Shown here one piece after another: positions 1 to 64,000 of a stretch of DNA of 64,000 nt (position 1 is its first letter; the number at the start of each line of letters is the position of its first letter). The DNA is from a virus (Duplodnaviria; Heunggongvirae; Uroviricota; Caudoviricetes), in IMG/VR virus record IMGVR_UViG_3300028413_000003, positions 40,465 through 104,464 of that record; one strand, 5' to 3'. The translations under genes were made by a program, and so were the position numbers. The notes beneath the pieces were generated by a model. The model saw only the letters and a program-made list of their open reading frames with translations. It was not told where the DNA came from and did no database searches.

Positions 1-246
1 TTGCATGGACAGGCAGCAACCGAGATTTTGGCACAACTTTGGTACTGTCTGCGCCTATCATTGAGTTTAAAAATATCTCAAAAATTGCTGGGCATTCTGG
101 ATACACTTGTGATCCAGCCTATCCGTGGTGCATGGAGGATGGCATGGTGTTTCTTACCCATGAGGTTACTTGCATGTGGGCGTTTGTTTGGGAGCCAGAC
201 GAAATCAAGGCCATGCACGCATACAAACTTCACGAATAGTTGTTGA
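1..246 (+). CDS. hypothetical protein (ORF at window edge, possibly 5'-truncated)
   Basis: ORF track only; no recognisable motif. Confidence 0.2.
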   Translation: MHGQAATEILAQLWYCLRLSLSLKISQKLLGILDTLVIQPIRGAWRMAWCFLPMRLLACGRLFGSQTKSRPCTHTNFTNSC

Positions 247-271
247 CATTGTTGAATTAGCATGTTAGTAA
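243..271 (+). promoter_or_regulatory. sigma70-like promoter TTGACA-N17-TAGTAA
   Basis: -35 TTGACA 243-248, 17-nt spacer, -10 266-271; upstream of ORF 306. Confidence 0.4.
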
Positions 272-305
272 TTTACTATGACTAAAATAACAAAAGGATC
301 ACCTA

Positions 306-1415
306 ATGGGACTTAGTATTCTGTTCTTCCTTATTCCTGCACTTGTAGTGATGGGTATTGTAAAACTGTATTTCAACTGGGAATACACATGGAAAGAGTT
401 TGGAGTGCAAGCTGGCGGAACGCTGCTGGTCCTTGTGCTTATCTTTGCTGCTGGCAGCTTTGGACAAACCTCTGACACACAGTTGATCAACGGAGTAGTA
501 ACCAAGCTAGATACGATACAGGAATCATGTCAGAGAGGTTGGCAAAGATCATCTGACAATTTCTGCACAGAATATCGCACTCGGTTTGTACCCGACGGGC
601 AAACCTGCTCGACAAACAGCAACGGGCAGCGCTCTTGTACTACTAATTATAGAACAGAATACAAATCTATTTTTGAATGGGAACGCAGATACTTCCTAGA
701 CTCTGATCTTGACATACGCTTTGAAATTGCAAGAGAAGACAAGCAAGGCAGCACAACACCAGCAAGGTTTGCACAAGTTGCACTTGGAGATCCTGTCACT
801 ACGTCGCAAAGGTACACCAATTATATCCGTGGCGCAGTTGACAGCTTGTTTGCAGAAGACGAGCCAGTTGAGGTGTTGCCCATTGCATATCCGCGCGTTC
901 GAGACTATTACATTGCAAACCGTGTGATATTCACTGGCTACAAGACATCCAGTGCGCTGCACACTCAATGGAACAAAGACTTTGCAGTTGTAAATGCCAA
1001 CATACGCAAAACCGGCGCAAATGCTATTGTAGTGGTAACTGGCGGTCCGCCGAGCTTTGCACTAGCACTAGCACAAGCGTGGGAAGCTCACAACATTAAC
1101 GATGTGGTTACTGTGATCGGAATGGACGGGGATGCGATTAGTTGGGTAGACGTGCGACACTGGAGCAGCAACAGTATTGTTGGGTTGGCCATAGAAAATA
1201 ACATTCTTGCGCTGGATTCACTTGACACTCAGGCAATTGATGCTATAATAGAAGATGCAGTGTTAGAAAACTTCCAACTAAGATCCATGGACGAGTTTGA
1301 GTATCTAGCAGAAGAAATTGCACCACCGATCTGGGCGCTTGTACTAGCAGCAATGACGTTGCTAGTTGTAACACCAGTTATAACTTACATGTTCCATAAG
1401 CATGAAGTATTTTAA
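306..1415 (+). CDS. hypothetical membrane protein (N- and C-terminal hydrophobic segments)
   Basis: 369-aa ORF; hydrophobic N-terminus MGLSILFFLIPALVVMGIV and C-terminal TM LVLAAMTLLVVTPVI. Confidence 0.5.
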   Translation: MGLSILFFLIPALVVMGIVKLYFNWEYTWKEFGVQAGGTLLVLVLIFAAGSFGQTSDTQLINGVVTKLDTIQESCQRGWQRSSDNFCTEYRTRFVPDGQTCSTNSNGQRSCTTNYRTEYKSIFEWERRYFLDSDLDIRFEIAREDKQGSTTPARFAQVALGDPVTTSQRYTNYIRGAVDSLFAEDEPVEVLPIAYPRVRDYYIANRVIFTGYKTSSALHTQWNKDFAVVNANIRKTGANAIVVVTGGPPSFALALAQAWEAHNINDVVTVIGMDGDAISWVDVRHWSSNSIVGLAIENNILALDSLDTQAIDAIIEDAVLENFQLRSMDEFEYLAEEIAPPIWALVLAAMTLLVVTPVITYMFHKHEVF

Positions 1416-1971
1416 AGGAAGTACTATGAAGAGTTTAATAGCCACAGCTATTGTAATTGGCGGAATTGCTGTAATCACAGCAGGAAGTTATATTTCAGCT
1501 TTCAACACTGGCAACAGACTTGAAAATGTTATCATTGCAACATTTCAAGACAACAAGAACGTGCTAGCCAACTATAGCAACACCATTGCCGAAGCTGCGC
1601 AAATTCCAACAATGCAACGAGATGATCTCAGAGACGTGGTAACAGCAGCACTCGATGCACGTTATGGCGACGAGGGATCGCAGGCAATGTTCCAGTTTAT
1701 TCAGGAACAGAACCCAACCCTTGACAGCCAAGTGTATGTAGAATTGCAGCGTATTATCACCGGTGGACGTGAAGACTTTCGTCTAGCGCAGACTCGGTTA
1801 ATTGACCAAAAACGTGTGTACGAAACTGCGCTTGGTTCATTCTGGGGCGGCACGTGGATGCGGATTGCAGGATATCCAAAGACTGATCTAGACGAATTTG
1901 TTATTGTAACAAACTTTCGCACAGAAGAAGCGTTTGACACAGGCGTAGAAGAAGCAATTGAACTTCGATAA
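1402..1971 (+). CDS. hypothetical membrane-anchored protein (possible LemA-like); true start may be ATG 1426
   Basis: 189-aa ORF, N-terminal TM IATAIVIGGIAVITAG; weak LemA-like pattern. Confidence 0.4.
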   Translation: MKYFKGSTMKSLIATAIVIGGIAVITAGSYISAFNTGNRLENVIIATFQDNKNVLANYSNTIAEAAQIPTMQRDDLRDVVTAALDARYGDEGSQAMFQFIQEQNPTLDSQVYVELQRIITGGREDFRLAQTRLIDQKRVYETALGSFWGGTWMRIAGYPKTDLDEFVIVTNFRTEEAFDTGVEEAIELR

Positions 1972-2055
1972 CCCAGACGTTCAATGAATAAACTAGACAT
2001 AGCATTATTATTGTGCTATGTTTATTAGGCACAACCCAACAAAGGCACAGCAAAC

Positions 2056-4194
2056 ATGATTATTAACTCAGCGCCAGCAGACAAGGCAGTCTTTGGCGGA
2101 ATCACTAAGGTTAGTGAATTCAAGATCAAAAATAGCGCAAAGGCATTTGGTATTCTGTCAAGTGGTTTGTATGCAAACAAAATTCGAGCAATCATCCGAG
2201 AACTTAGCTGCAACGCAGTCGACAGTCATGTTGCAGCTGGAAAGCGCAACACACCATTTGATTTGCACTTACCGACAAGGCTCCAGCCGTACTTTGCAAT
2301 TCGCGATTATGGTATTGGCTTGAACCTCGATGATGTTACACACATCTACACCACTTACTTCGAAAGCACCAAAGCCGACAGTAATGACTTTATCGGCGCA
2401 CTAGGTCTTGGATCAAAGTCGCCATTTAGCTACACTGACAGCTTCACCGTTATTGCTATTAAAGACGGCGTCAAGGGCATTTTTAGTGCTTTTATCAACG
2501 ACGACGGTGTTCCGAGTGTTGCTGAGATGGGTGTGGAGAAAACAGACGAGCCGTCTGGTGTTGAAGTAAAATTTGCAGTAACTGACGCTGATGATTTCTG
2601 GCGCTTTAGTACAGAAGCCAAGTCTGTGTTTACATATTTCGATCTTGTGCCAAATCTAACCGGCACCGAAATAGAGTTTAACACGGTTGAATATGAAGGC
2701 AAATGTATTGTTGCCAACGTGTTTTCGCGTAATAGCCAGATGGCCTACGCCAAGTCTACTAACAATGCAATCATGGGCAACATTGCCTATCCGATTGAAA
2801 TTCCAAGCAGTGACCGAAAATTAGGTGACTTGAATTTTGTCAGCAACACTGGACTTGATATCAAATTTGAATTAGGCGAAATTGAATTCCAGGCAAGCCG
2901 AGAAGGACTTCAGTACACTGAATGCACTATTACTAAAATCAAAGCAAAATACAAAGAAATTGCTGATGCATTAGAAGTAACACTGATTGCGGAAATGAAA
3001 TCAATTGAAAACACGTGGGACCGAGTACAATTTTTGAGGAACAAGGCAAAAAACCAATTATGGAGCGGAGTGGTCCAGCACTATATTGACAACAACAAGA
3101 TTCCGTTCTTATTCGGAAATAGATACTATTACAACTCATCCATAAAATTAAATGTAGAAGACATTGCCAAAAAATTCAATGTTGTGTTGCGATCATTCTC
3201 AACAGCCAAAGGGTCTTACGCCAGCGGCGGACTGAGCAAAATTGCAACCGAGAAGAAGGCCGGGTATGGGGGTCTTTGGTTAGTGGAATGCTGCAAAGAT
3301 GTGTTGTTTATTAAAAACACCGACAATGCTCGCATGTGGGAACGCAGCAAATATCATGTCAAAATTGCTTATGAGAAAGGCAAGACGGCATTTGTAATTT
3401 TTGCAAAGAATGCAGACAAGCCAGTTGATGTTGCAGGGTTTTTGGCTGCCATTCACAATCCTCCGGAAAATCAGGTCATTGACGTTACTGATTTAACAAA
3501 GCCTGATACAGTTTCAAGAATGTCAGAAAAGATCACACTGCTTAAAATAGACACATGCCATTACAATAATTCCATGACGTGGAGCGAATGCACAATGTCT
3601 CCAGGAGACATGGATAATACTAAAATCTATTGCTATGTCCCTATTACAGGATTCAAAGGAATTTCTAAGGCAGGCAAAGACATCAATGTTAAGAATGTTT
3701 ACCGTGCCATGAAAGCAAGCGGTCATCCAAAACTGTCAACTGTTGCAATGTATGGGGTACGCAAGACTGATGTCGCCGCAGTAGAAGCTTTGCCTAATTG
3801 GGTGAGATATGAGGACCTTGTAGAAGAAGTACTGGGCGAACTTAAATCCGAAAATTTACTTAGCATGGTGCTTTCACGGGTTGACAAAGATAGAGAATCA
3901 ATCTATTATAATAAGAAGCTTGTTAACATGTTGGACGAAAAAAGTCCAATGCGAGCGTTTTGCAAAAAGCTTCCTGAAGTTCCTGTAGGAGGCGACCGCA
4001 GCTTGTTTGAGCTTTCAAACACAATCGAAAGCTCACTTAACTTAACACTGTTAGAAGAAACAGCGACCAAAGAAATCGAGGGGATCCGCAGTCGTTACTC
4101 AATGATACAACAAATGCAGCGCAGTAGGTACTACGACGAGACTATTGTTGCAGAATATATTAACCTCGTCGATCAACATAAAGGACTAACATAA
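2056..4194 (+). CDS. rIIA: rIIA-like protein with GHKL (Bergerat-fold) ATPase domain
   Basis: N-box IRELSCNAVDS, G1 box DYGIGL, G2 box GALGLGSKS; 712 aa (T4 rIIA 725 aa); immediately upstream of an unambiguous rIIB homologue. Confidence 0.8.
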   Translation: MIINSAPADKAVFGGITKVSEFKIKNSAKAFGILSSGLYANKIRAIIRELSCNAVDSHVAAGKRNTPFDLHLPTRLQPYFAIRDYGIGLNLDDVTHIYTTYFESTKADSNDFIGALGLGSKSPFSYTDSFTVIAIKDGVKGIFSAFINDDGVPSVAEMGVEKTDEPSGVEVKFAVTDADDFWRFSTEAKSVFTYFDLVPNLTGTEIEFNTVEYEGKCIVANVFSRNSQMAYAKSTNNAIMGNIAYPIEIPSSDRKLGDLNFVSNTGLDIKFELGEIEFQASREGLQYTECTITKIKAKYKEIADALEVTLIAEMKSIENTWDRVQFLRNKAKNQLWSGVVQHYIDNNKIPFLFGNRYYYNSSIKLNVEDIAKKFNVVLRSFSTAKGSYASGGLSKIATEKKAGYGGLWLVECCKDVLFIKNTDNARMWERSKYHVKIAYEKGKTAFVIFAKNADKPVDVAGFLAAIHNPPENQVIDVTDLTKPDTVSRMSEKITLLKIDTCHYNNSMTWSECTMSPGDMDNTKIYCYVPITGFKGISKAGKDINVKNVYRAMKASGHPKLSTVAMYGVRKTDVAAVEALPNWVRYEDLVEEVLGELKSENLLSMVLSRVDKDRESIYYNKKLVNMLDEKSPMRAFCKKLPEVPVGGDRSLFELSNTIESSLNLTLLEETATKEIEGIRSRYSMIQQMQRSRYYDETIVAEYINLVDQHKGLT

Positions 4195-4195
4195 T

Positions 4196-5032
4196 ATGCT
4201 TCCATATATGATGCAAGGCAACAACATTGTTGTTGTTGTCAACAACACACCACATACTATTGCTAAAACACACGTGACCTATACCAAAGTCAAAGATGCT
4301 ATCATTGCCGGCGACTGGGAAACTGTGAAGAAGATCATCGATCCAGAAAAGGTTGTACTCGAATACGGCAACGGTCGTGTCGAAGTCCAAGGCGAGAAAC
4401 TGTTCTGGGACGGCAGAGAAATGCACAACGCATTGTCAAAGCGTATGATCGAAATGCTACAAGAAGGATTTCCAATCGAGCCATTAGTTCTATTCATGGA
4501 GAACTTGCAGAGCAACCCAAGTCACCGCGCAGTAAAAGAGCTGTACGGCTTCTTGGAAAAGAATTGTCTGCCTATTACTCCAGACGGTTGCTTTTTGGCG
4601 TACAAGCGCGTAAGAGACAGCTACCTAGACTGTTACTCCGGTACAGTATCAAACAAGCCAGCATACTTGCTGACTGACGAAGAGAAGACTGCCATGGCAG
4701 ACACTGTTTCTGGACGTTTGAAAGAAGTAGAAGTCACACTTGAAAACGACATGACTGTTGTCACAATGCCGCGCAACATGGTCAACGACGACAAAGACCA
4801 GACTTGCTCGGATGGATTGCATTTTTGCAGTGAAGATTACCTCAACAGCTTCGGCGGAGAGCGTATCATGATCCTAAAGATCAATCCTATGGACGTTGTT
4901 AGTGTGCCCAGCGACTACCGCGACAGCAAGGGTCGTACATGCTCCTACACGGTAGTTGGCGAGCTTGGTGTAGATCCAGCTGATGCATTCACTGCTGCTG
5001 TGCAGGAAAACGCAAATACTGCAACCGAGTAA
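4196..5032 (+). CDS. rIIB: rIIB-like protein
   Basis: Block-wise match to T4 rIIB C-terminal half: NDDKDQTCSDGLHFCS / PMDVVSVPSDYRDSKGRTCSYTVV versus T4 NDDDTQTCSGGLHVCS / PRDVVSIPIDYNDAKMRTCQYEVV. Confidence 0.9.
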   Translation: MLPYMMQGNNIVVVVNNTPHTIAKTHVTYTKVKDAIIAGDWETVKKIIDPEKVVLEYGNGRVEVQGEKLFWDGREMHNALSKRMIEMLQEGFPIEPLVLFMENLQSNPSHRAVKELYGFLEKNCLPITPDGCFLAYKRVRDSYLDCYSGTVSNKPAYLLTDEEKTAMADTVSGRLKEVEVTLENDMTVVTMPRNMVNDDKDQTCSDGLHFCSEDYLNSFGGERIMILKINPMDVVSVPSDYRDSKGRTCSYTVVGELGVDPADAFTAAVQENANTATE

Positions 5033-5037
5033 GTAGC

Positions 5038-5066
5038 TTGACAATAGTGTATGCTTGTGCTAATGT
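5038..5066 (+). promoter_or_regulatory. sigma70-like promoter TTGACA-N17-TAATGT
   Basis: -35 5038-5043, -10 5061-5066, 36 nt upstream of ATG 5103. Confidence 0.5.
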
Positions 5067-5102
5067 GCAAGCATACACTACACACATCAAGAGGAACTGA
5101 CA

Positions 5103-5408
5103 ATGACCACAGTTAATGTAAAAGTGAATCAGAGATTTTTTGCAATCATGGACCCAGAATGGGGATCACCTGTTGTGATTCCTGAAACAATCCGTGCCAG
5201 CCGTGAAGCTGCAAAGGATGCCGTCCTATGGATGTCGAAGTACAGCCTTTATCATGGCGGCAGTTGTCATGGCGGCACTATGGACGCCATGACCAAAGGC
5301 AAATGGGACAACATGGCACAACAAGGATACAAGGTTGTTGAATTCCACCTCACTGATGTACGAGCCGAAGTCATAATTGGCACACACGACACAGAGGAAC
5401 TAACATGA
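5103..5408 (+). CDS. hypothetical protein
   Basis: 101-aa ORF behind promoter; stop overlaps next start (ATGA). Confidence 0.5.
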   Translation: MTTVNVKVNQRFFAIMDPEWGSPVVIPETIRASREAAKDAVLWMSKYSLYHGGSCHGGTMDAMTKGKWDNMAQQGYKVVEFHLTDVRAEVIIGTHDTEELT

Positions 5409-5854
5409 TACGTTTATCATGGATCATTAGAAATTGGCGACCTCAAGAGTCGTCTGCCTCAAGCAAAGATTATTATTACAAACAAGGATCATTTTCGCAA
5501 CGCAAACATTGGGAAGTCCAAATCAGTAAGTTCGCCTGTACGCGAAACCTACTTGAGCTGACACTTGATCTTGGCTGGACTGGCGAGGATCATGCAGGTC
5601 CAGAACTGTGTATTGATTTATTTGGGTATTGGTTCAATATGAAAATGTATGACTCACGACATTGGGATTATGAGTTGGGCCGATGGGAAGAATACCCTGG
5701 TGCAGTAGATGAGCGAGACAACGATGACGATGACTGGGGCGACGATGACGACATAGCCGATGACGCCCAGCGTATGCTTGATAAACTAGAAGCCAGGCGT
5801 ATAGAAAACAATCGTCGAGTCCTTCTAGGACTCGGACCAATAGATGACGCGTAG
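5405..5854 (+). CDS. hypothetical protein with acidic D-rich C-terminal tract
   Basis: 149-aa ORF; DERDNDDDDWGDDDDIADD tract. Confidence 0.45.
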   Translation: MIRLSWIIRNWRPQESSASSKDYYYKQGSFSQRKHWEVQISKFACTRNLLELTLDLGWTGEDHAGPELCIDLFGYWFNMKMYDSRHWDYELGRWEEYPGAVDERDNDDDDWGDDDDIADDAQRMLDKLEARRIENNRRVLLGLGPIDDA

Positions 5855-5991
5855 AACAATCCTCAACATTGCAATACTCTTTGGCTTAGTAGGGTGCCTT
5901 GCGTTGTGTACATGCAGCATCAGAGACACTCCTAACATCAGCTTTATTGAATTTTACTTAGGCAAATAGAAACAAAGATCGGAAAGATACA

Positions 5992-6303
5992 ATGTCTATG
6001 CATATGCAAGACGACGGCGTCGAACTAACACAAGCGTTAATCAATCACGGAATGAAAACAGACGAACCCAGCCAGCTGGCTGATGCATTTCGCTTAGGAT
6101 GGGCTCAACGACAATCAGTCAAAGTTACAGCATGGGTTAGAATCACAGATCATGGCGATGGATCATCCGGAGCAACTCTTTGGCCATCCGAGGAACTTGC
6201 ACTAGGCGTCGCCAGCCGCGACGGGTTTGACAGTGAATTTATTCTTCAGAGCACAGTTGAAAGTGTTGAGTTTGATGTCACCGACTGCGAAAAAGTATTA
6301 TGA
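5992..6303 (+). CDS. hypothetical protein
   Basis: 103-aa ORF; RBS-like ggaaagatac upstream. Confidence 0.45.
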   Translation: MSMHMQDDGVELTQALINHGMKTDEPSQLADAFRLGWAQRQSVKVTAWVRITDHGDGSSGATLWPSEELALGVASRDGFDSEFILQSTVESVEFDVTDCEKVL

Positions 6304-6503
6304 GATTGTTAATTTTAATGATTGTATTTGGCGCGATGCCATTGGCACAATGCGAAGTCTTTTCTGCAATGATACTTGCTGATACAACTTCGGCATACCA
6401 GCAACTCACTGACGAGCTTGCAACTACAATGTTTCCTACCGACCAATTTGATGTTGTGTGTGAATCTACCCAATTACCATCTGACCCTGCATATGCATTG
6501 TAA
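6300..6503 (+). CDS. hypothetical small protein
   Basis: 67-aa ORF with ATGA overlap to upstream gene. Confidence 0.3.
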   Translation: MRLLILMIVFGAMPLAQCEVFSAMILADTTSAYQQLTDELATTMFPTDQFDVVCESTQLPSDPAYAL

Positions 6504-6507
6504 ACAT

Positions 6508-6693
6508 ATGGAAAATGCAGATACCTTAGAAAAGATTAGATGCTTTTCTGTGCATGCGGGTACAAATCATTTAGGATATGTGTACACGGCAGATGCAGAA
6601 GCTGCAATTACCAAGGCCTGTGCCACATACAACAACCCGTCCGTATGGGACGTTAAAGCATACACGATAACACAGCTAACCAAGGAGAAATAA
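6508..6693 (+). CDS. hypothetical small protein (internal start of ORF 6376..6693)
   Basis: Protein-like C-terminal part MENADTLEKIRCF...; start uncertain. Confidence 0.3.
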   Translation: MENADTLEKIRCFSVHAGTNHLGYVYTADAEAAITKACATYNNPSVWDVKAYTITQLTKEK

Positions 6694-6694
6694 A

Positions 6695-7207
6695 ATGGCA
6701 ACTTGTTATGTATTAGTTGGCGCGCCAGCAGTAGGAAAAAGCACTCGCGTAAAACAGATGGTCGAAATGGACCGCGATGCATATGTGTACAGCACAGATG
6801 CCGAACTTGAACTGATTGCACTCGCTTTGGGTAAAACCTACAACGATGTGTTCGAGTCTCAATATAAAAATGCTGTGAAAATTGCAGAAGAAGGATTGGT
6901 GTTTGCTCTCCAAGACAAACATGATGTGATCTGGGATCAAACCAACATGGGTGTTAACAAGCGAGCCGTTATTGTTGAACGTATGAAAAAGAATGCATAC
7001 GATATAATTTGTGAATGCTATTTGCATCCATCCGTGGCGGACGTTGACGACTGGGCCAATTGGCAGAATCGTCTTGTCAGCAGGCCAGGTAAAACAATTC
7101 CTGGATTTGTTATTGCAAACATGACCAAGAGCTTTGTGATGCCCGACTTTACTGAAGGGTTTGATGATATTCGAATATTTGATATGTACGGCGATGCGTT
7201 GCTGTAA
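6695..7207 (+). CDS. polynucleotide 5'-kinase domain protein (T4 Pnk kinase-domain-like, no fused phosphatase)
   Basis: Walker A GAPAVGKST; WDQTNMGVNKRAVIVERMKKNAY resembles T4 Pnk [23 protein letters not shown]; 170 aa, kinase domain only. Confidence 0.6.
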   Translation: MATCYVLVGAPAVGKSTRVKQMVEMDRDAYVYSTDAELELIALALGKTYNDVFESQYKNAVKIAEEGLVFALQDKHDVIWDQTNMGVNKRAVIVERMKKNAYDIICECYLHPSVADVDDWANWQNRLVSRPGKTIPGFVIANMTKSFVMPDFTEGFDDIRIFDMYGDALL

Positions 7208-7224
7208 AAAATTGTTTTTAGCCG

Positions 7225-7253
7225 TTGACTATAGGACTGCTATAGTGTAATAT
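7225..7253 (+). promoter_or_regulatory. sigma70-like promoter TTGACT-N17-TAATAT (followed by TATAAATT)
   Basis: -35 7225-7230, -10 7248-7253; upstream of rnlA ATG 7295 with GGAGG RBS. Confidence 0.5.
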
Positions 7254-7294
7254 AAATTATGCACCGAGTAGTGCTAGAGTTTAATGGAGGCAAC

Positions 7295-7948
7295 ATGTCT
7301 TACAAATTTCCCGAGATACGCACTATCAACGATGTACTTCCGCATATCAAAGGATGTGACGAGTTTATTGTTGCAGAGCGCGACGGCTTTACTGTAATTA
7401 ACTATGCCGTGTCCATGCCAGACACCTTTCCACCAATTGCAGTTGCAGGCGGCAGCGCAAAGATGCGTGAAGAACGCAGCCTGTCCAGCAGGATCAAGCG
7501 CGAATGCCGCGGATTGATATTTGGTGAAGACGGAGAACTTATGTCTCGTCCGTTCCACAAGTTTTTTAACATCAACGAGCGTGAAGAAACACTGTCAAAA
7601 AACATCGACATGACACGTCCGCACACTGTTATGGAAAAAATGGACGGGTGTCTTGATGAAGATAGTATTATTGCAACACCTGATGGTGGCAAAACTATAA
7701 AATTTTTATGTGAAACTAACTATAATGGACTTGTATTAGGGCAGAATTTAAAAAAGCAGATAATGTGGACACCTGTATTGGCATCGGCTATTAAAACCCA
7801 ATGTGATGATTGGTATGAAATAGAATTGACTAATGGGCATATCCTAAAACTTACTGGAAATCACAAAATTTGGTGCACCGATATAAGCGATTATATACGG
7901 GCAGATGAGCTCACTGGGGAAGAAGACCTTCTATTTTTTGAAGAATAA
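7295..7948 (+). CDS. rnlA: RNA ligase 1 N-terminal extein (118 aa) fused in frame to split-intein N-half (99 aa)
   Basis: ECRGLIFGEDGELMSRPFHKFFNINE and TVMEKMDG match T4 Rnl1 ECRGIMFEMDGE...SRPMEKFFNLNE and ILTKEDG (KxDG motif); Cys 7649 begins intein block A CLDEDSIIATPDG, block B GHILKLTGNHKIW; ORF ends at TAA 7946. Confidence 0.8.
   Translation: MSYKFPEIRTINDVLPHIKGCDEFIVAERDGFTVINYAVSMPDTFPPIAVAGGSAKMREERSLSSRIKRECRGLIFGEDGELMSRPFHKFFNINEREETLSKNIDMTRPHTVMEKMDGCLDEDSIIATPDGGKTIKFLCETNYNGLVLGQNLKKQIMWTPVLASAIKTQCDDWYEIELTNGHILKLTGNHKIWCTDISDYIRADELTGEEDLLFFEE
7649..7945 (+). mobile_element. split intein N-terminal half (Int-N, Hint blocks A and B)
   Basis: Cys1 directly after KMDG; TxxH motif; no endonuclease domain; terminates about 100 aa in. 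Confidence 0.75.
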
Positions 7949-8927
7949 GTTGGGGTAGATCAGTACAGTTATTAATTTCATATTCCCATATTTCAATAAC
8001 TGTAAATCCTTTCTTTTCGGCAAGTAATTGTTTCTTTTTATCATTTTCCCAAATATCAGATACTGGTTTATTTTTATTACCTGGATGAGTTACAACGTCT
8101 CCTTCGTTATAAAATATTGGGTTAGCATGCCAGAAATCACCTTGACATTCAATCAATATAGTGCCTATCTTGAAGTCAAATTGTCTATTCCCAATAAAAT
8201 ATGAAAATATATACGATATTCCTAATGAAGCTAGCGCCTCGGCAATTACCGACTCAATAGAATTCATTTTGCCAGAATATTGGTTAAGCCCAGATCTTTT
8301 ACAAGCATTATATTTTTCTGAATCTGTTAAATTAGCCCACCACTTTTTACGGCCAGCACTAATCTTATCACCAAGCGCAGCTCTGTACTCATTAGACCAG
8401 TTTGCTTTTGTTTCTTTCTGCTTCTCAATATTTGTTCTTCGTAGTGTTCCATATTTGGCAAGCATAGTAATATTAATTTTATCCTTTATTTCTTGCGCCG
8501 ATCTGACATTGTCGACCTCATATTTACGTTTTACAGTATCATTTCGTTTATGATATGCAATTGTATCTTTGGAAAGAGCATTTATTGTGCCGTATTTTTC
8601 AAGACAAGTTTTTTTGTATTTTTCTTGAGTTCGTTTTGATCTCGTGGTAGTCTTCTTAGGAATACCTAAGTAATATATAATCTTATATAACGTACTACTT
8701 GATAACCGTTGTATGTTAAAATGATCTAATAAATCCTTAATTGAAAAATCCTGAACAACATACATATTTATTAGGTCATTTTTAAAATCTGACTTGCTTG
8801 TGTTAGAATTATAGCATATAAGATTTATTAAATGTTCCGGTTTGGATAAGCCGTTAGCGCATGTATAAAAATGACTGAACTTTTCTTCTATTTTATCTTC
8901 ACAAACATAACATTTCATAGTTGACAT
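7911..8927 (-). CDS. free-standing homing endonuclease, Vsr-like PD-(D/E)XK fold (EDxHD-type, I-Bth0305I-like), with N-terminal zinc finger
   Basis: 338-aa minus-strand ORF between intein halves; ILIECQGDFWHANP and GFTVIEIWEYE resemble Vsr FIDGCFWHGH / WRVLTVWE; N-terminal CYVCEDK...CANG. Confidence 0.6.
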   Translation of the reverse strand: MSTMKCYVCEDKIEEKFSHFYTCANGLSKPEHLINLICYNSNTSKSDFKNDLINMYVVQDFSIKDLLDHFNIQRLSSSTLYKIIYYLGIPKKTTTRSKRTQEKYKKTCLEKYGTINALSKDTIAYHKRNDTVKRKYEVDNVRSAQEIKDKINITMLAKYGTLRRTNIEKQKETKANWSNEYRAALGDKISAGRKKWWANLTDSEKYNACKRSGLNQYSGKMNSIESVIAEALASLGISYIFSYFIGNRQFDFKIGTILIECQGDFWHANPIFYNEGDVVTHPGNKNKPVSDIWENDKKKQLLAEKKGFTVIEIWEYEINNCTDLPQLILQKIEGLLPQ

Positions 8928-8995
8928 CCTTTATTTCTTCGTGTATGGTATTTATATAAAAACTAGACAAACACCTACTTTGTAAAGGAAAATTT

Positions 8996-9097
8996 GTGAA
9001 AATTGCAAATATTAAAAAAATTAGAAACAATTCTCTCCGATATGACATCCAGACATCTACTAATAATTTTTTTGCTAATAACATTCTTGTGCATAAC
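8996..9097 (+). mobile_element. split intein C-terminal half (Int-C, blocks F and G)
   Basis: GTG start with RBS aaaggaaaa; RYDIQTSTNNFFANNILVHN followed by Ser+1; same reading frame as Int-N ORF. Confidence 0.75.
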
Positions 9098-9928
9098 TCA
9101 ATGATTAGACCATTGATCATTAATGGCGTTGTCCGTCTTGCTACTAAGATGGGGGTAACTGATGTGAGCGAGCAAGCCGAAAGGTACATGCGTACTCGTT
9201 CTAACTACCAAGCAGAAATGCATTGGTTAGAAAAAGCTGTAAAAATGGGAGTTACTCCATTGTTTGAGTTTGTAGCGCCCGATAACCAGATTGTGCTAGG
9301 ATATCGATCTGCTGACCTTGTGCTGCTGGCAATCCGTCATAATCTAACTGGCAACTACTTGGGTCGCCAGAATTCAACACCGGACTCAATTACACAAGTT
9401 GTGTTACATGACTCGGTTGATGGTACGCTGGATGACTACGTTGCCAAGCACCGCAACGACGAAGGTCGTGAAGGGTTTATCATCAGCTTCAACGGCGAGA
9501 TGTACAAAGGCAAGAACGACTGGTATGTGCGTATCCATAAAACACTGGATCGTGTGCGGTTCGATCGTAACATTGTTGCATTGATTGTCAACGAGGATCT
9601 CGACGATGTGATCGGCCAGTTGCCACAAGTAGATGCAGATCGTATCCGCGATTTCGAAGTTCGATTCTGGGATGCGTTTGGTCGCACCGAAGATCGTGTC
9701 AAGGCACTTTATGAAAAAGCTGTAAAATATCCAGATCGTAAGTCGGTTGCTACAAAGTTTATTCCTAAGTTGCAAAACAAGACCGACGCCAGCTTTGTGT
9801 TTCGCTTGCTGGATGGCGACGACATGCGCGAGATGTTATTGCATTATGTATCAAAGCACATCAACACAAATGTACAATGGAAAGCTTGTGCTAAATGGAT
9901 GGAGGTTGCTGATGCTGTCGTGGTTTAA
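8996..9928 (+). CDS. rnlA: split-intein C-half (34 aa) fused to RNA ligase 1 C-terminal extein (about 276 aa)
   Basis: After HN|S the sequence LEKAVKMGVTPLFEFVAPDNQIVLGY matches T4 Rnl1 [26 protein letters not shown]; extein total about 394 aa versus T4 374 aa. Confidence 0.8.
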   Translation: MKIANIKKIRNNSLRYDIQTSTNNFFANNILVHNSMIRPLIINGVVRLATKMGVTDVSEQAERYMRTRSNYQAEMHWLEKAVKMGVTPLFEFVAPDNQIVLGYRSADLVLLAIRHNLTGNYLGRQNSTPDSITQVVLHDSVDGTLDDYVAKHRNDEGREGFIISFNGEMYKGKNDWYVRIHKTLDRVRFDRNIVALIVNEDLDDVIGQLPQVDADRIRDFEVRFWDAFGRTEDRVKALYEKAVKYPDRKSVATKFIPKLQNKTDASFVFRLLDGDDMREMLLHYVSKHINTNVQWKACAKWMEVADAVVV

Positions 9929-10651
9929 ATCTTGGTTTACCGAGCCTGAACCCAACAGGCCGTTTGTTGTATATATACGACAGCATAAAGTTGCTCAATC
10001 AACCACAAGAGAAGAAGCAGAAAAGTACATTCAAGAGATTTTTGAAAAGTCAGACAGTAGCTTTTTAGGAGGATCAGGATGGGGGACTCGTCAGGGTGTT
10101 AGCCAAAAACGCAGACGTAACGCATTTCGAGGACAATGCAAAATCGTTGAAATGTGCAACCTGTGTAACCGAAGGGTTGGCCATTGTGGACAGTGTTGAT
10201 TATCACCTAACTCCTCTTCCTGGATATTGAGAAATTGTGTTTGCAAAATATAATAATGATAAGTATACACGCAAGTTCTATCATTTGTTAGAAAGCGAAG
10301 GATTTGATTTGACGTGGGAACAAAGGCGAACGAATTACAATTTAAAATTAGTGTCGCATAAAAAGAAATCAATTATGACAATATTTTGCTTAAAATACTC
10401 CGGTACATTAGCGTTGTGTGACATCTTAGTAAGAGAATACACACCCAACACCAGAGGTGCAACAATGTACCAGAAGAGATCATTATGGAACTAATTGCAT
10501 TTGTTATTGTTGTTGCAGGCTATGTAATAGCAGACGCGATAATGTTTGTAAACGGTTATCGCAGCCTTTTTTGGAAAGCTCGAACAAAACAAGAGAAAGC
10601 GGTGCGCCGTGCATTTTTTGACAAATTAAACATCGAATGGGATGAAAAACA

Positions 10652-11047
10652 ATGATACGTGATTATGTTGTAACAATAGCAGAACTTTTATTCTACTTAA
10701 TGGACGGAATACCGTTGCTTGACTCGCCATGGTTACTAGTGTATCTAGGAGCTGGCGTGCTGATTATGCTATGGCCAATTTTAATTTTGGATCGCGTAGG
10801 ACGATACGCCAGGATTGCATGCATAGTTGGGATAATTACATTCTTTCCTGTGCTGTTTCTTACAATGTCACCGGCCTTGGCGCAGCAACAGATGATGAGT
10901 GAGTGTAGCACAGTTCAGGTTGTAGTTTCGTCAGAACGTGCAGGAGTTTCTACTTTCGACGCAAGAGAGTGCCGCCGCAAGTCAAACTTCTATGAAGACC
11001 ACGGACCATGGAAGGTTGTTACACTAACCCGTCGAGTAGCAGAATAA
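10652..11047 (+). CDS. hypothetical membrane protein
   Basis: 131-aa ORF with 3 hydrophobic segments. Confidence 0.4.
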   Translation: MIRDYVVTIAELLFYLMDGIPLLDSPWLLVYLGAGVLIMLWPILILDRVGRYARIACIVGIITFFPVLFLTMSPALAQQQMMSECSTVQVVVSSERAGVSTFDARECRRKSNFYEDHGPWKVVTLTRRVAE

Positions 11048-11331
11048 TGGCAACTGTAGAGATGAAGCTGGACCGGAGAATGGCAGACTGTCCGAGTGCA
11101 TGGGTCGGCTTTGTTCACTGGTGCCAGAAGGATTTGGTTTGGACAGGCATCGAATCCTTGCTGCAAGAGGTTGACACACTCGAAGACCAGTTGTTTCTTT
11201 TCAATCAAGGTTTGTCGTATTACGATGCTTCGATGTCAACAGTAGAAAGTGGGGTTGTTATATTTCAAGATCCTAAAAAGTATTCGTTGTTTGTATTAAC
11301 ATTTAGCGGCTATCATGCCAATAAGAATTGA
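11047..11331 (+). CDS. small paralog-family protein A (C-terminal Y-x-L-F-V-L motif)
   Basis: DCPSAWVGFVHW N-motif and ...KKYSLFVLTF C-motif shared with 5 other ORFs; start taken at ATG 11047. Confidence 0.5.
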   Translation: MATVEMKLDRRMADCPSAWVGFVHWCQKDLVWTGIESLLQEVDTLEDQLFLFNQGLSYYDASMSTVESGVVIFQDPKKYSLFVLTFSGYHANKN

Positions 11332-11560
11332 CCTAGGCAGGCGGTTTTCTGATTGCCCAATACATTGGCGATCCTTTATTAGAAAATTAGAAGAAGAGAT
11401 ACCCGAGCAACAGCATCGCAGAGGCGGCGGATTTTCTACTAAAACTATTAACAAGCAACTAACCATGTATCATGCAACTTTCTTTCAGAAAGGCCAACGT
11501 TACCTAGTTGACTTTTCTGACGAAGCACGCTATAACTTGTTTGTACTCAAGTATGGATAA
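11315..11560 (+). CDS. small paralog-family protein B
   Basis: DCPIHWRSFIRKL and C-terminal RYNLFVLKYG. Confidence 0.5.
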   Translation: MPIRIDLGRRFSDCPIHWRSFIRKLEEEIPEQQHRRGGGFSTKTINKQLTMYHATFFQKGQRYLVDFSDEARYNLFVLKYG

Positions 11561-11566
11561 CACACT

Positions 11567-11917
11567 ATGTCACTGGATAAAATAATCAACGTAGCTCTTG
11601 ACGCAACCATCGAAGGTGAAGCTGACAATGCATTTCGTTTGGCTCGCAAGCGTTACGCCAATGGCGAACGACTACTTACTATCAACAACAATGTCAAACC
11701 ATCTGCAAGAGAACAGCGCATGGTTAAGGAAAGAAATATGCAGCAAGGACTAATAGACTTAATGGACTTAACCATTGAACAACTCGACGAAAAAGTTGCG
11801 TACCATAAAAGAAGAGCACAAAAGGCGTTTACTCAATGTAGAATTTGGCAGATTACAGCAATTGCACTAGGATCGACAGCAGCTGGTGCAATTGCTGTAT
11901 TACTGATTGTATTATAG
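11567..11917 (+). CDS. hypothetical tail-anchored membrane protein
   Basis: 116 aa; C-terminal TM ITAIALGSTAAGAIAVLLIVL. Confidence 0.5.
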   Translation: MSLDKIINVALDATIEGEADNAFRLARKRYANGERLLTINNNVKPSAREQRMVKERNMQQGLIDLMDLTIEQLDEKVAYHKRRAQKAFTQCRIWQITAIALGSTAAGAIAVLLIVL

Positions 11918-12177
11918 TGATCTTTAGAATTGCACCATATTTGCCCAACACGCCAGATGGATGGAGAAAACTTATTAACAGTCTAGGCTTTTTAAGTAAT
12001 CGTTACTCGTCGAGTTCGAGCAAAACTAATAGAGATAAAGTAATTGAAATTGAAAATGAATTTCTAAAATACAATGCAATTTACATTAACTGCGGCGAAG
12101 ACAATTTTAGTACTGTTGAGTTTGTTGATGAAAAACATTATACACTGTTTGTATTAAAATTTGGAGTACTAGAATGA
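11845..12177 (+). CDS. small paralog-family protein C (start may be GTG 11917 overlapping upstream TAG)
   Basis: PDGWRKLINSL and C-terminal HYTLFVLKFGVLE. Confidence 0.5.
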   Translation: MADYSNCTRIDSSWCNCCITDCIIVIFRIAPYLPNTPDGWRKLINSLGFLSNRYSSSSSKTNRDKVIEIENEFLKYNAIYINCGEDNFSTVEFVDEKHYTLFVLKFGVLE

Positions 12178-12536
12178 ACTGGACACTGTTTTTAGACGAC
12201 ATACGTTTTCCAGACGATGTGCGCTATGATTACGGACCTTACAAAGAGTTAGTAATCTGCCGCAGCATGGACGACGCAGTGTGGGCAGTTAAACAATACG
12301 GCCTGCCCACATTTGTCAGCTTTGATCACGATTTGGCTGACATACATTACACCACAGACAACGGCGAAAAAACAGGAATGAGTTTCGCCAAGTGGATCTG
12401 CAACTACATCATGGACAACAACGCAGTATATGATCCAAACTTTGCCTGGCATGTACACAGTGCCAATCCTGTTGGAGCAGCAAACATTGAATCTTTCATG
12501 ACAGAATTTAACAAACATTGGAGAACTATACTATGA
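12174..12536 (+). CDS. hypothetical protein, possible receiver-like (cREC-type) domain
   Basis: LFLDDIRFP ... FVSFDHDLA pattern; 120 aa; low-confidence family assignment. Confidence 0.4.
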   Translation: MNWTLFLDDIRFPDDVRYDYGPYKELVICRSMDDAVWAVKQYGLPTFVSFDHDLADIHYTTDNGEKTGMSFAKWICNYIMDNNAVYDPNFAWHVHSANPVGAANIESFMTEFNKHWRTIL

Positions 12537-13075
12537 AACTATGTAAAGACGAAGTTACCGATACACTAGCTAATTTTGTTTATGAAAGTTCAGGCTTGCC
12601 AGATGGATACCACGCTGGCGTAGCCCGTGTTAAGGTTGAAAAATCACGTTTAACTGCGCTGCCTGATGATGAGATTCTAGCGCTGTATTACACCAGTGAT
12701 GATTGGTACCGCGCACTTGCGGATGGTTACACTGTTGAGATGGTTGACGGACTAACCGATGAAGGTAAAGGTGACACATACAACATTGATGAAGTTAATG
12801 TAATCATCCAAATAGAACAAGATTATGGAATAAATGTCTTTTCTCAACCATACAATAAGTTTACCAAGAAAATGGTCAGTAATGATCAGGGTGGTGATAT
12901 TGCTGGTTTTGGTGCACTAGACGACATTAGTGACGGAAGTGCAGAATGGATGATCTGTTTTGACGATCAGGAACAGTTGGACACAATTAAGCAAATTCTA
13001 ACATCATTGGGTGCAAACTTTGTTGTGCGTGATATGGAAGCAGACAATATTAATGATTTCGGAGATATGCCATAA
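12518..13075 (+). CDS. hypothetical acidic protein
   Basis: 185-aa ORF, D/E-rich. Confidence 0.5.
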   Translation: MENYTMKLCKDEVTDTLANFVYESSGLPDGYHAGVARVKVEKSRLTALPDDEILALYYTSDDWYRALADGYTVEMVDGLTDEGKGDTYNIDEVNVIIQIEQDYGINVFSQPYNKFTKKMVSNDQGGDIAGFGALDDISDGSAEWMICFDDQEQLDTIKQILTSLGANFVVRDMEADNINDFGDMP

Positions 13076-13286
13076 ACGATGAATTTATTTCTGCAATGGA
13101 TATGATAGTTGGGCGATGCAAGAAGAAAAATCTAGCACCAGTGTATTATGGCATCCCCAAAGACATTGCTTGTCCAGATACAGTTGATGAAAATGAAACG
13201 GCTGTTCTTGCTGTAGCAGGCTTCGAGTGGCAGGCACCAGATGCCAGCATCTCTGGCTACTACTTGTTAACGATACATTAAAGTTG

Positions 13287-13315
13287 TTGACATTGTGCTA
13301 TAAATTTGCTACAGT
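13287..13315 (+). promoter_or_regulatory. sigma70-like promoter TTGACA-N17-TACAGT
   Basis: -35 13287-13292, -10 13310-13315; upstream of ATG 13343. Confidence 0.5.
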
Positions 13316-13342
13316 GATTGTATAGCACAAGGAAGCATCGAG

Positions 13343-13672
13343 ATGGCTGCAACAGTTAATAAATTATGCAACAGATGCGGCGACAGACACACAGTTCGTC
13401 AAGCCGATCTCAATCGCGGCTGGGGGAAATTTTGTAGCAAGAGTTGTAAGGCCAAGGTGCAAGAGAAAAAGAATGGGCAACACGCTGCCTATTTAAACGG
13501 ACGTGGCGTAAGCAATTTACACCCTAAACGATTGAAGCTGTATGATAGACCAAAGCATGGTGACTGGGTGCATTGGGAAACTGGTGATTTAATCGATCCG
13601 TTTGATGACGATGCAGTACAACAAGATGATAGTAGCGGCCTACATGATGGCCATGGACAATGGGAAGATTAA
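13343..13672 (+). CDS. hypothetical zinc-ribbon protein
   Basis: CNRCGD...CSKSC cysteine pairs; 109 aa. Confidence 0.5.
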   Translation: MAATVNKLCNRCGDRHTVRQADLNRGWGKFCSKSCKAKVQEKKNGQHAAYLNGRGVSNLHPKRLKLYDRPKHGDWVHWETGDLIDPFDDDAVQQDDSSGLHDGHGQWED

Positions 13673-13675
13673 AAT

Positions 13676-14161
13676 ATGAAAATGTATATTGCAGTACTGG
13701 ATCAGGTTCCTGACTCCATGGTGCCTACACTGGTCGCGCACTCAGTTCTAAATGCACATAAATCATTCACAAAGTTGAAAGATTTTGGTGAACTTGGTGA
13801 TGATGATGTTGATCAGGACGATTATAACGAAATTTACCAATTCCCTGAATACATTGATTGGTTTGAACACAGCTTTCGCAAAGTTACCCTGCGCGTGAAT
13901 CAAAAAGAATTTGACAAGATTTCTTTGATTCCACACACCTGGCTAGGTCACGAAAACACTACACTAGACGGCGCTAAGAGTTGTGCAATACCAGTACCGT
14001 GTAATGATTTTGAACGCCCTAATGTATTGAAATTTGCTAAGATGTGGAAGCCAGACGTCAGTGAATTGGAAAAAGAGTTGGCAGCGTGGAAGCAACTACA
14101 CAAAGAGCTAGATGGGCCAGATGTTGTGTACAAAAATGGTGAAATGATATATGTCTACTAA
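13676..14161 (+). CDS. hypothetical protein (weak Pth2-like peptidyl-tRNA hydrolase pattern)
   Basis: KMYIAVLDQVP...LVAHSVLNAH resembles Pth2 KMVIVVRSD...AAQVAHAAV; very tentative. Confidence 0.4.
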   Translation: MKMYIAVLDQVPDSMVPTLVAHSVLNAHKSFTKLKDFGELGDDDVDQDDYNEIYQFPEYIDWFEHSFRKVTLRVNQKEFDKISLIPHTWLGHENTTLDGAKSCAIPVPCNDFERPNVLKFAKMWKPDVSELEKELAAWKQLHKELDGPDVVYKNGEMIYVY

Positions 14162-14486
14162 TCCGCACCAGTGGCTAGATGTAATATTTTTACCATGTGG
14201 CGCAGATGCGTTTTTTGACCACGATTTGGTAATAGACTATAGATGTCAGCAATGCAATGCTGTTGTCGGATCTGTTGGTCAACCGCAGTCTTGTCAAGAC
14301 GCCAACAATAAATGGAAAACACTAGAAGCGTTGGGTGGCAAAGGTTGGAATTACAGACGCGGTGAGCCGCACAAATAAAGCATCTGCGCAGCAGTGTTGG
14401 TTGACGTTGTTCTTTGCTTGTGCTACAATATATGTTATGCAACACCCGGACTAGATAAAGTTGTTCGGGTACTCTAGGACAATATC

Positions 14487-14744
14487 ATGACCAAAGAAAA
14501 CATAAAGAAATATCCCCACAGGCTGGCACACCATATCTTTACCGGCAGGACATTTTGGGCGCCTGTTGTACTAACTGGTGTTTCCCGCGAGACTGCTTAC
14601 CAGAACAAAATAGTAAAATACTACGAAGCTGAGCGTAAACGTTTGTGGGGGCTTTGGACTTGTACATTCTGGATCAGGCAAAGTGACGTCAGATTTTATA
14701 CACCGCGCACAGACAGATTCTACCCAGTTGATGTTGTTAAATAA
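14487..14744 (+). CDS. hypothetical small protein
   Basis: 85-aa ORF. Confidence 0.35.
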   Translation: MTKENIKKYPHRLAHHIFTGRTFWAPVVLTGVSRETAYQNKIVKYYEAERKRLWGLWTCTFWIRQSDVRFYTPRTDRFYPVDVVK

Positions 14745-14746
14745 TC

Positions 14747-14932
14747 ATGTACAATTATAAAAATGCAATTGTCAAATTCAACAGCGGACACGGTGCATTG
14801 TTGTGTAACTGGTGCAGACGAATAATTTCCGCTGGTATCAATCACGAAGACAAGATCCATAGGTGTACAAATTGTGAGCAAGAGTTAAGCAAATATGCAG
14901 AAACACCGTCGGCTGGATTTGGAGAAAATTAA
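14747..14932 (+). CDS. hypothetical small zinc-finger protein
   Basis: CNWCRR...CTNCEQE. Confidence 0.35.
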   Translation: MYNYKNAIVKFNSGHGALLCNWCRRIISAGINHEDKIHRCTNCEQELSKYAETPSAGFGEN

Positions 14933-15241
14933 ATGAAAGCAACTGGAACTATACCCTGCATTGTATGTGCAGTAGACCTGCCTAATATGGCGTCGCCGAA
15001 AGTTGATGTACACCCGTATGACGGGTTACACTTTCGATCTTATGGGCACTACGGTTCGTCTATTTTTGATCCAATGTCAGCGCCAGCACATCTCGATGTT
15101 GCTATTTGTGATGTATGCATAATGGCTCACCTGGACAAAGTACGCGGGACCGGAAAAGGCGATCTAGCAGATAACGTACAACTGTACACTGCTGCTGCCC
15201 ACCATGCTAAACTTGGCAGAGAAAGCAAAAATGTTAAATAA
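14933..15241 (+). CDS. hypothetical protein
   Basis: 102-aa ORF, ATGA-type junction with upstream ORF. Confidence 0.4.
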   Translation: MKATGTIPCIVCAVDLPNMASPKVDVHPYDGLHFRSYGHYGSSIFDPMSAPAHLDVAICDVCIMAHLDKVRGTGKGDLADNVQLYTAAAHHAKLGRESKNVK

Positions 15242-15474
15242 AGAAAATGTAGTTGATACTAATACATTTTGCTGCTACATTGTAACTAACAAAATAGCAA
15301 TACACAATGGAGAAATACATTGAGAGATTTTTATGAAAAAGGCGAAAGGCAGTCAGCAATGGGTGACAATCCAGAGATAGCAGGCGGCTGTCCCTGAAGA
15401 AATGTATGAAGATGTAGTTGAATACGCTATTCGGTATAGCGACGCCTAAATTAGATTAAAATAGGAGTAATTAC

Positions 15475-15795
15475 TTGGAAAAGCTAATGGTTGTTTATCA
15501 TGTTTTAGACGGATGTACATACTCATCGGAAGAAATTATACCACTTGAATACCAGTCAGCCGAGGAACTTATTTGCGACTTTGCTGACTGGGCCGCAAAG
15601 CAAATACAAGTGGCTATTCAGACAAACACGTATCCGTGCGGCACAATTCGGTTTGGCAACAAGGAATTTGATGTGCAAAATTTTGTCTATCACATTGAAA
15701 AGCCCAAATGGGACAAATCAAAAGATGAACACTACGGCATTGACTTGCCAGACATCTTTACACTCAATGAATGGTTTGAGAAAAATAAGAACTAA
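15475..15795 (+). CDS. hypothetical protein
   Basis: 106-aa ORF. Confidence 0.45.
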   Translation: MEKLMVVYHVLDGCTYSSEEIIPLEYQSAEELICDFADWAAKQIQVAIQTNTYPCGTIRFGNKEFDVQNFVYHIEKPKWDKSKDEHYGIDLPDIFTLNEWFEKNKN

Positions 15796-15821
15796 ACCTT
15801 GTATAACTAACATGCTTTGTA

Positions 15822-16160
15822 GTGTTAGAACAAACAAGAAGTTACACAATGAATGTTAAACTGACTATCTTCGTAGGACACGTAAATCTGGCCGCACCGG
15901 CTAAATTTTACAGTAAATGCATGTCTAACAAGACGGTGAAAAGTTTTCACGATCATATTGCAGTCCTACGTAGCAACAATGTCAGCTTTACTTTACGAGT
16001 GTACACTGACACTATTATTATTTGGGCCTGCGCGCAACTCGGATCAGGAAATATTTCTCTCAACAATATCACTGTTATAACCGAAGAAGTTACTCATCAG
16101 TATGGCGACGAAGAGCTGTTTGGCCAGACATTGCGATTCAGGGCCTCTTGGCATCTTTAA
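15822..16160 (+). CDS. hypothetical protein
   Basis: 112-aa ORF. Confidence 0.3.
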   Translation: MLEQTRSYTMNVKLTIFVGHVNLAAPAKFYSKCMSNKTVKSFHDHIAVLRSNNVSFTLRVYTDTIIIWACAQLGSGNISLNNITVITEEVTHQYGDEELFGQTLRFRASWHL

Positions 16161-16191
16161 CTAAGGTAAGAATGTGGAAAATTTGGCTTTT

Positions 16192-16235
16192 ACAGATCAA
16201 CAAATTACATTTTTGAGGATTAAATATGGATAATA
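16192..16235. repeat. 44-bp perfect direct repeat, copy 1 (contains start codon of MORN-repeat gene)
   Basis: acagatcaacaaattacatttttgaggattaaatatggataata identical to 16532-16575. Confidence 0.9.
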
Positions 16236-16573
16236 ACCCAGTAATCAATGCAAGTGGCGATAAGCTTTGGTATGAGAATGGTGAACTACATAGAACCAAT
16301 GGACCAGCAATTGAATACACAGATGGTGATAAGCATTGGTATGTGAATGACCAACTGCACAGAACCGATGGACCAGCAGTTGAAAACACAGATGGTGCAA
16401 CGCAGTGGTATGAGAATGGTGAACTACATAGAACCAATGGACCAGCAGTTGAAAACACAGATGGTGCAAAGTTTTGGTATTTAGAGGGCATGCAATGCAG
16501 CTTTGATGAGTGGTGCAAAAGATCCACTCTCACAGATCAACAAATTACATTTTTGAGGATTAAATATGGATAA
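16226..16573 (+). CDS. MORN-repeat-variant protein (4 x 23-aa WYxNGxLHRTxGPA repeats)
   Basis: Internal 69-bp DNA periodicity; repeat units 1 and 3 nearly identical; gene starts in repeat copy 1 and ends in copy 2. Confidence 0.6.
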   Translation: MDNNPVINASGDKLWYENGELHRTNGPAIEYTDGDKHWYVNDQLHRTDGPAVENTDGATQWYENGELHRTNGPAVENTDGAKFWYLEGMQCSFDEWCKRSTLTDQQITFLRIKYG

Positions 16574-16575
16574 TA
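16532..16575. repeat. 44-bp perfect direct repeat, copy 2 (contains stop of MORN gene plus an orphan ATG)
   Basis: Identical to 16192-16235. Confidence 0.9.
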
Positions 16576-16613
16576 GGTTAGGGGAAATAATTAGATAAAG
16601 CAAATATTAACTG

Positions 16614-16642
16614 TTGACAGATGACTTAATGTCTGTTAGAGT
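16614..16642 (+). promoter_or_regulatory. sigma70-like promoter TTGACA-N17-TAGAGT
   Basis: -35 16614-16619, -10 16637-16642; upstream of cca. Confidence 0.55.
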
Positions 16643-16667
16643 TAGCTAGTAACAAAAGGATACTATT

Positions 16668-17933
16668 ATGGAAAGACATTTAGTAGGCGCCCCGGTACGA
16701 GATATGCGGCTGGGGCGTACTGTCGAAGACCGAGATTGGGTAGTAGTTGGTTCTACACCCGAGCAAATGCTAGCTGACGGTTTTGGACAAGTTGGTGCTG
16801 ATTTTCCTGTATTTTTGCATCCTGAGACCAATGAAGAATATGCACTTGCACGTCGCGAACATAAAACTGGCGAAGGTTACTTGGGATTCACCAGCGATTT
16901 TGGTACAGATGTTACACTGTTGGAAGACTTGGGCCAACGAGACTTAACTGTCAACAGCATGGCCATGCAGAAACTGACCGAAAGTGAATTTGCAATAGAC
17001 ACTGACACCAACGACAATTGGGCGTTCTTTGATCCATATGGTGGCTTGGAAGATTTAGAAGCAAAAGTCCTTCGGCACACCAGTGATGCATTTGCCGAAG
17101 ATCCTGTACGAGTATTGCGTCTGGCGAGATTTCGCGCCAGACTAGGTCCTGAGTGGACAGTTGCACCCGAAACAGTTGCAATGGTTTCAAAAATGGCCAA
17201 GTCCGGTGTTCTTAATGAACTAGTAAGTGAGCGTGTATGGAAAGAAACAAGAAGAGCACTAATGGAGCCTCATGCGCGCCTGTTTTTTGACACACTGTTG
17301 GAAACGGATGCCTTGCATGTGATTTTTCCCGAAGTGTACAAGCTAAAGACTGCACTAGAGGCGCGGCGATGGCACCCCGAAGGCGATGCGTACGAGCACA
17401 CAATGTTGGTACTAACTGCCGCAGTTGATTTTGGCTACGACCTAGAAACGCGATTTGCTGCACTGGTACACGACTTTGGCAAAGGTCTAACGCCTAGAGC
17501 AGCACTGCCCAAGCACTACGGCCATGAAGTCACAGGTGTTGCTGTTGTAGAAAGCTTTGCCAATAGGCTGTCTGTGCCTTCTAATATGCGCAACCGTGCG
17601 ATGAAGACCACAAGATTTCACATGCACATGCACAAGTTAGACTCGTTGAATCCAAAAACGTTTGTAAAAATGTTTACAGAAATGGATGCTTGGAGAAATC
17701 CAGAAGTTGTAGACTTGCTGCTAAGAGTAGGCGAGTGCGACGAACGCGGCAGACTAGGCTGTGAAAATGTAGATGTACAACATTTGCAGAAACTAAAGAA
17801 AGTATTTGATCAAGCTAAAAGAGTTAAGTTTGCTGAGGTATTTTCCAAAGGTGAAACCGATGGCGAAAAGATCAAGGGTGGCATGTATCGTGCTAGAATA
17901 CAAGTTGTTTCGGAGATTAACAAAGATGACTAA
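16668..17933 (+). CDS. cca: tRNA nucleotidyltransferase (CCA-adding enzyme) with HD domain
   Basis: N-terminal LVGAPVRDMRLGRTVEDRDWVVVG (pol-beta NTase head) and HD motif ALVHDFGKG; 421 aa. Confidence 0.85.
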   Translation: MERHLVGAPVRDMRLGRTVEDRDWVVVGSTPEQMLADGFGQVGADFPVFLHPETNEEYALARREHKTGEGYLGFTSDFGTDVTLLEDLGQRDLTVNSMAMQKLTESEFAIDTDTNDNWAFFDPYGGLEDLEAKVLRHTSDAFAEDPVRVLRLARFRARLGPEWTVAPETVAMVSKMAKSGVLNELVSERVWKETRRALMEPHARLFFDTLLETDALHVIFPEVYKLKTALEARRWHPEGDAYEHTMLVLTAAVDFGYDLETRFAALVHDFGKGLTPRAALPKHYGHEVTGVAVVESFANRLSVPSNMRNRAMKTTRFHMHMHKLDSLNPKTFVKMFTEMDAWRNPEVVDLLLRVGECDERGRLGCENVDVQHLQKLKKVFDQAKRVKFAEVFSKGETDGEKIKGGMYRARIQVVSEINKDD

Positions 17934-18192
17934 AGTCACCATTGACTATGAAGATTCTAATATGTTAGGTCAAATGTTTCAAGATTCTATTGTTCATTGT
18001 CATCTGGCAAAGATGAACATGATGTGTGAAAACAGCCGCGCAGGCGACACCTCTCCTGATGCGGTTGCTAGACTTGATAGTATGATGAACTTCTATGATG
18101 AAAAGATTGCAGCATATGAAAAAATGCGTGATTCACTAACATGGAAATCCAAACGTAAAGAAGCGGCTGCATATAAGGCCTCTTCTTTATGA
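17926..18192 (+). CDS. hypothetical protein (start taken at ATG 17926 rather than track 17806)
   Basis: Track ORF overlaps cca end; in-frame ATG at 17926 gives an 88-aa product. Confidence 0.35.
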   Translation: MTKVTIDYEDSNMLGQMFQDSIVHCHLAKMNMMCENSRAGDTSPDAVARLDSMMNFYDEKIAAYEKMRDSLTWKSKRKEAAAYKASSL

Positions 18193-18776
18193 CCTCCATG
18201 AAAGGCGAACTAGTTGTTTGGAGTTTGATGAGCAGAAAAAACGGCGGGTTTATAAAGGCACACCCTGTGGTTAATTTAAAACAAGTATCTAAAACTGTTT
18301 TTTCATGCAACATCCTGCAAAACGTTGGCGGCAAATATCGAACTAAAAAGAATTACGAATTCTTTGCTGAACAGTGTTTGAGCGCAAGACAGCACACATT
18401 TGATATTCTTCGAGAAGATGAACCTTATAATTATGTACGCGGAAATCCTGTAAAGGTTTATGCAAGACAGATATGGGGCAGCAAGTTAGAAGATCCTATT
18501 AATGGATTGGTATACCAGAATCAACTAAGCGGCAGCAGTGTAATTGTTAGCGTAAATCCATTATTGGTACCAAACCGGCCACTCAACGAACTCGGCGGCA
18601 CCACAATTGAAGTATATTCTCAGCAAATAAGACTGTTTGAACACAATGAATATCATCCAACTATGGGCGCACCGGAAACATCATACTCACAATCTAGTGG
18701 ATTTAAACTAGCAAAGATATACAGAGACAAGAAATCTAAATTTTCTTTAAGAAAAGTAGTTAATCAGTTTATCTGA
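18189..18776 (+). CDS. hypothetical protein
   Basis: 195-aa ORF, ATGA overlap with upstream. Confidence 0.5.
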   Translation: MTSMKGELVVWSLMSRKNGGFIKAHPVVNLKQVSKTVFSCNILQNVGGKYRTKKNYEFFAEQCLSARQHTFDILREDEPYNYVRGNPVKVYARQIWGSKLEDPINGLVYQNQLSGSSVIVSVNPLLVPNRPLNELGGTTIEVYSQQIRLFEHNEYHPTMGAPETSYSQSSGFKLAKIYRDKKSKFSLRKVVNQFI

Positions 18777-19313
18777 TTTAGGCACACCAGGCATACTAGG
18801 CTAACCAAGGCTATATACAAACGCATGTTACCACAGCCCGTGGTCACCTTGAGCTTTGTCATTTCAGTATGGCGGGCGGATCTGGTGTCGTTTCCTTGCT
18901 GGCTCGAAGCCAGTTCTGTATGTCTGTAATCGTATCTCCTGACAAGAGAAAATGAGTAGGTAATCCTGACAATTGGAATCCTACAGATCGCAAAACAGTT
19001 GTTCATATTACTGTTTTGCAAGTCCGCGTTAATAAGCACAAAGTAAAAAGGTACCGCATAACCGCCTTTCCCTAACGATATTAGGTTTTTGAATATGAAG
19101 TGTTGAAAGAAACTCAGATAGAGTCCTTTTTTTTTATACTTAGCCTGTAAGAAGGCTAAGTGTGGATCCTAAATCTAGATAGAATCTTAGAAGAAGATAA
19201 CTGTTAAGGATTGAATGTAATGAAAGACTTAACTGATTAACGTAGTTAATCAAACAGCATTAAAGTAATCATAAAGTATAATACATTTAAGGACAGCTAC
19301 GACTTATAAGAAC

Positions 19314-19342
19314 TTGACATGTGCGTTAGTATTTGTTAGTGT
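19314..19342 (+). promoter_or_regulatory. sigma70-like promoter TTGACA-N17-TAGTGT
   Basis: -35 19314-19319, -10 19337-19342; RBS aggaga then ATG 19361. Confidence 0.55.
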
Positions 19343-19360
19343 ATATTATAGGAGAACTAG

Positions 19361-19732
19361 ATGACTACTAAAATTGCATTTGTAGACGTTAATTCCAACG
19401 AATACTATGTTGCTGAAAAAGACGTGTTCAAACAAGTATTCGATGCCGACATTGCAAAAGCAAAACTTTACATGCCTCGGACAGAGCTGGTACACTCGTT
19501 TGATTATGTTGCTCATTGGAGCAAAAGAACACTTAAGATAGTCGACGTTAAGGTGTTGCACCACTTAGTTAATGACAGTGATTATTTCATTAAACATCAA
19601 AAACAACAAAAACTGTTTGATAAGCTTGACACATTAGCAGCCGACGACATCGATAGTATGCCAGAAAGACAGTATCGTACCTGGAAGAAAATGAAACACT
19701 ACTACACAAGGACTGTAACAAATGGGAATTAA
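19361..19732 (+). CDS. hypothetical protein
   Basis: 123-aa ORF with RBS. Confidence 0.5.
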   Translation: MTTKIAFVDVNSNEYYVAEKDVFKQVFDADIAKAKLYMPRTELVHSFDYVAHWSKRTLKIVDVKVLHHLVNDSDYFIKHQKQQKLFDKLDTLAADDIDSMPERQYRTWKKMKHYYTRTVTNGN

Positions 19733-20099
19733 TATAAACGTATATTCGTATTGGGGAGTGCGCACCAAGTGGAATAAAGAATTCAGTGATGCAGCCGAAG
19801 ACGTTTATGAATACAACGTCAAAAAATATGGCTATAAAAACCGTCCAGCAGACTCTGATTGCGATTACCTGTCAGATGGTATGAGTTGCAACTACATGGT
19901 GTTCGGACAACAGCTTTACGACAGTGGCGATAGTCGCTGGGGAGAGATGTGTCATTCAAACGAAGTTGAACTTACACAAGAGATACTTGACGGAATGGAA
20001 GCAGAATATATGCAACGGTTCAAATTGATATACCCAAATCGATTCTTATGGCTTGCTGAGAAACCCTGGAAACTAGTGAACCTTGTTCACTATAGTTAG
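19722..20099 (+). CDS. hypothetical protein
   Basis: 125-aa ORF. Confidence 0.45.
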   Translation: MGININVYSYWGVRTKWNKEFSDAAEDVYEYNVKKYGYKNRPADSDCDYLSDGMSCNYMVFGQQLYDSGDSRWGEMCHSNEVELTQEILDGMEAEYMQRFKLIYPNRFLWLAEKPWKLVNLVHYS

Positions 20100-20379
20100 G
20101 AAAGTTTTAATGAAATTTCTTTTTGTGCCATTTGGTATTGTGTGCTTGATCACCGGCTATATGCTAGCAGTGTACTATGATGGTCCACTTGCAAGGCAAC
20201 ACCTTATTGGATTCATGTGCGATGCTTACGGCCACGACGCAATTGTAATGAACGACGGATCGCCACATTGTGCAAACATTGAGTTGATCAAGCATAACAG
20301 CGAATTTGTCCAGGAATTTATTGATAACTTGCAAGCTGGAATTGACAGGAATAGCATTGACCAATGGGACGACGAATAA
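20083..20379 (+). CDS. hypothetical membrane protein
   Basis: 98 aa; N-terminal TM FLFVPFGIVCLITGYMLAV. Confidence 0.45.
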   Translation: MFTIVRKVLMKFLFVPFGIVCLITGYMLAVYYDGPLARQHLIGFMCDAYGHDAIVMNDGSPHCANIELIKHNSEFVQEFIDNLQAGIDRNSIDQWDDE

Positions 20380-20407
20380 ATAACGGCCGCGCACAAGGAT
20401 CACAAAT

Positions 20408-20818
20408 ATGAACCCGGTAAAATACATCAAATATAAATTACTTGAGTGGAAGTGGGAAAACATACTTTCCAAGAGCGGGCACCCTTCTTGGGAGTACTAC
20501 TTGTGTATCAATGATCCTGGTTTACATTTTAGTACACGTGATGACATGTTAACGCCCGCTCAAGCCATGCCCGGCTATCCATATAGAGTACAGATACTTG
20601 CCAAGGATGTTCCAATGGAATGTCAAGGAATGTGGGGAGTTGGACGAAGTTCTGCTAAGTATACAAATTGGTGTAGTAGAAATTGCAAAGGACAGTTCCA
20701 GGAACGCTGGCTGCATCACACAGTTGATCACCAATCACAATATGTAGACAACATGGATTTGATAATGGGGTTTAAAAATGAAAGAGACTTTATTATGTTT
20801 AGTTTGAGTTGTGTGTAA
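20408..20818 (+). CDS. hypothetical Trp/Cys-rich protein
   Basis: 136-aa ORF. Confidence 0.45.
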   Translation: MNPVKYIKYKLLEWKWENILSKSGHPSWEYYLCINDPGLHFSTRDDMLTPAQAMPGYPYRVQILAKDVPMECQGMWGVGRSSAKYTNWCSRNCKGQFQERWLHHTVDHQSQYVDNMDLIMGFKNERDFIMFSLSCV

Positions 20819-21211
20819 ATGACAGATATCAAAGAATATTACAGAGTACTCCTTCCAGTGATCAGACGTGTTATGCATAGTGTTATTGCACATAATATAG
20901 TTGGTGTTCAGCCAATGACTGGCCCTATAGGTCAAATTTTTAATATGAAACACACGTATAAGGATTTAATAATGGAAAAGAAACACTATCAGCACTTTTT
21001 ACGTTTGCCCAACAGACGCAAACAGCAGAAAATTGCTGAAATTTCTAAAGTATACGATTATACCTGTATTCAATCTGATCCAACAAAAGTACGAGAGGCC
21101 AAGGCGTGGTGTAAGAAAAACCTTAAAGAAGGTTCGTGGGTTAACCTTCATAGTAGGTTTGTATTTGCATATGACAAAGATGCAACATGGTTTGCAATGG
21201 CGGCAATATAA
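20819..21211 (+). CDS. hypothetical protein
   Basis: 130-aa ORF. Confidence 0.45.
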   Translation: MTDIKEYYRVLLPVIRRVMHSVIAHNIVGVQPMTGPIGQIFNMKHTYKDLIMEKKHYQHFLRLPNRRKQQKIAEISKVYDYTCIQSDPTKVREAKAWCKKNLKEGSWVNLHSRFVFAYDKDATWFAMAAI

Positions 21212-21507
21212 TGTTCAGTGTTGAAATAAATAATTTAGTCCTTGAGTTTCACCGTGCCCACAATCATGTGCTCGATAAACTAGGAGGCAAAGATGCTGTT
21301 ATACAACGAAGAAATCACTGGGGAGCACTAGCAACTGGGTGGAGTACATATATCCATGCTGTACCAGCAGGCAAAATTAATCCACTTATAGCAAACCGAC
21401 CGCTGAAGCGACGAGGTGCGAGCGTCCTCAAGTCAGAGCAATGGACTCATTTGTGGTTCATGCAAGAAAAAGATTATACGCTCTTCTTGTTGAAGTGGTT
21501 GAACTAA
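21187..21507 (+). CDS. small paralog-family protein D
   Basis: C-terminal KDYTLFLLKWLN. Confidence 0.5.
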   Translation: MVCNGGNIMFSVEINNLVLEFHRAHNHVLDKLGGKDAVIQRRNHWGALATGWSTYIHAVPAGKINPLIANRPLKRRGASVLKSEQWTHLWFMQEKDYTLFLLKWLN

Positions 21508-21782
21508 TGATAGTAAAATACGGATATTGGCCCGAAAGCGAGCAACCACAGGAACAAGAAGAAGACGTATGGGTAATGGTTACCGAACCTGAACAACATT
21601 ATGTGCATATTTTTTACGAGGATGCAAGTGATGTAAATCTTATTAAAAAAGTATACGAAACGTGTGATAAACATCGCGAGATTTATATAGTTCGCCGCGG
21701 GCAAGGCTGTATTGTTTATTTCAGTACTGTTGGTTCGCTGAAATGGTTTGAATTTATGCATGGACTAAACGCATGGATGTGA
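21507..21782 (+). CDS. hypothetical protein (start at ATG 21507 overlapping upstream TAA as TAATG)
   Basis: In-frame ATG within track ORF 21441..21782. Confidence 0.4.
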   Translation: MIVKYGYWPESEQPQEQEEDVWVMVTEPEQHYVHIFYEDASDVNLIKKVYETCDKHREIYIVRRGQGCIVYFSTVGSLKWFEFMHGLNAWM

Positions 21783-22012
21783 CCACAAAAACTATAACAT
21801 TAGATCGCGGCAGTAAAATTGATAAAAAACTCTGGCAGATGTATGTGGATATTGACTACGGTAAATTAATGCCAAGCAAACTGTATAAAGGATATAAAAC
21901 GTACATTGCAGATATGTCCGGCGCAGACGTTACTGGCACTAAAAAAGATGGATTTGAACTTACATTTAACACGCAAAAATCATATACATGGTTTTTGTTG
22001 AAGTACAGTTAA
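21773..22012 (+). CDS. small paralog-family protein E
   Basis: C-terminal KSYTWFLLKYS. Confidence 0.5.
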   Translation: MDVTTKTITLDRGSKIDKKLWQMYVDIDYGKLMPSKLYKGYKTYIADMSGADVTGTKKDGFELTFNTQKSYTWFLLKYS

Positions 22013-22285
22013 ATGTCTATTAAAACTGAAACTATATTCCCTACTGAAATGCTAAACAAGGTGTATAGAAAGTGGTTAGTTGACAGCGGTAGCTCACTTT
22101 CTACAAGTAAATTTGCATCACGCCGAAGTTACAATTCGTACCGTTACGGGTTTAATGAGCAACTATTTGAAAATTGGCTATTTTTAAACGGATTTGATGT
22201 TATTCAAGAAAACAAACAACGATACTTGCGATTCTCTGGCGATCAACGCAGCCTTACACTATTTCTACTAAAGCACGTAGATTAA
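22013..22285 (+). CDS. small paralog-family protein F
   Basis: C-terminal RSLTLFLLKHVD. Confidence 0.5.
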   Translation: MSIKTETIFPTEMLNKVYRKWLVDSGSSLSTSKFASRRSYNSYRYGFNEQLFENWLFLNGFDVIQENKQRYLRFSGDQRSLTLFLLKHVD

Positions 22286-22290
22286 AAATG

Positions 22291-22319
22291 TTGACACCCT
22301 ATGAGGTCCGTGCTATAAT
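22291..22319 (+). promoter_or_regulatory. sigma70-like promoter TTGACA-N17-TATAAT (perfect -10)
   Basis: Lies just inside the 5' end of track ORF 22288..23109, so that gene probably starts at ATG 22354. Confidence 0.5.
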
Positions 22320-22353
22320 ACGTAATAGATCAAACATAATCACGGATAAAACA

Positions 22354-23109
22354 ATGCCAAGCCTTAAAGTTTACAAAGATGGACCAACTATGATACCAGT
22401 TGACTCTGCAAAAATTGCCAAAGCATACGTATGTCCTTGGACAAGTGATCTGTTTTCAACCAAGCGCGGATATGTTAATCATCTCGGCAAGTTGCGCAAA
22501 ACTCGTATGCACGCTCGGTCACGCAGAATCATCAAACAAAAAAGATTTGACGATTTAGCCAACCAACCTACTATGGACAAACTGATCAATTGGATTCACA
22601 TTAATCCAGAGTTTTTCTTTGACAACGCGCTTAGTTCTGCTTGGCAACAAGACAGGCAGCAGGACCGAGTAAACAAAATGCGTGCAGACTACTGGATTAA
22701 GATATTTAATCTTGACGTTAATTATTCTGAATCAGTTAGCAACAGTCATAGTTGCCCAAAGAATGGTGTAAGCAATTTCGGCGGTCGAGAATGCTTTCCT
22801 GACGGTAAACCTCGTCCAAGAGGCTATCCCGGATTTCGAGGAAAAATTATATTCCAACTAAGTCATAACCTTGGATGGGCAAGTGACGTCATGAAGAATA
22901 CTGGATTGCATATTGGTTCAGGAGGTGGCAGCGGTAATTTAATGTACCATTATGAATTTAATTTGTTCCTTGATGACTTTCCGGTAATCAAAGCAGCATT
23001 CGAAGAAGAAGAAATACAGTACAACAAAGGACACTTGTTGACAGTGATTAAAAATCAGAGCGTGCCAAGCTTTTCAAAAAAATATCAATACAATAATAAG
23101 GTATCCTAA
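22354..23109 (+). CDS. hypothetical protein
   Basis: Track ORF 22288..23109 trimmed to the first ATG downstream of the promoter. Confidence 0.45.
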   Translation: MPSLKVYKDGPTMIPVDSAKIAKAYVCPWTSDLFSTKRGYVNHLGKLRKTRMHARSRRIIKQKRFDDLANQPTMDKLINWIHINPEFFFDNALSSAWQQDRQQDRVNKMRADYWIKIFNLDVNYSESVSNSHSCPKNGVSNFGGRECFPDGKPRPRGYPGFRGKIIFQLSHNLGWASDVMKNTGLHIGSGGGSGNLMYHYEFNLFLDDFPVIKAAFEEEEIQYNKGHLLTVIKNQSVPSFSKKYQYNNKVS

Positions 23110-23111
23110 AA

Positions 23112-23777
23112 ATGAATGGATGGACAGAAAACTATATAGACAACCTGTGGGAAAGAGGTTGTCGTGATGAATCGATCAAGAGAAGAAATAAAAAAGGAGA
23201 TAACGTGAACAAACAATATTTACAAAAAAACGACCGAGTACGCCTTCTTAACGGATCAAACGCTCTGCGTGTTACTTTTTCCGATCAGTACCACGTAACT
23301 GCTCGTTACGAGACAAGCGGCGGATCGATTACCCGCCGACACCACGAGTTTGTAAGGCTCGACGATGAACACGCAATCGAAAGCAAAGGAAAAGATATTA
23401 TGAAAGACAAACTATTTCAAACTAAAGTAACTGGAGACAACGAAGCGCGATTCGGTGTGGGTCTTGCAGTAGACAGCAACGGCAAATACGTTCTAGAGAT
23501 GAAGGATGGCAGCGGAGTCCTTATCTTTGACAAGAAAGACATTGAAATTGTCATGCCGTACACATATTCTGTTAAGTTCAGCACTGGTCCACAAGAATAT
23601 CAGTATCGTGGAAAAGCCGGACTGGTCGAAGTAGGCGATTTATTGCTTGCAATGGACAGTCAGCATGCCAAGGGTGGTATCAGCATTGCACAAGTTGTAA
23701 AGATTGACACCAAAAGCGATCGTGCCAAAGCGCACTTCAAGGGTGTTAAGATCTCAACAGTTGCACTGGACCAATAA
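23112..23777 (+). CDS. hypothetical protein
   Basis: 221-aa ORF. Confidence 0.5.
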   Translation: MNGWTENYIDNLWERGCRDESIKRRNKKGDNVNKQYLQKNDRVRLLNGSNALRVTFSDQYHVTARYETSGGSITRRHHEFVRLDDEHAIESKGKDIMKDKLFQTKVTGDNEARFGVGLAVDSNGKYVLEMKDGSGVLIFDKKDIEIVMPYTYSVKFSTGPQEYQYRGKAGLVEVGDLLLAMDSQHAKGGISIAQVVKIDTKSDRAKAHFKGVKISTVALDQ

Positions 23778-24343
23778 TGAGAGACATTTGGGTCATAAGT
23801 GACACCCATTTTCGACACGCAAACATCTTAAAGTTTGGCGATAGAGTCACGGGCGGTTTAGTCCGTGGCGATCGCTTTGCATCTGTTGACGAGATGGACG
23901 AGCACATGATAACCCAATGGAACAGTGTTGTGAAAGCCGGCGATATTGTTTATCACCTTGGCGACGTTGTTATGGGTGACAAAGAATGGTTTAAAAAGAA
24001 CTGGCCTCGACTAAATGGCAGCAAGCGTCTTATTGTTGGCAACCATGACGACATTCCTTTTCTTTCAAGCGGAGGCTTTTTTCAAAAAGTCAGCATGTGG
24101 AGAATGTTTCCAGAACATGGATTGATGTTTACTCATGTTCCTATTCATGATAGTGGACTATTGAGATTAAAAGAAAGAAACGGAGTATGGCCGGATGATT
24201 GTGATTTACTTCTCAATGTACACGGCCATATTCACCAAAACGCCAGCCCAGAAGGCCCTTACAAGAATGTAAGTGTCGAGGCTATTAACTACACTCCGGT
24301 TCATATAGATGAACTGGCAACATTAGCAAAGGAAAGAAAGTAA
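23777..24343 (+). CDS. calcineurin-like metallophosphoesterase
   Basis: ISDTHF, GDVV, GNHD, VHGHIH motifs. Confidence 0.65.
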   Translation: MRDIWVISDTHFRHANILKFGDRVTGGLVRGDRFASVDEMDEHMITQWNSVVKAGDIVYHLGDVVMGDKEWFKKNWPRLNGSKRLIVGNHDDIPFLSSGGFFQKVSMWRMFPEHGLMFTHVPIHDSGLLRLKERNGVWPDDCDLLLNVHGHIHQNASPEGPYKNVSVEAINYTPVHIDELATLAKERK

Positions 24344-24344
24344 T

Positions 24345-24917
24345 ATGTTTGAATCAATAGCACTAGTAGGAGGATTTTGGTTCTTCTTAATTGCAATTGC
24401 AGTACTTGCAGGCGGAATAATCTCAGCCGAATGTGACAACTTGTGGGGCGCAGGACTAACACTGGCCTTGTTAGCAGGAACCAGCGAGCTGTTGTTTAAT
24501 ATTCCAATATTAGCTTCGATTGCAGCAAATCCTCTGTTGGTCGTAGTTGGACTTGCAGCATACACCGTGGTTGCTCTACTGTATGCAGTATTTTATAGAT
24601 ACGCTGCGTTTCTTCGCAGTAACTATTATGAAATTGCAGATGAATGGTCAAAATTTCAAAAAAAGGATGTAACAGGCACTCGAGCAGATTTTCGTCAAAG
24701 TGAGCATTACCGTCCCTACACGCCGCTATACAATGTTGACCGGATCAGCACATGGGCGTTGTTATGGCCTTGGGCAGTATTTTGGGACCTGTGTCACAAG
24801 CCTGCGCGTTGGTTCTACAATACAATGTATTCACTAGCTGGACGCATGCTCGATGCAGTTGGTGCAAGGGTGTCAGACAGCATCATTGACACGGAACTGA
24901 AAAAGCAAAAGAAATAA
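24345..24917 (+). CDS. hypothetical membrane protein
   Basis: 190 aa with several hydrophobic helices. Confidence 0.5.
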   Translation: MFESIALVGGFWFFLIAIAVLAGGIISAECDNLWGAGLTLALLAGTSELLFNIPILASIAANPLLVVVGLAAYTVVALLYAVFYRYAAFLRSNYYEIADEWSKFQKKDVTGTRADFRQSEHYRPYTPLYNVDRISTWALLWPWAVFWDLCHKPARWFYNTMYSLAGRMLDAVGARVSDSIIDTELKKQKK

Positions 24918-24987
24918 CAGATCCTATTTTTTGGGAAGGTAAGAAATCTAACAATGGATTACCTTCCCAGAAAGAAAGTCCGATACA

Positions 24988-25503
24988 ATGAACTTTGAAT
25001 TTCTTAAATTCTGGAAAAATACCCCATCATTGTCACCGAGTGTCACAATTGGCAAAAACTTCACACTTGGTCCATGGACTAGAATCAGCAGTTGGTCAAA
25101 AATTGGCAACAATGTAGACATAGGCTTGTGGACTAAAATTGGAAGAAACACTGTTGTTGGTAACAATGTGCATCTTGGAAATTGGGTACATTTAGGCGAC
25201 AATGTAATTATAGGCGATGGCAGCTTTTTGCCCGGGCATGTAAGAGTGCAAGATAATTCTATAGTTCTAGCACAAACAATCTTTAATGGACACGAGTTAG
25301 TAACACCAACTAGCGTTATTTTAAACCGTTGTAGTGGCAACGTGGCAGGAAGAGGGGAATACAGTAATGGTGATCCTAATGTTTCAGTATCGTGTATTTC
25401 TGGGAAATATCTTATCCCAGGATATATAGAAGATGCAAATCAAATGCTGGAAGACTTTATGGATGGCAAATGCTATCGTATTGTAAAATATAAAATAGGA
25501 TGA
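24988..25503 (+). CDS. hexapeptide-repeat (left-handed beta-helix) protein
   Basis: Tandem [LIV]G-x-x-x-x hexads: IGNNVDIGLWTKIGRNTVVGNNVHLGNWVHLGDNVIIGDGS. Confidence 0.5.
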   Translation: MNFEFLKFWKNTPSLSPSVTIGKNFTLGPWTRISSWSKIGNNVDIGLWTKIGRNTVVGNNVHLGNWVHLGDNVIIGDGSFLPGHVRVQDNSIVLAQTIFNGHELVTPTSVILNRCSGNVAGRGEYSNGDPNVSVSCISGKYLIPGYIEDANQMLEDFMDGKCYRIVKYKIG

Positions 25504-25507
25504 AAAA

Positions 25508-26107
25508 ATGTGGAGTAAATTAATTGGCGATACCTTATACAGCCTCACAAGTATAGAAGTTATAGCCAAAGATCGGTATGACGGTAATAACCTTGCCTAT
25601 CATAATTGGCGCCATATTTTAAGTTGTTATGATTATTTAGAGATCAACAACGTTCCCTACGATGAGGATCTCGACTGGGCAGTGATGCACCATGACATTG
25701 TATACGACGAACTAGATTGCAAAGAACTGCGCAGCGCACAATGGGTTGAAAAAATGTACCCAAAACGCACAGGTGTGTTTGATATTATAATAGCAACAGC
25801 AGATCACAATATCACAGGCCGAAGTTGGCAATGTGTAGAAATGATCAAAGCCGACTTGCATCAACTCGCAACACCTGCACTTGTACTTGCAAACTATGTT
25901 AAGATGCTAGATGAGAGCACAAAGTTGTACAAAATACCCGATAAGGTGTTTGCAGCAGCCAATCTAGATTATATGTTAAAGCTGCGAGATACCATTTATA
26001 ACAATGTTAAAATTAAAGATCTTGATCCGTTTTGGAATAACGTTTTAGACGGCATTGATTTTACAATACATATCTCTGAGGGTTTTAAAAAGGCTTTGCA
26101 TTACTAA
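25508..26107 (+). CDS. hypothetical protein, possible HD-type phosphohydrolase
   Basis: HNWRH ... MHHDIVYDE spacing resembles an HD motif; tentative. Confidence 0.35.
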   Translation: MWSKLIGDTLYSLTSIEVIAKDRYDGNNLAYHNWRHILSCYDYLEINNVPYDEDLDWAVMHHDIVYDELDCKELRSAQWVEKMYPKRTGVFDIIIATADHNITGRSWQCVEMIKADLHQLATPALVLANYVKMLDESTKLYKIPDKVFAAANLDYMLKLRDTIYNNVKIKDLDPFWNNVLDGIDFTIHISEGFKKALHY

Positions 26108-26150
26108 GCAAAGTCTGTTACTGAATCAGAGTACATCGTGTAATCAGCAC

Positions 26151-26179
26151 TTGACAAGTATTGCAACATGTAGTATAAA
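26151..26179 (+). promoter_or_regulatory. sigma70-like promoter TTGACA-N17-TATAAA (overlaps a TATAAATA late-promoter-like box)
   Basis: -35 26151-26156, -10 26174-26179; upstream of pnuC. Confidence 0.55.
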
Positions 26180-26231
26180 TAACATGTAGACACAAAGAGT
26201 GCTACGTTAACTGCTAAAGGAGTTTTAGCAA

Positions 26232-26855
26232 ATGGATACGATTATTAACTACTTCTCTGGCCCACTAGGTCAGATTGAATTACTAGCCACGGTGCTATTA
26301 ATCGCTAACGTATACTTGTTAGCAAAACAAAAACTCATCAATTATTGGTTTGGATTGGCAGGTGTCCTTGTTATGGGATACGTGTTTATGGAAGTCCAAC
26401 TGTACTCCGACATGCTGTTGCAATGGGCGTTTTATGCGCCGCTGCAAATTGTTGGCTTTGTGATGTGGAAATATGGCAAAACACTAGGCGAAGTTGCCAG
26501 TGACACTCTTGACAGTATGAAGATTGTGACAATTGCAAATACTACAAGAATTTTAATTGCCATTGGCATCTTATTTGGAGCGGTGCTGGTAGGCTTTATA
26601 ATGTCCACCTTTACAGATGCAGCCGTTCCGTATGTTGATGCATTAACCACAACCATGTCAATTGCTGCATCGATCTTGCTGTTGAAAAAGGTTTGGGAAA
26701 ACTGGATCATCTGGATTGCAATGGACTTGATTGCTATTCCGCTTTACTATAGCAGAGAGCTGTATGTAATATCTGGACTGTACGTTGTGTTCCTTGGACT
26801 GGCCACATACGGCGCAGTTACTTGGTACAACGCAATGAAGACACAGGAAGCCTGA
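26232..26855 (+). CDS. pnuC: nicotinamide riboside / NMN transporter PnuC-like
   Basis: 207-aa polytopic membrane protein; followed by nadR-like gene with 2-nt gap. Confidence 0.6.
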   Translation: MDTIINYFSGPLGQIELLATVLLIANVYLLAKQKLINYWFGLAGVLVMGYVFMEVQLYSDMLLQWAFYAPLQIVGFVMWKYGKTLGEVASDTLDSMKIVTIANTTRILIAIGILFGAVLVGFIMSTFTDAAVPYVDALTTTMSIAASILLLKKVWENWIIWIAMDLIAIPLYYSRELYVISGLYVVFLGLATYGAVTWYNAMKTQEA

Positions 26856-26856
26856 T

Positions 26857-27864
26857 ATGACAATCGGCGGTACAATAGGCAAGTTTACAAACTTACACCT
26901 GGGTCATTTGAACATGTTTATCACTGCATTATCTGTAGTAGATCAACTATATATTATGGTCTCTGGAAATGAAACTGATGTTGTTCCGCTGTCCACACGT
27001 TACAAGTGGTTATGCGAACTATTTGCTGATAACCAAAATGTACACATTATCAAACACATAGACAACATCCCGTCGAGCGAAGTAGACGAAAATGGCACAA
27101 TCATAGACCCAACAGTTTGGGACAAATGGAAGGCGGAGTTTGAACTGCACCTCCCCAAGCTTGATTACTTTGTAAGTTCGGATATGTATGGCAAGAAAGC
27201 TGCAGAGGTGCTCGGTTGCCGATGGTTACCAATTGACCCGCATCGTGAAATGCACCCTATTAGCAGCACAGCAATTAGAGAGGCGCTGTTAGAAAATTGG
27301 AGTTTTATGTCAGCACCTGCAAAGCGTAGTTTTCACAAGAGAGTAGCAGTAGTTGGACCGGAATCAACAGGCAAGTCTATATTAGTTGAAAGTTTTCGCT
27401 TGCGCAACATCGGAACTCCTATTCAAGAATACGGCCGCATGATAACTGAAGTAAAAGAAGAAGTTAACGAAAAAGACTTCGAAGCTATTGTCAAAATCCA
27501 AGACAACTGGGTTAATGAATATGCGTACAAGGCAGAAATGCCAGTTACAGTAACTGACACAGAAGCGTTCACTACTTACTTGTTTTCGCACTTGTACCTG
27601 GACAAGCCGTTGGAAATGGCACTGGAGTACGCAAAGAAGCAACACTTTGATTTGTATATTGTTCTGGCGCCTACTGTTAAGTGGGTACAGGACGGAACCA
27701 GAATTGTCGAAAAACAAAAACAACGTGAATGGTTCTTTGAAGAGATGTTGAAATTTTTAGTTGACAACAACCGCAACTATATTGTAATCAGTGACACCGA
27801 CTTTGTCACACGCACCGAACAGGCGCACGCCTCAGTTCTCAAACTAATTAACAGGGGTATATGA
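26857..27864 (+). CDS. nadR: NadR-like bifunctional NMN adenylyltransferase / ribosylnicotinamide kinase (no HTH domain)
   Basis: GKFTNLHLGH nucleotidyltransferase motif, then Walker A VVGPESTGKS. Confidence 0.7.
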   Translation: MTIGGTIGKFTNLHLGHLNMFITALSVVDQLYIMVSGNETDVVPLSTRYKWLCELFADNQNVHIIKHIDNIPSSEVDENGTIIDPTVWDKWKAEFELHLPKLDYFVSSDMYGKKAAEVLGCRWLPIDPHREMHPISSTAIREALLENWSFMSAPAKRSFHKRVAVVGPESTGKSILVESFRLRNIGTPIQEYGRMITEVKEEVNEKDFEAIVKIQDNWVNEYAYKAEMPVTVTDTEAFTTYLFSHLYLDKPLEMALEYAKKQHFDLYIVLAPTVKWVQDGTRIVEKQKQREWFFEEMLKFLVDNNRNYIVISDTDFVTRTEQAHASVLKLINRGI

Positions 27865-27928
27865 TGTTTACACAGAAAGAAAATGGAAGTTGGATGTGGG
27901 CAAAATAACATATCTTGCCACCTAATAC

Positions 27929-27957
27929 TTGACACACGCTTGTTGCGAGTGTATACT
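27929..27957 (+). promoter_or_regulatory. sigma70-like promoter TTGACA-N17-TATACT
   Basis: -35 27929-27934, -10 27952-27957; upstream of natV. Confidence 0.55.
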
Positions 27958-28007
27958 AAAAGCAAGACATAGAGTTTTGCCTAAACACGCTAAAGGAGTT
28001 TTAGCAA

Positions 28008-29123
28008 ATGAAATACGACTTAATTAACGACACTATACATAGCAAACTAAAAGCCACTACTGCACTATCGGAAAATTCCAAAACAGAAATCCGCTACGAC
28101 GCACTGGTGTTCATTGGCAGGTTCCAGCCATTTCACCTGGGGCACAAAGCAGTGGTTGACGCTGCACTGAAACTGGCAAAAGAAGTGATCCTTGTGCTTG
28201 GGTCCAGCTTTAGTGCAAGAAATACTCGCAACCCATTCACGTTTGAAGAACGCAAGTCGATGATCAAGGCGGTGTATCCACAGGACAATGTCAAAGTTGT
28301 GCCAGTGTGTGATTATCCATACGACGACAACAAATGGGTTGCTGCTGTACAATCTGTGGTGTTCAGCGCAATGAAATACTCCCCCGATCCTCTGCGCATT
28401 GGTCTCATTGGCCACGAAAAAGACGGAACCAGCTTTTACTTGAAAATCTTCCCTACATGGGGCAGCGAAAGTGTTGCCAATGTAGATGGAATTGATGCAA
28501 CACCGATCCGTGAAACTATTTTTGAACACGGTCCTTACCGCGGTGTAGAATTATTTATGTGTGATACCATGCCAGCAGAATCTGCTGATATACTGGACGA
28601 CATTGTTAGAGAATGGGCACACGAAGAATTTGCAACACTGTTTGTTGAATACAGTATGATTCAACAATACAAAGAATCCTGGAAATCCGCACCATATGCA
28701 CCCACCTTTGTAACAACTGATGCAGTTGTAGTGCAAAGTGGACACATTTTATTGGTCAAGCGCAAGCATGCACCGGGTATAGGACTTTGGGCACTGCCTG
28801 GTGGATTCCTTAATCCAGGAGAACGCCTCGAGGCCGGTGCGCTGCGCGAGCTAAAAGAAGAAACAAAAATCAAAGTTCCAGTTCCGGTACTGCGCGGCAG
28901 CATCCGGGCATCAAAGACCTTTGATGATCCATTCCGATCAACCCGCGGCCGCACCATTACAACTGCGTTTTTCATCGACCTCGGGTTTGATAAAACTCTG
29001 CCAAAAGTAAAAGGCAGTGACGATGCAGAACTAGCACGATGGGTACCGTTTAACGAAGTAGACCGTACACAAATGTTTGAGGATCACTTTGCGATTGTTG
29101 ACAACTTCATTAACATCGGATAA
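28008..29123 (+). CDS. natV: NatV-like bifunctional NMN adenylyltransferase / Nudix hydrolase
   Basis: FIGRFQPFHLGH NTase motif; Nudix box GGFLNPGERLEAGALRELKEETKI. Confidence 0.8.
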   Translation: MKYDLINDTIHSKLKATTALSENSKTEIRYDALVFIGRFQPFHLGHKAVVDAALKLAKEVILVLGSSFSARNTRNPFTFEERKSMIKAVYPQDNVKVVPVCDYPYDDNKWVAAVQSVVFSAMKYSPDPLRIGLIGHEKDGTSFYLKIFPTWGSESVANVDGIDATPIRETIFEHGPYRGVELFMCDTMPAESADILDDIVREWAHEEFATLFVEYSMIQQYKESWKSAPYAPTFVTTDAVVVQSGHILLVKRKHAPGIGLWALPGGFLNPGERLEAGALRELKEETKIKVPVPVLRGSIRASKTFDDPFRSTRGRTITTAFFIDLGFDKTLPKVKGSDDAELARWVPFNEVDRTQMFEDHFAIVDNFINIG

Positions 29124-29134
29124 GGAACACAACA

Positions 29135-29464
29135 ATGAAAGTAATTAAACCAGGAAAGTTTGGACACAGCTGGGCTACTGAAGTAACATGTTCTGGCTGG
29201 GGAAATGGCGGCAAAGGTTGCGAAGCTATTCTACAAGTTACCCGCAGTGATTTACGATTTTTTCCTGGTGTGTCTGGTGAAAGTTGGGGCAGCAAAGAAA
29301 GTGCAGTTTCATTCGAGTGCATGTGCTGTGGAAAATTAACCGACCTTGGGCGAGATGATTGGCCCGCAGGTTATACAGATCTTGTAAGATGGACAAAGGA
29401 GTGGCAATCCGCTGCTCCTGAATCAACCTTACCCGAAAGTCCGATTCAAAGAGGATCGGCATAA
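29135..29464 (+). CDS. hypothetical protein
   Basis: 109-aa ORF between natV and nadV. Confidence 0.45.
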   Translation: MKVIKPGKFGHSWATEVTCSGWGNGGKGCEAILQVTRSDLRFFPGVSGESWGSKESAVSFECMCCGKLTDLGRDDWPAGYTDLVRWTKEWQSAAPESTLPESPIQRGSA

Positions 29465-29484
29465 CAACTTAGAGGATTTCTAAA

Positions 29485-30912
29485 ATGAAACATAATATTA
29501 TACTACTATCAGACTCGTACAAGTACAGTCAACCACACCAGTTTCCAAAAGGCACACAGTATGTGAGTTCATATATTGAAAGTCGAGGAGGCGAGGAGAA
29601 CTCAGTGTTCTTCGGCGCGCAGGCGTTGATCAAAGAATATCTAATAGGAGAGGTTGTTACCATTGAAATGATTGATGAAGCAGAAATGATCATCACTCAG
29701 CACGGTGAACCTTTCTATAGAGAACTATGGGACATTATTGTTGAGGAATTCAGCGGTCGTCTCCCAATCGAAATCGAAGCAGTTGCCGAAGGCACATACA
29801 TGCCTATTTCAAACGTACAAATGCAGATCATCAACACTGATCCGCGTTTTTGGTGGTTGCCAGGCTTTTTGGAGCCACTTACACTAAGAGGTGTTTGGTA
29901 CCCTTCGACTGTTGCAACAAAATCACGTAAAATGAAAGCTATCATTGCTCGTGCGCTGGCAACAACCAGCGATGTTCCAGTAATGGATCAGATTATGTTC
30001 AAGCTGCACGACTTTGGAGCACGAGGCGCAACATCACACGAAGCTGCAAAGCTTGGTGGAATGGGTCACCTTGTTAACTTTATGGGCAGCGACACCATTG
30101 AAGGAATTGTAGGAGCAAGACGTTACTATGGCGCAGACATGCCAGGATTTTCAATTCCAGCAAGTGAACACTCTACTATCACAAGCTGGGGCAGAGAAAA
30201 CGAAAAAGCTGCCTACGAAAACATGATCGAGCTATTCGGTGGCGAAGGCAAAATTTATGCATGTGTGAGCGACAGCTACAACATCTACGAAGCTATTAAG
30301 ATGTGGGGCGAACTAAAAGAAAAGATCATCGATAAAGGTGGCACATTGGTTGTTCGGCCAGACAGTGGGGATCCGTTGACTGTTCCAATTGATGTTGTAG
30401 AACTTCTAATGGAAGAGTTTGGATTTACTGTTAATTCAAAAGGCTTTAGAATACTGCCGTCCTACATTCGTGTAATTCAAGGCGACGGTATCAGTGAACA
30501 CAGCTTGCCACAATTGATCAATAACTTGATCCGGGCAGGACTGAGCATTGATAATATTGCATTTGGAATGGGCGGGGGATTGCTGCAATTAGTCAACCGC
30601 GATAGCTTAAAGTACGCCATGAAAGCAAGCGCAATTATGGCATCAGATGGCGAGTGGACTGACGTCTTCAAAGACCCAATCCACGGAGGTAAGACTTCAA
30701 AGAAAGGTCGCCTCGGACTTATATACCAAACCGGCGTCGGCGGCGGTAGTTTTCGTACTGTTCCTAAATCTGTTGCAGACAAGAAAGGCAACTTGTTACG
30801 CCCTATTTTCCGCAACGGAAAGCTGTTAATTGAAGATACTTTTGACCAAGTGCGCGAACGTGCTGCACTTAAAGAGGAGGAATACCTTGATGTTGAATTT
30901 GAAAGATACTAA
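29485..30912 (+). CDS. nadV: nicotinamide phosphoribosyltransferase (NAMPT)
   Basis: 475 aa; N-terminal LLSDSYKYSQPHQFP...YVSSYIESRGG typical of NAMPT/PBEF. Confidence 0.85.
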   Translation: MKHNIILLSDSYKYSQPHQFPKGTQYVSSYIESRGGEENSVFFGAQALIKEYLIGEVVTIEMIDEAEMIITQHGEPFYRELWDIIVEEFSGRLPIEIEAVAEGTYMPISNVQMQIINTDPRFWWLPGFLEPLTLRGVWYPSTVATKSRKMKAIIARALATTSDVPVMDQIMFKLHDFGARGATSHEAAKLGGMGHLVNFMGSDTIEGIVGARRYYGADMPGFSIPASEHSTITSWGRENEKAAYENMIELFGGEGKIYACVSDSYNIYEAIKMWGELKEKIIDKGGTLVVRPDSGDPLTVPIDVVELLMEEFGFTVNSKGFRILPSYIRVIQGDGISEHSLPQLINNLIRAGLSIDNIAFGMGGGLLQLVNRDSLKYAMKASAIMASDGEWTDVFKDPIHGGKTSKKGRLGLIYQTGVGGGSFRTVPKSVADKKGNLLRPIFRNGKLLIEDTFDQVRERAALKEEEYLDVEFERY

Positions 30913-31058
30913 CAGACAGGAATACACTGCGTGGGTTGCAAGCGTTTGGAAAGCTAACCACAAACGCATACTAGACGAAAAAATTAATAAAACAATGAAA
31001 TTCAAAAACGAAGATGATTGTTCTGTAACTATTCGTACAACCCAGTGATAATAAAGAT

Positions 31059-31084
31059 AAAGGCGGATTTAGTTCCGCCTTTAT
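31059..31084 (+). terminator. Rho-independent terminator
   Basis: aaaggcgg-attt agtt-ccgccttt hairpin with short T tract. Confidence 0.5.
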
Positions 31085-31146
31085 CATTGACAGCATACAT
31101 ATACAATGCTATTGTACATTATAGCGTATCTAGCAAGGAGACACTG

Positions 31147-31305
31147 ATGAAAATCTTAATAGAATATATTTTGCCCAACGTGGCACTGTTTGGCAGCATC
31201 TATCTGCTTGCAAAATACGTAGAAAATTCAGTCTGGTACTGGATCGAAAACTACGAAGAAGCTCGTGTAACGCTTGATGGCGTTATACAAAAAATCAAAC
31301 TTTAA
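31147..31305 (+). CDS. hypothetical small membrane protein
   Basis: RBS aggaga then ATG 31147; hydrophobic ILPNVALFGSIYLLA. Confidence 0.4.
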   Translation: MKILIEYILPNVALFGSIYLLAKYVENSVWYWIENYEEARVTLDGVIQKIKL

Positions 31306-31331
31306 CACTTAACCTCAATAGGAGACACACC

Positions 31332-32726
31332 ATGGGTGGTCTAATTTTATCGGGAATTTTGCTCTTTGTTGCACTTGCAGCATTGTTCATTCCCTTTCCA
31401 AAAGAACTTTTACGAATCAAAAAAGTCATTGCAGGCGGCGCATTCGGCGCCTGCACATTGGTACTATCCAGCAGCGCATTCGGCTATAACGATGCAGGAT
31501 TCCAAACGCATGTGCGTACTATCTTTAGTACAGAATCAGCAGTGATGGATACCGGTTGGTATTTTGCAGGATGGGGCATCAGTACAACTTGGCCCAAGTT
31601 TATCACAGTTGTAAACACTGCCAATCCGGATGCTGTTGGAAACGCAGTCAATGCTCCTTACCGTGTGCGATTGGCAGACAACTGGACTGGCGACGTGACG
31701 CAAAGCACAATCTTTCAAATTCCAAACGATCCGGTAGAGTTTGTAGAGATGTCAAAAACCTTCCGAACATTGAGTCAGCTGGTTAATTCCGCACTGATTC
31801 CAGATGTGAATGCAAGTATCGACAGCGTTGCAAACATGTTTACCATGGAAGAATACTACAGCGGCGGACAGCGTGATCAATTCAAGACTGAATTTTATGA
31901 CACAATCACAAAAGGCCGGGCAATGGTGCGCCAAATCAGTCTTAATCAATCAGGCGGAATTGTTCCAAGTAGAGCAAGACCCAATGATGACGAAGCAACT
32001 GAAAACTTAGACCAGGTTGGTGACACTGACGTAAGACAATTAGTGATGGAGAAAATCCTAGATCAAAACGGCGAGCCGATTCGTAGGGAAACAGTTTCTT
32101 CACAGTATGGTATTACAGTAAGCCAGGCGATCCTCGAAGGCATTGACCCGGATGATGAGTACGAGAATCAGATCATTGCACGAAAAGCTGCATCGTCACG
32201 TAGAGTTGTAGCACGTGAACAGCGCTTGGAACAGGAAGAACAGCGTTTGCTGGCCATCCAAACTGGTGCAACCGACATTGCACGTCGCCAGGCCACGGCA
32301 CAAGTTGAACAAATTGAACAAACAACTGGTGCCGAAACTCAAAAGCAGCTGGTACTCATTGCTGCTGGACAACGGTTAGAGCAAGCTGAATTTGCACGTG
32401 AAACGGCCGTTATCGACTTAGAAAGAGCACGAATCGAAGCCGAAAGTGTAACAGTTGCAGCCGACGCTGAAGCATATGCAAAAGAAGCAATTCTACTTGC
32501 TGACGGAGCACTTGCTCAAAAACTTGATGCTTGGGTACAAGCGCAGACAGTATGGGCCGCGGCAGCAGCAACGATCAATGTTCCGAGCACAGTGTTTAAC
32601 AGCGGCAGCGCAGGCGGCGAAGGTGGTACGACCGGGAATGCACTCGGAACAGTTGATCAGTTCATGCAAATGATTATGATTAAGACTGCACAAGATCTGC
32701 AAGTTGATCCAACTATTCGCAACTAA
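31332..32726 (+). CDS. SPFH/band-7-like membrane protein
   Basis: N-terminal TM then long Q/E/A/R coiled-coil (RLEQEEQRLLAIQ...). Confidence 0.5.
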   Translation: MGGLILSGILLFVALAALFIPFPKELLRIKKVIAGGAFGACTLVLSSSAFGYNDAGFQTHVRTIFSTESAVMDTGWYFAGWGISTTWPKFITVVNTANPDAVGNAVNAPYRVRLADNWTGDVTQSTIFQIPNDPVEFVEMSKTFRTLSQLVNSALIPDVNASIDSVANMFTMEEYYSGGQRDQFKTEFYDTITKGRAMVRQISLNQSGGIVPSRARPNDDEATENLDQVGDTDVRQLVMEKILDQNGEPIRRETVSSQYGITVSQAILEGIDPDDEYENQIIARKAASSRRVVAREQRLEQEEQRLLAIQTGATDIARRQATAQVEQIEQTTGAETQKQLVLIAAGQRLEQAEFARETAVIDLERARIEAESVTVAADAEAYAKEAILLADGALAQKLDAWVQAQTVWAAAAATINVPSTVFNSGSAGGEGGTTGNALGTVDQFMQMIMIKTAQDLQVDPTIRN

Positions 32727-32742
32727 GCGTTAACGGATAAAG

Positions 32743-32765
32743 AAAAGGGCCCCTGGGGCCCTTTT
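32743..32765 (+). terminator. Rho-independent terminator
   Basis: aaaagggcccc t ggggccc tttt. Confidence 0.75.
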
Positions 32766-32820
32766 CACTTGACTACGTGTACAAGTATGTGCTACTGTAA
32801 CTTACAAGAGGAGAGAATTC

Positions 32821-33153
32821 GTGACAACTTTACCACACAAAACTTACCCAACATTAGCAGAAACTGTATTTGCAGCATGCGACGAGATCAACAACGGACG
32901 TACACTGCAAGACATACTGACACACCTTGTAACAGAAGTAGGCGAGCTTGCCCTAGAGATCCAAATACAGAACGGCAAGAGCTACAAAATTGCACACAAG
33001 AACGGTCCTGTAGACGAAGCAATAGATGTTATTGCCTGCGCACTAGACATCATCCACACATATGCGCCCGAAGTTACTGACTTAGATTTACAAGTAATGA
33101 TGCAGCACAAGCTAAAGAAGTGGAAGGACACGCAATGCCCAAGCGTAGAATAA
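32821..33153 (+). CDS. mazG: MazG-like nucleoside triphosphate pyrophosphohydrolase (GTG start)
   Basis: TEVGELALEI and IDVIACALDIIH motifs; 110 aa. Confidence 0.55.
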   Translation: MTTLPHKTYPTLAETVFAACDEINNGRTLQDILTHLVTEVGELALEIQIQNGKSYKIAHKNGPVDEAIDVIACALDIIHTYAPEVTDLDLQVMMQHKLKKWKDTQCPSVE

Positions 33154-33482
33154 TAATTAGAGAATCAGAGATCACAAAGATGAGCAAGCGCAGCAAGTCT
33201 TGGTACAAAGCTATTATCTTTACTCCGCTGACACGCACTTACTTTGAAAAGAGAATAACTCACTCTGCTGTCAGAGGCAAAGCTTACCTTGCTGATCAGT
33301 ACTCGTTGTACAATTATCCTCACGCTATGCTGCGTCGCCTTACTATGCTCAAGCTGCACGACGACAGATATCCGTCGTGGCTGATAAAATACAACGAAAG
33401 AGATGAACTTGTAGTTCGTCCTACCCTCCGGCAACCAGATTCTCGATTAGGAATCGCAACATATGTGGAACATGATAAATGA
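33120..33482 (+). CDS. hypothetical protein
   Basis: 120-aa ORF. Confidence 0.4.
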   Translation: MEGHAMPKRRIIIRESEITKMSKRSKSWYKAIIFTPLTRTYFEKRITHSAVRGKAYLADQYSLYNYPHAMLRRLTMLKLHDDRYPSWLIKYNERDELVVRPTLRQPDSRLGIATYVEHDK

Positions 33483-33688
33483 AAGACTTTAATCGCATTA
33501 ACGAACTTGCAATGTGGATGGTCGAATGCATTGGCAAAAACAAAGAGCTTGTGCTAAGGTCTCGACAAGGTGCAGACTGGGATTGGGTTGCGTCAGAAGT
33601 GTGGAGGTCATTTCCAGGAATTGTTGATGAGTTTCTCATCAACAATTCAATTGACTTTTTACTTGAAGCTGCGGAGATTGACGAATGA
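33479..33688 (+). CDS. hypothetical small protein
   Basis: 69-aa ORF, ATGA junctions both sides. Confidence 0.4.
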   Translation: MKDFNRINELAMWMVECIGKNKELVLRSRQGADWDWVASEVWRSFPGIVDEFLINNSIDFLLEAAEIDE

Positions 33689-34071
33689 AGTATTCAGGAG
33701 AATTTATTTACGCAACTATATCATTTATGCGAGCAGTGGATCAAGAGATAGGATTGCTAGAAGAAAAAGCAGATGCAATGCTGGATGCATTGGATCCGGC
33801 TATAAAGCGCCAGATGTTGTTTGCAATGATCAAAGGCAACGTAACAGGATCAATGACTATTCACGCTGTACCCGGTGTCTTGAGCCGACAAAAAATCCAA
33901 GCTATTAAAGCAGTGCGCGCCTCAACAGGATATGGACTCAAAGAAGCAAAGGACGTAATTGACGAGTGTGAAAAGCAAGGCAGATCTACTATTCCAGGAG
34001 AATGGGAACCTGGTGTTTGGTCTCAACTAAAGCACGCGCTTACAGGAACTGGATACGAGATGTTGTACTAA
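33685..34071 (+). CDS. ribosomal protein bL12 (L7/L12) C-terminal-domain-like protein
   Basis: KIQAIKAVRASTGYGLKEAKDVIDE versus E. coli bL12 [25 protein letters not shown]; no bL12 N-terminal dimerisation/L10-binding domain. Confidence 0.6.
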   Translation: MKYSGEFIYATISFMRAVDQEIGLLEEKADAMLDALDPAIKRQMLFAMIKGNVTGSMTIHAVPGVLSRQKIQAIKAVRASTGYGLKEAKDVIDECEKQGRSTIPGEWEPGVWSQLKHALTGTGYEMLY

Positions 34072-34507
34072 TGGATATACTAAATGACGAGCAAGCAAAA
34101 GCAGCCATAGTTTCAAAGCGGTGGAGAATGTGGTATAAAAACAGCAGCATGTCAATATACAACTGGAAAGTTCAAAAAAACGTGGTACGGAATATGGAAA
34201 AAAATTGGAAGTTTTTATTCAAAGGAAGAAGCGTTACAAGCTAAAGCAACACTGATGAAAGAAGATGTACTAACCTTTTGCGGCAGCGTGTACGAATTGA
34301 AATAAAACATGACAAGGAAACAATTTGTGCCCTTTATATTAGAGTGTGAAGAGACAGTAACTTTGCACTAGGCACCACAGAGACAATACAGTTTGCAGCT
34401 CAGGTATTAAAGATACATCCGATGGAGGTGTGGTGTGCGTTTCCATGCTACAATGATCTAGACAAGCTTGCTGCAGGCACACACTCGTACTTAACACAGG
34501 AAACAAC

Positions 34508-34876
34508 ATGAACATTAGAGATCGCATTTCAGAGATACTGTGGAGCAACATTTATAACAGCGAAGGCACAGTGATAGGTATCGAAGATGCAGCCGATACA
34601 ATAGCCTCTGTCTTGCCTAAGATGATTGTGCCTCTAGTGTGGGATACCACTTGCGCGCAGGTCTTTCCAAACGGTGCAGGCGTAATTCATTGTAAGGCAC
34701 AGGCGCAATTTGGATTTAATTATTGTATTTCTTCCTCGGCCGAAGATGGAATAGTTGTATCATTTTCTTATGGTGGGTTCGATGTTTCCGCAGAGACCGT
34801 AGAGGGTGCCCAGGCCAAAGCTGATGCACATTACTGCAAACAGGTCCTGGCGCCGTTCAAAGGAGAAGACAAATGA
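34508..34876 (+). CDS. hypothetical protein
   Basis: 122-aa ORF. Confidence 0.45.
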   Translation: MNIRDRISEILWSNIYNSEGTVIGIEDAADTIASVLPKMIVPLVWDTTCAQVFPNGAGVIHCKAQAQFGFNYCISSSAEDGIVVSFSYGGFDVSAETVEGAQAKADAHYCKQVLAPFKGEDK

Positions 34877-35091
34877 ACAACAGAGAAGATGTAATAGTTG
34901 TCTGGGACAGTAACGCAAGATACTTTCAATCCTGGCTCGGCACTTACAAAGGCGATGGCATTGAACACGGAAAGCAAGTTGCCCAACGAATAAACGGTAG
35001 TTATCAAGTGTTTACTGTTCCTGGAGTTTGGGCAACAGTCGACGTAGATCCTACAGCCACTTTAGATCCAGTTTTTGTCTCAAAGAGATAA
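34873..35091 (+). CDS. hypothetical small protein
   Basis: 72-aa ORF, ATGA overlap. Confidence 0.4.
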   Translation: MNNREDVIVVWDSNARYFQSWLGTYKGDGIEHGKQVAQRINGSYQVFTVPGVWATVDVDPTATLDPVFVSKR

Positions 35092-35245
35092 ATAAATACA
35101 ACAAAGGAAACTACTTTCAATGACACTCATACTTGCCACAGCGATCAATTCATGGACACCAGGGCAATCTAATCCTGTCTTGAATCTATGTGTAAAGGGT
35201 GTTAAAAACTAGATAGTTACTTTAAAAACTAAAAGTTCTGAAACA

Positions 35246-35279
35246 CCTTCCACGCGTAACTGCTTAGGAAGGTTTTTTT
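35246..35279 (+). terminator. Rho-independent terminator
   Basis: ccttcc ... ggaagg stem followed by ttttttt. Confidence 0.6.
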
Positions 35280-35299
35280 ATGTTCTCCTAAAATAGGCA

Positions 35300-35328
35300 T
35301 TGACAAGGCTCACAACATAGCGTACAAC
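35300..35328 (+). promoter_or_regulatory. sigma70-like promoter TTGACA-N17-TACAAC
   Basis: Head of the tRNA island. Confidence 0.4.
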
Positions 35329-35405
35329 AGTTAAACAGTAGGACAACAAACAACGTAGACGCAAATTAAAAGCAAAACTTGTTTGTTAGAATACTAAACA
35401 AGTGC

Positions 35406-35434
35406 TTGACACACACTATAAAAAGTGTTACATT
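35406..35434 (+). promoter_or_regulatory. sigma70-like promoter TTGACA-N17-TACATT
   Basis: Followed by GCAA-tetraloop hairpin 35444-35461 and about 500 nt non-coding leader before tRNA-Asn. Confidence 0.5.
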
Positions 35435-35938
35435 ATTAATAAGGCAAACAGCAATGTTTGCACGCTCTTTAAAACTAACTAGATGCAGTTGTTAGTATCG
35501 AAAGATACACAAAACAACTACTCGCTTAGACTCAAGTCGATAATAGTGAGAGAAAGTAGAGGAACGCACACACCAATGTGCGTTCATAACTCTACTTTCA
35601 CATGCATATTGGGCAGCACCCGAGATTAGTATCAGAAAGTGGTTTTTCTGTGAAACACGCAGGAGAGCACCAAACGACAATAGACCAGCAGTGCAATGAT
35701 TAACCACATTGTACACCAGTCGACGATAATTAAACAATATGCAGATGAAAGTAGAGTTTGCTGGCTAGTTTAGAGAAACTTGGTGCGCGATTGTTTAGCG
35801 GCGGTGGCATTGAGTTGCATGGTTGTTGATGAGTTGTATGTAGTTCGAAACACATACAAGTTAATCACCAGCGAAGCTTAAAACACTATCCGTGAAGGAT
35901 GGAGAGGACGTGAGTCTAAGGCAATACAAAAGAAATAT

Positions 35939-36013
35939 TCTCCCCGGCGCGCAAGGTGTGCGAGCTGACTGTTAATCAGTTGTAGTCTGGTTCGATTCCA
36001 GAGGGGAGAGCCA
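35939..36013 (+). tRNA. tRNA-Asn (anticodon GUU)
   Basis: Manual cloverleaf: acceptor TCTCCCC/GGGGAGA, loop CTGTTAA, T-loop TTCGATT, CCA encoded. Confidence 0.75.
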
Positions 36014-36352
36014 AATAACAAGAGCTTTGCAATGTATGACTTTCCTATATGGTTGTATTTGACCGCGACAATTTACCGAATAGTTGGTAATAGTGGCTAT
36101 ACATAAAAGTCTCAATCGAGACGTTGGATTGCAAATTCAATAACGGTACTAGATTAGTCGTTATCTAGTTAAATCGCCTGCTATGGTTGAGCCCACCACT
36201 TAGATAAGAGATTCATTGCAAAGTCCACTAAGGCTGTAAATACGAATCCGCTAAGTTAAACTATTGTTTGTTCCCCAAGGGTAGCAAACGCAAGCAGGTG
36301 TGCAAACACGGCAGTCTCATTGCGTAGCAACGGTGACACCTGCTATAAATAA

Positions 36353-36442
36353 GGACAGGTGCCTGAGAGGCCGAAAGGAACGGTTTGCTAAATCGTCGTA
36401 CCGGAAACGGTACCCAGGGTTCGAATCCCTGTCTGTCTGCCA
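36353..36442 (+). tRNA. tRNA-Ser (anticodon GCU), type II long variable arm
   Basis: Anticodon loop TTGCTAA, variable arm CGTACCGGAAACGGTAC, T-loop TTCGAAT, CCA encoded. Confidence 0.8.
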
Positions 36443-36529
36443 TAAATTAAAAGTTATTATGGGCCCACACACCAAACTGGTGCAACAGGTAGGTCCTTTA
36501 GAAGTATAGTAATATACATCCACTAATAC

Positions 36530-36605
36530 GGGGGATTAGCTCATCTGGGAGAGCGCTACATTTGCAATGTAGAGGTGGTCGGGTCGGGACCGACATTCTC
36601 CACCA
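36530..36605 (+). tRNA. tRNA-Ala (anticodon UGC)
   Basis: G3:U70 pair present, loop TTTGCAA, CCA encoded. Confidence 0.8.
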
Positions 36606-36921
36606 ACAACGTTAGATTTGTGCCATGTAAACATAGTTGATGCCACAACAACTTAAGATACTGCATTGGACTGCCGGATAGACACCCCTTCTCGGGTTGC
36701 TCTGGCAGACACCACTTTATGCCTAACATAAGATACTCTCACTAAAGGATGCATACATTGCCTTGGTGAGGAAAGGAAGGTTATGCCCTTCCTGAGAGAT
36801 TAGGGGTTAGCTTAGTTGGGGTATTTAATAATCCTAACGATGCTGCTATAGCAAATAACTGTTTAAGAAAAACAATATACAATTGAGTCAACAGTAACAA
36901 AGTTTTTAACTATCTAAAAAT

Positions 36922-36996
36922 AGTTCGGTAGCTCAAAGGAAGAGCGTTGGTGTTACATACCAAAGGTTGAGATTTCAAAATTCTCTCGGACTACCA
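36922..36996 (+). tRNA. tRNA-Val (anticodon UAC)
   Basis: Acceptor AGTTCGG/TCGGACT, loop GTTACAT, T-loop TTCAAAA (one T-stem mismatch), CCA encoded. Confidence 0.65.
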
Positions 36997-37426
36997 GATC
37001 CCCTACCAGACACAGTGCGCTTGAGATGCCTCACTGTTTAAACATCAGAAGCATTCCGCGTAGCGCAGTACAGCCAGATTGTAAAGATCAAGTAGTACAC
37101 GATAGGCAGCGGCTATCAAAATATTAGAGTTAGGTGTTTAGTCTACGCACTAAACACCCAAGTGGTGGGAAAGAATAGGCGTCAATTGCTAGGCATAGAC
37201 GTGATAAAGTTTGCTTTTAACATATAATGTTTTAAGCATTGGGTCCTATTCAAACAGAATATCCTAGCTTGATTACAGGCGACAACTTGTAATCAAGTGA
37301 CACAACATAGTTCATTGCGTTGTCGCGCAGAAAGCACGCTTGGCTCACACCCAAGAAGATCGGAAATTGGATGACCGAGCTGCGTTCGGCGCAGTGTAGT
37401 GTAAATGTTGGATTGTAATTTTATAT

Positions 37427-37502
37427 GCGGGCGTAGCTCAGTGGTAGTAGCGTTAGTTTTCCAAACTAAATGTCGTCGGTTCGATCCCGATCGCCCGCTC
37501 CA
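37427..37502 (+). tRNA. tRNA-Gly (anticodon UCC)
   Basis: Acceptor GCGGGCG/CGCCCGC, loop TTTCCAA, CCA encoded. Confidence 0.8.
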
Positions 37503-37910
37503 AATAACCCGACCGTATGTGATTTATTATCAAGCAATAAATTATTCACTACGGCGTTACAGTGATCCGTGTGAGGCAATGTATATAATGCAAGGACTCC
37601 GTGATCAATCACTGTTTGAACATCACTTGTCTGAGACTGCAAAGATTGGACCACCTAAGCCGTAAGGTAAACCTGGAACGATAGTATATGGTGTCCAGCA
37701 AGTGTGTATTATTTTTGGTATCCACCGTGGCGTCAAATGTTATGACATAGGGCAGGTGGACGAAGAGACAGCATGTTAGACTGCCAAAATTAACATAGGC
37801 ATACGGGATAGCAAAGAGTAAGAAAGCGACGCATTGCATGAGCGATGTTTGTCACCTCGGAATCCATGGGGACCGCAAGGATACACTTACCGCCTAGCTT
37901 TAATAATAAC

Positions 37911-37987
37911 GCCGTTGTAGCTCAGTCCGGTAGAGCAGTTCCCTTGTAAGGAAAAGGTCGAGGGTTCAAATCCTTCCTGCGGCACCA
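37911..37987 (+). tRNA. tRNA-Thr (anticodon UGU)
   Basis: D-arm GCTCAGTCCGGTAGAGC, loop CTTGTAA, T-loop TTCAAAT, CCA encoded; one acceptor mismatch. Confidence 0.65.
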
Positions 37988-37993
37988 GATTAT

Positions 37994-38087
37994 GCACGGA
38001 GATATAGGCAATTGGAAGCCTTGAATCCATAAGAGGCAGCGGGTGATCCTTTACTGCCAAATGCAAGTTCGAATCTTGCCCTGTGCT
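37994..38087 (+). tRNA. tRNA-like element, anticodon arm unresolved
   Basis: Canonical T-arm GCAAG-TTCGAAT-CTTGC and acceptor GCACGGA/CCTGTGC (6 of 7 bp), but 94 nt long with a 5-bp stem closing a 14-nt loop. Confidence 0.3.
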
Positions 38088-38237
38088 CCTAATTACAGCA
38101 AGTTAAGCTAAAGGTGAAGCAGGCCGCGGAAGGGGCTGATCAAGTGATATTAGTAAGTGGGGATATTAGCTATAAGTCCATTGAAAATGCAATCATTTAT
38201 ATACGGATCGTTACCGTAGCTTGCTACTTACAAGAGG

Positions 38238-38266
38238 TTGACAACACTGTGCAGAAATGCTAGTAT
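38238..38266 (+). promoter_or_regulatory. sigma70-like promoter TTGACA-N17-TAGTAT
   Basis: Upstream of ORF 38294. Confidence 0.5.
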
Positions 38267-38293
38267 AAGTTAACAACAACAAAGAGGCTTACA

Positions 38294-38608
38294 ATGAATA
38301 CGGTTAGTATTAACGGCGTTACATACACTTCAAAAACTGGAGACGTGTCGGTAACGAGAGATGTAATTACAATCAACGGTGAAGAAATTCACGCAACTGG
38401 AATTGTAGAGATACGAGTACTAGAAGGTGTTATTAATAATTTAACATCCAGTGCATCTGTTAATTGCACAACAGTCAACGGCGACATTAAAGCCAGCGGT
38501 AGTGTTAGAAGTGATGATGTCGGCGGCAATGTTAAAGCTGGTGGAAGTGTTAGATGTGACAACGTCGGCGGTTCGGTCAAAGCTGGTGGCAGTGTACGTC
38601 ACTCATGA
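38294..38608 (+). CDS. bactofilin-like repeat protein
   Basis: Repeats GDIKASGSVRSDDVGGNVKAGGSVRCDNVGGSVKAGGSVR. Confidence 0.4.
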   Translation: MNTVSINGVTYTSKTGDVSVTRDVITINGEEIHATGIVEIRVLEGVINNLTSSASVNCTTVNGDIKASGSVRSDDVGGNVKAGGSVRCDNVGGSVKAGGSVRHS

Positions 38609-38615
38609 AGAATAT

Positions 38616-38690
38616 GTCGCGTTAGCAAAATGGTAATGCGCTGCCCTGCAAAGGTAGAAGTTGGTGGTTCGATTCCTCAACGCGACTCCA
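38616..38690 (+). tRNA. tRNA-Cys (anticodon GCA)
   Basis: Acceptor GTCGCGT/ACGCGAC, loop CTGCAAA, CCA encoded; weak T-stem. Confidence 0.65.
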
Positions 38691-38819
38691 AAATACGCAA
38701 GGCTAAGCAGCTGGTGCACCTGTCTGCTTTAAACCTTTGCCAGCTTCGGGTAGGAATGGGATTAATGCGTATCCATTATCCCCGAAGCGACTATAAACAA
38801 CAAACTAGGTAGGCACACT

Positions 38820-39206
38820 ATGAACAGCACAGAACATTGTAAAAGTTTTATTGCAACTATTATCAAAGATAATCCTAGCATTGTCCTTTCGATTTACGGC
38901 ATCGTTTTTGAAGCTGAATTTCTTAGTAAGTTGGTCACGGATGCAACAGCACCTAACAAATGGAAACGTGAATATAAATGCAAGCCTGGTGGCGGGTTAC
39001 AAGCGTTTGATGAATATTCTATGTTTAGCAAAGACGTTACAATTTCCAGAATGGGATATGATAGAATGCCAAAACGAGATGTATCTGACTTTATATCCGA
39101 GAGAGGGTTCTGCCTTGCACCAGACACATACGAAGACAGTGTTGCATTTGTAGTGTTAGAAGATCATAATGGTATCCTTCACTTAGGTGATTACATAGGA
39201 GACTAA
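38820..39206 (+). CDS. hypothetical protein
   Basis: 128-aa ORF within tRNA island. Confidence 0.45.
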   Translation: MNSTEHCKSFIATIIKDNPSIVLSIYGIVFEAEFLSKLVTDATAPNKWKREYKCKPGGGLQAFDEYSMFSKDVTISRMGYDRMPKRDVSDFISERGFCLAPDTYEDSVAFVVLEDHNGILHLGDYIGD

Positions 39207-39431
39207 AAAGAATTTGTATAGTGTAGACGGTCATGCGTGAATTCGCAAAGCACACTCCGTAGGCAATTGCAGCGGGAAGCCCAGACTTTATGAGAACCTG
39301 GTACAAATAGTAAATGTAGTGGCTGTTAACGCCACGGAATGACTGCCGGTCTATATTGGACTATAGCAGCAATCCTATTGTTAACAGCTACTACTTTTAA
39401 TTTAACTCTAACCCAATCAAAAAGGCGCTCA

Positions 39432-39617
39432 ATGAAAATCAAATACAATCAACTTGCTGACTTAATGGACTACATTGACACACAGTCTGATCATATTAAT
39501 GATGCTGCTATGACTAAATTAGAGGGACGCCTAGGCAAAAAAGAAGTCAAGCGCATGCGTAGGCTATATAAGAAAATGTCTGACAAGCTCGACGACGCGC
39601 AATACACTATTAATTAA
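39432..39617 (+). CDS. hypothetical small protein, paralog of 39658..39990
   Basis: MKIKYNQLADLMDYID...GKKEVKRMRRLYKKM versus MKIKRKELRDMLNHIN...GKKQVKRINKMLKKM. Confidence 0.4.
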   Translation: MKIKYNQLADLMDYIDTQSDHINDAAMTKLEGRLGKKEVKRMRRLYKKMSDKLDDAQYTIN

Positions 39618-39657
39618 AATACGGTATCAACTTTTAACTGTAACTCAAGAGGCTATT

Positions 39658-39990
39658 ATGAAAATCAAACGCAAAGAACTTCGAGACATGCTGAATCACA
39701 TCAATGATCAAGATGTCTATATCACTGATGATCATCGGTGCGAGATGGAAGAAGAAATGGGTAAAAAACAAGTCAAACGTATCAACAAGATGCTCAAAAA
39801 AATGGGCAAGAAGTTGACTTCAACACCAACAATTGTATTCATGTCTGCATCAGGCAACAGATACCTTATTAATGCTGCCACATATGAAGCAGATGTAGCA
39901 GCATATCAAGCCGCGCTCGATGCAGGTGATGAAATCACAATGGACGCTTTTGAAACAGGTAGCACAGGCTGGATTTGCGCTCCTGAATAA
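39658..39990 (+). CDS. hypothetical small protein, paralog of 39432..39617
   Basis: See paralog. Confidence 0.45.
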   Translation: MKIKRKELRDMLNHINDQDVYITDDHRCEMEEEMGKKQVKRINKMLKKMGKKLTSTPTIVFMSASGNRYLINAATYEADVAAYQAALDAGDEITMDAFETGSTGWICAPE

Positions 39991-40092
39991 TTTGCGGTAG
40001 TACGAATGCTACATTAAAAAAATCTCAATATGAATTGAGGTTCTAGAGATACAGTAAAACGAGTCTTGTTTAAATAGAAAGTATTTGAATAT

Positions 40093-40177
40093 GCGGGCGT
40101 GGTGGAATTGGCAGACACATCACGTTTAGGTCGTGACACCGCAAGGTTTGGGAGTTCGAGTCTCCCCGCCCGTACCA
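40093..40177 (+). tRNA. tRNA-Leu (anticodon UAG), type II
   Basis: Acceptor GCGGGCG, loop TTTAGGT, long variable arm, T-loop TTCGAGT, CCA encoded. Confidence 0.75.
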
Positions 40178-40199
40178 AATACAATACGCGCCGCGTGGT

Positions 40200-40454
40200 A
40201 TGAAGTTTACTACACATAAATATAAGTACCATCAACAAGGAGACGGTATTATGAATTTTTTAAAAGGTTACAGAACAGTTATTTTCAACATAGCATTATT
40301 TGTTGCAAGCTTGGTCGAAATTGTTGGAATAGTTGATATACTTGCGCCTGGCGCAAGCGCAAGTATTATTCTAGCAGTAAGCATTGCTAACTTGGTGCTG
40401 AGATATATGACAGACACAACAGTTGGCACAAGTACGCAACACGAAACATTATAA
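40200..40454 (+). CDS. hypothetical small membrane protein
   Basis: 84 aa; two hydrophobic helices. Confidence 0.4.
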   Translation: MKFTTHKYKYHQQGDGIMNFLKGYRTVIFNIALFVASLVEIVGIVDILAPGASASIILAVSIANLVLRYMTDTTVGTSTQHETL

Positions 40455-40460
40455 GAACAT

Positions 40461-40535
40461 TGGAGGACGTAGCAGAATGGCGATGCATCAGACTTTGAAT
40501 CTGATTTTTGGGAGGTTCGATTCCTTCTCCTCCAG
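40461..40535 (+). tRNA. tRNA-Gln (anticodon UUG), copy 1
   Basis: Acceptor TGGAGGA/TCCTCCA, stem TCAGA/TCTGA, loop CTTTGAA; 3' CCA not fully encoded. Confidence 0.6.
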
Positions 40536-40661
40536 CCCTAGAATTCCTTAGCTAGTCAAGGAAAGAACATTTAATCGGTGCAGCAAGCTTTTACTCCTAC
40601 CGAAGAGCAGTATCTTAAAGATATACGGACTGCCTTGTGTTGTGGAATTTTATAAGAATAT

Positions 40662-40737
40662 TGGTCAGTAGCTCAATTGGTAGAGCATCTGTTTTTGGTA
40701 CAGAAGGTTGTAGGTTCGAATCCTACCCGACCATCCA
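40662..40737 (+). tRNA. tRNA-Gln (anticodon UUG), copy 2
   Basis: D-arm GCTCAATTGGTAGAGC, stem TCTGT/ACAGA, loop TTTTGGT, CCA encoded. Confidence 0.55.
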
Positions 40738-41039
40738 GCATTTTAGTTAGTCGAAGCTATAAGTTAAACGCGGATTAAATTATCCGCTAAGAGATCGAAA
40801 GTCACCGCGTTAGGGGGCAACGAAAGACCCATACTGAAAGACCGGGCGGCAGCGCCGGGAGAGCAGAGTGGAACCAGTGTGTAACATGTTGCAAAGCGTA
40901 AAAACCGTGAACTAGGGCAGGGCTAGGCAGGCACACTGGCAAAGCGAAGTAAACCTGGCAGGAAAGCAGGGACACTACTGTATAGCGATGTCGGAAGAAA
41001 CTAACGTAGGAACGGACGAGCAGTAGTTATGTAGAATAA

Positions 41040-41106
41040 TGGTAGTTCGCCGGACGCCTTGCAGCATTTGGAACCGGAGGTAGAAGTTCGAATCTTCTCG
41101 TAAATA
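41040..41106 (+). tRNA. tRNA-like fragment (good T-arm only)
   Basis: AGAAG-TTCGAAT-CTTCT T-arm at 41082-41098; no convincing acceptor or anticodon pairing. Confidence 0.2.
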
Positions 41107-41110
41107 CTTG

Positions 41111-41139
41111 TTGACACGCTCAACTAAATACTGTACAGT
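41111..41139 (+). promoter_or_regulatory. sigma70-like promoter TTGACA-N17-TACAGT
   Basis: Internal promoter of tRNA island, upstream of tRNA-Pro. Confidence 0.5.
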
Positions 41140-41213
41140 CAATGTATAAAACAGTTTTAGGTGCCGAAGCTATTAATAACGGAGTATGGCGCAGTTCGCT
41201 AACTTCAAATATA

Positions 41214-41292
41214 CGGAGTATAGCGCAGTCTGGTTTAGCGCATCTGCTTTGGGAGCAGAGGGTCGAAGGTTCGAATCCTTCTACTCCGACCA
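41214..41292 (+). tRNA. tRNA-Pro (anticodon UGG)
   Basis: Acceptor CGGAGTA/TACTCCG, loop TTTGGGA, CCA encoded; preceded by a degenerate copy of its own 5' end at 41180-41208. Confidence 0.8.
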
Positions 41293-41457
41293 AAACAACT
41301 TAGTATGACATTAGGAACAGAAAATTATTGTCGGTGAGCGTAGGACGCAGATGGGTCTCCAAAACCCAAAAGGTAGATTTCGATTATCTCCGCCGATGCC
41401 AACAAATACAGAAGTGCAGTGTGAACTCAAAAATCGACTCCTCTTTCGCTAAACAAC

Positions 41458-41531
41458 GCCCCCGGAGCATGACGGTTATGCATCGGCTTCTAACCCCGCG
41501 TATATGGGTTCAAATCCCATTGGGGGCACCA
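41458..41531 (+). tRNA. tRNA with anticodon CUA (amber-suppressor-like) or pseudogene
   Basis: Perfect acceptor GCCCCCG/TGGGGGC, D-arm GCAT-GACGGTT-ATGC, T-arm ATGGG-TTCAAAT-CCCAT, CCA encoded; anticodon loop TTCTAAC but only 3 of 5 anticodon-stem pairs. Confidence 0.45.
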
Positions 41532-41707
41532 ATTTGTTACAACCTCTGAGCCGTTGATTGATTCTAGATAAGAAATCAACTAAGTTGATAACAATTCGAC
41601 CTAAACAGTAGTTATTAACGACTTGTCGCAAAACTGTATTCAACCTTAGCAGTATGGCTGAAGCCTGTTGTAAAAATGCTATCGAAACAACAATGGAGAT
41701 ATACATA

Positions 41708-42178
41708 ATGCGGTCCTTAGAATACTCGGCGATATCCGATTATTATAAAGATGATATCACTGATCGAAGCGGCGTCAAATTAATGAACCACATCGATGAA
41801 GGTATTGAAATTCTCAACCAACTAGGCGCGACCCCGGCTGCAATTGCAGCATATTGTCTGCATCCAATTTTTCAAAATGATGCAGACTTAACAAAAAACG
41901 TTGCAGCGATCAAACTGTTTGACCCGTATGTAATTATGCTAACCATGGAATATCGTCGTACAGCTAACTCGTACCTATGCAGGCCAGGCACAGATGATTT
42001 TACACTTGATGACATTTGCCGAGTTGTTGGACTGTTGTTGCCCGAAGTAAAAGATATGTTGATTGCTGACAAGAAGCAAAATTCCAAAGACTTTATGCTG
42101 TATCATTACGGCGTACACAAACGAACAACGCAGTTGCACCAGTATTTTAAAAACTGGTGCAACTTGCTCAACTGCTAA
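41708..42178 (+). CDS. hypothetical protein (possible HD-like hydrolase)
   Basis: NHIDEGIEILNQLGA...AAYCLHP; tentative. Confidence 0.35.
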   Translation: MRSLEYSAISDYYKDDITDRSGVKLMNHIDEGIEILNQLGATPAAIAAYCLHPIFQNDADLTKNVAAIKLFDPYVIMLTMEYRRTANSYLCRPGTDDFTLDDICRVVGLLLPEVKDMLIADKKQNSKDFMLYHYGVHKRTTQLHQYFKNWCNLLNC

Positions 42179-42334
42179 TCGAACAAGGGTTTGTAGTAAA
42201 GGCAACAATCCTGAAACCCTGCGACGCAAGTCAATACCCATTAAGATCGTCAGTTAGGTTGCCATAATATAAATAATTAAAAGACATATAACAGGAGAGA
42301 AATAATGTCATAGGTAGAAATAGCATGCAAAGAT

Positions 42335-42862
42335 TTGGTGTTCCACTTTAACAAAGGACACCTAACAGACCCAACCATCCCAATGTGGGCTGTGAAAACC
42401 AAGGGCCAGACATTTTACGTCGACCACGTGACTTGTGAATTGCCATGGAGCACAAAAGAAACTCCGGACAATCCAGGCACCAAGGGCAGCATCAAAATCA
42501 AGAGATGTTTACTTACCATTGGCAACGATAACTGTGCTGAGATTACAACACTCACCGAGGATGATGCAGAAAGACTAAGCGGTAAAAAACGGGTCAACCG
42601 CATAATCACGTCAGCTGGTTACAAGCTTAAAGAATTTTTAAAAGGTCGGGCCCATGGCTCAATTCATTGCTTCGGTGGCGGATGTGGCACAGCTTGGCAT
42701 GTAACTGAAATCAGTGACAGAACATTGCTGCTGGCACAACTGGTATTACCAGATGTGAGAGTTTTGATGCCCAACGAATATTACTACAAAGCATATGACA
42801 CAGGTGGCAGTAGCCAGGAGATCGACCTGGATGATGAATTTGATGATTTCTATGAAAATTGA
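42335..42862 (+). CDS. hypothetical protein with acidic C-terminus
   Basis: 175-aa ORF. Confidence 0.45.
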   Translation: MVFHFNKGHLTDPTIPMWAVKTKGQTFYVDHVTCELPWSTKETPDNPGTKGSIKIKRCLLTIGNDNCAEITTLTEDDAERLSGKKRVNRIITSAGYKLKEFLKGRAHGSIHCFGGGCGTAWHVTEISDRTLLLAQLVLPDVRVLMPNEYYYKAYDTGGSSQEIDLDDEFDDFYEN

Positions 42863-43035
42863 AATAGGACATCGGCATCTCAAATTTCTTATTGGAGTTA
42901 TTGGGCGATTTAAAATGCGGCATGGACCGTTTCACAAATTGCCCAATACTTATCGTATGTTCATATATACTAATAGATACGATAGTTTGTTTCTACTAAC
43001 ATTATCAGATACAGATATGAGTATTATCAAATAAC

Positions 43036-43110
43036 GCGGGTGTAGCTCAGGGGTAGAGCATTTGGTTGCCAATCAAAATGTCGAGAGTTCGAATCTCTTC
43101 ACCCGCTCCA
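43036..43110 (+). tRNA. tRNA-Gly (anticodon GCC)
   Basis: Acceptor GCGGGTG/CACCCGC, loop TTGCCAA, CCA encoded. Confidence 0.8.
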
Positions 43111-43120
43111 AATTACCTAT

Positions 43121-43210
43121 GTCAGTATTGGTTAGGTTTAACCGGTGTGTGCTACTACAGGCGTTATAGCACAATTATCCAAGCAGGGTTCGATTCCCTC
43201 ACTGATACCA
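43121..43210 (+). tRNA. tRNA-like element (90 nt), anticodon unresolved
   Basis: Acceptor GTCAGTA/CACTGAT 6 of 7 bp, T-loop TTCGATT, CCA encoded; internal 6-bp stem GTGCTA/TAGCAC with 12-nt loop in place of a canonical anticodon arm. Confidence 0.3.
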
Positions 43211-43214
43211 AATT

Positions 43215-43288
43215 GCCCTCGTAGCTGAGTGGTTTAGCAACGGTTTAGTAATCCGTCGACGGGATTTCGATTCTCCCCGAGGGCACCA
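43215..43288 (+). tRNA. tRNA, anticodon ambiguous (AGU by position; degenerate)
   Basis: Perfect acceptor GCCCTCG/CGAGGGC, CCA encoded; anticodon loop TTAGTAA; mismatches at 31:39 and 53:61. Confidence 0.45.
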
Positions 43289-43337
43289 ACACATATCTCT
43301 AATGCTTCTGATAAATATATAAAACACATATCAGAAC

Positions 43338-43649
43338 ATGTCAGGAAGAGTATTATACGGAAAACACACTATGGCCACAGGTGCAACTGTTCTTGAAGCA
43401 GGCAGAATTAACCAAGGCGCAGCGTCAATAGCAATTGGTGCATTTACTGGACAGGACGCTCAAGCAGCAAATAGTATTGTCATTAATGCAACTGGTGGTG
43501 TGCTACAAAACACAGTTGAAGATATATTAGTCATCAAACCAGTTAGAGAAAACACCACAGGTACAGCACCAACTAGCACACTGCCCACAGGTTTCTTCTA
43601 CACTATTTACAATCCAACAACTGGAGAAATGGGATACTGGAACCCATAA
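43338..43649 (+). CDS. hypothetical Gly/Thr/Ala-rich protein
   Basis: 103-aa ORF. Confidence 0.4.
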   Translation: MSGRVLYGKHTMATGATVLEAGRINQGAASIAIGAFTGQDAQAANSIVINATGGVLQNTVEDILVIKPVRENTTGTAPTSTLPTGFFYTIYNPTTGEMGYWNP

Positions 43650-43785
43650 TATCACGTCAACCCTACTTTAGGCCCAGGGTTGTAAAATATCAGGCACTCT
43701 TGAAATCAAGTATGTGGCCCAGTCAGCAATGGCGGTAAGTTGTAAGCAGTCATAGACTGGAAATAAGCTTATTTCTAAAAAGTTA

Positions 43786-43814
43786 TTGACAGCGTTGTTA
43801 ACTAGTGCTATAGT
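43786..43814 (+). promoter_or_regulatory. sigma70 consensus promoter TTGACA-N17-TATAGT
   Basis: First of three tandem promoters heading a 1.4-kb ORF-free block. Confidence 0.6.
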
Positions 43815-43864
43815 GTTTATATAGAGTTAGTTAACACGTTGTTGATGATGCTTTTACAAATAAA

Positions 43865-43913
43865 ATTAAAGTAGTTGACACACTGTTAAACATGTGTTAC
43901 ACTGTTAGTAAGA
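43865..43913 (+). repeat. 49-bp promoter-containing repeat, copy 1
   Basis: About 90% identical to 44102-44150; contains TTGACA 43875-43880 and -10 TACACT 43898-43903. Confidence 0.8.
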
Positions 43914-44101
43914 AGTAAGCTGCTCTATTTGCAGAGTATAACACATACAGAACTATTGATTGCAGAGTCTCAGGGAAGTGTCATAGGAGAGTAAATAGGT
44001 CAAAACGACGAGTGGCAAGAATCTTATTCTTGTGTAATCACAAAATTCGAGCGGTTAACTTCCTACTTAAAGTATGAAACCAATGGTTTCATAGAACATA
44101 A

Positions 44102-44150
44102 ATTAAAGTAGTTGACACGCTGTTAAACATGTGTTACGCTGCTAGTAAGA
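44102..44150 (+). repeat. 49-bp promoter-containing repeat, copy 2
   Basis: Contains TTGACA 44112-44117 and -10 TACGCT 44135-44140. Confidence 0.8.
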
Positions 44151-44664
44151 ACTAAACGTACTAAAAAGATTTGCGGAGTGTAGTCCGCTTGCAACAGGCA
44201 TCCTCGGGTGTTTGTTGATAGGGTAGTCACAGCAATGTGATAAAAGGAAGTTTTCCTATAAACTTCCGCACTATAAGAGCTTGCTCTTATATTGTCCATC
44301 TATACAAGCCTGAGTTAACTGCAACCGACTAGTTCGTAGGTGCAGTCCGTCCGTAGAAAGGCGGTAGGCAGTAAGTTAGTATTATAGTCCGAAAGGATAT
44401 ACACGGAGCCGATCGGTGAGTGTTAATAGACTGTGGTGGTTTAGCTATGATGTACCAAACTAATGATTGCTGATTACTAACAGGTAGCTGCATAGTCTGA
44501 CCGTTCGCGCGGAAAGGCAACGCAGCATTACAAGAGTTGAAGGTTAATTAATATACCCAAGACTTGAAGTAAGGTTTATTAGCCCGCAAGGTGAAAAACA
44601 GATGATGTGTTGTATTTTGTATCTAACAAGGTATGAAGCAACAGGAGTAGCACATCATAGTAGG

Positions 44665-44734
44665 TTGCAAATAGCTCTCTGGTAGAGCAATTCCTTTTCT
44701 GGAATCGGTGTTGGTTCAAATCCAACTTTGATTA
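44665..44734 (+). tRNA. degenerate tRNA-like element (UUC-like anticodon region, 6-nt loop, broken acceptor)
   Basis: Good D-arm GCTC-TCTGGTA-GAGC and T-arm GTTGG-TTCAAAT-CCAAC, but acceptor pairs only 4 of 7 and no CCA. Confidence 0.3.
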
Positions 44735-45189
44735 AAATGCAAGAGTCTGCTCCAGTGTACTGTTAAAGACGCTTAATGCCATACTACCTAGTAGAATATG
44801 GCGCACAGAAGCTCGCAAGGCAGACGTGTTTGTTTGGAAATATAACGTCGGATCTTAGCGGATCCAAATAGCTCGCAAGGCTAACGTAGGATCGATAGAC
44901 GAGTAGCAGTATATGATGCGTGAAACGCCACACGCTAAAAAAGGCAGCGTTGGAAGATACATACATAAGCTGTCCGGCTGGTATGTGGATAACGGATTAA
45001 CTAACCTCGCAAGGATTACGGTAAGGTCCAAAGACTTCCATCCTAAGGTGTAATCTCAACCTAAGGAAACAAAGTTTGATACTTTTAATAAAGCAGTTGA
45101 TTAACACACTAAGCACTAACCCACATTGCTCGTATATGTAAATAGAGTAATGAAATATTCAGTAACTGTTTTTTTTAAATTGTCTTTAT

Positions 45190-45267
45190 GTCGCGGTAGA
45201 GCAGTCCGGTCAGCTCATTGGGTTCATACCTCAAAGGTCGTAGGTTCGAATCCTGCCCGCGCAACCA
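45190..45267 (+). tRNA. tRNA-Met/Ile2-type (anticodon CAU)
   Basis: Stem TTGGG/CTCAA, loop TTCATAC, T-loop TTCGAAT, CCA encoded; positions 1:72 and 2:71 unpaired. Confidence 0.55.
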
Positions 45268-45286
45268 ACTTTATAAAGGAAACTTT

Positions 45287-45928
45287 ATGTCAGATATTAA
45301 CATTAACGTAACTGCTGTCGCTGGAATGGGGAAGACTACTGTTACTGCTCTTCTATACAAATTTCTAAGTGAACATGGATTTGACGTTACTGTTGAGTTA
45401 GAGGATGAAATCAACGCATTAGAAACTCTTGCAAACAAAGAACGCATTCTGACAGTTGCGGCAAAAAGTTCAATCACAATCACTCAGACACAATTGGCAA
45501 GTTTGCCTCAATTACCATTGGAATCTACGATGAAAAATCTTAAAGATATGATCACTGACTTAGATGAGGAAATTAGTCGAGTCAAGCAGCTTGAAGCCAA
45601 AAATGGCTACCACCATGGTACAGCACAAAATGCTATTATGCGTCGTTACCGTACAGAGCTCACGGCGTTGGCTCGATTGATGAAAGATGATATTAATTTG
45701 AAAGGTCTTGTCGAGTACGATAACCGGACAACAGAAACCAAGGAAGACTACATGACAACAAGTTACAATACAAACAACCTTCCACTTGTTGCATTTCCAG
45801 ACATTGCAATTATTGAAATAGCGAACCTTGCTAACAAGCTGGGTGTTTTAGTTCACATTGATGGCATTCCGTTTGGTGATTGTAATCAATCATCTAGAAC
45901 CATTAAAGACGAACACAACGAAGATTAA
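45287..45928 (+). CDS. hypothetical P-loop protein
   Basis: Walker-A-like AVAGMGKTT; start moved to ATG 45287 (RBS aaagga) because track start lies inside the tRNA. Confidence 0.5.
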   Translation: MSDININVTAVAGMGKTTVTALLYKFLSEHGFDVTVELEDEINALETLANKERILTVAAKSSITITQTQLASLPQLPLESTMKNLKDMITDLDEEISRVKQLEAKNGYHHGTAQNAIMRRYRTELTALARLMKDDINLKGLVEYDNRTTETKEDYMTTSYNTNNLPLVAFPDIAIIEIANLANKLGVLVHIDGIPFGDCNQSSRTIKDEHNED

Positions 45929-45942
45929 TTTTAGGAAATAAT

Positions 45943-46128
45943 ATGCAAGTTAGAACTCCAGGAGTACATTGGGCGTGGTGGGTATTTTGGTTATTAGTAT
46001 TTTGGCCAGCATTGTTCCTTGTATGGATAACACACAAGAACGATGTTGATAGCTACAACCTTGAGCTCCAAAGAGAACTTGATAAGACACGCAAGAAGAA
46101 GAAGAGAAAAGCAATTGTTAGAGTTTAA
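45943..46128 (+). CDS. hypothetical small membrane protein
   Basis: WAWWVFWLLVFWPALFLVWI hydrophobic segment. Confidence 0.3.
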   Translation: MQVRTPGVHWAWWVFWLLVFWPALFLVWITHKNDVDSYNLELQRELDKTRKKKKRKAIVRV

Positions 46129-46726
46129 GCATACAGAACCACAAAACATTTCCGACCACATTGCGCTAGGGTTAACCAAAGTTTTTAGATGGTTTGCTGA
46201 TACCTTTTTTGCCAAACGTTATGGACACCGTGCTGTTGTACTTGAAACAGTTGCTGGTGTTCCTGGAATGGTTGCAGGAATGTGGAATCACCTAAGAAGT
46301 CTACGAAACATGGCGCCCGATGACCGAAAGTGGATCAAGGTGCTGCTGGACGAAGCAGAAAACGAACGCATGCACCTCATGATCTTTATTGAGATTGCAC
46401 AGCCTAGTCGCTTCGAAAGATGCTTGGTGTTGCTAGCACAATTTCTATTTTGGCATTTCTATTTTGTAATGTACGCTCTGTTTCCAAAAACTGCACATCG
46501 ACTGGTAGGATACTTTGAAGAAGAAGCTGTTATAAGTTATACTCAGTATCTTGCAGAAATTGATGTGGGCACAGTCGAAAACGTGCCTGCGCCACAAATT
46601 GCAATTGATTATTACAAGTTAAGCCAATCCGCAACACTAAGAGACGTTGTACTCAAGGTAAGAGCAGACGAACAAGGTCACTCAGAAACAAACCATCAGA
46701 TGGCCAATGAATTACTTAGTCGTTGA
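46043..46726 (+). CDS. plastoquinol terminal oxidase / alternative oxidase (PTOX/AOX); start uncertain
   Basis: Di-iron motifs LETVAGVPGMV, NERMHL, EEEA, RADEQGH. Confidence 0.8.
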   Translation: MLIATTLSSKENLIRHARRRREKQLLEFKHTEPQNISDHIALGLTKVFRWFADTFFAKRYGHRAVVLETVAGVPGMVAGMWNHLRSLRNMAPDDRKWIKVLLDEAENERMHLMIFIEIAQPSRFERCLVLLAQFLFWHFYFVMYALFPKTAHRLVGYFEEEAVISYTQYLAEIDVGTVENVPAPQIAIDYYKLSQSATLRDVVLKVRADEQGHSETNHQMANELLSR

Positions 46727-46751
46727 CACATCACAAGAAATGTGTTAAATT
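46723..46751 (+). promoter_or_regulatory. sigma70-like promoter TTGACA-N17-TAAATT
   Basis: -10 ends 7 nt before ATG 46758. Confidence 0.35.
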
Positions 46752-46757
46752 GCTTTT

Positions 46758-47024
46758 ATGGATCAAAAGTTAAAACAGTTTGAAGAATGGGAACAGGAGA
46801 TTGCAAAGTGGCACAAGTACCACAGAGGCACATCTCCCGGAACAACCACACTGATTAAAAAGCGTTTTGAAAAATACAAACTTGATTACTTTAGATTAAC
46901 AACAGAATACAGACAGACCAAGAAAAAGAGCGTGTTACTTGCCTCGGAAAAAATATTCGCTACAGCAGAAGCAGAATTCAAAAGATTCAAAAGACTTGAA
47001 TTTTTAGGAACTCTTGGTAAATAA
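46758..47024 (+). CDS. hypothetical protein
   Basis: 88-aa ORF. Confidence 0.4.
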   Translation: MDQKLKQFEEWEQEIAKWHKYHRGTSPGTTTLIKKRFEKYKLDYFRLTTEYRQTKKKSVLLASEKIFATAEAEFKRFKRLEFLGTLGK

Positions 47025-47033
47025 CAGTAATAC

Positions 47034-47125
47034 GGAGAGGTGGCCGAGTCTGGCTTAAGGCACCGCACTTGAAATGCGACGAACTTTAACGAGTTCCCAG
47101 GGTTCGAATCCCTGCCTCTCTGCCA
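47034..47125 (+). tRNA. tRNA-Ser (anticodon UGA), type II
   Basis: Acceptor GGAGAGG/CCTCTCT, loop CTTGAAA, variable arm GAACT-TTAACG-AGTTC, CCA encoded. Confidence 0.8.
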
Positions 47126-47198
47126 AGATAAAACTACGTTGTGAACCCTTTAGTGTAAGCATAGCAACATGCCTGAAATGGGCAGCACAACGTAAAAT

Positions 47199-47274
47199 GG
47201 GGATGTAGCTCAATTGGTAGAGCAGTGGATTGTCTATCCGAAGGCTGCGAGTTCAAATCTCGTCATTCTCGCCA
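47199..47274 (+). tRNA. tRNA-Asp (anticodon GUC)
   Basis: D-arm GCTCAATTGGTAGAGC, loop TTGTCTA, T-loop TTCAAAT, CCA encoded. Confidence 0.65.
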
Positions 47275-47293
47275 ACATTAAAAGAAAGTATGT

Positions 47294-47584
47294 ATGTACA
47301 ATTACAAATTGCCTGTGTTATACAGCAAAGCTGACTCAAAAGAACGCAGAGAAATACGCGAACAGTATGCAGCAGAGCAGGGCAATATGTGTTACTGGTG
47401 CAACAGCAACCTGGCAAAGTCGCCGCCAAAGTCTATCAAAGAAACAAAGATAAATCTCAAATTGTTTCCGCCAGGTTTCTTAAAACACCCAATTCACCTA
47501 CAGCACGATCACAGCAGTGATTTAACTGAAGGTGCTGTCCACGCAAGGTGCAACGCGCTTATGTGGCAATACCATAACAGATAA
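47294..47584 (+). CDS. endonuclease VII-like HNH protein
   Basis: CYWCNSNL ... HLQHDHSSDLTEGAVHARCNALMWQYH resembles T4 endo VII HLDHDHE...VRGLLCNLCN. Confidence 0.5.
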   Translation: MYNYKLPVLYSKADSKERREIREQYAAEQGNMCYWCNSNLAKSPPKSIKETKINLKLFPPGFLKHPIHLQHDHSSDLTEGAVHARCNALMWQYHNR

Positions 47585-48112
47585 CAACTGCATCAATTTT
47601 GTGTTGGCCCCTGTGAAGGGCATTGGAAAGTTTGCTCGAGCAACGATCCGGTGACACTGCTATAGGCTATCGTTAACACAATTTTAAATTTTTCAAAGTG
47701 AAGCGAGGAAAAAAATATTCTAGTCCTTGCTTAAATGGCGTGACAACCGAAGACATAGTCTTTAGAATAGCAGCTTGGGCCCGTAAATTGTACTAGACAT
47801 TGTAGCTGCTGTCAGCTTTGAAAAATAACTTATAAAAGGAAGAACATAAAACTATTCGAATACAGAACATCAGGAAATTACATCAAAGGCTCCGTTTGTA
47901 CAGCCATGATAACCGAGACAACAACACCCAAGGAAAATATTATCTGGACATTTCTTAGCCCAATTGCTGTGACTCGTGCATACACTAATTTTGAAACGCA
48001 GGATAAAGCACCCGGTAAGATGCGTCGGCTGATCAGATTAGTTGACGGTGAATTCTCAAGCTCGCGGGCGCCAGTTGCAGCTGAATTATCTAATTAATAT
48101 CCAATGTATTAC

Positions 48113-48136
48113 AAAAGGCGCATTGCGCCTTTTGTC
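48113..48136 (+). terminator. Rho-independent terminator
   Basis: aaaaggcgc att gcgcctttt. Confidence 0.75.
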
Positions 48137-48165
48137 TTGACTGCTGTGCTGTAAAGTGCTATAGT
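48137..48165 (+). promoter_or_regulatory. sigma70-like promoter TTGACT-N17-TATAGT
   Basis: Immediately after terminator; upstream of DNA ligase ATG 48175. Confidence 0.55.
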
Positions 48166-48174
48166 ACATTATAA

Positions 48175-49518
48175 ATGGAGAATCCAATGCGCAAACAACC
48201 CCAAGACATCATCAAACAGATAGAAGAAACCAGTGGCAGGCTTGACAAGCAGGCAATTATTACAACTGCACTCGACGACAACATAGCAGAGTTCTTTGAA
48301 GGTCTGCGTTTTACGTTTGACAAGATGGTTACGTTTGGCGTTAAGAAAGTGCCCGAGAAGACAGCATCGGGTGGCCAAGGACTAGCATGGCCAGCATTCA
48401 AAGACTTAGCAACTATGCTGTACAAGCGCGAGCTTACAGGACACGCTGCAAGAGACGCTATTGCACTTTGCATGGATGTAGCAACACAGGAGCAATGGAA
48501 CGGCTGGTATCGTCGCATTCTTATCAAAGACATGCGAGCAGGGTTTAGCGAGAGTACTGTAAACAAGGCTTGCAAAGCAGCAGGACGTGCTGACTGGGGA
48601 GTTGATGTATTTGCATGTCAGCTTGCACACGACAGCGCAAACCACGCAAGCAAGATGGTTGGTAAAAAGCAGATCGAAGTCAAACTTGACGGCGTTAGGT
48701 GCAATGTTGTTATACATGACGTTAATGGCGACAAGATTGAGATATTTAGCCGCAACGGCAAACAGTTTCACAACTTTGATCATATTATCGATGAAATCCG
48801 CGGGGTGGTAAAAAATAACCCAACCCCTTATCCAGTTGTGCTCGATGGCGAAATAATGAGTGCTGATTTTCAGGACTTGATGAAGCAATTGCAGCGCAAA
48901 GACGGCAAGAAAGCAACAGATGCTGTACTGCACTTGTTTGATACTATTCCGCTAGATGCTTTTGTACTAGGAGAGTGGAATAAGACACAGACATATCGTA
49001 GTGCTATCACCAAAGCGTGGGCGGACTTGCATGCTGCAGAAATGCCGCATGTACAGGCACTGGATTGGGAAGAAGTTGACTTGGATACCGAAGTAGGCCA
49101 GGCCCGCTTTGTAGAAATTAATGCCAAGGCTGTTAAGGAAAAGTACGAAGGTGTGATGATCAAAGACCCCGATGCACCATACAAGTGCAAACGAGTGCAC
49201 GCTTGGTTGAAGTCCAAGCCATTTATCGAAGTTACATTGACAATTACTGGATTTGAAGAAGGAACTGGGCGAAATGAAGGAAGACTCGGGGCTATCATAT
49301 GCGCTGGGGAAGATGACGGGAAAGATATTGTGGTCAATTGCGGCGGCGGCTTCTCTGACGCTCAGAGAGCCGACTTTTGGAATAATCGTAATAGCCTTCT
49401 TGGTCAGTTGGCTGAAATACGTGCAGACGCTGTGACACAAAACCAAGACGGCACATACAGCTTGCGCTTCCCAAGATTCAAAACATTCAGGGGATTTAAA
49501 GTCGGAGAGAAAATCTAA
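48175..49518 (+). CDS. ATP-dependent DNA ligase
   Basis: Adenylation motif I EVKLDGVRC (KxDGxR); 447 aa. Confidence 0.85.
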   Translation: MENPMRKQPQDIIKQIEETSGRLDKQAIITTALDDNIAEFFEGLRFTFDKMVTFGVKKVPEKTASGGQGLAWPAFKDLATMLYKRELTGHAARDAIALCMDVATQEQWNGWYRRILIKDMRAGFSESTVNKACKAAGRADWGVDVFACQLAHDSANHASKMVGKKQIEVKLDGVRCNVVIHDVNGDKIEIFSRNGKQFHNFDHIIDEIRGVVKNNPTPYPVVLDGEIMSADFQDLMKQLQRKDGKKATDAVLHLFDTIPLDAFVLGEWNKTQTYRSAITKAWADLHAAEMPHVQALDWEEVDLDTEVGQARFVEINAKAVKEKYEGVMIKDPDAPYKCKRVHAWLKSKPFIEVTLTITGFEEGTGRNEGRLGAIICAGEDDGKDIVVNCGGGFSDAQRADFWNNRNSLLGQLAEIRADAVTQNQDGTYSLRFPRFKTFRGFKVGEKI

Positions 49519-49557
49519 AGCTTTGGATGGATTAAAATTAAAAAGAGGTAGAATAAA

Positions 49558-49857
49558 ATGAAGATTATTGCACAAACAGCAGGTGGTGCATACTTGTGTG
49601 AACTAACACACAAAGAAGTTAAGCTCTTAAATCCAGATAGAGGCTATTTAGTAAAGTTAGGTGACGAATTTGACATTTCGTTGGCGACACAAACTCTAGA
49701 AAAAATACGAAGATTTCGTAGCGTGGACCTTCGCAGGACAGATTCTGCAGTGGAAGCTTTAGTTAAAGCACAACAAGATTTATCCGCAGCTTATTCGACG
49801 CTATTGTTGCTGGATGACATTAAGGATTCTGAAAATTTAGAAAATGAAAAATATTAG
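49558..49857 (+). CDS. hypothetical protein
   Basis: 99-aa ORF with RBS gaggtag. Confidence 0.45.
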   Translation: MKIIAQTAGGAYLCELTHKEVKLLNPDRGYLVKLGDEFDISLATQTLEKIRRFRSVDLRRTDSAVEALVKAQQDLSAAYSTLLLLDDIKDSENLENEKY

Positions 49858-50240
49858 TGGACAGCGTACATAACAAATCTGGTCAAGACATTCTACAGGA
49901 GCGGTTTGGCGCAATAATTCAACCCAGCCATCGCACCTACCATACAGCAGTCCCTCAAGACTATTGGCAGACACAAACACCAGGTTCACTGATCTCTCCT
50001 ATTAATTATCAAACATCCAACGGAGTAGAAATTACGCTGTCGGAATCAAACTTTACTGACTTATGTTATAGTATAGAATCATTGGTATTTCATCCCCGGC
50101 ACAGTTGGGAAAGTGAATATATAAAGAAATTAGAGTTTGAAGCAAAGATAAGAGACAATAATCCAGCTGTGATGAAAGCATACAACAACTATAAAATATT
50201 AATGGTGTTGGTAGCAAACGGACAACACCTTGTAGAATGA
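49857..50240 (+). CDS. hypothetical protein
   Basis: 127-aa ORF, overlapping start/stop. Confidence 0.45.
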   Translation: MDSVHNKSGQDILQERFGAIIQPSHRTYHTAVPQDYWQTQTPGSLISPINYQTSNGVEITLSESNFTDLCYSIESLVFHPRHSWESEYIKKLEFEAKIRDNNPAVMKAYNNYKILMVLVANGQHLVE

Positions 50241-50503
50241 TTAAGGTTACGTTAAAGTTACAACGATACAATCTTATGTTGTACGGGCAAGAAAAGGCAG
50301 TCTGTGATGCATTGCGCAACTGGGAAGAGCTTGAATGGGTAAAGTACCTTCGGGCCCATGGTGCAATGGAGGATAAAACTGTGTTAACCGACGGCACTGG
50401 TACTATTCGACACTGTGTAACAACGTGGAATCTGCCTGCAGAATACGAGACTTATTTTCGGCTCAGGTTTGGAGATATGTGCAACGTAGAAGATGTAGAA
50501 TGA
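50237..50503 (+). CDS. hypothetical protein
   Basis: 88-aa ORF. Confidence 0.45.
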   Translation: MIKVTLKLQRYNLMLYGQEKAVCDALRNWEELEWVKYLRAHGAMEDKTVLTDGTGTIRHCVTTWNLPAEYETYFRLRFGDMCNVEDVE

Positions 50504-50754
50504 AAATATCTGTAACTTTTAACTTTGACTACGACCCTAAATCTCTGGCAATTTCTGACAGCAAAGTGTATCTAGGTAAATTGCAAGATATGACACCCCG
50601 AATGCCTTGGCTTGCATACTTGTGCAAAACGTCCACTGAGACAACTGTACAAGCATTCTATGACCCTGCGCCTCATTTGACTGTAGTAGTGTATTGTTTT
50701 ACTATTACAAAAAAACAAGAAACATTTTACAATCTCAACTACGGTTCGTATTGA
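50500..50754 (+). CDS. hypothetical protein (start ATG 50500 overlapping upstream TGA as ATGA)
   Basis: In-frame ATG inside track ORF 50425..50754. Confidence 0.4.
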   Translation: MKISVTFNFDYDPKSLAISDSKVYLGKLQDMTPRMPWLAYLCKTSTETTVQAFYDPAPHLTVVVYCFTITKKQETFYNLNYGSY

Positions 50755-50779
50755 CAATCTACAGAGATAACTGTATACT
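50751..50779 (+). promoter_or_regulatory. sigma70-like promoter TTGACA-N17-TATACT
   Basis: Upstream of ATG 50804 with RBS aggaga. Confidence 0.55.
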
Positions 50780-50803
50780 GTATATTAACACTAGGAGAAT
50801 TGC

Positions 50804-51985
50804 ATGGCCAAATCGCTTATGCCAAAAAAGAAAAAAACAGTACGGGCAGTTCGTAAAAGCGGAATTGCATTAACACCAACCGACAGTTGGATATGGGCAA
50901 AATGGTACATCCATTACGAAGTTGACTCTAGAGGCTGGGGCGAAGAGATTAAGTTGTATATTAAGACACATTACGACAAAAAGACAGTTGCTGTTATCAA
51001 CAAGCTCACTGATTGGAGAATCTCGAACCACAGTCACTGGGCCACAACTGCCTACTTGTTAAGAGTTCAGGCCGATATCGTACCCGATGACTACAAACTT
51101 GGAATTGTTAAATTTGTAGAAGGTTTGATCGAACAAGGACAAGCAATTGTAGAAGAAAAGAAAACTGAAACTAAAAAGGTATCTACGGTTGCACCTTCGA
51201 TACAAGAACGCATTACAGAGCAATCCAAAGACGCATGTGACGCTATCGAAGAATGGCTTGATAGTTTTATAACCGACAAAAAGAATTTCAATCCAAAAGG
51301 GTTTGACTTTACTGCACATTTTGCAACCAAGAAAGTTTCGCAAGCCCATGCACGTAAAATTCAAAGATTTTACAAAAGCGAACTCAACGAAGCTCGGCTT
51401 ATAGCCAATCATATGCCTACTCCTCAGTCGATTGCCAAGATTAAGGACCCTATTAAAAAAGAACTTGCATCGCAATTTAGAGAAGGGTATAATCACCTTG
51501 CTAAGAAAGATGCAAAGGCATACCTTGATGCATTGGAAACAGTAGATGGTGCGTGCATGATGGTAATTGAATCTGCAAAAGCTACTCGTAAGCCGCGTGT
51601 CAAGAAGGCAGTTAGTGCAGACAAATTGATTGCAAAGTTGAAGTACAAAGATAAGGATGACAAGTATCAGCTTACTTCGGTCAACCCAACAGAACTTATT
51701 AACTCTACAGAGATCTGGATCTTCAATACCAAGACGCGCAAGCTCGGGAAGTATGTTGCAGACGAGTATACAAATACAATGACTGTTAAAGGAACTACAA
51801 TTATTGGATTTGACGAAACAAAAAGCGTGCAAAAGACATTGCGCAAAACTGAAGACCAACTTAAGGAATTTAAAGCAGCGGGCAAGATCAAGCTGCGCAA
51901 GTTCATGGAAGTAATCAAAACCACCGACACGAAACTAAACGGTCGTATCAACGCAGATACCATCATTTTAAAAGTAATGCATTAG
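50804..51985 (+). CDS. hypothetical lysine-rich protein
   Basis: 393-aa ORF; no recognised motif. Confidence 0.5.
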
Positions 51986-51996
51986 AAAGGAATCCA

Positions 51997-52614
51997 ATGC
52001 CACTAGTACCAATGGTCGTCGAGCAAGACAGTCGAGGAGAACGCTCATACGATATCTTTAGTCGCCTACTCAAGGATCGTATTATTATGTTGCAAGGCGT
52101 TGTAGAAGATACAATGTCCAGCTTGATAGTAGCACAATTACTGTTTCTGGAGGCTGCTGACAGCGACAAAGATATCAGTCTCTACATTAATTCCGGTGGC
52201 GGCGCAGTTACAGCAGGACTTGCCATTTACGACACAATGCAGTTTATCAAGCCCGACGTTAAAACAATTGTAATAGGTCAAGCTGCTAGCATGGGAAGCT
52301 TGTTAGCACAAGCCGGAACACCAGGAAAGCGGTTTGTGTTACCTGAAAGTCGCACAATGATCCATCGCGTGAGCAGTGGCACACGCGGCACCAGCGGATC
52401 TGTACACGTTACAGAACTGCAGATTGAAGATACTATTCGAAGTCATGCAGAATCTAAGCGTCTTAATGAACGCTTGACAGAGCTCTACGTTAAACACAAC
52501 AGTCAAAACAAAGAATACGACGAATTTTATGAAACCATGAAGTTTGACACATTCTTATCAGCACAGGAGGCAGTAGATTTTGGACTCGCAGACAAACTTA
52601 TCACAACCCGATGA
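51997..52614 (+). CDS. clpP: ATP-dependent Clp protease proteolytic subunit
   Basis: [25 protein letters not shown] (active-site Ser), MIHRV. Confidence 0.85.
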
Positions 52615-52939
52615 ATCATTGGCAACACTAAAGGATATTCCTACCAAAGGAATGTTGTTGGGGATGCTATACAAAGATGTATACCAAGTTACGTTCAATA
52701 AGTTAAATGGAGACCAGCGTGTAATGACATGCACACTTGCTCCTCAATACTTGCCCGAACACAAGTGGAAAAGCGAAGCGGACATTGGACAGGATGTCAA
52801 GGAAACAAACCCAGTGGACGCTAAAAATGTCACAGTATGGGACCTAAACGCCGAAGGCTGGCGCAGCTTTCATTACGTTCGTGTAACAAGAGTTAGCCCT
52901 GCAAATGCAGGTGGGGCGCAGCCGCAGTCACCTGCATAA
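52580..52939 (+). CDS. hypothetical protein
   Basis: 119-aa ORF overlapping clpP 3' end. Confidence 0.4.
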
Positions 52940-52955
52940 CATCTAATAATAAGGA

Positions 52956-52984
52956 AAATAGCGCCCATCGGGCGCTATTTTCAT
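52956..52984 (+). terminator. Rho-independent terminator
   Basis: aaaatagcgccc atc gggcgctatttt. Confidence 0.8.
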
Positions 52985-53035
52985 GATGTGTAATACGGCT
53001 AGTTTAACAATTGACAATAAGATTTAAATACATAT

Positions 53036-53326
53036 ATGGAACACAAATTAAATAATGTCAGAATACAAGCCAGAATATGGAGCCGCCTGGCCTTTATTAT
53101 TCCTGTAGTATTCGTAGGTGGCAGTGGTGCACTCTACCACCTAAATCTAATTGGCGAACACAATATATTTTTAGTGGTATTAATTGCGTGGTCTGTGATT
53201 GCAGTTTCATGGTGGTTCTGGACCATGATTACTATTATGTTTTTAGTTAAAATGATGATAAAAAATTCCATTGATTTAGTCGATGTAAAGACCGAAGTTA
53301 AAAAAGTTAGAGACGAAATTAGTTGA
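53036..53326 (+). CDS. hypothetical membrane protein
   Basis: 96 aa, three hydrophobic helices. Confidence 0.4.
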   Translation: MEHKLNNVRIQARIWSRLAFIIPVVFVGGSGALYHLNLIGEHNIFLVVLIAWSVIAVSWWFWTMITIMFLVKMMIKNSIDLVDVKTEVKKVRDEIS

Positions 53327-53351
53327 CGTGGCCTTTATTTCATGTTATTAT
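53323..53351 (+). promoter_or_regulatory. sigma70-like promoter TTGACG-N17-TATTAT
   Basis: Upstream of queD-like gene. Confidence 0.45.
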
Positions 53352-53423
53352 AAAGAATAGAAGTGGACTATGTGTTCGCCCCACTCAAAATATTCCGCAC
53401 ACTCCATTAACATAGGAGTTATA

Positions 53424-53873
53424 ATGGCATTTTATTCAACTAAAACATACGGACACCAAATTGGCTTATCGGCAGTGTTTCGACAACCCAACGCAGACCA
53501 TTCGCATTGTCATCTACTACACGGATACAGTTTGGGATTTAAATTTATATTTGGATGTAACAATCTTGATAATAAAAATTGGGCTGTGGACTTTGGTGGT
53601 CTCAAACCATTAAAGGCATGGCTAGAAGATAACTTTGATCACAAGACTGCAATCGACCAAGACGATCCATTCTTGTACAAGTTTCTTGAATTACAACAAT
53701 TGGGATTGGCTGAGATAAGAGTATTCAACGGTGTAGGAGCAGAGAAATTTGCAGAACATGCGTTTTTATTTGCTGATAAGCTTATTCGCGAGGCAACACT
53801 TGACCGTTGCTGGTGTGTAAGCGCAGAGTGTTCCGAACATGGCGCGAACAGTGCAATCTTTTCCATTGACTGA
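53424..53873 (+). CDS. queD: 6-carboxytetrahydropterin / 6-pyruvoyl-tetrahydropterin synthase (QueD/PTPS family)
   Basis: RBS aggag then ATG 53424; CHLLHGY Zn-binding motif. Confidence 0.6.
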   Translation: MAFYSTKTYGHQIGLSAVFRQPNADHSHCHLLHGYSLGFKFIFGCNNLDNKNWAVDFGGLKPLKAWLEDNFDHKTAIDQDDPFLYKFLELQQLGLAEIRVFNGVGAEKFAEHAFLFADKLIREATLDRCWCVSAECSEHGANSAIFSID

Positions 53874-54636
53874 AACCAAGGACGAAAAGCGACAAAGGAA
53901 GGCCAGTGTTAGAGCAGGCCTTCCTTTGGTAGCCGACTGCAAAAGATATGTCGTCTGTCTAAAGTGGGGTACAAAGTACAGCCCAGAATATGTCAACAAC
54001 TTGTACAACATGGTTAAACGAAATCTCAGTGTGGATCATGAGTTTGTTTGCTTTACTGAAAACAGCAAGGGCATTGATCCAAATATTAGAATAGAGTCCT
54101 TGCCTGATCTGCCTGTAACAGGATGGTGGTACAAGCCTTACTTTCTCAGCAGCGATCTGCCGTTTGACGGAACTGTTTTGTTTTTAGACCTAGATTTGAT
54201 TATTTTTAGAAGTATCGATAAACTGTTTACCTACAAGCCAAACAACAACTTTTTGATCATTAGAGACTTCAACCGCCAAGTCCGACAAAATTGGGACAGG
54301 ATGAACAGCAGTGTATTTCGAGTTACTACAGGCACACACAATGCACTTTACAAAGACTTTACTTCAAATATACAAGTCCATACACGAAGATATCCTGGGG
54401 ATCAAGACTTTATGTACAAGAACATAAAAGATTATGCGTTTTGGCCTGACGAATGGATGCAAAGTTACAAATGGGAAATGCGCGGACGCCAGGAACTTGT
54501 AATAGTCAACGGCAAGCGCACATTTAAATCACCAGGTAATCCGACTATTTTGCCAGATACTAGTATAGCAGTGTTTCATGGCGAACCTAACATCCACGAT
54601 TGTATTGATGCATGGCCTCTTCAAAATTGGAAATAA
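53839..54636 (+). CDS. putative glycosyltransferase (DxD motif)
   Basis: VLFLDLDLIIF DxD-like motif; 265 aa; family not identified. Confidence 0.35.
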   Translation: MARTVQSFPLTETKDEKRQRKASVRAGLPLVADCKRYVVCLKWGTKYSPEYVNNLYNMVKRNLSVDHEFVCFTENSKGIDPNIRIESLPDLPVTGWWYKPYFLSSDLPFDGTVLFLDLDLIIFRSIDKLFTYKPNNNFLIIRDFNRQVRQNWDRMNSSVFRVTTGTHNALYKDFTSNIQVHTRRYPGDQDFMYKNIKDYAFWPDEWMQSYKWEMRGRQELVIVNGKRTFKSPGNPTILPDTSIAVFHGEPNIHDCIDAWPLQNWK

Positions 54637-54652
54637 GAGTATATAATACAGC

Positions 54653-54871
54653 ATGACACCAAAACAAAAGAGATCTGAAATCAAGCGCATCCTATTTAAG
54701 CTAGACGATCACAACCGTTTGATGTTCAAAAGGATGTATTCAAATAATAACTTAGAAAAGGATATTGACTTGGTTGTCGACGACATGCCAGCAAAACAAC
54801 TGGATTGGGCCTTACAACAATGTAAGAATACGTATTATAAAATCTTTAAAATACTAGCAGGTAAAGTATAA
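54653..54871 (+). CDS. hypothetical small protein
   Basis: 72-aa ORF. Confidence 0.35.
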   Translation: MTPKQKRSEIKRILFKLDDHNRLMFKRMYSNNNLEKDIDLVVDDMPAKQLDWALQQCKNTYYKIFKILAGKV

Positions 54872-54874
54872 ATT

Positions 54875-55639
54875 TTATTTTCTGCCTTTAGTCCATCCTA
54901 ATAATAAATATTCGTCTAATAAATCTTTATCTATTCTTTTCCTTTGTCCTTCTTTATTAATCCAAACTGATCCTTTTTTAATTGGTGCCCACTTCTTTTT
55001 AATCCATCCTTGATTTATATAATCTTCAAGTTCAGCTTCTTCGCATAAAGTATATCTATTTTTGATTTTATGGTATATCCATATTTTTCCTTTAGTAGGA
55101 GATTTGGCATAACCCAACTGCCAGCCTTCCTTAAGGTATTTGTCTACTTCAAGAGAATCTATTGCTATTCGGTTATTACCTTTATAAACATAAACCTTTC
55201 CTTTGTTAGACGGTTCTACTCCTCCTAAAAACCAACCATTGTTTAAGAATTCTTTTAATTTAATTTTGTCAACTGCTATAACTTCGCCTGTGTTGGTATT
55301 AGTAATATGTCTAAGATTCTTTGATCCTTTATTAAATCCTCCGAAACCTCCAGTTACAATGTTGTAAACGTCAGACCTGCTAACAAATTCTTCAGTGACA
55401 ATTTCTTTTTCTTTTTCGAACATCTCCTCAGGAGAATCGAACAGATGCAAAATTTCTCTTTTAAAGTTTTCTGCACCGTATTTTTTAATTGCATAGTGTA
55501 GCATTTTTCCACTACCCATGTATCCATCGTTAATGTCGTTAGTAGAGTGTGCGCCTATATAAACCTTACTGTTAATTAAATTTGTAGTTTTGTATATTAG
55601 ATGATATTTGTTTTTTCTTGATTTTGATAAGTTTGCCAT
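54875..55639 (-). CDS. GIY-YIG homing endonuclease (seg-like, free-standing)
   Basis: HLIYKTTNLINSKVYIGAH ... GYMGSG GIY-YIG core; start taken at Met of MANLSK. Confidence 0.8.
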   Translation of the reverse strand: MANLSKSRKNKYHLIYKTTNLINSKVYIGAHSTNDINDGYMGSGKMLHYAIKKYGAENFKREILHLFDSPEEMFEKEKEIVTEEFVSRSDVYNIVTGGFGGFNKGSKNLRHITNTNTGEVIAVDKIKLKEFLNNGWFLGGVEPSNKGKVYVYKGNNRIAIDSLEVDKYLKEGWQLGYAKSPTKGKIWIYHKIKNRYTLCEEAELEDYINQGWIKKKWAPIKKGSVWINKEGQRKRIDKDLLDEYLLLGWTKGRK

Positions 55640-55666
55640 TGACTTCCCTTGTAAATAGTGTATACT
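55639..55666 (+). promoter_or_regulatory. sigma70-like promoter TTGACT-N16-TATACT
   Basis: Its -35 overlaps the start codon of the divergent GIY-YIG gene; drives uvdE. Confidence 0.5.
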
Positions 55667-55702
55667 GTATTTATACAATTGCTTGCAAATACGGAAAAAA
55701 AT

Positions 55703-56824
55703 ATGTTTAAACAAGATATAAAGCGGATTGGTTGGGCCTGTAAATACTTGCATCCGGATCAGACACAGAAGACAAAGATTCTAGAGGAATTACAACGTCC
55801 TCTAACCGAGCGGGCCACTACAGTTGCATGGCTTAACAGACAAACACGTGATGTCGCAGAACAGCGGCTATGGGACATTATGGTACACAACTCAGCTGCT
55901 GCAAAGAGATTGGTAGAATATGTTGGAACCCTTATTCCTGAACTTCGTATGGTTAGATTGGGTAGCAATCAGCTTCCTTGTGCTACCCATGCTGATTGGA
56001 GTTATTTTTGGACTCGTAGTGACGTGGTTGCGTACTGTGATACCCATTACAGAAAAGTCGGCGACGCGGCACGAGCCCTTGATGTGCGAATATCAATGCA
56101 TCCCGGACAATTCGTCGTCCTTGCCAGTGATAACCCGGAAATTGTAAATAGAAGTATAGCGGAGTTTGAATATCATGCGAATCTCATCAGGTGGATGGGC
56201 TATGGACAGAAGTTCCAAGATTTCAAGTGTAACGTCCACATCGCAGGACGCGAAGGTCCAGCCGGTATCAAGCGTGCGCTTCAACGATTGTCTACAGAAG
56301 CACGAAACTGCATTACCATTGAGAACGATGAAAACAAGTGGGGCATCGAAGACAGCCTTGAATTATCCAAAGACTTGGCCCTGGTCCTAGATATACATCA
56401 CCATTGGTGCAGAGAAGGCGAATACATATTGCCGTCTGATGACAGATTCAAGCGTGTGATCGACAGCTGGCGCGGCATTAGGCCTGCTATACATTATAGC
56501 GTGAGCCGTGCAGACGTCTTAGACGGTCATAGCGACTCTGTAAGACCCAACATGCCGACTTTGCTAGCACAGGGCTACAAAAAAGGCAAACTACGCGCAC
56601 ACAGCGATTTTATGTGGAATCATGCAGTCAATGACTGGGCCTTAGAATTTTCTCCACATGCAGATATTATGGTAGAAAGCAAAATGAAAAATTTGTCCTG
56701 CGAAAGGTTACATGAGCATGCACAACAGAAAACAAAAGTGGCTAGGCCGACCGGAGTTTCGAATAGCGATGCTGGAATGCATGTTCGTAATGTTCGGAGA
56801 GGCTGCATTCGTGCCAAAACTTGA
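55703..56824 (+). CDS. uvdE: UV-damage endonuclease UvdE/UvsE
   Basis: HPGQFVVLAS, IENDENKWGIEDSLELS, VLDIHHHWC match B. subtilis UvsE HPNQFTLFTS, LENDDKTYTTEETLQVC, VFDFHHFYA. Confidence 0.8.
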   Translation: MFKQDIKRIGWACKYLHPDQTQKTKILEELQRPLTERATTVAWLNRQTRDVAEQRLWDIMVHNSAAAKRLVEYVGTLIPELRMVRLGSNQLPCATHADWSYFWTRSDVVAYCDTHYRKVGDAARALDVRISMHPGQFVVLASDNPEIVNRSIAEFEYHANLIRWMGYGQKFQDFKCNVHIAGREGPAGIKRALQRLSTEARNCITIENDENKWGIEDSLELSKDLALVLDIHHHWCREGEYILPSDDRFKRVIDSWRGIRPAIHYSVSRADVLDGHSDSVRPNMPTLLAQGYKKGKLRAHSDFMWNHAVNDWALEFSPHADIMVESKMKNLSCERLHEHAQQKTKVARPTGVSNSDAGMHVRNVRRGCIRAKT

Positions 56825-57068
56825 ATCAGATAACTGGCACAACCCAGATCATCAAACTATTTGCGACTGGATGATTAAGTATCGGACAATGGATACCAAT
56901 GACTGTCGTTGTTTTAATCCTTTTGCGTTTTGCTGGTACACTGGCAAGAACATGTTTCTACGCAAGGCAACAACGGTAATGACAGTTGTCGATGGACCTG
57001 GAGACATTATCCGTCAGAAATTTTACTTTAAGCCCAAATATTATACCGTTTATATGTTGCTCAAATAA
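56712..57068 (+). CDS. hypothetical Cys/Trp-rich protein (start uncertain)
   Basis: ORF overlaps uvdE 3' end; alternative ATG at 56870. Confidence 0.3.
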   Translation: MSMHNRKQKWLGRPEFRIAMLECMFVMFGEAAFVPKLESDNWHNPDHQTICDWMIKYRTMDTNDCRCFNPFAFCWYTGKNMFLRKATTVMTVVDGPGDIIRQKFYFKPKYYTVYMLLK

Positions 57069-57088
57069 TATTATTTGGTAATGCGTGC

Positions 57089-57391
57089 ATGATAAATATC
57101 AGTATGAATCATATAAAACAAATGTATAGTCGCGTAAATGCACCTGCTGCTGATAAAAATCCAAACCGAGTACTTGGAGGACTCCGTGGCCAAGGAGTAG
57201 ACCATTATTCTATGTTAGGCGAAGACGGCGTTGAACGCAGTGTTCCTACACAGAAATATGTACAAGGCCTAGAGCAAAAGCTGCGCGAACAGGATCAGCG
57301 AATGCAGACTCTGGAGAAAAAGATCCGCGGCGTAAGCAACGATCAAAAAGCAACTGCAACCACAGTTAACACATTGCGCAAGCCTTCATAA
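57089..57391 (+). CDS. hypothetical protein
   Basis: 100-aa ORF. Confidence 0.4.
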   Translation: MINISMNHIKQMYSRVNAPAADKNPNRVLGGLRGQGVDHYSMLGEDGVERSVPTQKYVQGLEQKLREQDQRMQTLEKKIRGVSNDQKATATTVNTLRKPS

Positions 57392-57673
57392 CTTGCCAAT
57401 TGGCAAGTTGCTGCTAGCACTCATTGTCCATACACTTTTACGCTCGACGCCCTTGCGTTGGGCGAACTGCTTTACGTTACATGCAGAACAAACATGAAAA
57501 TAATTATTACTTAGTCTCTTTGGATCCATGCTCCCGCGTGATCTAGTAAATTCCGAGTTGCAATTATCGCAACGGAAATGTACAATTGTTTTCTTCCTAG
57601 AATAGACATGTTCCGCACCAAGCTTGCTTTTTCTTATATAGGATGTCTCAATGGTACTTTGTTTAATGAACAT
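57386..57673 (-). CDS. hypothetical zinc-ribbon protein
   Basis: CDNC ... CSAC; one of only three plausible minus-strand genes. Confidence 0.35.
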   Translation of the reverse strand: MFIKQSTIETSYIRKSKLGAEHVYSRKKTIVHFRCDNCNSEFTRSRGSMDPKRLSNNYFHVCSACNVKQFAQRKGVERKSVWTMSASSNLPIGKL

Positions 57674-57729
57674 ACTGTATTTACATTAAGATTATAAAAA
57701 ATAGCAATAAATATATAGAAGGAATTATT

Positions 57730-58092
57730 ATGAATATTTGCACACTAACTGAGTCAGCAAAAACACAAATTAATGCAATCTGTGACGAGAATAACGTTTA
57801 TGGAATTAGTCTTAATTTAAAAGGTGGTGGCTGCGCCGGATTTGAGTACGATTGGGGAACAGTTGGCTCTGAGTCAGAGGTTCGCGCCGGCGACGAAGTG
57901 GTCGAGGCAGGCACTGGAAAATTTATAATCGGTTCAACGAGTTTAATGTTTTTAATTGGCACTGAGATTGATTATGTGCGCAGCTTGGTAGGTTCTAATT
58001 TTGAGATCAACAATCCAAATGCTGCATCGGCATGTGGTTGCGGCGTTTCGGTAAATTTTGATATGGATAAGCTAGCACAATCTGCTGTTTAA
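57730..58092 (+). CDS. IscA/HesB/ErpA-family iron-sulfur cluster insertion protein
   Basis: GGGCAGFEY and C-terminal CGCGVSVNF motifs. Confidence 0.7.
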   Translation: MNICTLTESAKTQINAICDENNVYGISLNLKGGGCAGFEYDWGTVGSESEVRAGDEVVEAGTGKFIIGSTSLMFLIGTEIDYVRSLVGSNFEINNPNAASACGCGVSVNFDMDKLAQSAV

Positions 58093-58104
58093 TGGAGTTA
58101 TAAT

Positions 58105-61100
58105 ATGGCAAAACAAGATGTTAATACCGGAGTAGAAGGAAACGACGGCACCGGAGACAGTATTAGAGAAAGTTTTCGCAAAGTTAATGAAAACTTTACA
58201 GAACTGTATGCAATCTTTGGTCTCGGTGGGAATATTGATTTTACCACTCTTACCGATACACCCGATACATTAATTGGCAACGAAGGCAAAGTTACTTTAG
58301 TAAAGCAAGACAGCACCGGAATTGGATTCTTTGAATTTGTTTCAGATGCTGGCACAAACGACCCAAGTGATCCTAAAAACACTGTGAGCTTTGAAGTTGC
58401 AGGGGATAAATTAATAGTTAAATCAATTAATGCTAAAATAAGTACCGATCCTGCGCCATCTGTGCAAAGTCCGTTTAGGATCGGTACAGTAGCGGCATAC
58501 AGTAATTTTATACAGGATGCATTAGTCAGCGGCAATACTACTTCTCTTGTTAATGCATTTAATAACACACACGGCGCCCCGGTAATTAATGAAAATAACC
58601 TTTTGATATCAAAAGGTTATGCTGATATAAATTATGTAAATTTAGGCGGCGATACAATGACTGGAGCACTGGATTTATTCGACCACCCTACACCGTTTGC
58701 AGGACTAGGAACGCCAAACAGTCAGCATGACTTACAAGCAGCAACAAAATTTTATGTTGACAGCAGTTCTTATAGTAGCACCGTAAATCTTTATGTTACA
58801 AAAGCAGGCAATGATGCCCAAACGCTGTCTCCTCCTGGTAAAAAAGGCCGTAGCAACAGCTATTCGTTTGCTAGTGTCGAAGCAGCGTGTGCTAAAGCAG
58901 CACGAATACAGGAAGCATCCGAGGTTGAAGCAGGTCCTTATGTTCAAGTAATTCAATACCAAGACGGCACAGATACATTTAATTCTTATTTGCTGCCAAC
59001 AGATAATTCGTTAACTGGATTTGGATACCAAACTGCAGGAAATCAGACAATTGTTGCAACAACAATTGAGTCTGAACGTGCCAAGATCATTACAGCTACA
59101 ATGTTAGCTGTCAATGCAGAATTTCCTAATTTTGTTTATTCTGAAGCGACTTACAGTAGAGATATTGGACTAATACTAGACAGCGTTAAGTTAGACATCG
59201 AAGCAAGTACTACAACGATTAAACATAACTATTTGTCAAGATTTGCAGGACTTCGGTACTTTGCAAATCCAAATTCCGAAATTGCAATTGACCCAAATGG
59301 GCAATACACCGAAACAGCATTTGGAATTTTACAAGCCAAGACTCTTATACTTGCAGAAATTGCAAGTGCATTGGGCACAACTTCTGATCAGTGGTATACT
59401 GCTGTTAGCAACAGGTTTGACGATGTTCTAAATACAATTGACCAGACTACTGACGATCCAATGTTAGTCGAAGCACCTAACTACTATAATTTGTGGATTC
59501 ACAGCGGACCGGACAAATATACTATTCAATCCGGCAATCCGTCTGATCTTACACCAAATGCTGATCTTATTCCGGGTAAAGTTATACTAGGAAAGACCAG
59601 CGGCGCTGTTGGCAGAATCGTAACCTATGCAAGAGGATCCGAAACACCCGGTAATCCTACTTATGACACAGTTGAATTAGAACTATTGTCATCAATTGAA
59701 TTTACAGCCAACGAAGAATTAGATTTTGGTAACTTGGTTAAAGCAACACAAATTACAATTATTATCGAATCGGGCATATACGAAGAGCAACTTCCTATAC
59801 GTATTCCTAACAACACTTCGGTCAAGGGTGACGAATTTAGACGTGTAATTATTCGACCTGCGCCTGGTGTGAGTCAAAGTGCATCAGCTAGAACATATTT
59901 TTATAGAGACGCAGTGCTCGACGGACTTATATTAACTAACTCCGGTGAAGCACAAATAGATCCAGACACCGGTGTTACTGCCGGACATTACGGATATCAC
60001 TATTTAACCGATCCAACGGATCCTTTGAGTACGCCAAAGAACAACAGCGAGATAGATGTATTCTTAGCGAATGACGGTACCATTGTAAGAAACTTAACAG
60101 CGCAGCGCCAAGGCGGATTTATGATGGTGCTTGATCCCGAAGGATCGATCCAAACTAAATCACCGTACGTACAAACATGTTCAAGTTTTAGTGCAAGTAA
60201 AAATATTAAGACGTTTGCAGGAGGAATGTTTGTTGACGGATATACCTACAATATGCCTGTTACCATTACTAGTAAAAGCAACAACTTTACAATAGATGTT
60301 GAAGCAGCTTCAACATCTGGATTAGGAATTAGGCGTCCCAAGACTCCTGCATCGTATTTTGTTAACGGAGTGCGATACCAAATTAATGCTATTGCAAACT
60401 ATGTTGCAGACAACGGATCTGGCGTTGCTAGCGCAACTTTAATCATAAGTGAAAACAGCAACAATGGCAACGGCTTTACTGCCAGCGCATCGTCTCAGCA
60501 GATTGTCCTGCAAGGTGCTGGCAACAAGTCAATGCTGGCAAACGACTATACCCAAATTAACGATTTGGGATACGGTATTGTAGTTATTAATAACGCACTA
60601 GCCGAATTGGTATCTGTATTTACTTATTATTGTCATATTGGTTACTATGCAGGCACAGGCTCACAGATTCGATCACTAACTGGTAACAACAGTTACGGTA
60701 CATTTGGAATGATTGCTGCCGATAGTGACCCGGACGAAGAAGCGACTGCTATTACTCTTGCACAGGATCATGTTCAGCCAGCTAAGATATTTGCAGTTTC
60801 GCAAGAATTAGTGTTTGCTGGCGACCAAACATCGAGTCTAACCAACGGCGAAGAAATTAGCCAAAATTCGACAGTTGGCATTCTTGCGTTTGCCAACTAT
60901 GACGGAACAGATACTACATTATTCATACAAAGTTCGACAGGTGGCGTATTTAATTCAACTGATAGTGTAACCGAACAAGGAGGGGGGTCACTTGGTGTGC
61001 CTAGTTCGGTTGTAAATCGAGGATTTACAGGCGCAGCCGGGGATATATCAATATATGTATACGACTTAAAAAATTATCCGTTAAATGCAAGCGAAATAGA

Positions 61101-63759
61101 AATTCTACACGACAGCGGATTGTATCAACCATACGACGTGGTAAATGCATCAGAAACTGTTGTAGAAATACCAGCTGCATCAATTACATCATTGTGCAAC
61201 AGTGGAAGTGCAATTCAAGCAAAGATTTGGAGACTTGATCTGTCAAGTGGAGTTGTCACTGGTGATACTGGACTACAAGAAGCAACATCGTTTGGCACAA
61301 TGGGTGTTTATAGATTAAAGCAAAACTTCTTAATTAATGGTATCGATTCGGATACATTTACTCGTCCAAGTACTGCACTTGTATTTGACGAGTACGATTT
61401 TACATATAGAACAATTGCATTTGAAAACACAATTGTTGGAAATATTTCAGTAGTTGGAATTCAGTCAAGAGTTACATTTGATACAAACTTTGAATACCTT
61501 GACTTATTAACTTCAAATGCCAGAGCAGGATATGCAATTGGTGCTGATTACACAGTTGACTCAAATATCGGCGCGGCAGCCTCGGGCGGTACTAATCTAG
61601 GCCAAACACAAGGTGACCTTAATCTAGCAATTGGTACACTTTTACCAATTGATCAAGACAGAATTCTAGGCATGGTCTTTACATGGGCAGGAAAGCTACA
61701 CAAAGTTACAGGATATTCCGATGTTACTGACTCAAGTGGCACAAATAGCCTAGACGGACTAAGCTTTGGTATTGTAACATTTGAAGATGTGTACAGCATC
61801 AACCCAGCATACACTGGCACTGGGCTAGCAGCAAGAGCCGACAGCACCATTGGCGATAACATATCCATTAAAGCAGGACTCGAAGCAGGAGAAACTGGAT
61901 CAGTTACTATAAACATTTCAACATGTCGTGCTACAAGTCATGACTTCTTGGATATCGGAACAGGCGGATACAATACTACTAACTATCCAGATAAAATTTA
62001 CGGCGCACCTGCAATAAATGCAGTAACTGACGAAGAAAGTGTAGACAGTACAGGATTGAATGCTAAAGCACAAGTTCAAGAACGTACAAGAGGACGAGTG
62101 TTCTTTGCAAGCACCGACCAAGACGGATTCTTCCGTGTAGGTAGATTCTTTACAGTTGACCAAGGAACTGGACGAATTACATTTAATGCTGCACTTGTTC
62201 TTACAAACATTGACGGAATTGGATTCAAGCGCGGTGTGCGTGTAAACGAATTTTCAGCAGATACTACATTTACAAATGCAACTGCAGATTCGGTTCCTGT
62301 TGAAACAGCAGTTGAAGGATATATCAACAATCGACTAGGGTGGGATAGAAACGGATCTTTCATTAACCCAGCTGACATTATTGGTGGTGCTGCTGTTAAA
62401 AAGTCTGGAGATTCGATGACTGGCAACCTTAGCTTGGGCGGTAATCAAATTACCAATCTAGCTTTGCCTACTTCGGGATTAGATGGTGTTAACAAAAACT
62501 ATGTTGATACTTTGATAGATCTGCAGAACGAACTTTCAGAATTAATTGATGTTACAATTACTACTCCTGCAGACGGAGACTTTTTACTATACGACGCAAG
62601 CAGTTTGCAATGGATTAATGCAGCACCAAGTACCGATGCTGCTGTTTCGGACATTTCGTTTGATTTAGCAAGTGGCCAAATTTCTGCACGCATCAACGCC
62701 GGCGCAGTTATTAATGCCGACGTTAACGCATCTGCAGCAATTTTACAAAGCAAGTTAAGTCTAAACGCAGCCACGACTAGAGCAAGTGCTGCCGGAATTA
62801 CTGCAAACGATCGCGGTATAGTAAGCTTCAGCAGCAACACGTTTAGTGCAACCAATGGCTGGATTAATATTGCCAATAACGGCGTAACTAATGCTATGTT
62901 AGCAGATGATAATATTACGTTTGGAAGCAATTCAACAACCAGTGATATTGCACTAGGAAGCACTGTATTAATTAACGGAACCAGCAATGAAATTACAGTA
63001 GGTTATGCAAATGGGACATTTACAATAAGTCTCCCTGGTACTATTAATGCTAATACTTCTGGAAATGCTGCAACTGCAACGAATGCAGCAGTAACACCGC
63101 GAAATACAACTAATGCAGTGCATTATCCATTGTTTGCAACAGCAACTAATGGAAATCTTCCATTGTTTACCGACACTGGACTAACATACAACCCGGGTAC
63201 AAATACAATGATAATTACCGGTACAGGCGGTCTTGCATTTACATTTAATGCAACAAGTGGAAGTCTACTACCTAGAATTAACGCGCCAACAGACAGCGGC
63301 CAGAGTATAGGCAGTGTTGCCAACAGATGGAATACAGTGTTTGCTACTACATTTAACGGTACTGCTACCGAAGCGATGTATGCCGACTTAGCGGAAAACT
63401 ATCTCGGTGATTTAGATTATCAACCAGGAACTGTTTTAGTGTTCGGTGGAGACAACGAAGTTACAACCACGCCAACCAAAGGTGACAGACGCGTTGCAGG
63501 AGTTGTAACAACAAACCCTGCACACTTGATGAACAGCGCACTCAAGGGCAAACATGTTATCGGACTTGCATTACAGGGGCGTGTACCCTGTAATGTACTA
63601 GGAAAAGTTTCCAAGGGCGACATACTGGTTACAGCAGCTAAAACGGGTTATGCAATAGTTGACAACAATCCAGCCGTTGGAACTATAATTGGGAAGGCAG
63701 TATCTGAAAAGTTTGATGCAGGATACGGAACTGTTGAAGTAGTAGTAGGAAGAGTATAA
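58105..63759 (+). CDS. large tail fibre protein (1884 aa)
   Basis: N-terminal GDSIRESFRKVNENFTELY anchor motif, central fibre repeats (SIGSVANRWNTVFATTFNGTA), beta-strand-rich C-terminus. Confidence 0.7.
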   Translation: MAKQDVNTGVEGNDGTGDSIRESFRKVNENFTELYAIFGLGGNIDFTTLTDTPDTLIGNEGKVTLVKQDSTGIGFFEFVSDAGTNDPSDPKNTVSFEVAGDKLIVKSINAKISTDPAPSVQSPFRIGTVAAYSNFIQDALVSGNTTSLVNAFNNTHGAPVINENNLLISKGYADINYVNLGGDTMTGALDLFDHPTPFAGLGTPNSQHDLQAATKFYVDSSSYSSTVNLYVTKAGNDAQTLSPPGKKGRSNSYSFASVEAACAKAARIQEASEVEAGPYVQVIQYQDGTDTFNSYLLPTDNSLTGFGYQTAGNQTIVATTIESERAKIITATMLAVNAEFPNFVYSEATYSRDIGLILDSVKLDIEASTTTIKHNYLSRFAGLRYFANPNSEIAIDPNGQYTETAFGILQAKTLILAEIASALGTTSDQWYTAVSNRFDDVLNTIDQTTDDPMLVEAPNYYNLWIHSGPDKYTIQSGNPSDLTPNADLIPGKVILGKTSGAVGRIVTYARGSETPGNPTYDTVELELLSSIEFTANEELDFGNLVKATQITIIIESGIYEEQLPIRIPNNTSVKGDEFRRVIIRPAPGVSQSASARTYFYRDAVLDGLILTNSGEAQIDPDTGVTAGHYGYHYLTDPTDPLSTPKNNSEIDVFLANDGTIVRNLTAQRQGGFMMVLDPEGSIQTKSPYVQTCSSFSASKNIKTFAGGMFVDGYTYNMPVTITSKSNNFTIDVEAASTSGLGIRRPKTPASYFVNGVRYQINAIANYVADNGSGVASATLIISENSNNGNGFTASASSQQIVLQGAGNKSMLANDYTQINDLGYGIVVINNALAELVSVFTYYCHIGYYAGTGSQIRSLTGNNSYGTFGMIAADSDPDEEATAITLAQDHVQPAKIFAVSQELVFAGDQTSSLTNGEEISQNSTVGILAFANYDGTDTTLFIQSSTGGVFNSTDSVTEQGGGSLGVPSSVVNRGFTGAAGDISIYVYDLKNYPLNASEIEILHDSGLYQPYDVVNASETVVEIPAASITSLCNSGSAIQAKIWRLDLSSGVVTGDTGLQEATSFGTMGVYRLKQNFLINGIDSDTFTRPSTALVFDEYDFTYRTIAFENTIVGNISVVGIQSRVTFDTNFEYLDLLTSNARAGYAIGADYTVDSNIGAAASGGTNLGQTQGDLNLAIGTLLPIDQDRILGMVFTWAGKLHKVTGYSDVTDSSGTNSLDGLSFGIVTFEDVYSINPAYTGTGLAARADSTIGDNISIKAGLEAGETGSVTINISTCRATSHDFLDIGTGGYNTTNYPDKIYGAPAINAVTDEESVDSTGLNAKAQVQERTRGRVFFASTDQDGFFRVGRFFTVDQGTGRITFNAALVLTNIDGIGFKRGVRVNEFSADTTFTNATADSVPVETAVEGYINNRLGWDRNGSFINPADIIGGAAVKKSGDSMTGNLSLGGNQITNLALPTSGLDGVNKNYVDTLIDLQNELSELIDVTITTPADGDFLLYDASSLQWINAAPSTDAAVSDISFDLASGQISARINAGAVINADVNASAAILQSKLSLNAATTRASAAGITANDRGIVSFSSNTFSATNGWINIANNGVTNAMLADDNITFGSNSTTSDIALGSTVLINGTSNEITVGYANGTFTISLPGTINANTSGNAATATNAAVTPRNTTNAVHYPLFATATNGNLPLFTDTGLTYNPGTNTMIITGTGGLAFTFNATSGSLLPRINAPTDSGQSIGSVANRWNTVFATTFNGTATEAMYADLAENYLGDLDYQPGTVLVFGGDNEVTTTPTKGDRRVAGVVTTNPAHLMNSALKGKHVIGLALQGRVPCNVLGKVSKGDILVTAAKTGYAIVDNNPAVGTIIGKAVSEKFDAGYGTVEVVVGRV

Positions 63760-64000
63760 TGGTACAAAAAACAATTAATATCGGATCAGGTCCAAACGAA
63801 GGAAATGGTGATACACTAAGAGTTGCTATGGATAAAGTAAATGATAACTTTGACGAAATCTACAAGGGTCCAGTTATTTTAACCCAAGCAGAAATTGACC
63901 TGTTAACTCCAGAAGTCGGCATGATGGTATACAATGAATCGACTGGAAAGTTTCAAGGATATGCAAGAGACAACAGTACTCCTGGCTGGATAGACTTACA
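63759..64000 (+). CDS. second tail fibre-like protein, 5' portion (runs off window)
   Basis: N-terminus GNGDTLRVAMDKVNDNFDEIY parallels the N-terminus of the 1884-aa protein; ATGA overlap. Confidence 0.5.
   Translation, partial: MVQKTINIGSGPNEGNGDTLRVAMDKVNDNFDEIYKGPVILTQAEIDLLTPEVGMMVYNESTGKFQGYARDNSTPGWIDL

Follow-up and report, generated by a model that had tools for sequence, protein, structure and literature searches.

A phage RNA ligase 1 gene interrupted at motif I by a NrdJ-1-type split intein and an inverted gene for a predicted homing endonuclease

The fractured genes described by Dassa et al. in 2009 (NAR 37:2560; PMC2677866), found in phage or metagenomic contexts, are enzyme genes broken by a split intein and an endonuclease gene, such that joining the two flanks restores a continuous homologue. 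All three coding regions share one strand, and the 3' end of the endonuclease gene often overlaps the start of the C-terminal intein half (IntC). Eight enzyme types were found fractured, RNA ligase not among them, and the N-terminal (IntN) and C-terminal halves ranged over 88-105 and 33-54 aa. The NrdJ-1 split intein, hosted by a class II ribonucleotide reductase, comes from this set, shows the acidic-N/basic-C polarity that Dassa et al. reported (PMC2677866), and is among the exceptionally fast, constitutive split inteins (PMC7090010). EDxHD homing endonucleases have as their prototype I-Bth0305I (PDB 3r3p; Taylor et al. 2011; PMC3239194), which carries NUMOD/HTH motifs and whose gene lies in a group I intron of recA. 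A gene may also be split without an intein, as in Aeromonas phage Aeh1, where nrdA is divided by mobE and the fragments assemble non-covalently (Friedrich et al. 2007; Crona et al. 2011, PMC3045599).

How does the present locus compare? In the window, by which we mean the whole 64-kb stretch of viral DNA analysed, a gene of the T4 RNA ligase 1 (Rnl1) family is broken in two, and we think it very probable that the break is due to a mobile cassette of the fractured-gene kind, lodged in motif I of a phage rnlA and made up of a NrdJ-1-type split intein and an inverted EDxHD endonuclease gene. An original prediction, made from the letters alone, had read the locus in much this way, and its core interpretation is supported on every testable point. 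An ORF check of the window confirmed the three reading frames: an N-fragment (7295-7948, plus strand, 217 aa), an endonuclease on the minus strand, and a C-fragment (8996-9928, plus strand, 310 aa, GTG start). The N-fragment likely starts at the ATG at 7295, because GGAGG lies 5 nt upstream and homologues begin M[HN]YKFPEIRT; a Shine-Dalgarno-like AAGGA, read from the sequence, lies 6 nt before the C-fragment GTG (8985-8989, plus strand). From the N-fragment stop to that GTG is exactly 1047 nt, as had been predicted, and both ORFs lie in the same frame. The gap holds 29 stop codons in the ligase frame and 23 and 13 in the other plus-strand frames, so that read-through between the fragments is impossible, and the region from 7200 to 10000 is 100% identical in six independently assembled contigs (JGI, ENA, Logan), so that the locus is not an assembly artefact. 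IntN and the endonuclease ORF overlap tail-to-tail (3'-3') by 38 nt on opposite strands (7911-7948), while IntC starts 77 nt from the endonuclease start, inside the divergent intergenic region. GC content is about 0.45-0.47 in the exteins and 0.26-0.35 in the intein and endonuclease, and of the two islands in the whole window that fall below 0.34 GC, the inserted cassette, 1.45 kb in total, is one.

The ligase halves are readily recognized. The N-extein (7295-7648, plus strand, 118 aa) ends ...VMEKMDG, with a motif I lysine equivalent to Lys99 of T4 Rnl1; it matches Pfam RNA_lig_T4_1 (2e-13) and PHROG 562 (1.2e-17), and aligns to the T4 Rnl1 structure 2c5u through KEDG, with KMDG paired to the T4 KEDG. 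The C-extein (9098-9928, plus strand, 276 aa, stop 9926-9928) begins at Ser+1 as SMIRPL..., includes FEFVAP, and matches PHROG 562 at 1.7e-46 over profile positions 107-368. Against T4 Rnl1 structures the exteins score E values of 3e-5 (N) and 2e-15 (C), in keeping with the prediction that both belong to Rnl1. The intein thus sits in the ligase directly after the KxDG of motif I. Its removal in silico yields one continuous Rnl1-family protein of 394 aa and 45.4 kDa, with an intact KMDG-S motif, a single uninterrupted Pfam RNA_lig_T4_1 (PF09511) match at residues 70-261 (93.7 bits against a cut-off of 28.3), and alignment in one piece to intein-less phage RNA ligases. A search for intein-less rnlA in related phages, which the original prediction had suggested, found alleles that read ...MEKMDG-SMIRPL... 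without a break. The spliced sequence is about 35-38% identical to its closest cultured-phage ligases, and by sequence it is a divergent member of the T4 RNA ligase 1 family. It does not reach the T4 RnlA equivalog level (NCBIfam TIGR02308; 146.6 bits against 242.25), so that a role in tRNA repair would be drawn from family membership and from the neighbouring genes; the neighbourhood is T4-like, as predicted, with rIIA and rIIB genes present. The match to the C-terminal tRNA-specificity domain (PF20819) is sub-threshold (16.3 bits, cut-off 27; E 0.013), and homologous C-fragments at loci L001 and L002 carry precomputed PF20819 matches, the one in L002 being weak.

The intein is likewise well defined. 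IntN (7649-7948, plus strand; 99 aa coded by 7649-7945, stop 7946-7948) starts CLDEDS, which supplies Cys1, and has the block B sequence LTGNH. IntC (8996-9097, plus strand, 34 aa) ends NNFFANNILVHN / ...RYDIQTSTNNFFANNILVHN (...ILVHN), with Ser+1 at 9098. The window therefore has the splicing residues C1, TxxH in block B, VHN and S+1. Joined, the halves pass the Pfam Intein_splicing cut-off (PF14890; 37.8 bits against 35.8), and TIGR01445 intein_Nterm is passed at 29.6 bits against 24.5; singly the halves fall below the Pfam cut-off (22.5 and 17.0 bits), as is expected of halves. NrdJ-1 (PDB 8ubs/9omb) is the best structural-database match for both. The joined halves match 8ubs at E 6.7e-14 over residues 11-133 with coincident split points, and IntC alone matches the NrdJ-1 C-half at 5e-5, with 18 of 20 residues identical over YDIQTST.NFFAN.ILVH, so that block F/G (YDIQTST.NFFAN.ILVHN) is nearly identical. 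The acidic-N/basic-C polarity is also shared: net charge is -10 for IntN and +4 for IntC in the window, and -5 to -10 and +2 to +4 across four Rnl1 lineages. NrdJ-1 itself carries Ser+1. Unlike NrdJ-1, the present intein is hosted by an RNA ligase, its IntN identity is low outside the conserved blocks, and its native extein junction is G|S. Cys1, the terminal HN and a Ser, Cys or Thr at +1 are kept in all 29 distinct IMG/VR relatives, Ser being the commonest +1 residue (14 of 29), and Cys1, TxxH, HN and the +1 nucleophile are kept in the four Rnl1 lineages as well, though IntN identity there drops to 29%; IntC identity among them is 62-74%. IntN also contains three extra cysteines. These comparisons identify the element as a naturally split intein of the NrdJ-1 type, predicted to splice in trans.

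The minus-strand gene (7911-8918) codes for 335 aa from Met4, or for 338 aa, the length first proposed, if started at 8927. The Met4 start is the more likely, because homologues start there and gene callers chose it. The protein matches Pfam DUF7487 (6e-10) and PHROG families annotated 'homing endonuclease', and is ordered as an N-terminal CxxC..H..C motif, helical DUF7487 repeats and a C-terminal EDxHD/Vsr-like nuclease (about residues 220-338; 7914-8270, minus strand) with predicted catalytic residues E225, D251, E260, H267 and D296. Across 47 homologues D251, E260, H267, ANP and W314 are invariant, and among 31 homologues D296 is conserved in at least 90% and E225 mostly. Profile comparison with the PDB gives I-Bth0305I (3r3p, 1e-5) and then Vsr (1cw0, 8e-4); in the alignment to 3r3p, D251 pairs with Asp196 of I-Bth0305I (an Ala in the crystal structure) and D296 with Asp222. 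An AlphaFold2 model (pLDDT 86) agrees, since Foldseek ranks 3r3p_B and 3r3p_A first (E 2-3e-4, probability 1.0, TM(target) 0.78), with Vsr 1cw0 and 1vsr next. The E, D, H, D catalytic set is present, along with an extra acidic residue at the position of Vsr Phe62. Sequence and model together thus bear out the predicted EDxHD (I-Bth0305I/Vsr-like) nuclease. The matches of exteins, intein and endonuclease all exceed by far what chance would give. The zinc finger that had been proposed is also upheld as a zinc-finger-like motif, C6-x2-C9-x9-H19-x3-C23 (8859-8912, minus strand), whose CxxC...H...C pattern appears in the majority consensus of the 31 homologues and whose region is modelled as a beta-beta-alpha unit (AlphaFold2, pLDDT about 80-87). 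Like I-Bth0305I, the protein is phage-borne, is associated with a self-splicing element, and in the model has its nuclease at the C-terminus, behind an N-terminal helical region that may bind DNA. It differs in having the CCHC motif and DUF7487 'KYG.xN' helical repeats in its N-terminal region, for which a NUMOD family is not reported, and in a nuclease-domain identity of only about 20%.

The original prediction held that the layout matches the published fractured genes. It does so in the broken enzyme gene restored by joining its flanks, in the split intein with its endonuclease gene and phage or metagenomic context, in half sizes (about 99 and 34 aa) within the published ranges, in the complementary charges of the halves, and in that control elements appear to travel with the endonuclease. 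It does not in orientation, the endonuclease being on the minus strand here, whereas published ones are on the same strand. The endonuclease gene overlaps IntN, 3' end to 3' end, instead of running at its 3' end into the start of IntC, and the host gene is an Rnl1-family RNA ligase.

Between the endonuclease and the C-fragment lie divergent promoter-like motifs of putative function. A sigma-70-like motif, TTGACA-17-TATGGT (8921-8949, plus strand; consensus scan 10/12), points at the C-fragment; its -35 element overlaps the alternative endonuclease ATG (Met1, 8925-8927), just upstream of Met4, and TTGACA-17-TATGAT/TATATA arrangements recur in L012 and L002. On the minus strand an exact T4-type late-promoter consensus, TATAAATA (8949-8956), lies 30 nt upstream of Met4 and may serve the endonuclease. 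In L012, L001, L023 and L025 the same consensus precedes the endonuclease ATG by 22-35 nt, and of 64 related endonuclease genes 6 have it upstream where 0.87 would be expected, though across the whole window TATAAATA is not enriched (5 found, 4.06 expected). Upstream of the N-fragment is a further candidate sigma-70-like motif, TTGACT-17-TAATAT (7225-7253, plus strand; 9/12), with comparable TTGAC(A/C/T)-16/17-TAxxxT motifs in L012, L001 and L002. The sigma-70-like scan returns consensus matches only, 19 against 11.9 expected.

The cassette is not confined to this phage. The same layout occurs in at least four diverged Rnl1 lineages that are only 29-67% identical (exteins 32-67%, intein 29-62%, endonuclease 40-50%), and all other RNA-ligase loci with an inverted endonuclease have 3'-3' overlaps, of 32-53 nt. 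In IMG/VR contigs the same intein and endonuclease family also lies at motif I in Rnl2-type RNA ligases and in DNA ligases, both ATP- and NAD-dependent, and in those Rnl2-type and DNA ligase loci the endonuclease is usually co-directional. Because both the intein and the endonuclease are GC-poor in each of the four Rnl1 lineages, and because the same family is found in other ligase genes, the cassette appears foreign and mobile in nature. All 29 distinct IMG/VR intein relatives have an IntN that starts with Cys and an IntC that ends HN. In many other relatives an intein is absent, and Rnl1 is broken past residue 206 or so by a GIY-YIG endonuclease gene on the opposite strand (e.g. L019).

One may go further, tentatively. 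The distribution of hosts and orientations is observed: this family of NrdJ-1-type split intein and DUF7487-EDxHD endonuclease occupies motif I (KxDG|) in at least five covalent nucleotidyltransferase families (Rnl1, Rnl2/PF09414 RNA ligases, ATP-dependent DNA ligases, NAD-dependent DNA ligases and an unannotated K|TDG protein) and also NrdJ. It is possible, though we would put it well short of probable, that the window cassette is one branch of a single mobile family which colonised these sites by ectopic homing across the superfamily, and that in the Rnl1 branch, where the endonuclease gene became inverted and an early promoter for the C-fragment came to lie back-to-back with a late one for the endonuclease, late transcription antisense to IntN couples endonuclease expression to a shut-off of N-fragment synthesis. 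The homing history and the transcriptional switch are the putative parts of this account.

How might the cassette work? Two polypeptides are predicted, an N-precursor of 24.8 kDa (118-aa extein and acidic 99-aa IntN) and a C-precursor of 35.9 kDa (basic 34-aa IntC and 276-aa extein). The charge-complementary halves would associate and fold into a HINT domain, and would trans-splice, with Cys1, TxxH, the terminal His-Asn and Ser+1 as the residues used, to give a presumably active ligase. Since the break adjoins the adenylylated lysine, no activity is expected of the unspliced fragments. The endonuclease would cut the intein-less rnlA of co-infecting relatives near the ...ATGGAAAAAATGGACGGG|TCAATGATT... 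junction, and recombinational repair would then copy the whole cassette into the cut allele. Splicing, cleavage and ligase activity are all inferred here from sequence. The expression logic is the weakest part of the scheme: each ligase fragment may have its own sigma-70-like early promoter, and the endonuclease a T4-type late promoter back-to-back with that of the C-fragment, in which case the endonuclease would appear late, its transcription running convergently into IntN.

One might think instead that the cassette is a fixed relic, its endonuclease inactive for homing or domesticated, inherited vertically with rnlA. Across the four Rnl1 lineages the divergence of intein and endonuclease roughly parallels that of the exteins, their identities tracking one another, so that long vertical residence fits as well as ongoing homing, and a near-identical cassette in an otherwise unrelated rnlA was not found. 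We nevertheless regard a relic as unlikely, if by no means negligible. The endonuclease ORF is intact, with D251, E260 and H267 invariant, in every lineage, the low GC has been retained, and empty target alleles still circulate in related phages; moreover, the close endonuclease and intein relatives in several ligase families require past mobility.

A second suggestion, made in the original prediction, is that trans-splicing is conditional and forms a post-translational checkpoint on RNA-repair (there, tRNA-repair) capacity. The precursors must indeed be inactive, because the catalytic motif is split, IntN has its extra cysteines, and the separate promoter-like motifs mean that fragment stoichiometry could in principle be regulated. 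We find this improbable, and the suggestion did not hold up: no hallmark of conditional splicing is seen in the sequence, NrdJ-1, the closest relative that has been characterised, is exceptionally fast and constitutive (PMC7090010), a selfish element explains the cassette fully, and the presence of the same cassette family in unrelated ligases and NrdJ argues against an Rnl1-specific function.

It is also conceivable that the fragments work without splicing, the intein halves serving as a non-covalent assembly domain in the manner of Aeh1 NrdA/mobE, or that the ligase is dead and its loss tolerated. The two loci are alike in that a T4-like phage gene is in two separately translated pieces through a free-standing endonuclease gene, and since intein-less fractures of Rnl1 by GIY-YIG genes exist, split Rnl1 can evidently persist without splicing. 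The Aeh1 model fits those relatives (L019), but not the window locus, which, unlike Aeh1, has a complete split intein. Its catalytic residues are kept in the four Rnl1 lineages and in 29 of 29 relatives, the break lies inside motif I beside the catalytic lysine, a position unlikely to accommodate a free chain end, and the exteins are still 32-67% identical and free of stop codons; the chance of non-splicing fragments seems to us very slight. Lastly, the locus might be an artefact: the contig could be mis-assembled, an ordinary intein that includes its endonuclease domain could have been frameshifted, or the insert could be a group I intron. Such a reading has only prior caution about metagenomic contigs in its favour and is effectively refuted by the six identical assemblies from three pipelines, the gap stops in all three forward frames, a complete opposite-strand endonuclease ORF with its own ribosome-binding site, the recurrence of the layout in diverged lineages, and intein halves that keep the reading frame of the exteins, something not required of an intron.

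What does a mobile split-intein cassette in rnlA add? Relative to the 2009 fractured genes, the host gene, the inverted endonuclease with its 3'-3' overlap, and the divergent promoter-like motifs between endonuclease and C-fragment are new. The understanding of phage RNA repair is unchanged by the locus. For applications, the natural NrdJ-1 relatives, 29 or more distinct pairs that differ in their native junctions and carry Ser, Cys or Thr at +1, could add to the fast orthogonal split inteins available as tools. For the elements themselves, RNA ligases join the enzymes fractured by split inteins, with insertion directly at the adenylylation motif, and the published same-strand rule is not obligatory, since an inverted endonuclease, a divergent control region and a tail-to-tail overlap are stable across several diverged phage lineages. 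The sequences suggest that a single intein/endonuclease family may be a specialist of motif I in both RNA and DNA ligases, and such a family would be a useful subject for work on the movement of homing elements from one paralogous target to another.

The rnlA gene of the window, which codes for a ligase of the RNA ligase 1 (Rnl1) family, specifies two separate precursors that together carry a complete split intein, and excision of this intein in silico restores the ligase exactly; the computation further finds an intact EDxHD endonuclease, a foreign base composition and, in relatives, empty alleles. The N-fragment ORF (7295-7948, plus strand) reads MSYKFPEIRT...VMEKMDG and then, in frame, CLDEDSIIATPDG...LLFFEE before its stop, and the C-fragment ORF (8996-9928, plus strand) opens at a GTG and reads (M)KIANIKKIRNNSLRYDIQTSTNNFFANNILVHN, onward SMIRPLIINGVVRLATKMG..., both as given by the ORF list and the raw sequence. 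Between them the ORF list places a 338-aa endonuclease ORF on the minus strand (7911-8927). Exactly 1047 nt separate the N-fragment stop from the GTG, and the two ligase ORFs share one frame, a layout that the original prediction had described correctly. The ligase start at 7295 is correct, with GGAGG upstream and homologues that begin at the same residue. For the endonuclease the fourth codon, at 8918, is the most likely start and gives 335 aa: homologues begin MKCY or MICP at that position, AAGGA is found 8 nt upstream of it, and it is also the start chosen by gene callers.

Is the interruption real? Joining of the ligase ORFs by read-through or a single frameshift is excluded, since the 1047-nt gap holds 29 stop codons in the ligase frame and 23 and 13 in the other two forward frames. 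An assembly artefact is ruled out by the 100% identity of 7200-10000 across six contigs from independent assemblies (JGI, ENA, Logan) of different samples, and the N-fragment protein is recorded on contigs of up to 251 kb. Intein halves that are in frame and above profile thresholds dispose of a group I intron, and conservation across lineages of a pseudogene. GC content falls from 0.45-0.47 in the ligase parts to 0.35 in the N-terminal intein half (IntN) and 0.26 in the C-terminal half (IntC), and the endonuclease gene has 0.32. GC below 0.34 occurs in the 64-kb window only in this island and in one other, also a minus-strand endonuclease gene. The latter (54875-55753) encodes a GIY-YIG SegE-like homing endonuclease (PHROG 314, 7.5e-40; Pfam SegE_GIY-YIG), and a UvdE UV-endonuclease ORF (55658-56824, plus strand) has its listed start within the 5' end of this gene.

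Both exteins align to T4 Rnl1, as had been claimed. In the N-part, Pfam RNA_lig_T4_1 matches (2e-13) within profile positions 1-56 only; in the C-part, the match is to PHROG 562 ("RNA ligase and tail fiber attachment catalyst"), at 1.7e-46 and beginning at profile position 107. Alignment with solved structures of T4 Rnl1 reaches as far as ...KEDG in the N-part and sets in at the FEFVAP region in the C-part. When G118 and S+1 are joined in silico, the result is a 394-aa protein of 45.4 kDa. It has one unbroken Pfam match (residues 70-261, full profile covered, 93.7 bits) and aligns in a single piece, at 34-38% identity, with RNA ligases that lack the intein, from Ruegeria, Roseobacter, Caulobacter and Synechococcus phages. 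Intein-less rnlA was also found among closer, metagenomic relatives, where the alleles P0122/L016 and P0007/L018 (protein/DNA locus) read ...MEKMDG-SMIRPL... unbroken, with ATGGAAAAAATGGACGGG|AGCATGATTCGG as the junction DNA. Because these alleles are continuous across the junction, the insertion point, as judged by alignment, is exactly between the Gly and Ser of motif I (KxDG, the ligase adenylylation motif), two residues past the lysine. This lysine corresponds to T4 Rnl1 Lys99, the adenylylated residue. P0007 (L018:221-1066) is the nearest intein-less N-terminal relative (72% N-extein identity). The protein ends after 234 aa, where, at the edge of the contig, an opposite-strand ORF overlaps the 3' end of its gene; this may be one more site of endonuclease insertion in rnlA.

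The intein resembles NrdJ-1. Taken singly, the halves match 8ubs, a structure of the NrdJ-1 split intein, with E 1.6e-3 and 5e-5; joined, they match it over nearly its full length (E 6.7e-14), with the natural split at the same alignment position. The joined halves also exceed the cut-offs of Pfam Intein_splicing and NCBIfam intein_Nterm, and no catalytic element is missing (Cys1, block B LTGNH, terminal His-Asn, Ser+1), so that the split intein of the original prediction is upheld. IntN (99 aa) has a net charge of -10 and IntC (34 aa) of +4, the acidic-N/basic-C polarity likewise seen in NrdJ-1 (Dassa et al. 2009, PMC2677866). NrdJ-1, the nearest relative that has been characterised, belongs to the exceptionally fast split inteins (PMC7090010). 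In two further loci, L014 (564-1193) and L015, on contigs of about 1.3 kb that end before the downstream part, an Rnl1 N-fragment (P0024) ends ...VMEKMDG|CLAEETLILCSDQ...; this IntN looks clearly unlike that of the window lineage and yet sits at the identical insertion point, which suggests, from sequence comparison, that a second split-intein allele exists at the Rnl1 motif I site.

The window endonuclease matches Pfam DUF7487 (6e-10) and, weakly, Vsr, and its PHROGs are "homing endonuclease" families. Among the 47 relatives from a database search, several carry the annotation of very-short-patch-repair endonuclease. Across an alignment of 31 sequences, D251, E260, H267-A-N-P and W314 are invariant, G263, W266 and D296 are nearly so, and the N-terminal consensus has a CxxC...H...C motif. 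A single-sequence search against the PDB returned nothing meaningful; it is only with the 31-sequence profile, run against all PDB sequences, that the I-Bth0305I catalytic domain (3r3p, 1e-5) and then E. coli Vsr (8e-4) are matched. The profile places D251 on I-Bth0305I Asp196 and D296 on Asp222, which are among the residues that define the EDxHD family (Taylor et al. 2011, PMC3239194). An AlphaFold2 model (pLDDT 86), from an alignment of 29 rows that left aside two rows taken from loci, is helical in its N-terminal two-thirds and alpha/beta in its C-terminal domain, and Foldseek ranks 3r3p first (probability 1.0, TM 0.78 on target) and Vsr next. With profile matches, catalytic residues and predicted fold in agreement, the protein is judged an intact EDxHD/Vsr-like endonuclease, and the original assignment was correct. 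I-Bth0305I carries NUMOD motifs N-terminally; the window endonuclease has instead DUF7487 repeats and the zinc-finger-like motif.

How widespread is this arrangement? The three-gene layout with an opposite-strand endonuclease recurs in three further Rnl1 lineages (L012/L013, L001 and L002-L005). Between the four lineages identity is 53-67% for the N-extein, 29-62% for IntN, 40-50% for the endonuclease, 62-74% for IntC and 32-50% for the C-extein; all four share the catalytic residues, the charge polarity and the low-GC insert, and in all of them the IntN and endonuclease ORFs overlap tail to tail by 35-53 nt. An IMG/VR scan with the endonuclease profile gave 80 loci, and profile HMMs built from the IntN and IntC of the four lineages place the same intein type on both flanks of the endonuclease in 33 of them. 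The genes are all co-directional in 26, as in the fractured genes already published; the endonuclease is inverted in seven, of which L021-L026 all have RNA-ligase hosts and a 3'-3' overlap of 32-53 nt, and L057 has a DNA-ligase-like host and no overlap. By Pfam analysis of the in-silico spliced proteins, the hosts include Rnl1-family ligases (L023, inverted; L029 and L031, co-directional), PF09414 RNA ligases, among them an HNH-fused form and an Rnl2-like form with T4_Rnl2_C (L027, L034, L072), an NAD-dependent DNA ligase (L038) and an ATP-dependent DNA ligase (L056); the host of L091 resembles NrdJ. In nearly every case the junction falls at motif I, K-x-D/H-G|C; variants are KMDGEN|C and EK|C...HN|TDGQN. 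All 29 distinct IntN begin with Cys and all 29 distinct IntC end with His-Asn, the +1 residue being Ser in 14, Cys in 11 and Thr in 4. Motif I of other ligase types (KxDG|C or KVHG|C), HNH-fused and Rnl2-like RNA ligases, ATP-dependent DNA ligases and an NAD-dependent DNA ligase included, is interrupted by the same cassette of NrdJ-1-type split intein and DUF7487-EDxHD endonuclease, with co-directional genes, in L027, L028, L034, L036, L038, L041, L052, L056, L065, L072, L074 and others. In L066 (505-3009) and L077 (337-4322) the cassette lies between the K and TDG of a motif-I-like ...EPTEK|C...HN|TDGQN...; Pfam matches nothing in the spliced L066 protein (429 aa), which may represent an undescribed nucleotidyltransferase or ligase family.

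Many Rnl1 relatives have a second cut site, without an intein, after about residue 206 (...LLAVRxNxTGEYLxIx): L019 (4001-5982), L020, and the proteins P0005, P0006, P0008, P0009, P0011, P0013-P0015, P0021-P0023, P0026, P0039, P0044, P0059 and P0071. L019 has, in order, a 206-aa N-fragment, an opposite-strand gene for a 221-aa GIY-YIG homing endonuclease, which overlaps the N-fragment 3' end by 8 nt, and a 187-aa Rnl1 C-fragment. L019 is an intein-less 'genes-in-pieces' RNA ligase, comparable to Aeh1 nrdA/mobE.

What does the ligase do? The spliced protein scores 146.6 bits, below the NCBI equivalog cut-off for T4 RnlA (242.25), and its match to the tRNA-binding C-domain is sub-threshold, so that a role in tRNA repair is putative, with help only from gene context; the ligase is a divergent member of its family. 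Directly upstream of rnlA is an AAA_33 P-loop kinase with weak polynucleotide-kinase similarity (6695-7207), a tRNA nucleotidyltransferase lies at 16668-17933, and PNKP-type phosphatase and kinase genes occur near homologous Rnl1 loci. The post-translational checkpoint on tRNA repair that had been proposed is unsupported. Nearly all window genes are on the plus strand. The gene context further includes rIIA and rIIB (306-5032), an NAD-salvage cluster of NMNAT-like proteins, NUDIX and NAMPT (26857-30912), an intact ATP-dependent DNA ligase (48175-49518) and a tail-fibre protein of 1884 aa (58105-63759). A near-identity DNA search of 50,697 phage records gave no match to this phage, which is uncultured, and its rIIA is only 30-41% identical to those of cultured T4-like phages.

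How would such a locus work? IntN and IntC would associate electrostatically and trans-splice to yield active Rnl1. In co-infection the endonuclease would cut empty rnlA alleles, presumably near the joined extein junction ...CCGCACACTGTTATGGAAAAAATGGACGGG|TCAATGATTAGACCATTGATC..., and repair would copy the cassette into the cut allele. The ligase fragments might be expressed from early sigma-70-like promoters and the endonuclease from a late one, and transcripts would converge over the IntN tail. Of these steps this is the least secure, because the promoters are consensus matches only and the T4-type late consensus TATAAATA is not significantly enriched across the whole window (5 found, 4.06 expected). 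In three of the four Rnl1 lineages the interval between endonuclease and IntC has an exact TATAAATA on the minus strand, 22-33 nt upstream of the endonuclease ATG, and in three of four it has TTGACA-17-TATGGT/TATGAT/TATATA on the plus strand. As a positional observation only, TATAAATA lies upstream of the endonuclease in five of seven inverted RNA-ligase lineages, and it is over-represented just upstream of related endonuclease genes (6 of 64 loci, 0.87 expected). The only other minus-strand copy in the window (55668-55675) is at the 5' side of the SegE-like gene. In L001 the interval (7649-7800) is twice as long, 152 nt, and contains an imperfect palindrome, TGTGACGGTTCGCAAACTGTCACA, absent from the other Rnl1 lineages, that could be an operator or terminator.

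Fractured genes were defined from 26 loci that cover eight enzymes of DNA synthesis and repair, including gp41, IMPDH, DnaE, NrdA, NrdJ, DNA ligase and terminase, with all three coding regions on one strand and the endonuclease 3' end overlapping the IntC start; RNA ligase is mentioned nowhere in that paper (Dassa et al. 2009, PMC2677866). The original prediction likened the window locus to them, and a split intein does flank an endonuclease gene, but the genes are not all on one strand. Our literature search met no split intein in an RNA ligase, no Rnl1 with an intein and no inverted endonuclease in a fractured gene; its coverage was incomplete, and it is therefore weak evidence of absence. 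We rate the locus as not a categorically new system, because it works like the fractured genes with members of known intein and endonuclease families, yet the host gene and the inverted endonuclease are new relative to them. The original observation is thus confirmed and its core interpretation supported, and specialists in inteins and homing endonucleases would find value, though nothing startling, in the RNA ligase as a new host, the inverted layout and the specialisation on ligase motif I.

Follow-up and report, generated by a model that had tools for sequence, protein, structure and literature searches.

A 49-nt leader composed of two hairpins, H1 and H2, precedes the NAD+ genes pnuC, natV and nadV in a 64-kb stretch of phage DNA (the window), and recurs on the natV, nadV and pnuC genes of many phages, with only 20 to 65% identity between the encoded proteins. 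Comparison of these sequences indicates that the leader is real and structured, and, as judged by sequence searches, a two-hairpin leader on phage NAD+ genes is previously undescribed. The novelty lies in the leader, which contains the 22-nt repeat GCTAAAGGAGTTTTAGCAAATG; the gene content belongs to known pathways.

Gene content of the NAD+ module

Judged by its sequence, this region of a large phage genome combines two NAD+ reconstitution routes in one module (Table 1), and a protein identical to that encoded by orf109 occurs on metagenome contigs of up to 251 kb. Profile and PDB searches upheld all four assignments made in a first-pass annotation of this DNA, namely, PnuC, an HTH-less NadR-like enzyme, NatV, and NadV. 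The profile searches, which that annotation had proposed as a check, returned matches above the curated cutoffs for the PnuC, NatV and NadV profiles, and catalytic motifs were present. The NadR-like protein aligned to positions 66 to 407 of the 411 positions of the NadR profile NF005988, displayed the motifs GKFxxxHxGH, ISSTAIR and GPESTGKS, and matched PDB entries 9x6f (E = 2.5e-31; the top-ranked NadR-like structure) and 1lw7 (E = 1e-29). The pnuC stop codon and the nadR start codon meet in the junction TGATATG. Alignment of NatV with 2qjo included the GRFQPFHLGH motif and the Nudix box RELKEET. NadV carries the NAMPT motifs HDFGARG, SEHST, RPDSGD, QGDG and GMGGGLLQ, with the catalytic motifs aligned to the PDB matches.

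Both routes have already been named and tested. PnuC and HTH-less NadR constitute NARP3, known from the PnuC-like Bas30_87 and HTH-less NadR-like Bas30_86 proteins of Escherichia phage TrudiRoth and reported to be confined for the most part to Enterobacteriaceae phages (Yan et al. 2026, Sci Adv, PMC13464706); PDB entry 9x6f is taken, from its residue numbering, to be Bas30_86. NadV and NatV constitute NARP2, known from the NadV/Nampt and NatV/Nmnat pair of Vibrio phage KVP40, which abolishes the protection given by Thoeris and DSR2 (Osterman et al. 2024, bioRxiv 10.1101/2024.02.11.579819). The anti-defence role that the first-pass annotation had proposed agrees with these published experiments on homologues. 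According to two reports, a pnuC-nadR-nadM cluster occurs in a jumbo phage and NadR, NadM and NadV co-occur in phages (PMC11662467; Iyer et al. 2022, PMC9503650). Co-occurrence and clustering of both routes in phages are already published, and the gene combination is not new.

The first host-type promoter would drive pnuC and nadR (NARP3) and, by homology to the tested proteins, nicotinamide riboside would be imported, phosphorylated to NMN and adenylated to NAD+. The second promoter would drive natV, orf109, nadV and orf52 (NARP2); by the same homology, NadV would join nicotinamide and PRPP to form NMN, NatV would adenylate NMN, and the Nudix domain of NatV could split ADP-ribose. The description of the two routes as non-redundant holds for their precursors (nicotinamide riboside taken up from outside in one, nicotinamide from within the cell and PRPP in the other) but not for their later steps, since both converge on NMN and two NMNAT domains are present. 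The proposal that NAD+ could be rebuilt from ADP-ribose was not sustained, because ADP-ribose is not a direct substrate and the Nudix domain would yield AMP and ribose-5-phosphate; PRPP synthetase, which is needed to convert ribose-5-phosphate to PRPP, was not found in the module.

Searches of Pfam, NCBIfam and PHROG gave no match for orf109. About 14 viral loci have a homologue between natV and nadV, and the relatives form 11 protein clusters in which C19, C29, C62, C64 and C65 are invariant. The AF2 model (pLDDT 62.8) had no fold match. The gene is missing from about half of the leader-carrying loci, including those of DSS3P8 and RcXuper, and, depending on the locus, 0 to about 3 kb separates natV from nadV. 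The gene order pnuC-(x)-nadR-natV-orf109-nadV is also found in IMG/VR loci L011, L016 and L017. Further downstream, orf52 was independently called as a gene on metagenome contigs, and several loci show weak conservation of its N-terminus after nadV. The next promoter of the promoter list starts at 31087, beyond the end of the module.

Table 1. Features of the NAD+ module, in window coordinates
Feature	Position	Strand	Details and evidence
Promoter P1	26151..26179	+	TTGACA 26151-26156, 17-nt spacer, TATAAA 26174-26179; read from sequence
Leader copy 1 (pnuC)	26186..26234	+	H1 26186-26205 (GUAGaCAC-AAAGA-GUGCUAC), linker 26206-26212, H2 26213-26229 (GCUAAA-GGAGU-UUUAGC), AA, AUG 26232-26234; covariance model R1 55.4 bits, R2 47.7 bits
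pnuC, nicotinamide riboside transporter (NARP3 component)	26232..26855	+	207 aa; PF04973 E 6.6e-46; TIGR01528 96 bits, above cutoff; phrog_1880; PDB 4qtn E 4e-19
Solitary H1-type hairpin in 3' part of pnuC, 93 nt before nadR	26748..26764	+	UAUAGC-AGAGA-GCUGUA; hairpin scan; weak R1 match, E 0.74
nadR-like, bifunctional NMN adenylyltransferase/ribosylnicotinamide kinase, no HTH (NARP3 component)	26857..27864	+	335 aa; PF01467 + PF13521; phrog_3462 E 5e-75
Promoter P2	27929..27957	+	TTGACA 27929-27934, 17-nt spacer, TATACT 27952-27957; 11/12 match
Leader copy 2 (natV)	27962..28010	+	H1 27962-27980 (GCAAGAC-AUAGA-GUUUUGC), linker 27981-27988, H2 27989-28005 (GCUAAA-GGAGU-UUUAGC), AA, AUG 28008-28010; covariance model R1 57.6 bits, R2 57.2 bits
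natV (NadM-Nudix), NMN adenylyltransferase + ADP-ribose pyrophosphatase (NARP2 component)	28008..29123	+	371 aa; PF01467 + PF00293; NF003786 438 bits, cutoff 397; PDB 2qjo E 2.5e-87
orf109, small Cys-rich protein, between natV and nadV	29135..29464	+	Conserved, syntenic
Leader copy 3 (nadV), no promoter of its own	29441..29489	+	H1 29441-29459 (CCGAUUC-AAAGA-GGAUCGG), linker 29460-29468, H2 29469-29483 (UUAGA-GGAUU-UCUAA), A, AUG 29485-29487; R1 25.8 bits, E 1.9e-4; R2 44.7 bits, E 3.9e-7
nadV, nicotinamide phosphoribosyltransferase (NARP2 component)	29485..30912	+	475 aa; PF18127 + PF04095; NF006629 556 bits, cutoff 405; PDB 7yqo E 5e-126, human NAMPT E 5e-111
orf52, small ORF overlapping nadV end	30890..31048	+	AGGAGG before start; read from sequence
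Terminator-like hairpin, 12 bp, GC-rich, marks module end	31056..31085	.	Terminator scan

The two-hairpin leader and its distribution

Sequence search confirmed that GCTAAAGGAGTTTTAGCAAATG occurs verbatim on the + strand at 26213-26234 and 27989-28010, as first reported. The window has no further copy when as many as 3 mismatches are allowed, and 100 dinucleotide shuffles gave no match; the repeat corresponds to family D15 of the repeat scan. Each copy ends in the ATG of its gene (pnuC, 26232; natV, 28008) and lies downstream of a sigma-70-like TTGACA-17-TATAxx promoter, starting 33 nt (pnuC) or 31 nt (natV) past the -10 hexamer, in rough agreement with the distance of about 35 nt given previously. 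Several features had been missed: the similarity between the pnuC and natV copies reaches upstream of the 22 nt (ACA[A/T]AGAGT), the first codons of the two genes are related through indels, a 6-bp inverted repeat (GCTAAA/TTTAGC) within GCTAAAGGAGTTTTAGCAAATG places GGAGT in a loop, and a degenerate third copy precedes nadV. The first-pass reading of co-regulated, perhaps duplicated, cassettes therefore falls short, since GCTAAAGGAGTTTTAGCAAATG is the Shine-Dalgarno (SD) hairpin half of a covarying two-hairpin leader that is also present before nadV and in many phages. A U-A pair common to the pnuC and natV leaders, at a position where most relatives have A-U, is sequence evidence for copying or conversion between the two. 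Another duplicated initiation region is present in the window (16187-16235 and 16527-16575), the second copy of which precedes only 10 codons.

Within the leader, GCTAAAGGAGTTTTAGCAAATG forms the 3' half. H1 is stable (median, -7.5 kcal/mol), and a C-G or G-C pair closes its A-N-W-G-A pentaloop. An A/C-rich linker of 7 to 14 nt separates H1 from H2, a weak A/U-rich hairpin of 6 to 7 bp (median, -3 kcal/mol) that carries the SD sequence GGAGU in its loop, and the start codon lies 0 to 3 nt past H2. Where a promoter is present, H1 begins 4 to 10 nt past the -10 hexamer (6 nt for P1 and 4 nt for P2) and would be at or close to the expected 5' end of the transcript. The H1 of copy 3 falls in the last codons of orf109; the R1 seed contained copies 1 and 2 and not copy 3. 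The solitary H1-type hairpin in pnuC is not conserved in L011, L016 and L017, and its membership of the leader family is uncertain.

In a MAFFT alignment of 21 leaders, built without structure information, 95.6% of cells were paired and compensatory changes were found in 11 of the 13 pairs. The covariation score was 0.775 for these leaders versus 0.187 in shuffles, none of 500 reaching 0.775, and at most 0.136 with slid partners. A model-based alignment of 54 distinct leaders, which leans towards the modelled structure, was 96.8% paired, with 301 double-sided changes versus 88.8 expected. H1 was never used as a criterion for selecting sequences; H2 instances were first gathered by a script seeking such hairpins. 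The H1 loop is invariant at A1 (53/53), G4 (54/54) and A5 (54/54), and its closing pair alternates between C-G (32 leaders) and G-C (17 leaders). The H2 loop reads GGAGU or GGAGC in 52/53 leaders; the nadV leader of the window has GGAUU. In longer native context, the folding stability of H2 was indistinguishable from that of shuffled sequence (z, 0.2 to -2.0). The case for H2 stands on covariation and not on energy.

The covariance model detected only the pnuC, natV and nadV leaders in the window (next best match, 14 bits) and, in the complete 146-kb genome of roseophage DSS3P8, those of natV and nadV alone. In 36 sources, it gave 68 matches with E ≤ 1, each on the same strand as the gene and almost all at natV, nadV or pnuC starts, every one in a single fixed orientation and register relative to the start codon. 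A tally of matches against gene coordinates assigned a leader to 27/34 natV, 27/33 nadV and 4/4 pnuC loci. An unbiased pattern scan of IMG/VR yielded 38 further contigs, one of which passed the model, its two matches preceding natV and nadV. GGAGN-loop hairpins adjoining a start codon numbered three in the window, two of them at NAD+ genes; at annotated gene starts of DSS3P8, they were found at natV and nadV only. The leader is also found outside the NAD+ genes, preceding a MORN-repeat gene (L027), a gene for a conserved protein of 120 to 136 aa (L017 and L032), a 213-aa ORF (L014) and a 108-aa ORF (L026), all of which adjoin the NAD+ module. It is absent from the natV genes of KVP40-like phages, RB16, phiM7, CcrBL10 and Papperlapapp, indicating that NARP2 function does not require it, and from bacterial natV loci of Comamonas, Pseudomonadales and Pseudobdellovibrionaceae genomes. 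Leaders are more alike within than between genomes (22/22 in the window, about 50 nt in L011, and 48 identical nt between natV and the MORN gene in L027). The carrier contigs look very diverse, hosts being known for only two, and include siphovirus-like roseophages unrelated to T4. No Rfam family, including the NAD+ riboswitch classes, matched the leader at E ≤ 10.

Proposed role of the leader and alternative explanations

The leader is probably, if far from certainly, a cis-acting, portable initiation and stability cassette that travels with NAD+ genes. H1 would shield the mRNA 5' end and insulate it, and H2 would present the SD sequence for fast 30S docking and then melt; pnuC, natV and nadV would thereby share translational behaviour. 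We infer that the leader acts at the RNA level and in this direction, and that it provides shared post-transcriptional control of the NAD+ genes. Since the nadV copy of the window has no promoter, H1 cannot always be a 5'-terminal stabilizer. The invariant bases of the H1 loop suggest that a trans-acting factor may read this hairpin.

Lambda boxB, the MS2 operator and IREs are protein-binding hairpins with a conserved loop and a variable stem, and H1, with invariant loop bases on a freely varying stem, has this look. The leader might then be a regulated translational operator, a protein binding the H1 loop, and possibly H2, to repress or activate pnuC, natV and nadV together; we regard this as a serious but unlikely explanation. 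Either a host factor or a phage protein could be the binder; for the latter, orf109, NatV or NadV might act on the mRNAs that encode them, or another early protein might be used. Such control would restrain a pathway that consumes PRPP and is toxic on overexpression. It would fit the use of one leader on three genes of a single pathway, the embedding of the conserved Cys4 protein orf109 in the operon, and the burden ascribed to NARP2, which could not be cloned from KVP40 in E. coli because of its toxicity (Osterman et al. 2024). However, Pfam, NCBIfam and PHROG detected no RNA-binding domain in any module protein, the orf109 model is of low confidence and had no fold match, orf109 is missing from about half of the leader loci, and the diversity of the carrier contigs speaks against a host-specific factor.

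A small riboswitch is quite improbable. H1 and H2 would sense NAD+, NMN, ADP-ribose, nicotinamide, PRPP or a cyclic ADPR immune signal and open or close the SD hairpin, NAD+ rebuilding being translated only when needed. The guanidine-II (mini-ykkC) riboswitch consists of two small hairpins with conserved loops near the SD sequence, a layout that the leader shares, and NAD+ riboswitches occur upstream of bacterial nadA and pnuC genes; two genome-scale scans also found the leader only at genes of a single metabolic pathway. Against this, only three invariant non-SD nucleotides are available for a ligand pocket, the H1 and H2 loops are neither alike nor complementary, inspection of the leaders by eye revealed no obvious conserved alternative pairing, Rfam gave no riboswitch match, bacterial natV loci lack the leader, and a few neighbouring non-NAD+ genes bear it.

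The leaders could also be DNA-level recombination cassettes comparable to the promoter/stem-loop cassettes (PeSLs) documented in T4-type phages (Arbiol 2010; Comeau 2014, PMC4122927). Crossovers within short conserved promoter/SD modules would shuffle accessory genes, and the 22-mers, devoid of RNA function, would owe their identity to duplication or gene conversion. The greater likeness of leaders within single genomes, the variable natV-nadV content and the other duplicated initiation region of the window would be explained. This reading is nonetheless very improbable, since such cassettes need sequence identity and not pairing, whereas the stems change freely and always on both sides, and all matches keep one orientation and register to the start codon. 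Furthermore, the stem-loop of PeSLs is a terminator located before the promoter, whereas here both hairpins would be transcribed and one contains the SD sequence. Recombination may account for the spread of the copies but not for the retention of their structure.

It is barely credible that an endoribonuclease with sequence and structure specificity targets the GGAG-in-loop hairpin and switches off early genes later in infection: T4 RegB cuts GGAG, and rarely GGAU, in early SD sequences, in keeping with the H2 loops of the leaders and with host-type early promoters, but RegB is to our knowledge confined to T4-like phages, siphovirus-like roseophages carry the leader, and H1 is left unexplained.

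Comparison with known systems

Like NARP2, the window encodes a NAMPT homologue together with a bifunctional NMNAT-Nudix homologue, and NARP2-type activity of its NatV and NadV is predicted from sequence. As differences from NARP2, NatV shares only about 36% identity with its counterpart in the KVP40-like phage ValKK3, a conserved Cys4 ORF sits between natV and nadV, and both genes bear the two-hairpin leader, which the KVP40-like locus lacks. Like NARP3, the window has a two-gene unit for a nicotinamide riboside transporter and an HTH-less NMNAT-RNK enzyme. This unit differs from NARP3 in being about 29 to 34% identical to cultured-phage homologues, in residing in an uncultured jumbo phage where it is joined to NARP2 in one module, and in the structured leader of pnuC. 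As in the jumbo-phage pnuC-nadR-nadM clusters, both routes are physically clustered in one genome; the passages on these clusters retrieved from the reports make no mention of a shared leader RNA beside them (PMC11662467; PMC9503650).

With PeSLs, which have been implicated in gene shuffling, the leader regions share a short repeated sigma-70-like promoter, SD sequence and start codon before accessory genes. They differ in that the leader hairpins would lie within the transcript, one of them with the SD sequence, both covary, and one copy is promoterless. The leader resembles mini-ykkC in its two small conserved-loop hairpins beside the SD sequence, and the NAD+ riboswitches (nadA and pnuC motifs) as a cis RNA element before NAD+ genes including pnuC; unlike mini-ykkC, it has two dissimilar loops, neither of them ACGR, and no Rfam family matches. 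The placement of a GGA/GGAG SD sequence in a short hairpin loop recalls CsrA/RsmE sites and T4 RegB targets. CsrA usually has a two-site arrangement, which the leader does not offer because H1 lacks GGA. Finally, the 5' UTR of E. coli ompA combines a 5'-terminal stabilizer hairpin with a second hairpin beside the ribosome-binding site. The leader would similarly have a stem-loop at the mRNA 5' end and a second hairpin beside the ribosome-binding site; unlike the ompA 5' UTR, it is much shorter (49 nt), has an invariant H1 loop sequence and carries the SD sequence inside the second loop.

NAD+ genes of the module

The first-pass annotation read the module as two complete, non-redundant routes to NAD+, formed by PnuC plus a NadR-like enzyme lacking the HTH and by NatV plus NadV. 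Profile searches and comparisons with PDB structures bore out these enzyme assignments (see the table), but the combination is already published as NARP3 (PnuC and HTH-less NadR, Bas30_87/Bas30_86) and NARP2 (NadV and NatV, phage KVP40). The pnuC product is a PnuC-type nicotinamide riboside transporter, as in NARP3, with a W-x-x-W segment aligned to PDB 4qtn. The alignment of the NadR-like protein spans positions 66 to 407 of the 411-position NadR profile, indicating that, as in the NARP3 enzyme, the NMNAT and ribosylnicotinamide-kinase (RNK) domains are not preceded by an N-terminal HTH. The closest solved relative of this protein is 9x6f, which is taken to be the phage enzyme Bas30_86 from its residue numbering, followed by Haemophilus influenzae NadR (1lw7). 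The equivalents of 9x6f residues K10/F11, S37, P84, G89, F110, S112, and D275 are kept, R/K/R stands in place of K163/R167/K168, and the alignment is ambiguous at the equivalents of E80, D115, and E230. The pnuC stop and nadR-like start codons overlap (TGATATG, 26853-26859) downstream of a single promoter, in the one-operon arrangement of NARP3. NatV is of the KVP40 type, with its HxGH motif (GRFQPFHLGH) and Nudix box intact in the alignment to 2qjo, and is encoded 361 nt upstream of nadV. In the alignment to 7yqo and human NAMPT, NadV keeps HDFGARG, SEHST, RPDSGD, QGDG, and GMGGGLLQ, motifs whose residues have assigned catalytic roles, and is predicted from its sequence to be an Nampt homologue with an intact active site, as in NARP2. 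The two routes are only partly non-redundant, because the NMN-to-NAD+ step is common to both. ADP-ribose, also proposed as a source of NAD+, is not a direct one; it could contribute only indirectly, via ribose-5-phosphate and a PRPP synthetase, which the module does not encode.

Features of the NAD+ module in the window and, with locus prefix, leader-bearing genes of other loci
Feature	Coordinates	Description	Evidence or remark
199-aa ORF	25508-26107	just upstream of the pnuC promoter (P1)	WRH...HHD motif
P1	26151-26179	promoter before the pnuC 22-mer	TTGACA-17-TATAAA; near-consensus sigma-70
pnuC leader	26186-26234	two-hairpin leader
pnuC 22-mer	26213-26234	first copy
pnuC	26232-26855	PnuC transporter	PF04973 E 6.6e-46; TIGR01528 above cutoff; PDB 4qtn E 4e-19
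nadR-like	26857-27864	NMNAT and RNK domains	PF01467 and PF13521
P2	27929-27957	promoter before the natV 22-mer	TTGACA-17-TATACT; near-consensus sigma-70
natV leader	27962-28010	two-hairpin leader
natV 22-mer	27989-28010	second copy
natV	28008-29123	NadM-type NMNAT-Nudix fusion	NF003786 438 bits (cutoff 397); PDB 2qjo E 2.5e-87
orf109	29135-29464	109 aa, between natV and nadV	without family assignment
nadV leader	29441-29489	two-hairpin leader
nadV	29485-30912	NAMPT	NF006629 556 bits (cutoff 405); human NAMPT E 5e-111
orf52	30890-31048	52-aa ORF overlapping the nadV end
GC-rich hairpin	31056-31085	closes the module
Non-NAD+ leader gene	L017:2361-2770	conserved 120-136-aa family	motif GEDPNCD...HxQPDLG...WGSGG
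Non-NAD+ leader gene	L032:5543-5999	conserved 120-136-aa family	same motif
Non-NAD+ leader gene	L014:5222-5909	213-aa ORF
Non-NAD+ leader gene	L026:5370-5741	108-aa ORF (L026:5415-5741)
Non-NAD+ leader gene	L027:3436-4195	MORN-repeat protein	leader equals the natV leader over 48 nt

NAD+ depletion is among the commonest bacterial anti-phage strategies, and the known phage answers to it are NARP1 to NARP3. The NadV and NatV pair of KVP40 abolishes type I Thoeris and DSR2 defence, raises NAD+, and is toxic upon overexpression, restoration of NAD+ and defeat of NAD+-depleting defence by NARP2 having been demonstrated for the KVP40 proteins only (Osterman et al. 2024, 10.1101/2024.02.11.579819). 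PnuC and HTH-less NadR convert imported nicotinamide riboside (NR) to NAD+ and defeat Sir2-HerA and DSR1, with NR-dependent restoration of NAD+ against these systems demonstrated for Bas30_86/87 only (Yan et al. 2026, PMC13464706). One survey notes possible co-occurrence of NadR with NadM and NadV (Iyer et al. 2022, PMC9503650), and a pnuC-nadR-nadM cluster of a jumbo phage is drawn in another report (PMC11662467). Among phage records, NadV occurs in 2,017, a NadR-like protein in 785, PnuC in 754, and NatV in 478. The order pnuC-(x)-nadR-natV-orf109-nadV recurs in three further IMG/VR contigs, with nadE added in one. A nadE gene, encoding NAD synthase, is inserted in or beside the module at L017:3479-4333 (an IMG/VR contig) and L048:1-583 (Xanthomonas phage X1), and these insertions show a further expansion of phage NAD+ gene sets. 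No close DNA relative of the window was present among 50,697 phage records, in which only a 52-nt stretch of nadV matched.

Two companion genes lack a recognized family. The orf109 protein, which has invariant cysteines (C19, C29, C62, C64, and C65), is encoded between natV and nadV in ~14 viral loci at ~50 to 60% identity, and its homologues form 11 protein clusters. Searches of Pfam, NCBIfam, and PHROGs assigned it to no family, even with the E value relaxed to 5; its AF2 model had a pLDDT of 62.8, and the top Foldseek match in the PDB had an E value of 0.55. Gp111 of roseophage DSS3P8, encoded at the same position, is not homologous. In this NARP2 lineage, orf109 may be a third component that has gone unrecognised. 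The 199-aa protein has homologues (33 to 48% identity) encoded near natV in loci L003, L007, L010/L034, and L014/15/29 and has no Pfam, PHROG, or PDB match; nothing supports reading its HHD motif as HD-like. The module is directly followed by a gene for an SPFH/Band-7 protein (31332-32726), and SPFH/flotillin genes also adjoin natV in Escherichia phage RB16 and Brevundimonas phage Papperlapapp. Sixteen tRNA genes cluster on the + strand at 35939-47274. The identical orf109 protein is encoded on metagenome contigs of up to 251 kb, indicating that the window probably comes from a jumbo phage, and this phage was found in several ENA and JGI samples at >99.7% identity.

A two-hairpin leader at the starts of the NAD+ genes

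The identical translation-initiation region claimed for pnuC and natV was confirmed: both copies of the 22-mer GCTAAAGGAGTTTTAGCAAATG end in the ATG of a long ORF. No further copy was found in the window with three mismatches allowed, and 0 of 100 dinucleotide shuffles matched. Alignment of the upstream regions extended the likeness to both sides of the 22-mer, with a common ACA[A/T]AGAGT block and first codons related through indels. The exact 22-mer had no match in IMG/VR, indicating that the stem variant of the window is private to this phage. Seven metagenome contigs >99.7% identical to the window contained no SNP in any leader and are uninformative for conservation. Other non-tRNA repeats of comparable quality are few in the window. 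A 49-nt initiation region (SD and ATGGATAAT) is repeated with 96% identity at 16187-16235 and 16527-16575, on either side of a MORN-repeat gene (16226-16573) that holds three 69-nt tandem units; the copy at 16527-16575 looks like a duplication remnant, since only a 10-codon ORF follows. Two 56-nt promoter-like cassettes (TTGACAC-N17-TTACAC/GCT; 43863-43918 and 44100-44155), 93% identical and 237 nt apart, sit in the tRNA region with no obvious ORF downstream and could drive tRNAs or small RNAs.

The 22-mer contains a GCUAAA/UUUAGC inverted repeat around GGAGU, which gives, in RNA, a 6-bp hairpin (H2) that has the Shine-Dalgarno (SD) sequence in its loop and ends 2 bases before the AUG. Three IMG/VR loci containing all the genes have pnuC, natV, and nadV leaders of like design with another stem, GCAAAA/UUUUGC, which differs from that of the window by a U-A to A-U swap, and with an upstream hairpin carrying a CAGAGAG-type loop. 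Starts of this kind were collected by a mechanical scan for a stem of at least 5 bp, an SD-containing loop, and a start codon within 4 nt. In the window, GGAG-loop hairpins occurred at three starts (pnuC, natV, and an unrelated gene at 14933), and the nadV start passed with a GGAUU loop. The hairpin of the unrelated gene, the sole other gene start of the window with a GGAG loop, spans 14916-14935 (GAUUU-GGAGA-AAAUU, then AA and AUG), is not accompanied by an upstream hairpin, and starts a 102-aa ORF. Over 35 natV loci, almost all natV and nadV starts had such hairpins, and 15 or more different stem sequences were represented.

The full design, read from the 95 nt upstream of all scan-positive starts, consists of an upstream hairpin (H1) with a variable 5- to 8-bp stem, a C-G or G-C closing pair, and an A-N-W-G-A pentaloop, an A/C-rich linker of 7 to 14 nt, and H2 with a GGAGU loop and the start codon 0 to 3 nt downstream. 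H1 is stable (median energy, -7.5 kcal/mol) and H2 is weak (-3.0 kcal/mol). The spacing from SD to AUG is 7 to 11 nt. Since the SD is in the loop and the AUG lies 0 to 3 nt past the stem, the 3' strand of H2 must melt during initiation. Of 54 leaders, ~22, including those of pnuC and natV in the window, have a promoter (10 or more of 12 consensus positions matched) that ends 4 to 10 nt before H1, which should then form the 5' end of the transcript. Some nadV leaders, that of the window among them, have no promoter, and their H1 shares sequence with the 3' end of the ORF before it. Within pnuC, 93 nt upstream of nadR, there is a lone H1-type hairpin (26748-26764) whose loop is the canonical C-AGAGA-G; the other three loci with pnuC do not conserve it, and its membership in the leader family is uncertain. 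Neither hairpin is followed by a U-tract, and reading H1 or H2 as a terminator or attenuator was therefore rejected; an IRE-like reading of CAGUGAG loops fails since most loops are CAGAGAG or GAUAGAC.

Because folding-energy z-scores of the hairpins were weak, we relied on covariation. In a plain MAFFT alignment of 21 leaders, 95.6% of the cells were standard pairs, and compensatory (double-sided) changes were found at 11 of 13 pairs (12 of 13 in the model alignment). The covariation score was 0.775, versus 0.187 for shuffles (0 of 500 reached the observed score) and at most 0.136 with partners slid by 1 to 3 columns, the slid controls correcting for phylogeny, which shuffles do not. The score is 4 to 5 times that of both controls, and the leader thus displays the compensatory substitutions of a structured cis-regulatory RNA. 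H2 instances were first collected by a hairpin-seeking script, a bias from which the H1 and MAFFT-based counts are free. Alignment of 54 distinct leaders, fitted to a covariance model, gave 96.8% paired cells and 301 double-sided changes versus 88.8 expected. All sequences have A, G, and A at positions 1, 4, and 5 of the H1 loop, whose closing pair may be C-G (n = 32) or the reverse, G-C (n = 17). Stems that vary around constant loops are the opposite of a palindromic operator, which eliminated a DNA operator for a dimeric repressor (NadR, NrtR, or NiaR).

Distribution of the leader

A first covariance model (R1), built from the 21-leader MAFFT alignment and applied unfiltered to the entire window, recovered both seed copies and the non-seed nadV leader (E = 1.9e-4), everything else having an E value of at least 0.19. 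With a second model (R2), built from all hits, the three window copies scored 57, 48, and 45 bits versus 14 bits for the next best. Over 36 sources (478 kb), R1 had 68 hits (E ≤ 1), each on the same strand as the gene, which by comparison with gene coordinates precede natV in 27 of 34 loci, nadV in 27 of 33, pnuC in 4 of 4, and a few adjacent genes. Genes without an evident NAD+ role that carry a two-hairpin leader are few and lie next to natV or pnuC (see the table). In the complete DSS3P8 genome (146 kb, 229 CDS), both models matched only the leaders of natV (gp110) and nadV (gp112), which are also the sole GGAGN-loop hairpins adjoining an annotated start codon. An unbiased search of IMG/VR with the pattern CAGAGAG-N12-24-AAGGAGTTTTT gave 50 stretches, 12 of them from natV contigs already in the set; of the 38 new stretches, the model accepted only 1, with one hit ahead of natV and one ahead of nadV.

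No leader copy was found at the bacterial natV loci of Comamonas, Pseudomonadales, and Pseudobdellovibrionaceae genomes, and one 8-kb contig binned as Sulfurovum contained a weak copy. The distant cultured NARP2 phage Aeh1 has a two-hairpin leader with another H1 loop, Xanthomonas phage X1 and Stenotrophomonas phage Mendera have H2 only, and phiM7, RB16, ValKK3 (KVP40-like), CcrBL10, and Papperlapapp have neither hairpin. Rfam 15, including the NAD+ riboswitch classes (nadA and pnuC motifs), gave no leader match at E ≤ 10 in window positions 26000-31200, and over 12 leader-bearing loci only tRNAs reached the gathering score. Our literature search yielded no description of the leader. This conserved, structured leader is for the most part confined to NAD+ salvage genes of phages and is absent from Rfam and the searched literature.

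Possible modes of action and significance

The leader is best read as a cis-acting RNA cassette that would give NAD+ genes a common translation and stability and would move with them: H1 would serve to insulate the 5' end and keep it stable, and H2 would present the SD before opening. The constancy of its loop suggests that H1 is recognised by some factor, and we keep as rivals a regulated operator bound by a protein and a ligand sensor. As a minimal riboswitch or the operator of a metabolite-responsive protein, the leader would make translation of the NAD+ genes depend on how the NAD+ conflict stands, a reading that we consider improbable. The sensed state could be, e.g., a low level of NAD+, an increase in ADP-ribose or nicotinamide, or an immune signal of the cyclic-ADPR kind, and the costly, PRPP-draining counter-defence would be on only when a host NADase fires.

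A constitutive cassette would be a modest result and a sensor of NAD+ state an important one, the first RNA element dedicated to the control of a phage anti-defence pathway. NARP work so far has concerned enzymes, and Rfam and the searched literature contained no control element for NARP expression. The leader is the part worth follow-up. Near-exclusive to natV, nadV, and pnuC across distant phages, it offers a cheaply testable handle on expression control, with culturable carriers in DSS3P8/Ruegeria and RcXuper/Rhodobacter. It is also a sequence-independent marker for NAD+ counter-defence modules, through which unannotated companions (orf109, the 199-aa protein, and the 120-136-aa family) can be found, and a compact natural expression cassette of promoter, 5' hairpin, and displayed SD, evidently working in varied carrier phages.

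The RNA cassette has a further rival, a recombination cassette of the PeSL type acting purely at the DNA level, which explains the likeness of copies within one genome: the pnuC and natV copies of the window share the same derived U-A pair, leaders are identical over 48 to 50 nt within L011 and within L027, and the window has another duplicated initiation region (16187/16527). Such a cassette leaves the compensatory changes unexplained, and its layout also differs from that of the leader. In a PeSL, the early promoter comes directly after a stem-loop (terminator) and leads to an SD and a start codon, whereas the window leaders have both hairpins downstream of the -10 element and, at nadV, dispense with the promoter altogether.

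Follow-up and report, generated by a model that had tools for sequence, protein, structure and literature searches.

Evidence for a GOLLD RNA with a tRNA-like linker module in a phage tRNA array

The stretch of phage DNA analyzed here (hereafter the window; 64,000 nucleotides, positions 40,465 to 104,464 of IMG/VR record IMGVR_UViG_3300028413_000003) carries 16 tRNAs at 35939-47274, and its phage genes include rIIA/rIIB, a CCA-adding enzyme, and a DNA ligase. The nearest relative of rIIA is that of Ruegeria phage RpAliso, a related roseophage, at 30.6% identity. Surrounded by the tRNAs is a block of 1.5 kb free of ORFs, for which the original prediction had proposed one or more promoter-driven structured RNAs. 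The following features were delineated at this locus:

43786..43814, plus strand: promoter P1 (TTGACA, 17 nt, TG-extended TATAGT; 11/12 consensus matches)
43796..43836, no strand assigned: imperfect inverted repeat (82% complementarity between arms of 17 nt) that overlaps the -10 box and start site of P1
43863..43918, plus strand: copy 1 of a 56-nt direct repeat, carrying promoter P2
43908..44100, plus strand: ORF-free stretch of 193 nt between the repeat copies, with no ORF of at least 25 aa
44100..44155, plus strand: copy 2 of the 56-nt direct repeat, carrying promoter P3
44195..44601, plus strand: GOLLD 5′ domain, a multi-helix fold with 24 consensus helices; start approximate
44602..45062, plus strand: GOLLD 3′ domain, the universally conserved half (Rfam RF02032)
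44668..44730, plus strand: tRNA-like module in the variable linker of GOLLD (Rfam tRNA, 40.3 bits, model positions 4-67)
45170..45177, plus strand: T8 run after a weak stem, a terminator candidate read from the sequence
45190..45267, plus strand: tRNA-Met (CAT), the downstream neighbor, outside the RNA and part of the conserved context

The block is devoid of credible ORFs, as originally described. No plus-strand ORF of at least 25 aa occurs between 43655 and 44236, and the ORFs inside the RNA comprise those of 27-46 aa on the plus strand and 58-63 aa on the minus strand, and nothing else.

GOLLD is an RNA family (RF02032) reportedly described by Weinberg and colleagues in 2009. Its members are located near phage or prophage tRNA islands and have a conserved 3′ domain, a variable 5′ domain, and a linker that is sometimes occupied by tRNAs (PMC12286853, PMC12990946). 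An Rfam scan of 43600-45300 with permissive settings (E up to 1), a check proposed together with the original prediction, returned GOLLD and two tRNA matches. The GOLLD match (44602-45062) reaches 178.6 bits, the gathering score being 150 bits, and covers model positions 1-416 of 416, without truncation; at an E-value of 1.5e-48, the block is far beyond chance. As in other GOLLD loci, a structured, multi-helix domain of ~400 nt lies directly upstream of the 3′ domain, a variable linker joins the domains, here holding a tRNA-like element as tRNAs do in some members, and the phage site adjoins tRNA genes. Sequence homology with GOLLD loci of environmental phage contigs spans ~44200 to 45065, and four such loci (L016, L020, L023, and L010), each recognized as GOLLD by Rfam at 186-195 bits, share 70-77% identity with the window RNA. 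The block is very probably a phage copy of GOLLD, with its own promoter, 5′ domain, 3′ domain, and tRNA-like linker module, and it adds a further member to a known family of giant non-coding RNAs rather than being a new ribozyme. The RNA, a single GOLLD member of roughly 870-920 nt, would start at ~44147, judging from its promoter, and end at ~45062-45069, where conservation stops.

Conservation of the 5′ domain starts at about 44200-44217. Homologues of this domain occur in 50 environmental phage loci and in roseophage DSS3_MAL1, which is matched by the nhmmer 5′-domain profile at E 1e-17. The RNAalifold consensus of 36 sequences comprises 102 pairs, 77 of them with compensatory changes, and the window satisfies 93 of the 102. 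In this alignment, 98.7% of the 5′-domain cells are paired (32-40% in slid controls; matched by none of 500 shuffles), and the covariation score is 0.599, compared with 0.05-0.075 in controls; because the pattern used to fetch the relatives covered 44387-44420, some columns are invariant by construction. One helix (44271-44295) is present in a long version specific to the window. Conserved secondary structure among relatives, a further check proposed at the outset, is thus found for 44195-44601 and, with the RF02032 match, bears out the prediction of an ORF-free, promoter-driven structured RNA beside a tRNA cluster.

The covariation also bears on whether the block encodes a group I or other self-splicing intron or ribozyme, in which GACTA and TAGTC would form P7. 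GNRA-type loops are abundant, and the 5-bp complementarity between GACTA (44327-31) and TAGTC (44385-89) is present as originally noted, but covariation assigns both elements other partners. Positions 44380-44388 pair with 44444-44452 in the 36 sequences, with compensatory changes in 7 of the 9 pairs, which refutes the proposed P7 pairing; 44326-28 pairs locally with 44334-36, and GACTA is not conserved in relatives. Moreover, the permissive Rfam scan of 43600-45300 returned no intron or ribozyme family, no interrupted host gene or split gene is evident, and neither a P3-P7 core with a G-binding site nor flanking exons were found. A group I or similar identity is almost certainly incorrect. 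Also considered were tmRNA, RNase P, and 6S RNA, which were rejected, as the Rfam scan matched none of them.

The block had further been described as rich in hairpins closed by GNRA or UNCG loops, most of which fit the GOLLD fold. The hairpins CCGTC/GGCGG (44347-44364), TCC-GAAA-GGA (44388-44397), and GCC-CGCAA-GGT (44582-44592) are real and conserved, and the three CTCGCAAGG motifs (44812, 44872, and 45006) are hairpin loops of the 3′ domain. In the Rfam model alignment, hairpins are kept at the model positions of the 3′-domain loops; two hairpin loops lie at 44848-44865 and 44869-44883. The exception is 'cgcggaaaggcaacgc', rejected as a hairpin in the form first read: at this site, conservation favors the fold CCG-TTCGCG-CGG (44501-44512), which lies inside helices 44495-98/44515-18 and 44487-91/44522-26.

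The degenerate tRNA-like element that had been noticed at 44665 is indeed tRNA-like; however, it is an insert in the GOLLD linker rather than debris adjoining the RNA. It falls in an unaligned, variable stretch of the RF02032 model, and its D arm, anticodon stem, and T arm (with a TTCAAAT loop) are intact. The module has a 4-bp acceptor stem, a 6-nt anticodon loop (TTTTCT), and no CCA, and it lacks the 7-bp acceptor stem, 7-nt anticodon loop, and CCA-capable 3′ end of a canonical tRNA; ARAGORN called no tRNA gene at 44668-44730. A linker element of this kind is present in 32 of the 36 related sequences, where covariation maintains the cloverleaf (pairing of 94.9%, compared with 33-46% in slid controls; score 0.53). 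These modules retain the elbow, the D and T arms, and U33; their acceptor stem is shortened to 4-5 bp, and the mismatches G3-A70 and C2-U71 occur commonly. Conservation does not extend to the anticodon: the 32 sequences show 15 loop variants, four of them with 8-nt loops, and loops of 6 nt also occur. We found no GOLLD site complementary to the variable anticodon that could act as an intramolecular kissing partner, as no column triple tracks the anticodon, and the mutual-information peaks of the anticodon all lie within its own loop. Positive selection on the anticodon loop was considered and rejected: relaxed constraint is explanation enough, given that the unpaired spacer 3′ of the element varies at least as much.

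Two other accounts can be weighed against these observations. In a 'storage' model, the module would be a real tRNA, released from GOLLD by cleavage to serve in translation; for an embedded tRNA-Phe, 'inhibited storage' is put forward in the review PMC12990946. In line with such a model, DSS3_MAL1 has an annotated tRNA-Arg at the linker site (Rfam model positions 1-71), the linker element of locus L094 combines an acceptor stem of 7 bp with a CCA after it, and the phage encodes a CCA-adding-type enzyme (16668-17933). The short acceptor stem, 6-nt loop, and missing CCA of the window module, its rejection by ARAGORN, and the anticodon drift and common mismatches across the clade make this very unlikely here. 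The second account, raised with the original prediction, holds that the region is degenerate tRNA debris or a non-functional spacer in the tRNA cluster. While 44668-44730 is tRNA-derived and would fail as a canonical tRNA, ~870 nt show conservation among dozens of divergent phage contigs, with compensatory changes throughout the base pairs, the tRNA-like element keeps its cloverleaf by covariation, and a dedicated promoter is conserved upstream. Debris is extremely improbable overall and is refuted by conservation and covariation for 44195-45065; for 43660-44100 and 45063-45189, which have no homologue, it may apply.

Upstream of the RNA, the three TTGACA promoters predicted at 43786, 43875, and 44112 are all present. 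In addition to P1, these are P2 (TTGACA at 43875, 17 nt, and a TGn-extended TACACT ending at 43903) and P3 (TTGACA at 44112, 17 nt, and a TG-extended TACGCT ending at 44140). A strict promoter scan reports P1 and P2 only, and P3 is missing from it because TACGCT matches 3/6. The same promoter type is standard for this phage, with ~28 on the plus strand of the 64-kb window; P1-P3 form a local cluster of three within 330 bp, one of which arose by duplication. The duplication holding P2 and P3 had been given as 49 bp; it is real but slightly longer, the two copies (43863-43918 and 44100-44155) being 56 nt and 93% identical. A homologue of P3 aligns directly upstream of GOLLD in L016, L020, and L023, and a promoter of this type lies 235-275 nt upstream of the 5′-domain motif in 12 of 50 related loci. 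We predict that P3 is the proximal, sigma-70-type promoter of GOLLD, and this conserved promoter is what points here to stable expression in lytic growth. The P1 region (43764-43824) is similar to the sequence holding the GOLLD promoter in L016 (73.8% over 61 nt, E 0.015), and the inverted repeat at 43796..43836 is possibly an operator or a 5′ hairpin; the fold of 43650-43870 has z = -4.2.

The sequence at 43660-44100 lies outside what GOLLD explains. Here, the stretch between the repeat copies (43908-44100) folds better than shuffles (MFE -48.5 kcal/mol, z = -3.2), with a 9-bp hairpin at its end (44074-44092); it is a candidate for either a leader of the P1/P2 transcripts or a separate small RNA. 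The small stable RNAs of T4 are non-coding and linked to the phage tRNA cluster, and the upstream part (P1/P2 to 44100) could similarly encode one or more such RNAs besides GOLLD. The two strong promoters upstream of P3, the fold, and the lack of any ORF of at least 25 aa are consistent with this. Conversely, this part has no homologue in the fetched viral, metagenome, and genome loci or in GenBank phages (none for 43908..44100 in about 200 fetched loci, and only promoter-like fragments, at E 0.015 or worse, for 43289-44200 in all fetched loci), and the promoter may have been duplicated by chance in the recent past. Furthermore, the terminator scan predicts no intrinsic terminator between P1/P2 and the RNA, so the P1 and P2 transcripts may be longer GOLLD precursors. 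We consider a separate small RNA unlikely.

Downstream, the predicted tRNA-Met is confirmed at 45190-45267, and the order tRNA-Gly(gcc), tRNA-Thr(agt), GOLLD, tRNA-Met is common to the window, L020, and L023. Between GOLLD and tRNA-Met, the T8 run alone qualifies as a candidate terminator, and it is unconvincing, so read-through into tRNA-Met is possible. In 45063-45189, the terminator scan found no terminator, the fold has z = -0.3, and homologues in all fetched loci are limited to promoter-like fragments at E 0.015 or worse.

Searches for closer relatives point to a phage without a close cultured relative. Megablast of the block and the 24 kb around it against GenBank phages gave nothing beyond tRNA-sized matches, and in distant blastn, similarity at the DNA level was detectable for just two GenBank phage records, those of DSS3_MAL1 and Phaeobacter phage MD18. 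No relatives were recovered in viral contigs by synteny through the downstream 213-aa protein. Metagenome scans gave no matches with the duplicated promoter sequence of the window and 10 loci with a subclade pattern, none closer than 77% identity. Genome-contig scans gave no matches with a 5′ motif and 106 with a 16-nt 3′ motif, most of which are expected by chance at that database size; the 5′ domain of this subtype occurs in none of the 106 loci.

By analogy with other GOLLD members, the RNA would fold without protein, and its copies would assemble by themselves into a homo-oligomeric, closed cage held together by kissing loops and A-minor contacts, with caps formed by the 5′ domains, a ring by the 3′ domains, and the linker directed toward the cavity. 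The GOLLD cage is a D7 14-mer that encloses the linker; the 14-mer is that of env-38, and different stoichiometries have been reported for further members (PMC12286853, PMC12990946). As the linker of other members points into the cavity, the tRNA-like module would sit inside here. The nhmmer profile of the 5′ domain found no match in env-38 (for which the copy used is an incomplete OCR text, 815 of 833 nt), so cap geometry and stoichiometry may differ.

The expression of GOLLD rises during phage lysis (PMC12286853, PMC12990946). A role in tRNA- or translation-related biology during lytic growth, in which the cage holds or presents the tRNA-like module or encloses a tRNA-binding partner, is a tentative possibility. 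More speculatively, and with little likelihood at present, the linker element of this subtype may, in view of the conserved bodies, shortened acceptor stems, and drifting anticodons of these modules, be a permanently tethered, non-decoding tRNA mimic rather than a tRNA in storage, with the caged copies acting as bait or decoy for a tRNA-recognizing factor; potential targets would include a host anticodon nuclease, another tRNA-targeting defense, RNase P, or the CCA-adding enzyme of the phage. If true, this would be the first concrete molecular role for GOLLD.

With the GOLLD assignment, an unexplained 1.5-kb gap becomes a named gene, and a full-length GOLLD is added from a phage without a close cultured relative. 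The predicted promoter map, the covariation-supported secondary structure of a widespread 5′-domain subtype whose sequence is unlike the one solved by cryo-EM, and the 32 orthologous linker modules, conserved in their bodies and not in their anticodons, can be reused. Comparison of the modules bears on the purpose of the cage, and on whether embedded tRNAs are cargo, stored, or mimics, without answering it.

The known systems most like this one include two roseophages: DSS3_MAL1 (MN602268) and Phaeobacter phage MD18 (MT270409) are about 70% identical over 44578-44907, and both records list only a tRNA-Arg under the match and no GOLLD feature. DSS3_MAL1 resembles the window in its GOLLD match (160.5 bits), in the tRNA at the same linker position, and in the 5′ domain. 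The roseophage insert is annotated as a full tRNA-Arg, whereas that of the window is truncated with a 6-nt loop, and directly downstream of GOLLD is a tmRNA in DSS3_MAL1 and tRNA-Met in the window. For env-38 GOLLD, a cryo-EM structure is available (PDB 9MEE; Kretsch et al. 2025, PMC12286853). Similar to env-38, the window RNA has a two-domain layout, a variable linker, a length of ~0.9 kb, and a place in a phage tRNA array next to tRNA-Met, and CGCAA-type hairpin loops recur in the window as in GOLLD. They differ in that the 5′ domain of the window is of a subtype that also occurs in 50 environmental phage contigs, and in the linker, where the window has a tRNA-like module instead of the 42-nt disordered loop of env-38. 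ROOL shares the association with phage tRNA islands, the large ornate fold, and the RNA-only cage (PMC12286853; PMC5737381). It is unrelated in sequence and fold, and the Rfam scan gave no ROOL match in the window. The small stable RNAs of T4, of which the block had been thought a possible counterpart, have no demonstrated homology to it; they are small, whereas the window encodes a single RNA of ~0.9 kb that is one member of a different, identifiable family, GOLLD.

The only non-tRNA match in the window-wide Rfam scan at gathering threshold is GOLLD (RF02032), a family of giant phage RNAs, with 178.6 bits (gathering score 150; E 1.5e-48) across model positions 1-416 of 416. A permissive scan of the region 43600-45300, with E up to 1, adds just the neighboring tRNA-Met and a tRNA-like match (44668-44730; 40.3 bits, model positions 4-67), which lies within a variable, unaligned stretch of the GOLLD model. 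The original prediction had listed group I intron, tmRNA, RNase P, and 6S RNA for an Rfam check, none of which was matched in this permissive scan. The RNA is a new member of the known GOLLD family, and not a new ribozyme. Because 5′-domain homology, covariation, and profile matches precede the Rfam-covered 3′ domain, its predicted extent is ∼44195-45065, with the 5′ end moved out to ∼44147 should transcription start at promoter P3. The features of the region are as follows:

43786, + strand: TTGACA box of promoter P1, with -10 box TATAGT
43875, + strand: TTGACA box of promoter P2, with -10 box TACACT
44112, + strand: TTGACA box of promoter P3, with -10 box TACGCT
43863-43918 and 44100-44155: 56-nt direct repeat (93% identical), holding P2 and P3
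44602-45062, + strand: GOLLD 3′ domain (Rfam match)
45063-45189: 3′ tail
45190-45267, + strand: tRNA-Met

The Rfam model is limited to the 3′ domain, and this prompted a test of the stretch 44150-44601 for a 5′ domain. Searching IMG/VR for the conserved 3′ terminus yielded 47 loci. Four of these (L016, L020, L023, and L010) share 70-77% identity with window positions 44347 to ∼45069; all four are Rfam GOLLD matches in their own right (186-195 bits) within tRNA arrays, and the gene order tRNA-Gly(gcc), tRNA-Thr(agt), GOLLD, tRNA-Met is common to the window, L020, and L023. A second scan, using a 5′-domain motif (window 44387-44420) as the query, returned 50 loci, and 35 of these together with the window made up the 36 unique full-length sequences compared. 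Relative to the window, conservation in this set begins at ∼44200-44217 and ends at ∼45065. RNAalifold predicted 102 pairs in the alignment of 5′ domains, 77 of them with compensatory double changes; retrieval with the search motif makes the columns beneath it invariant, and the covariation was found outside them. The structure was compared with controls in which the pairing partner was slid by 1-3 columns, and with shuffles:

Covariation support for the 5′-domain structure
Cells paired: 98.7% (slid control, 32-40%)
Covariation score: 0.599 (slid control, 0.05-0.075)
Shuffles attaining the observed values: 0 of 500

The window sequence is compatible with 93 of the 102 consensus pairs, the exceptions being its own hairpin at 44195-44214 in place of the first hairpin, and a one-nucleotide register shift at 44326-44336. 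An nhmmer profile of the alignment matches the 5′ domain of the cultured roseophage DSS3_MAL1 (MN602268; E 1e-17) and several weaker GOLLD loci; it did not detect env-38, the member with a solved structure, in a sequence copy holding 815 of its 833 nt.

The original observation of an ORF-free block with promoters is real, and its reading as structured RNA was correct. Several hairpins noted by eye are likewise conserved helices (44347-51/44360-64; the invariant TCC-GAAA-GGA at 44388-97; 44582-84/44590-92), and the three CTCGCAAGG motifs form hairpin loops inside the GOLLD match. The cgcggaaaggcaacgc hairpin folds differently from the initial reading, as a conserved CCG-TTCGCG-CGG (44501-12) enclosed by two outer helices. 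The suggested P7-like GACTA/TAGTC pairing is refuted: 44380-44388 pairs instead with 44444-44452 (helix 13; seven of nine pairs compensatory), 44326-28 pairs locally with 44334-36, and GACTA is unconserved in relatives.

The tRNA-like match corresponds to a module in the linker, present at this site in 32 of the 36 sequences, and its cloverleaf is maintained by covariation (94.9% paired, against 33-46% in slid controls; score 0.53). In the window the module lacks CCA, ARAGORN makes no tRNA call, and its elements are as follows:

44668-71/44727-30: acceptor stem, 4 bp only
44674-77/44685-88: D stem
44690-94/44701-05: anticodon stem
44695-44700: anticodon loop of 6 nt (TTTTCT)
44710-14/44722-26: T stem
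44715-44721: T loop (TTCAAAT)

The anticodon loop is unconserved, with 15 variants in the 32 sequences (TCT nine times, CTT seven times, then TAG, TGA, GCT, TAT, ATG, and TTT; four have 8-nt loops); U33 is invariant. Modules with at most two differences in 60 body positions may differ at 2-5 loop positions; L010 (TAG) and L049 (CTT), for example, show one body difference and five loop differences. Near-identical bodies with different anticodons occur in L010, L049, L054, L065, L072, L073, L078, L084, and L092 (columns 62-69 of the module alignment). Since variation is at least as high in the unpaired spacer 3′ of the module, relaxed constraint suffices to account for the loop differences, and positive selection on the loop is not claimed. 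No site within GOLLD was found whose covariation would make it a pairing partner of the anticodon. Some relatives carry apparently complete tRNAs at the linker (an annotated tRNA-Arg in DSS3_MAL1; a 7-bp acceptor stem and CCA in L094), and the window module lies at the degenerate end of this range.

Upstream, each TTGACA box is separated by a 17-nt spacer from a TGn-extended -10. This promoter type is ordinary for the phage: ∼28 near-identical copies (TTGACA, 16-18 nt, TGnTAnnnT) occur in the same direction on the + strand, about one per 2.3 kb (e.g., 5038, 13287, 22291, 27929, 35406, and 48137), versus two on the - strand, and they look like a uniform host-RNAP promoter set of the region. The P1-P3 cluster is a local enrichment, in part from duplication. 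As no intrinsic terminator was predicted between P1 and the RNA, all three may feed one gene. In a five-way alignment, P3 is aligned with a TTGACA-N17-TAnnnT promoter immediately 5′ of GOLLD in L016, L020, and L023, and 12 of the 50 related loci have the same type 235-275 nt ahead of the 5′ motif; from this conservation, P3 is predicted to belong to the GOLLD RNA as its conserved promoter. An inverted repeat at 43796-43836 (17-nt arms, 82% complementary) overlaps both the -10 box and the start site belonging to P1, making it a possible operator or 5′ hairpin.

No homologs of 43660-44100 were found in any collection searched (viral, metagenome, genome loci, and GenBank phages), and this stretch may be recent junk made by duplication. 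Its ORF-free portion between the duplicated promoter copies (43908-44100, 193 nt) folds better than shuffles (z = -3.2), and its fold includes a long-range stem of 18 nt joining 43908-25 to 44050-67, as well as a hairpin of 9 bp at 44074-92; the stretch may equally represent the leader of longer GOLLD precursors, or a separate small RNA. The 3′ tail is unconserved and unstructured (z = -0.3). Its sole terminator-like feature is a weak stem with a T8 run behind it, so transcription may continue into tRNA-Met.

The block lies between the end of a 103-aa ORF (43649) and tRNA-Met, within the central part of a 16-gene tRNA array on the + strand (35939-47274; ARAGORN). Rfam calls two more + strand tRNAs, absent from the ARAGORN calls, at 41025-41106 (42.6 bits) and 41458-41528 (44.8 bits); the cluster may comprise 18 genes, or these two may be atypical. 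The stretch 43655-44236 contains no + strand ORF of at least 25 aa, and downstream of 44236 both strands have short ORFs only. A G-over-C skew of +0.10 to +0.17 (+ strand) extends throughout 43600-45200 and falls to ∼0 once coding restarts, which fits the sense strand of a structured RNA rich in G and U. The neighboring + strand ORFs (43338-43649, 103 aa; 45287-45928, 213 aa) have no PHROG match and no Pfam match above the curated cut-off, and a pattern search of IMG/VR found no relative of the 213-aa protein. Within the tRNA cluster, a 227-aa ORF (46043-46726, +) encodes an alternative oxidase (Pfam AOX, 275.5 bits, E 3.9e-82), an unusual auxiliary metabolic gene in phages other than cyanophages. 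The window is from a large phage, and its genes include rIIA/rIIB, a CCA-adding-type nucleotidyltransferase (16668-17933), NAMPT, and an ATP-dependent DNA ligase. No close relative of the window was found among the GenBank phages searched, and the top rIIA match is Ruegeria phage RpAliso (30.6% identity).

The family identity, two-domain fold, linker module, and conserved promoter are established here, and potential novelty is confined to the truncated linker module of the subtype, which may, with low probability, be a non-decoding tRNA mimic. GOLLD RNAs are often >800 nt and occur in phage and prophage genomes near tRNA islands; their linker sometimes holds phage tRNAs, and their expression rises during phage lysis (PMC12286853). 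The 833-nt env-38 RNA (5′ domain 1-420, 3′ domain 421-833) forms a closed D7 14-mer cage, 380 Å across, with a disordered linker facing the interior (PMC12286853), and other members form 8-, 10-, and 12-mers (PMC12990946). By analogy with these structures, the window RNA would self-assemble, protein-free, into a dihedral cage with its linker inward, and the tRNA-like module would sit inside. An "inhibited storage" idea derives from the tRNA-Phe embedded in a Mycolicibacterium GOLLD (PMC12990946); for the window RNA, a function connected with tRNAs or translation in the lytic phase is conceivable, and we suggest it only tentatively. In DSS3_MAL1, a GOLLD (160.5 bits) is followed immediately by a permuted alphaproteobacterial-type tmRNA (3027-3490 and 3548-3964, respectively), and only the embedded tRNA-Arg is annotated in the GOLLD stretch. 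A nucleotidyltransferase gene lies ∼1 kb beyond that tmRNA, paralleling the CCA-adding-type enzyme of the window.
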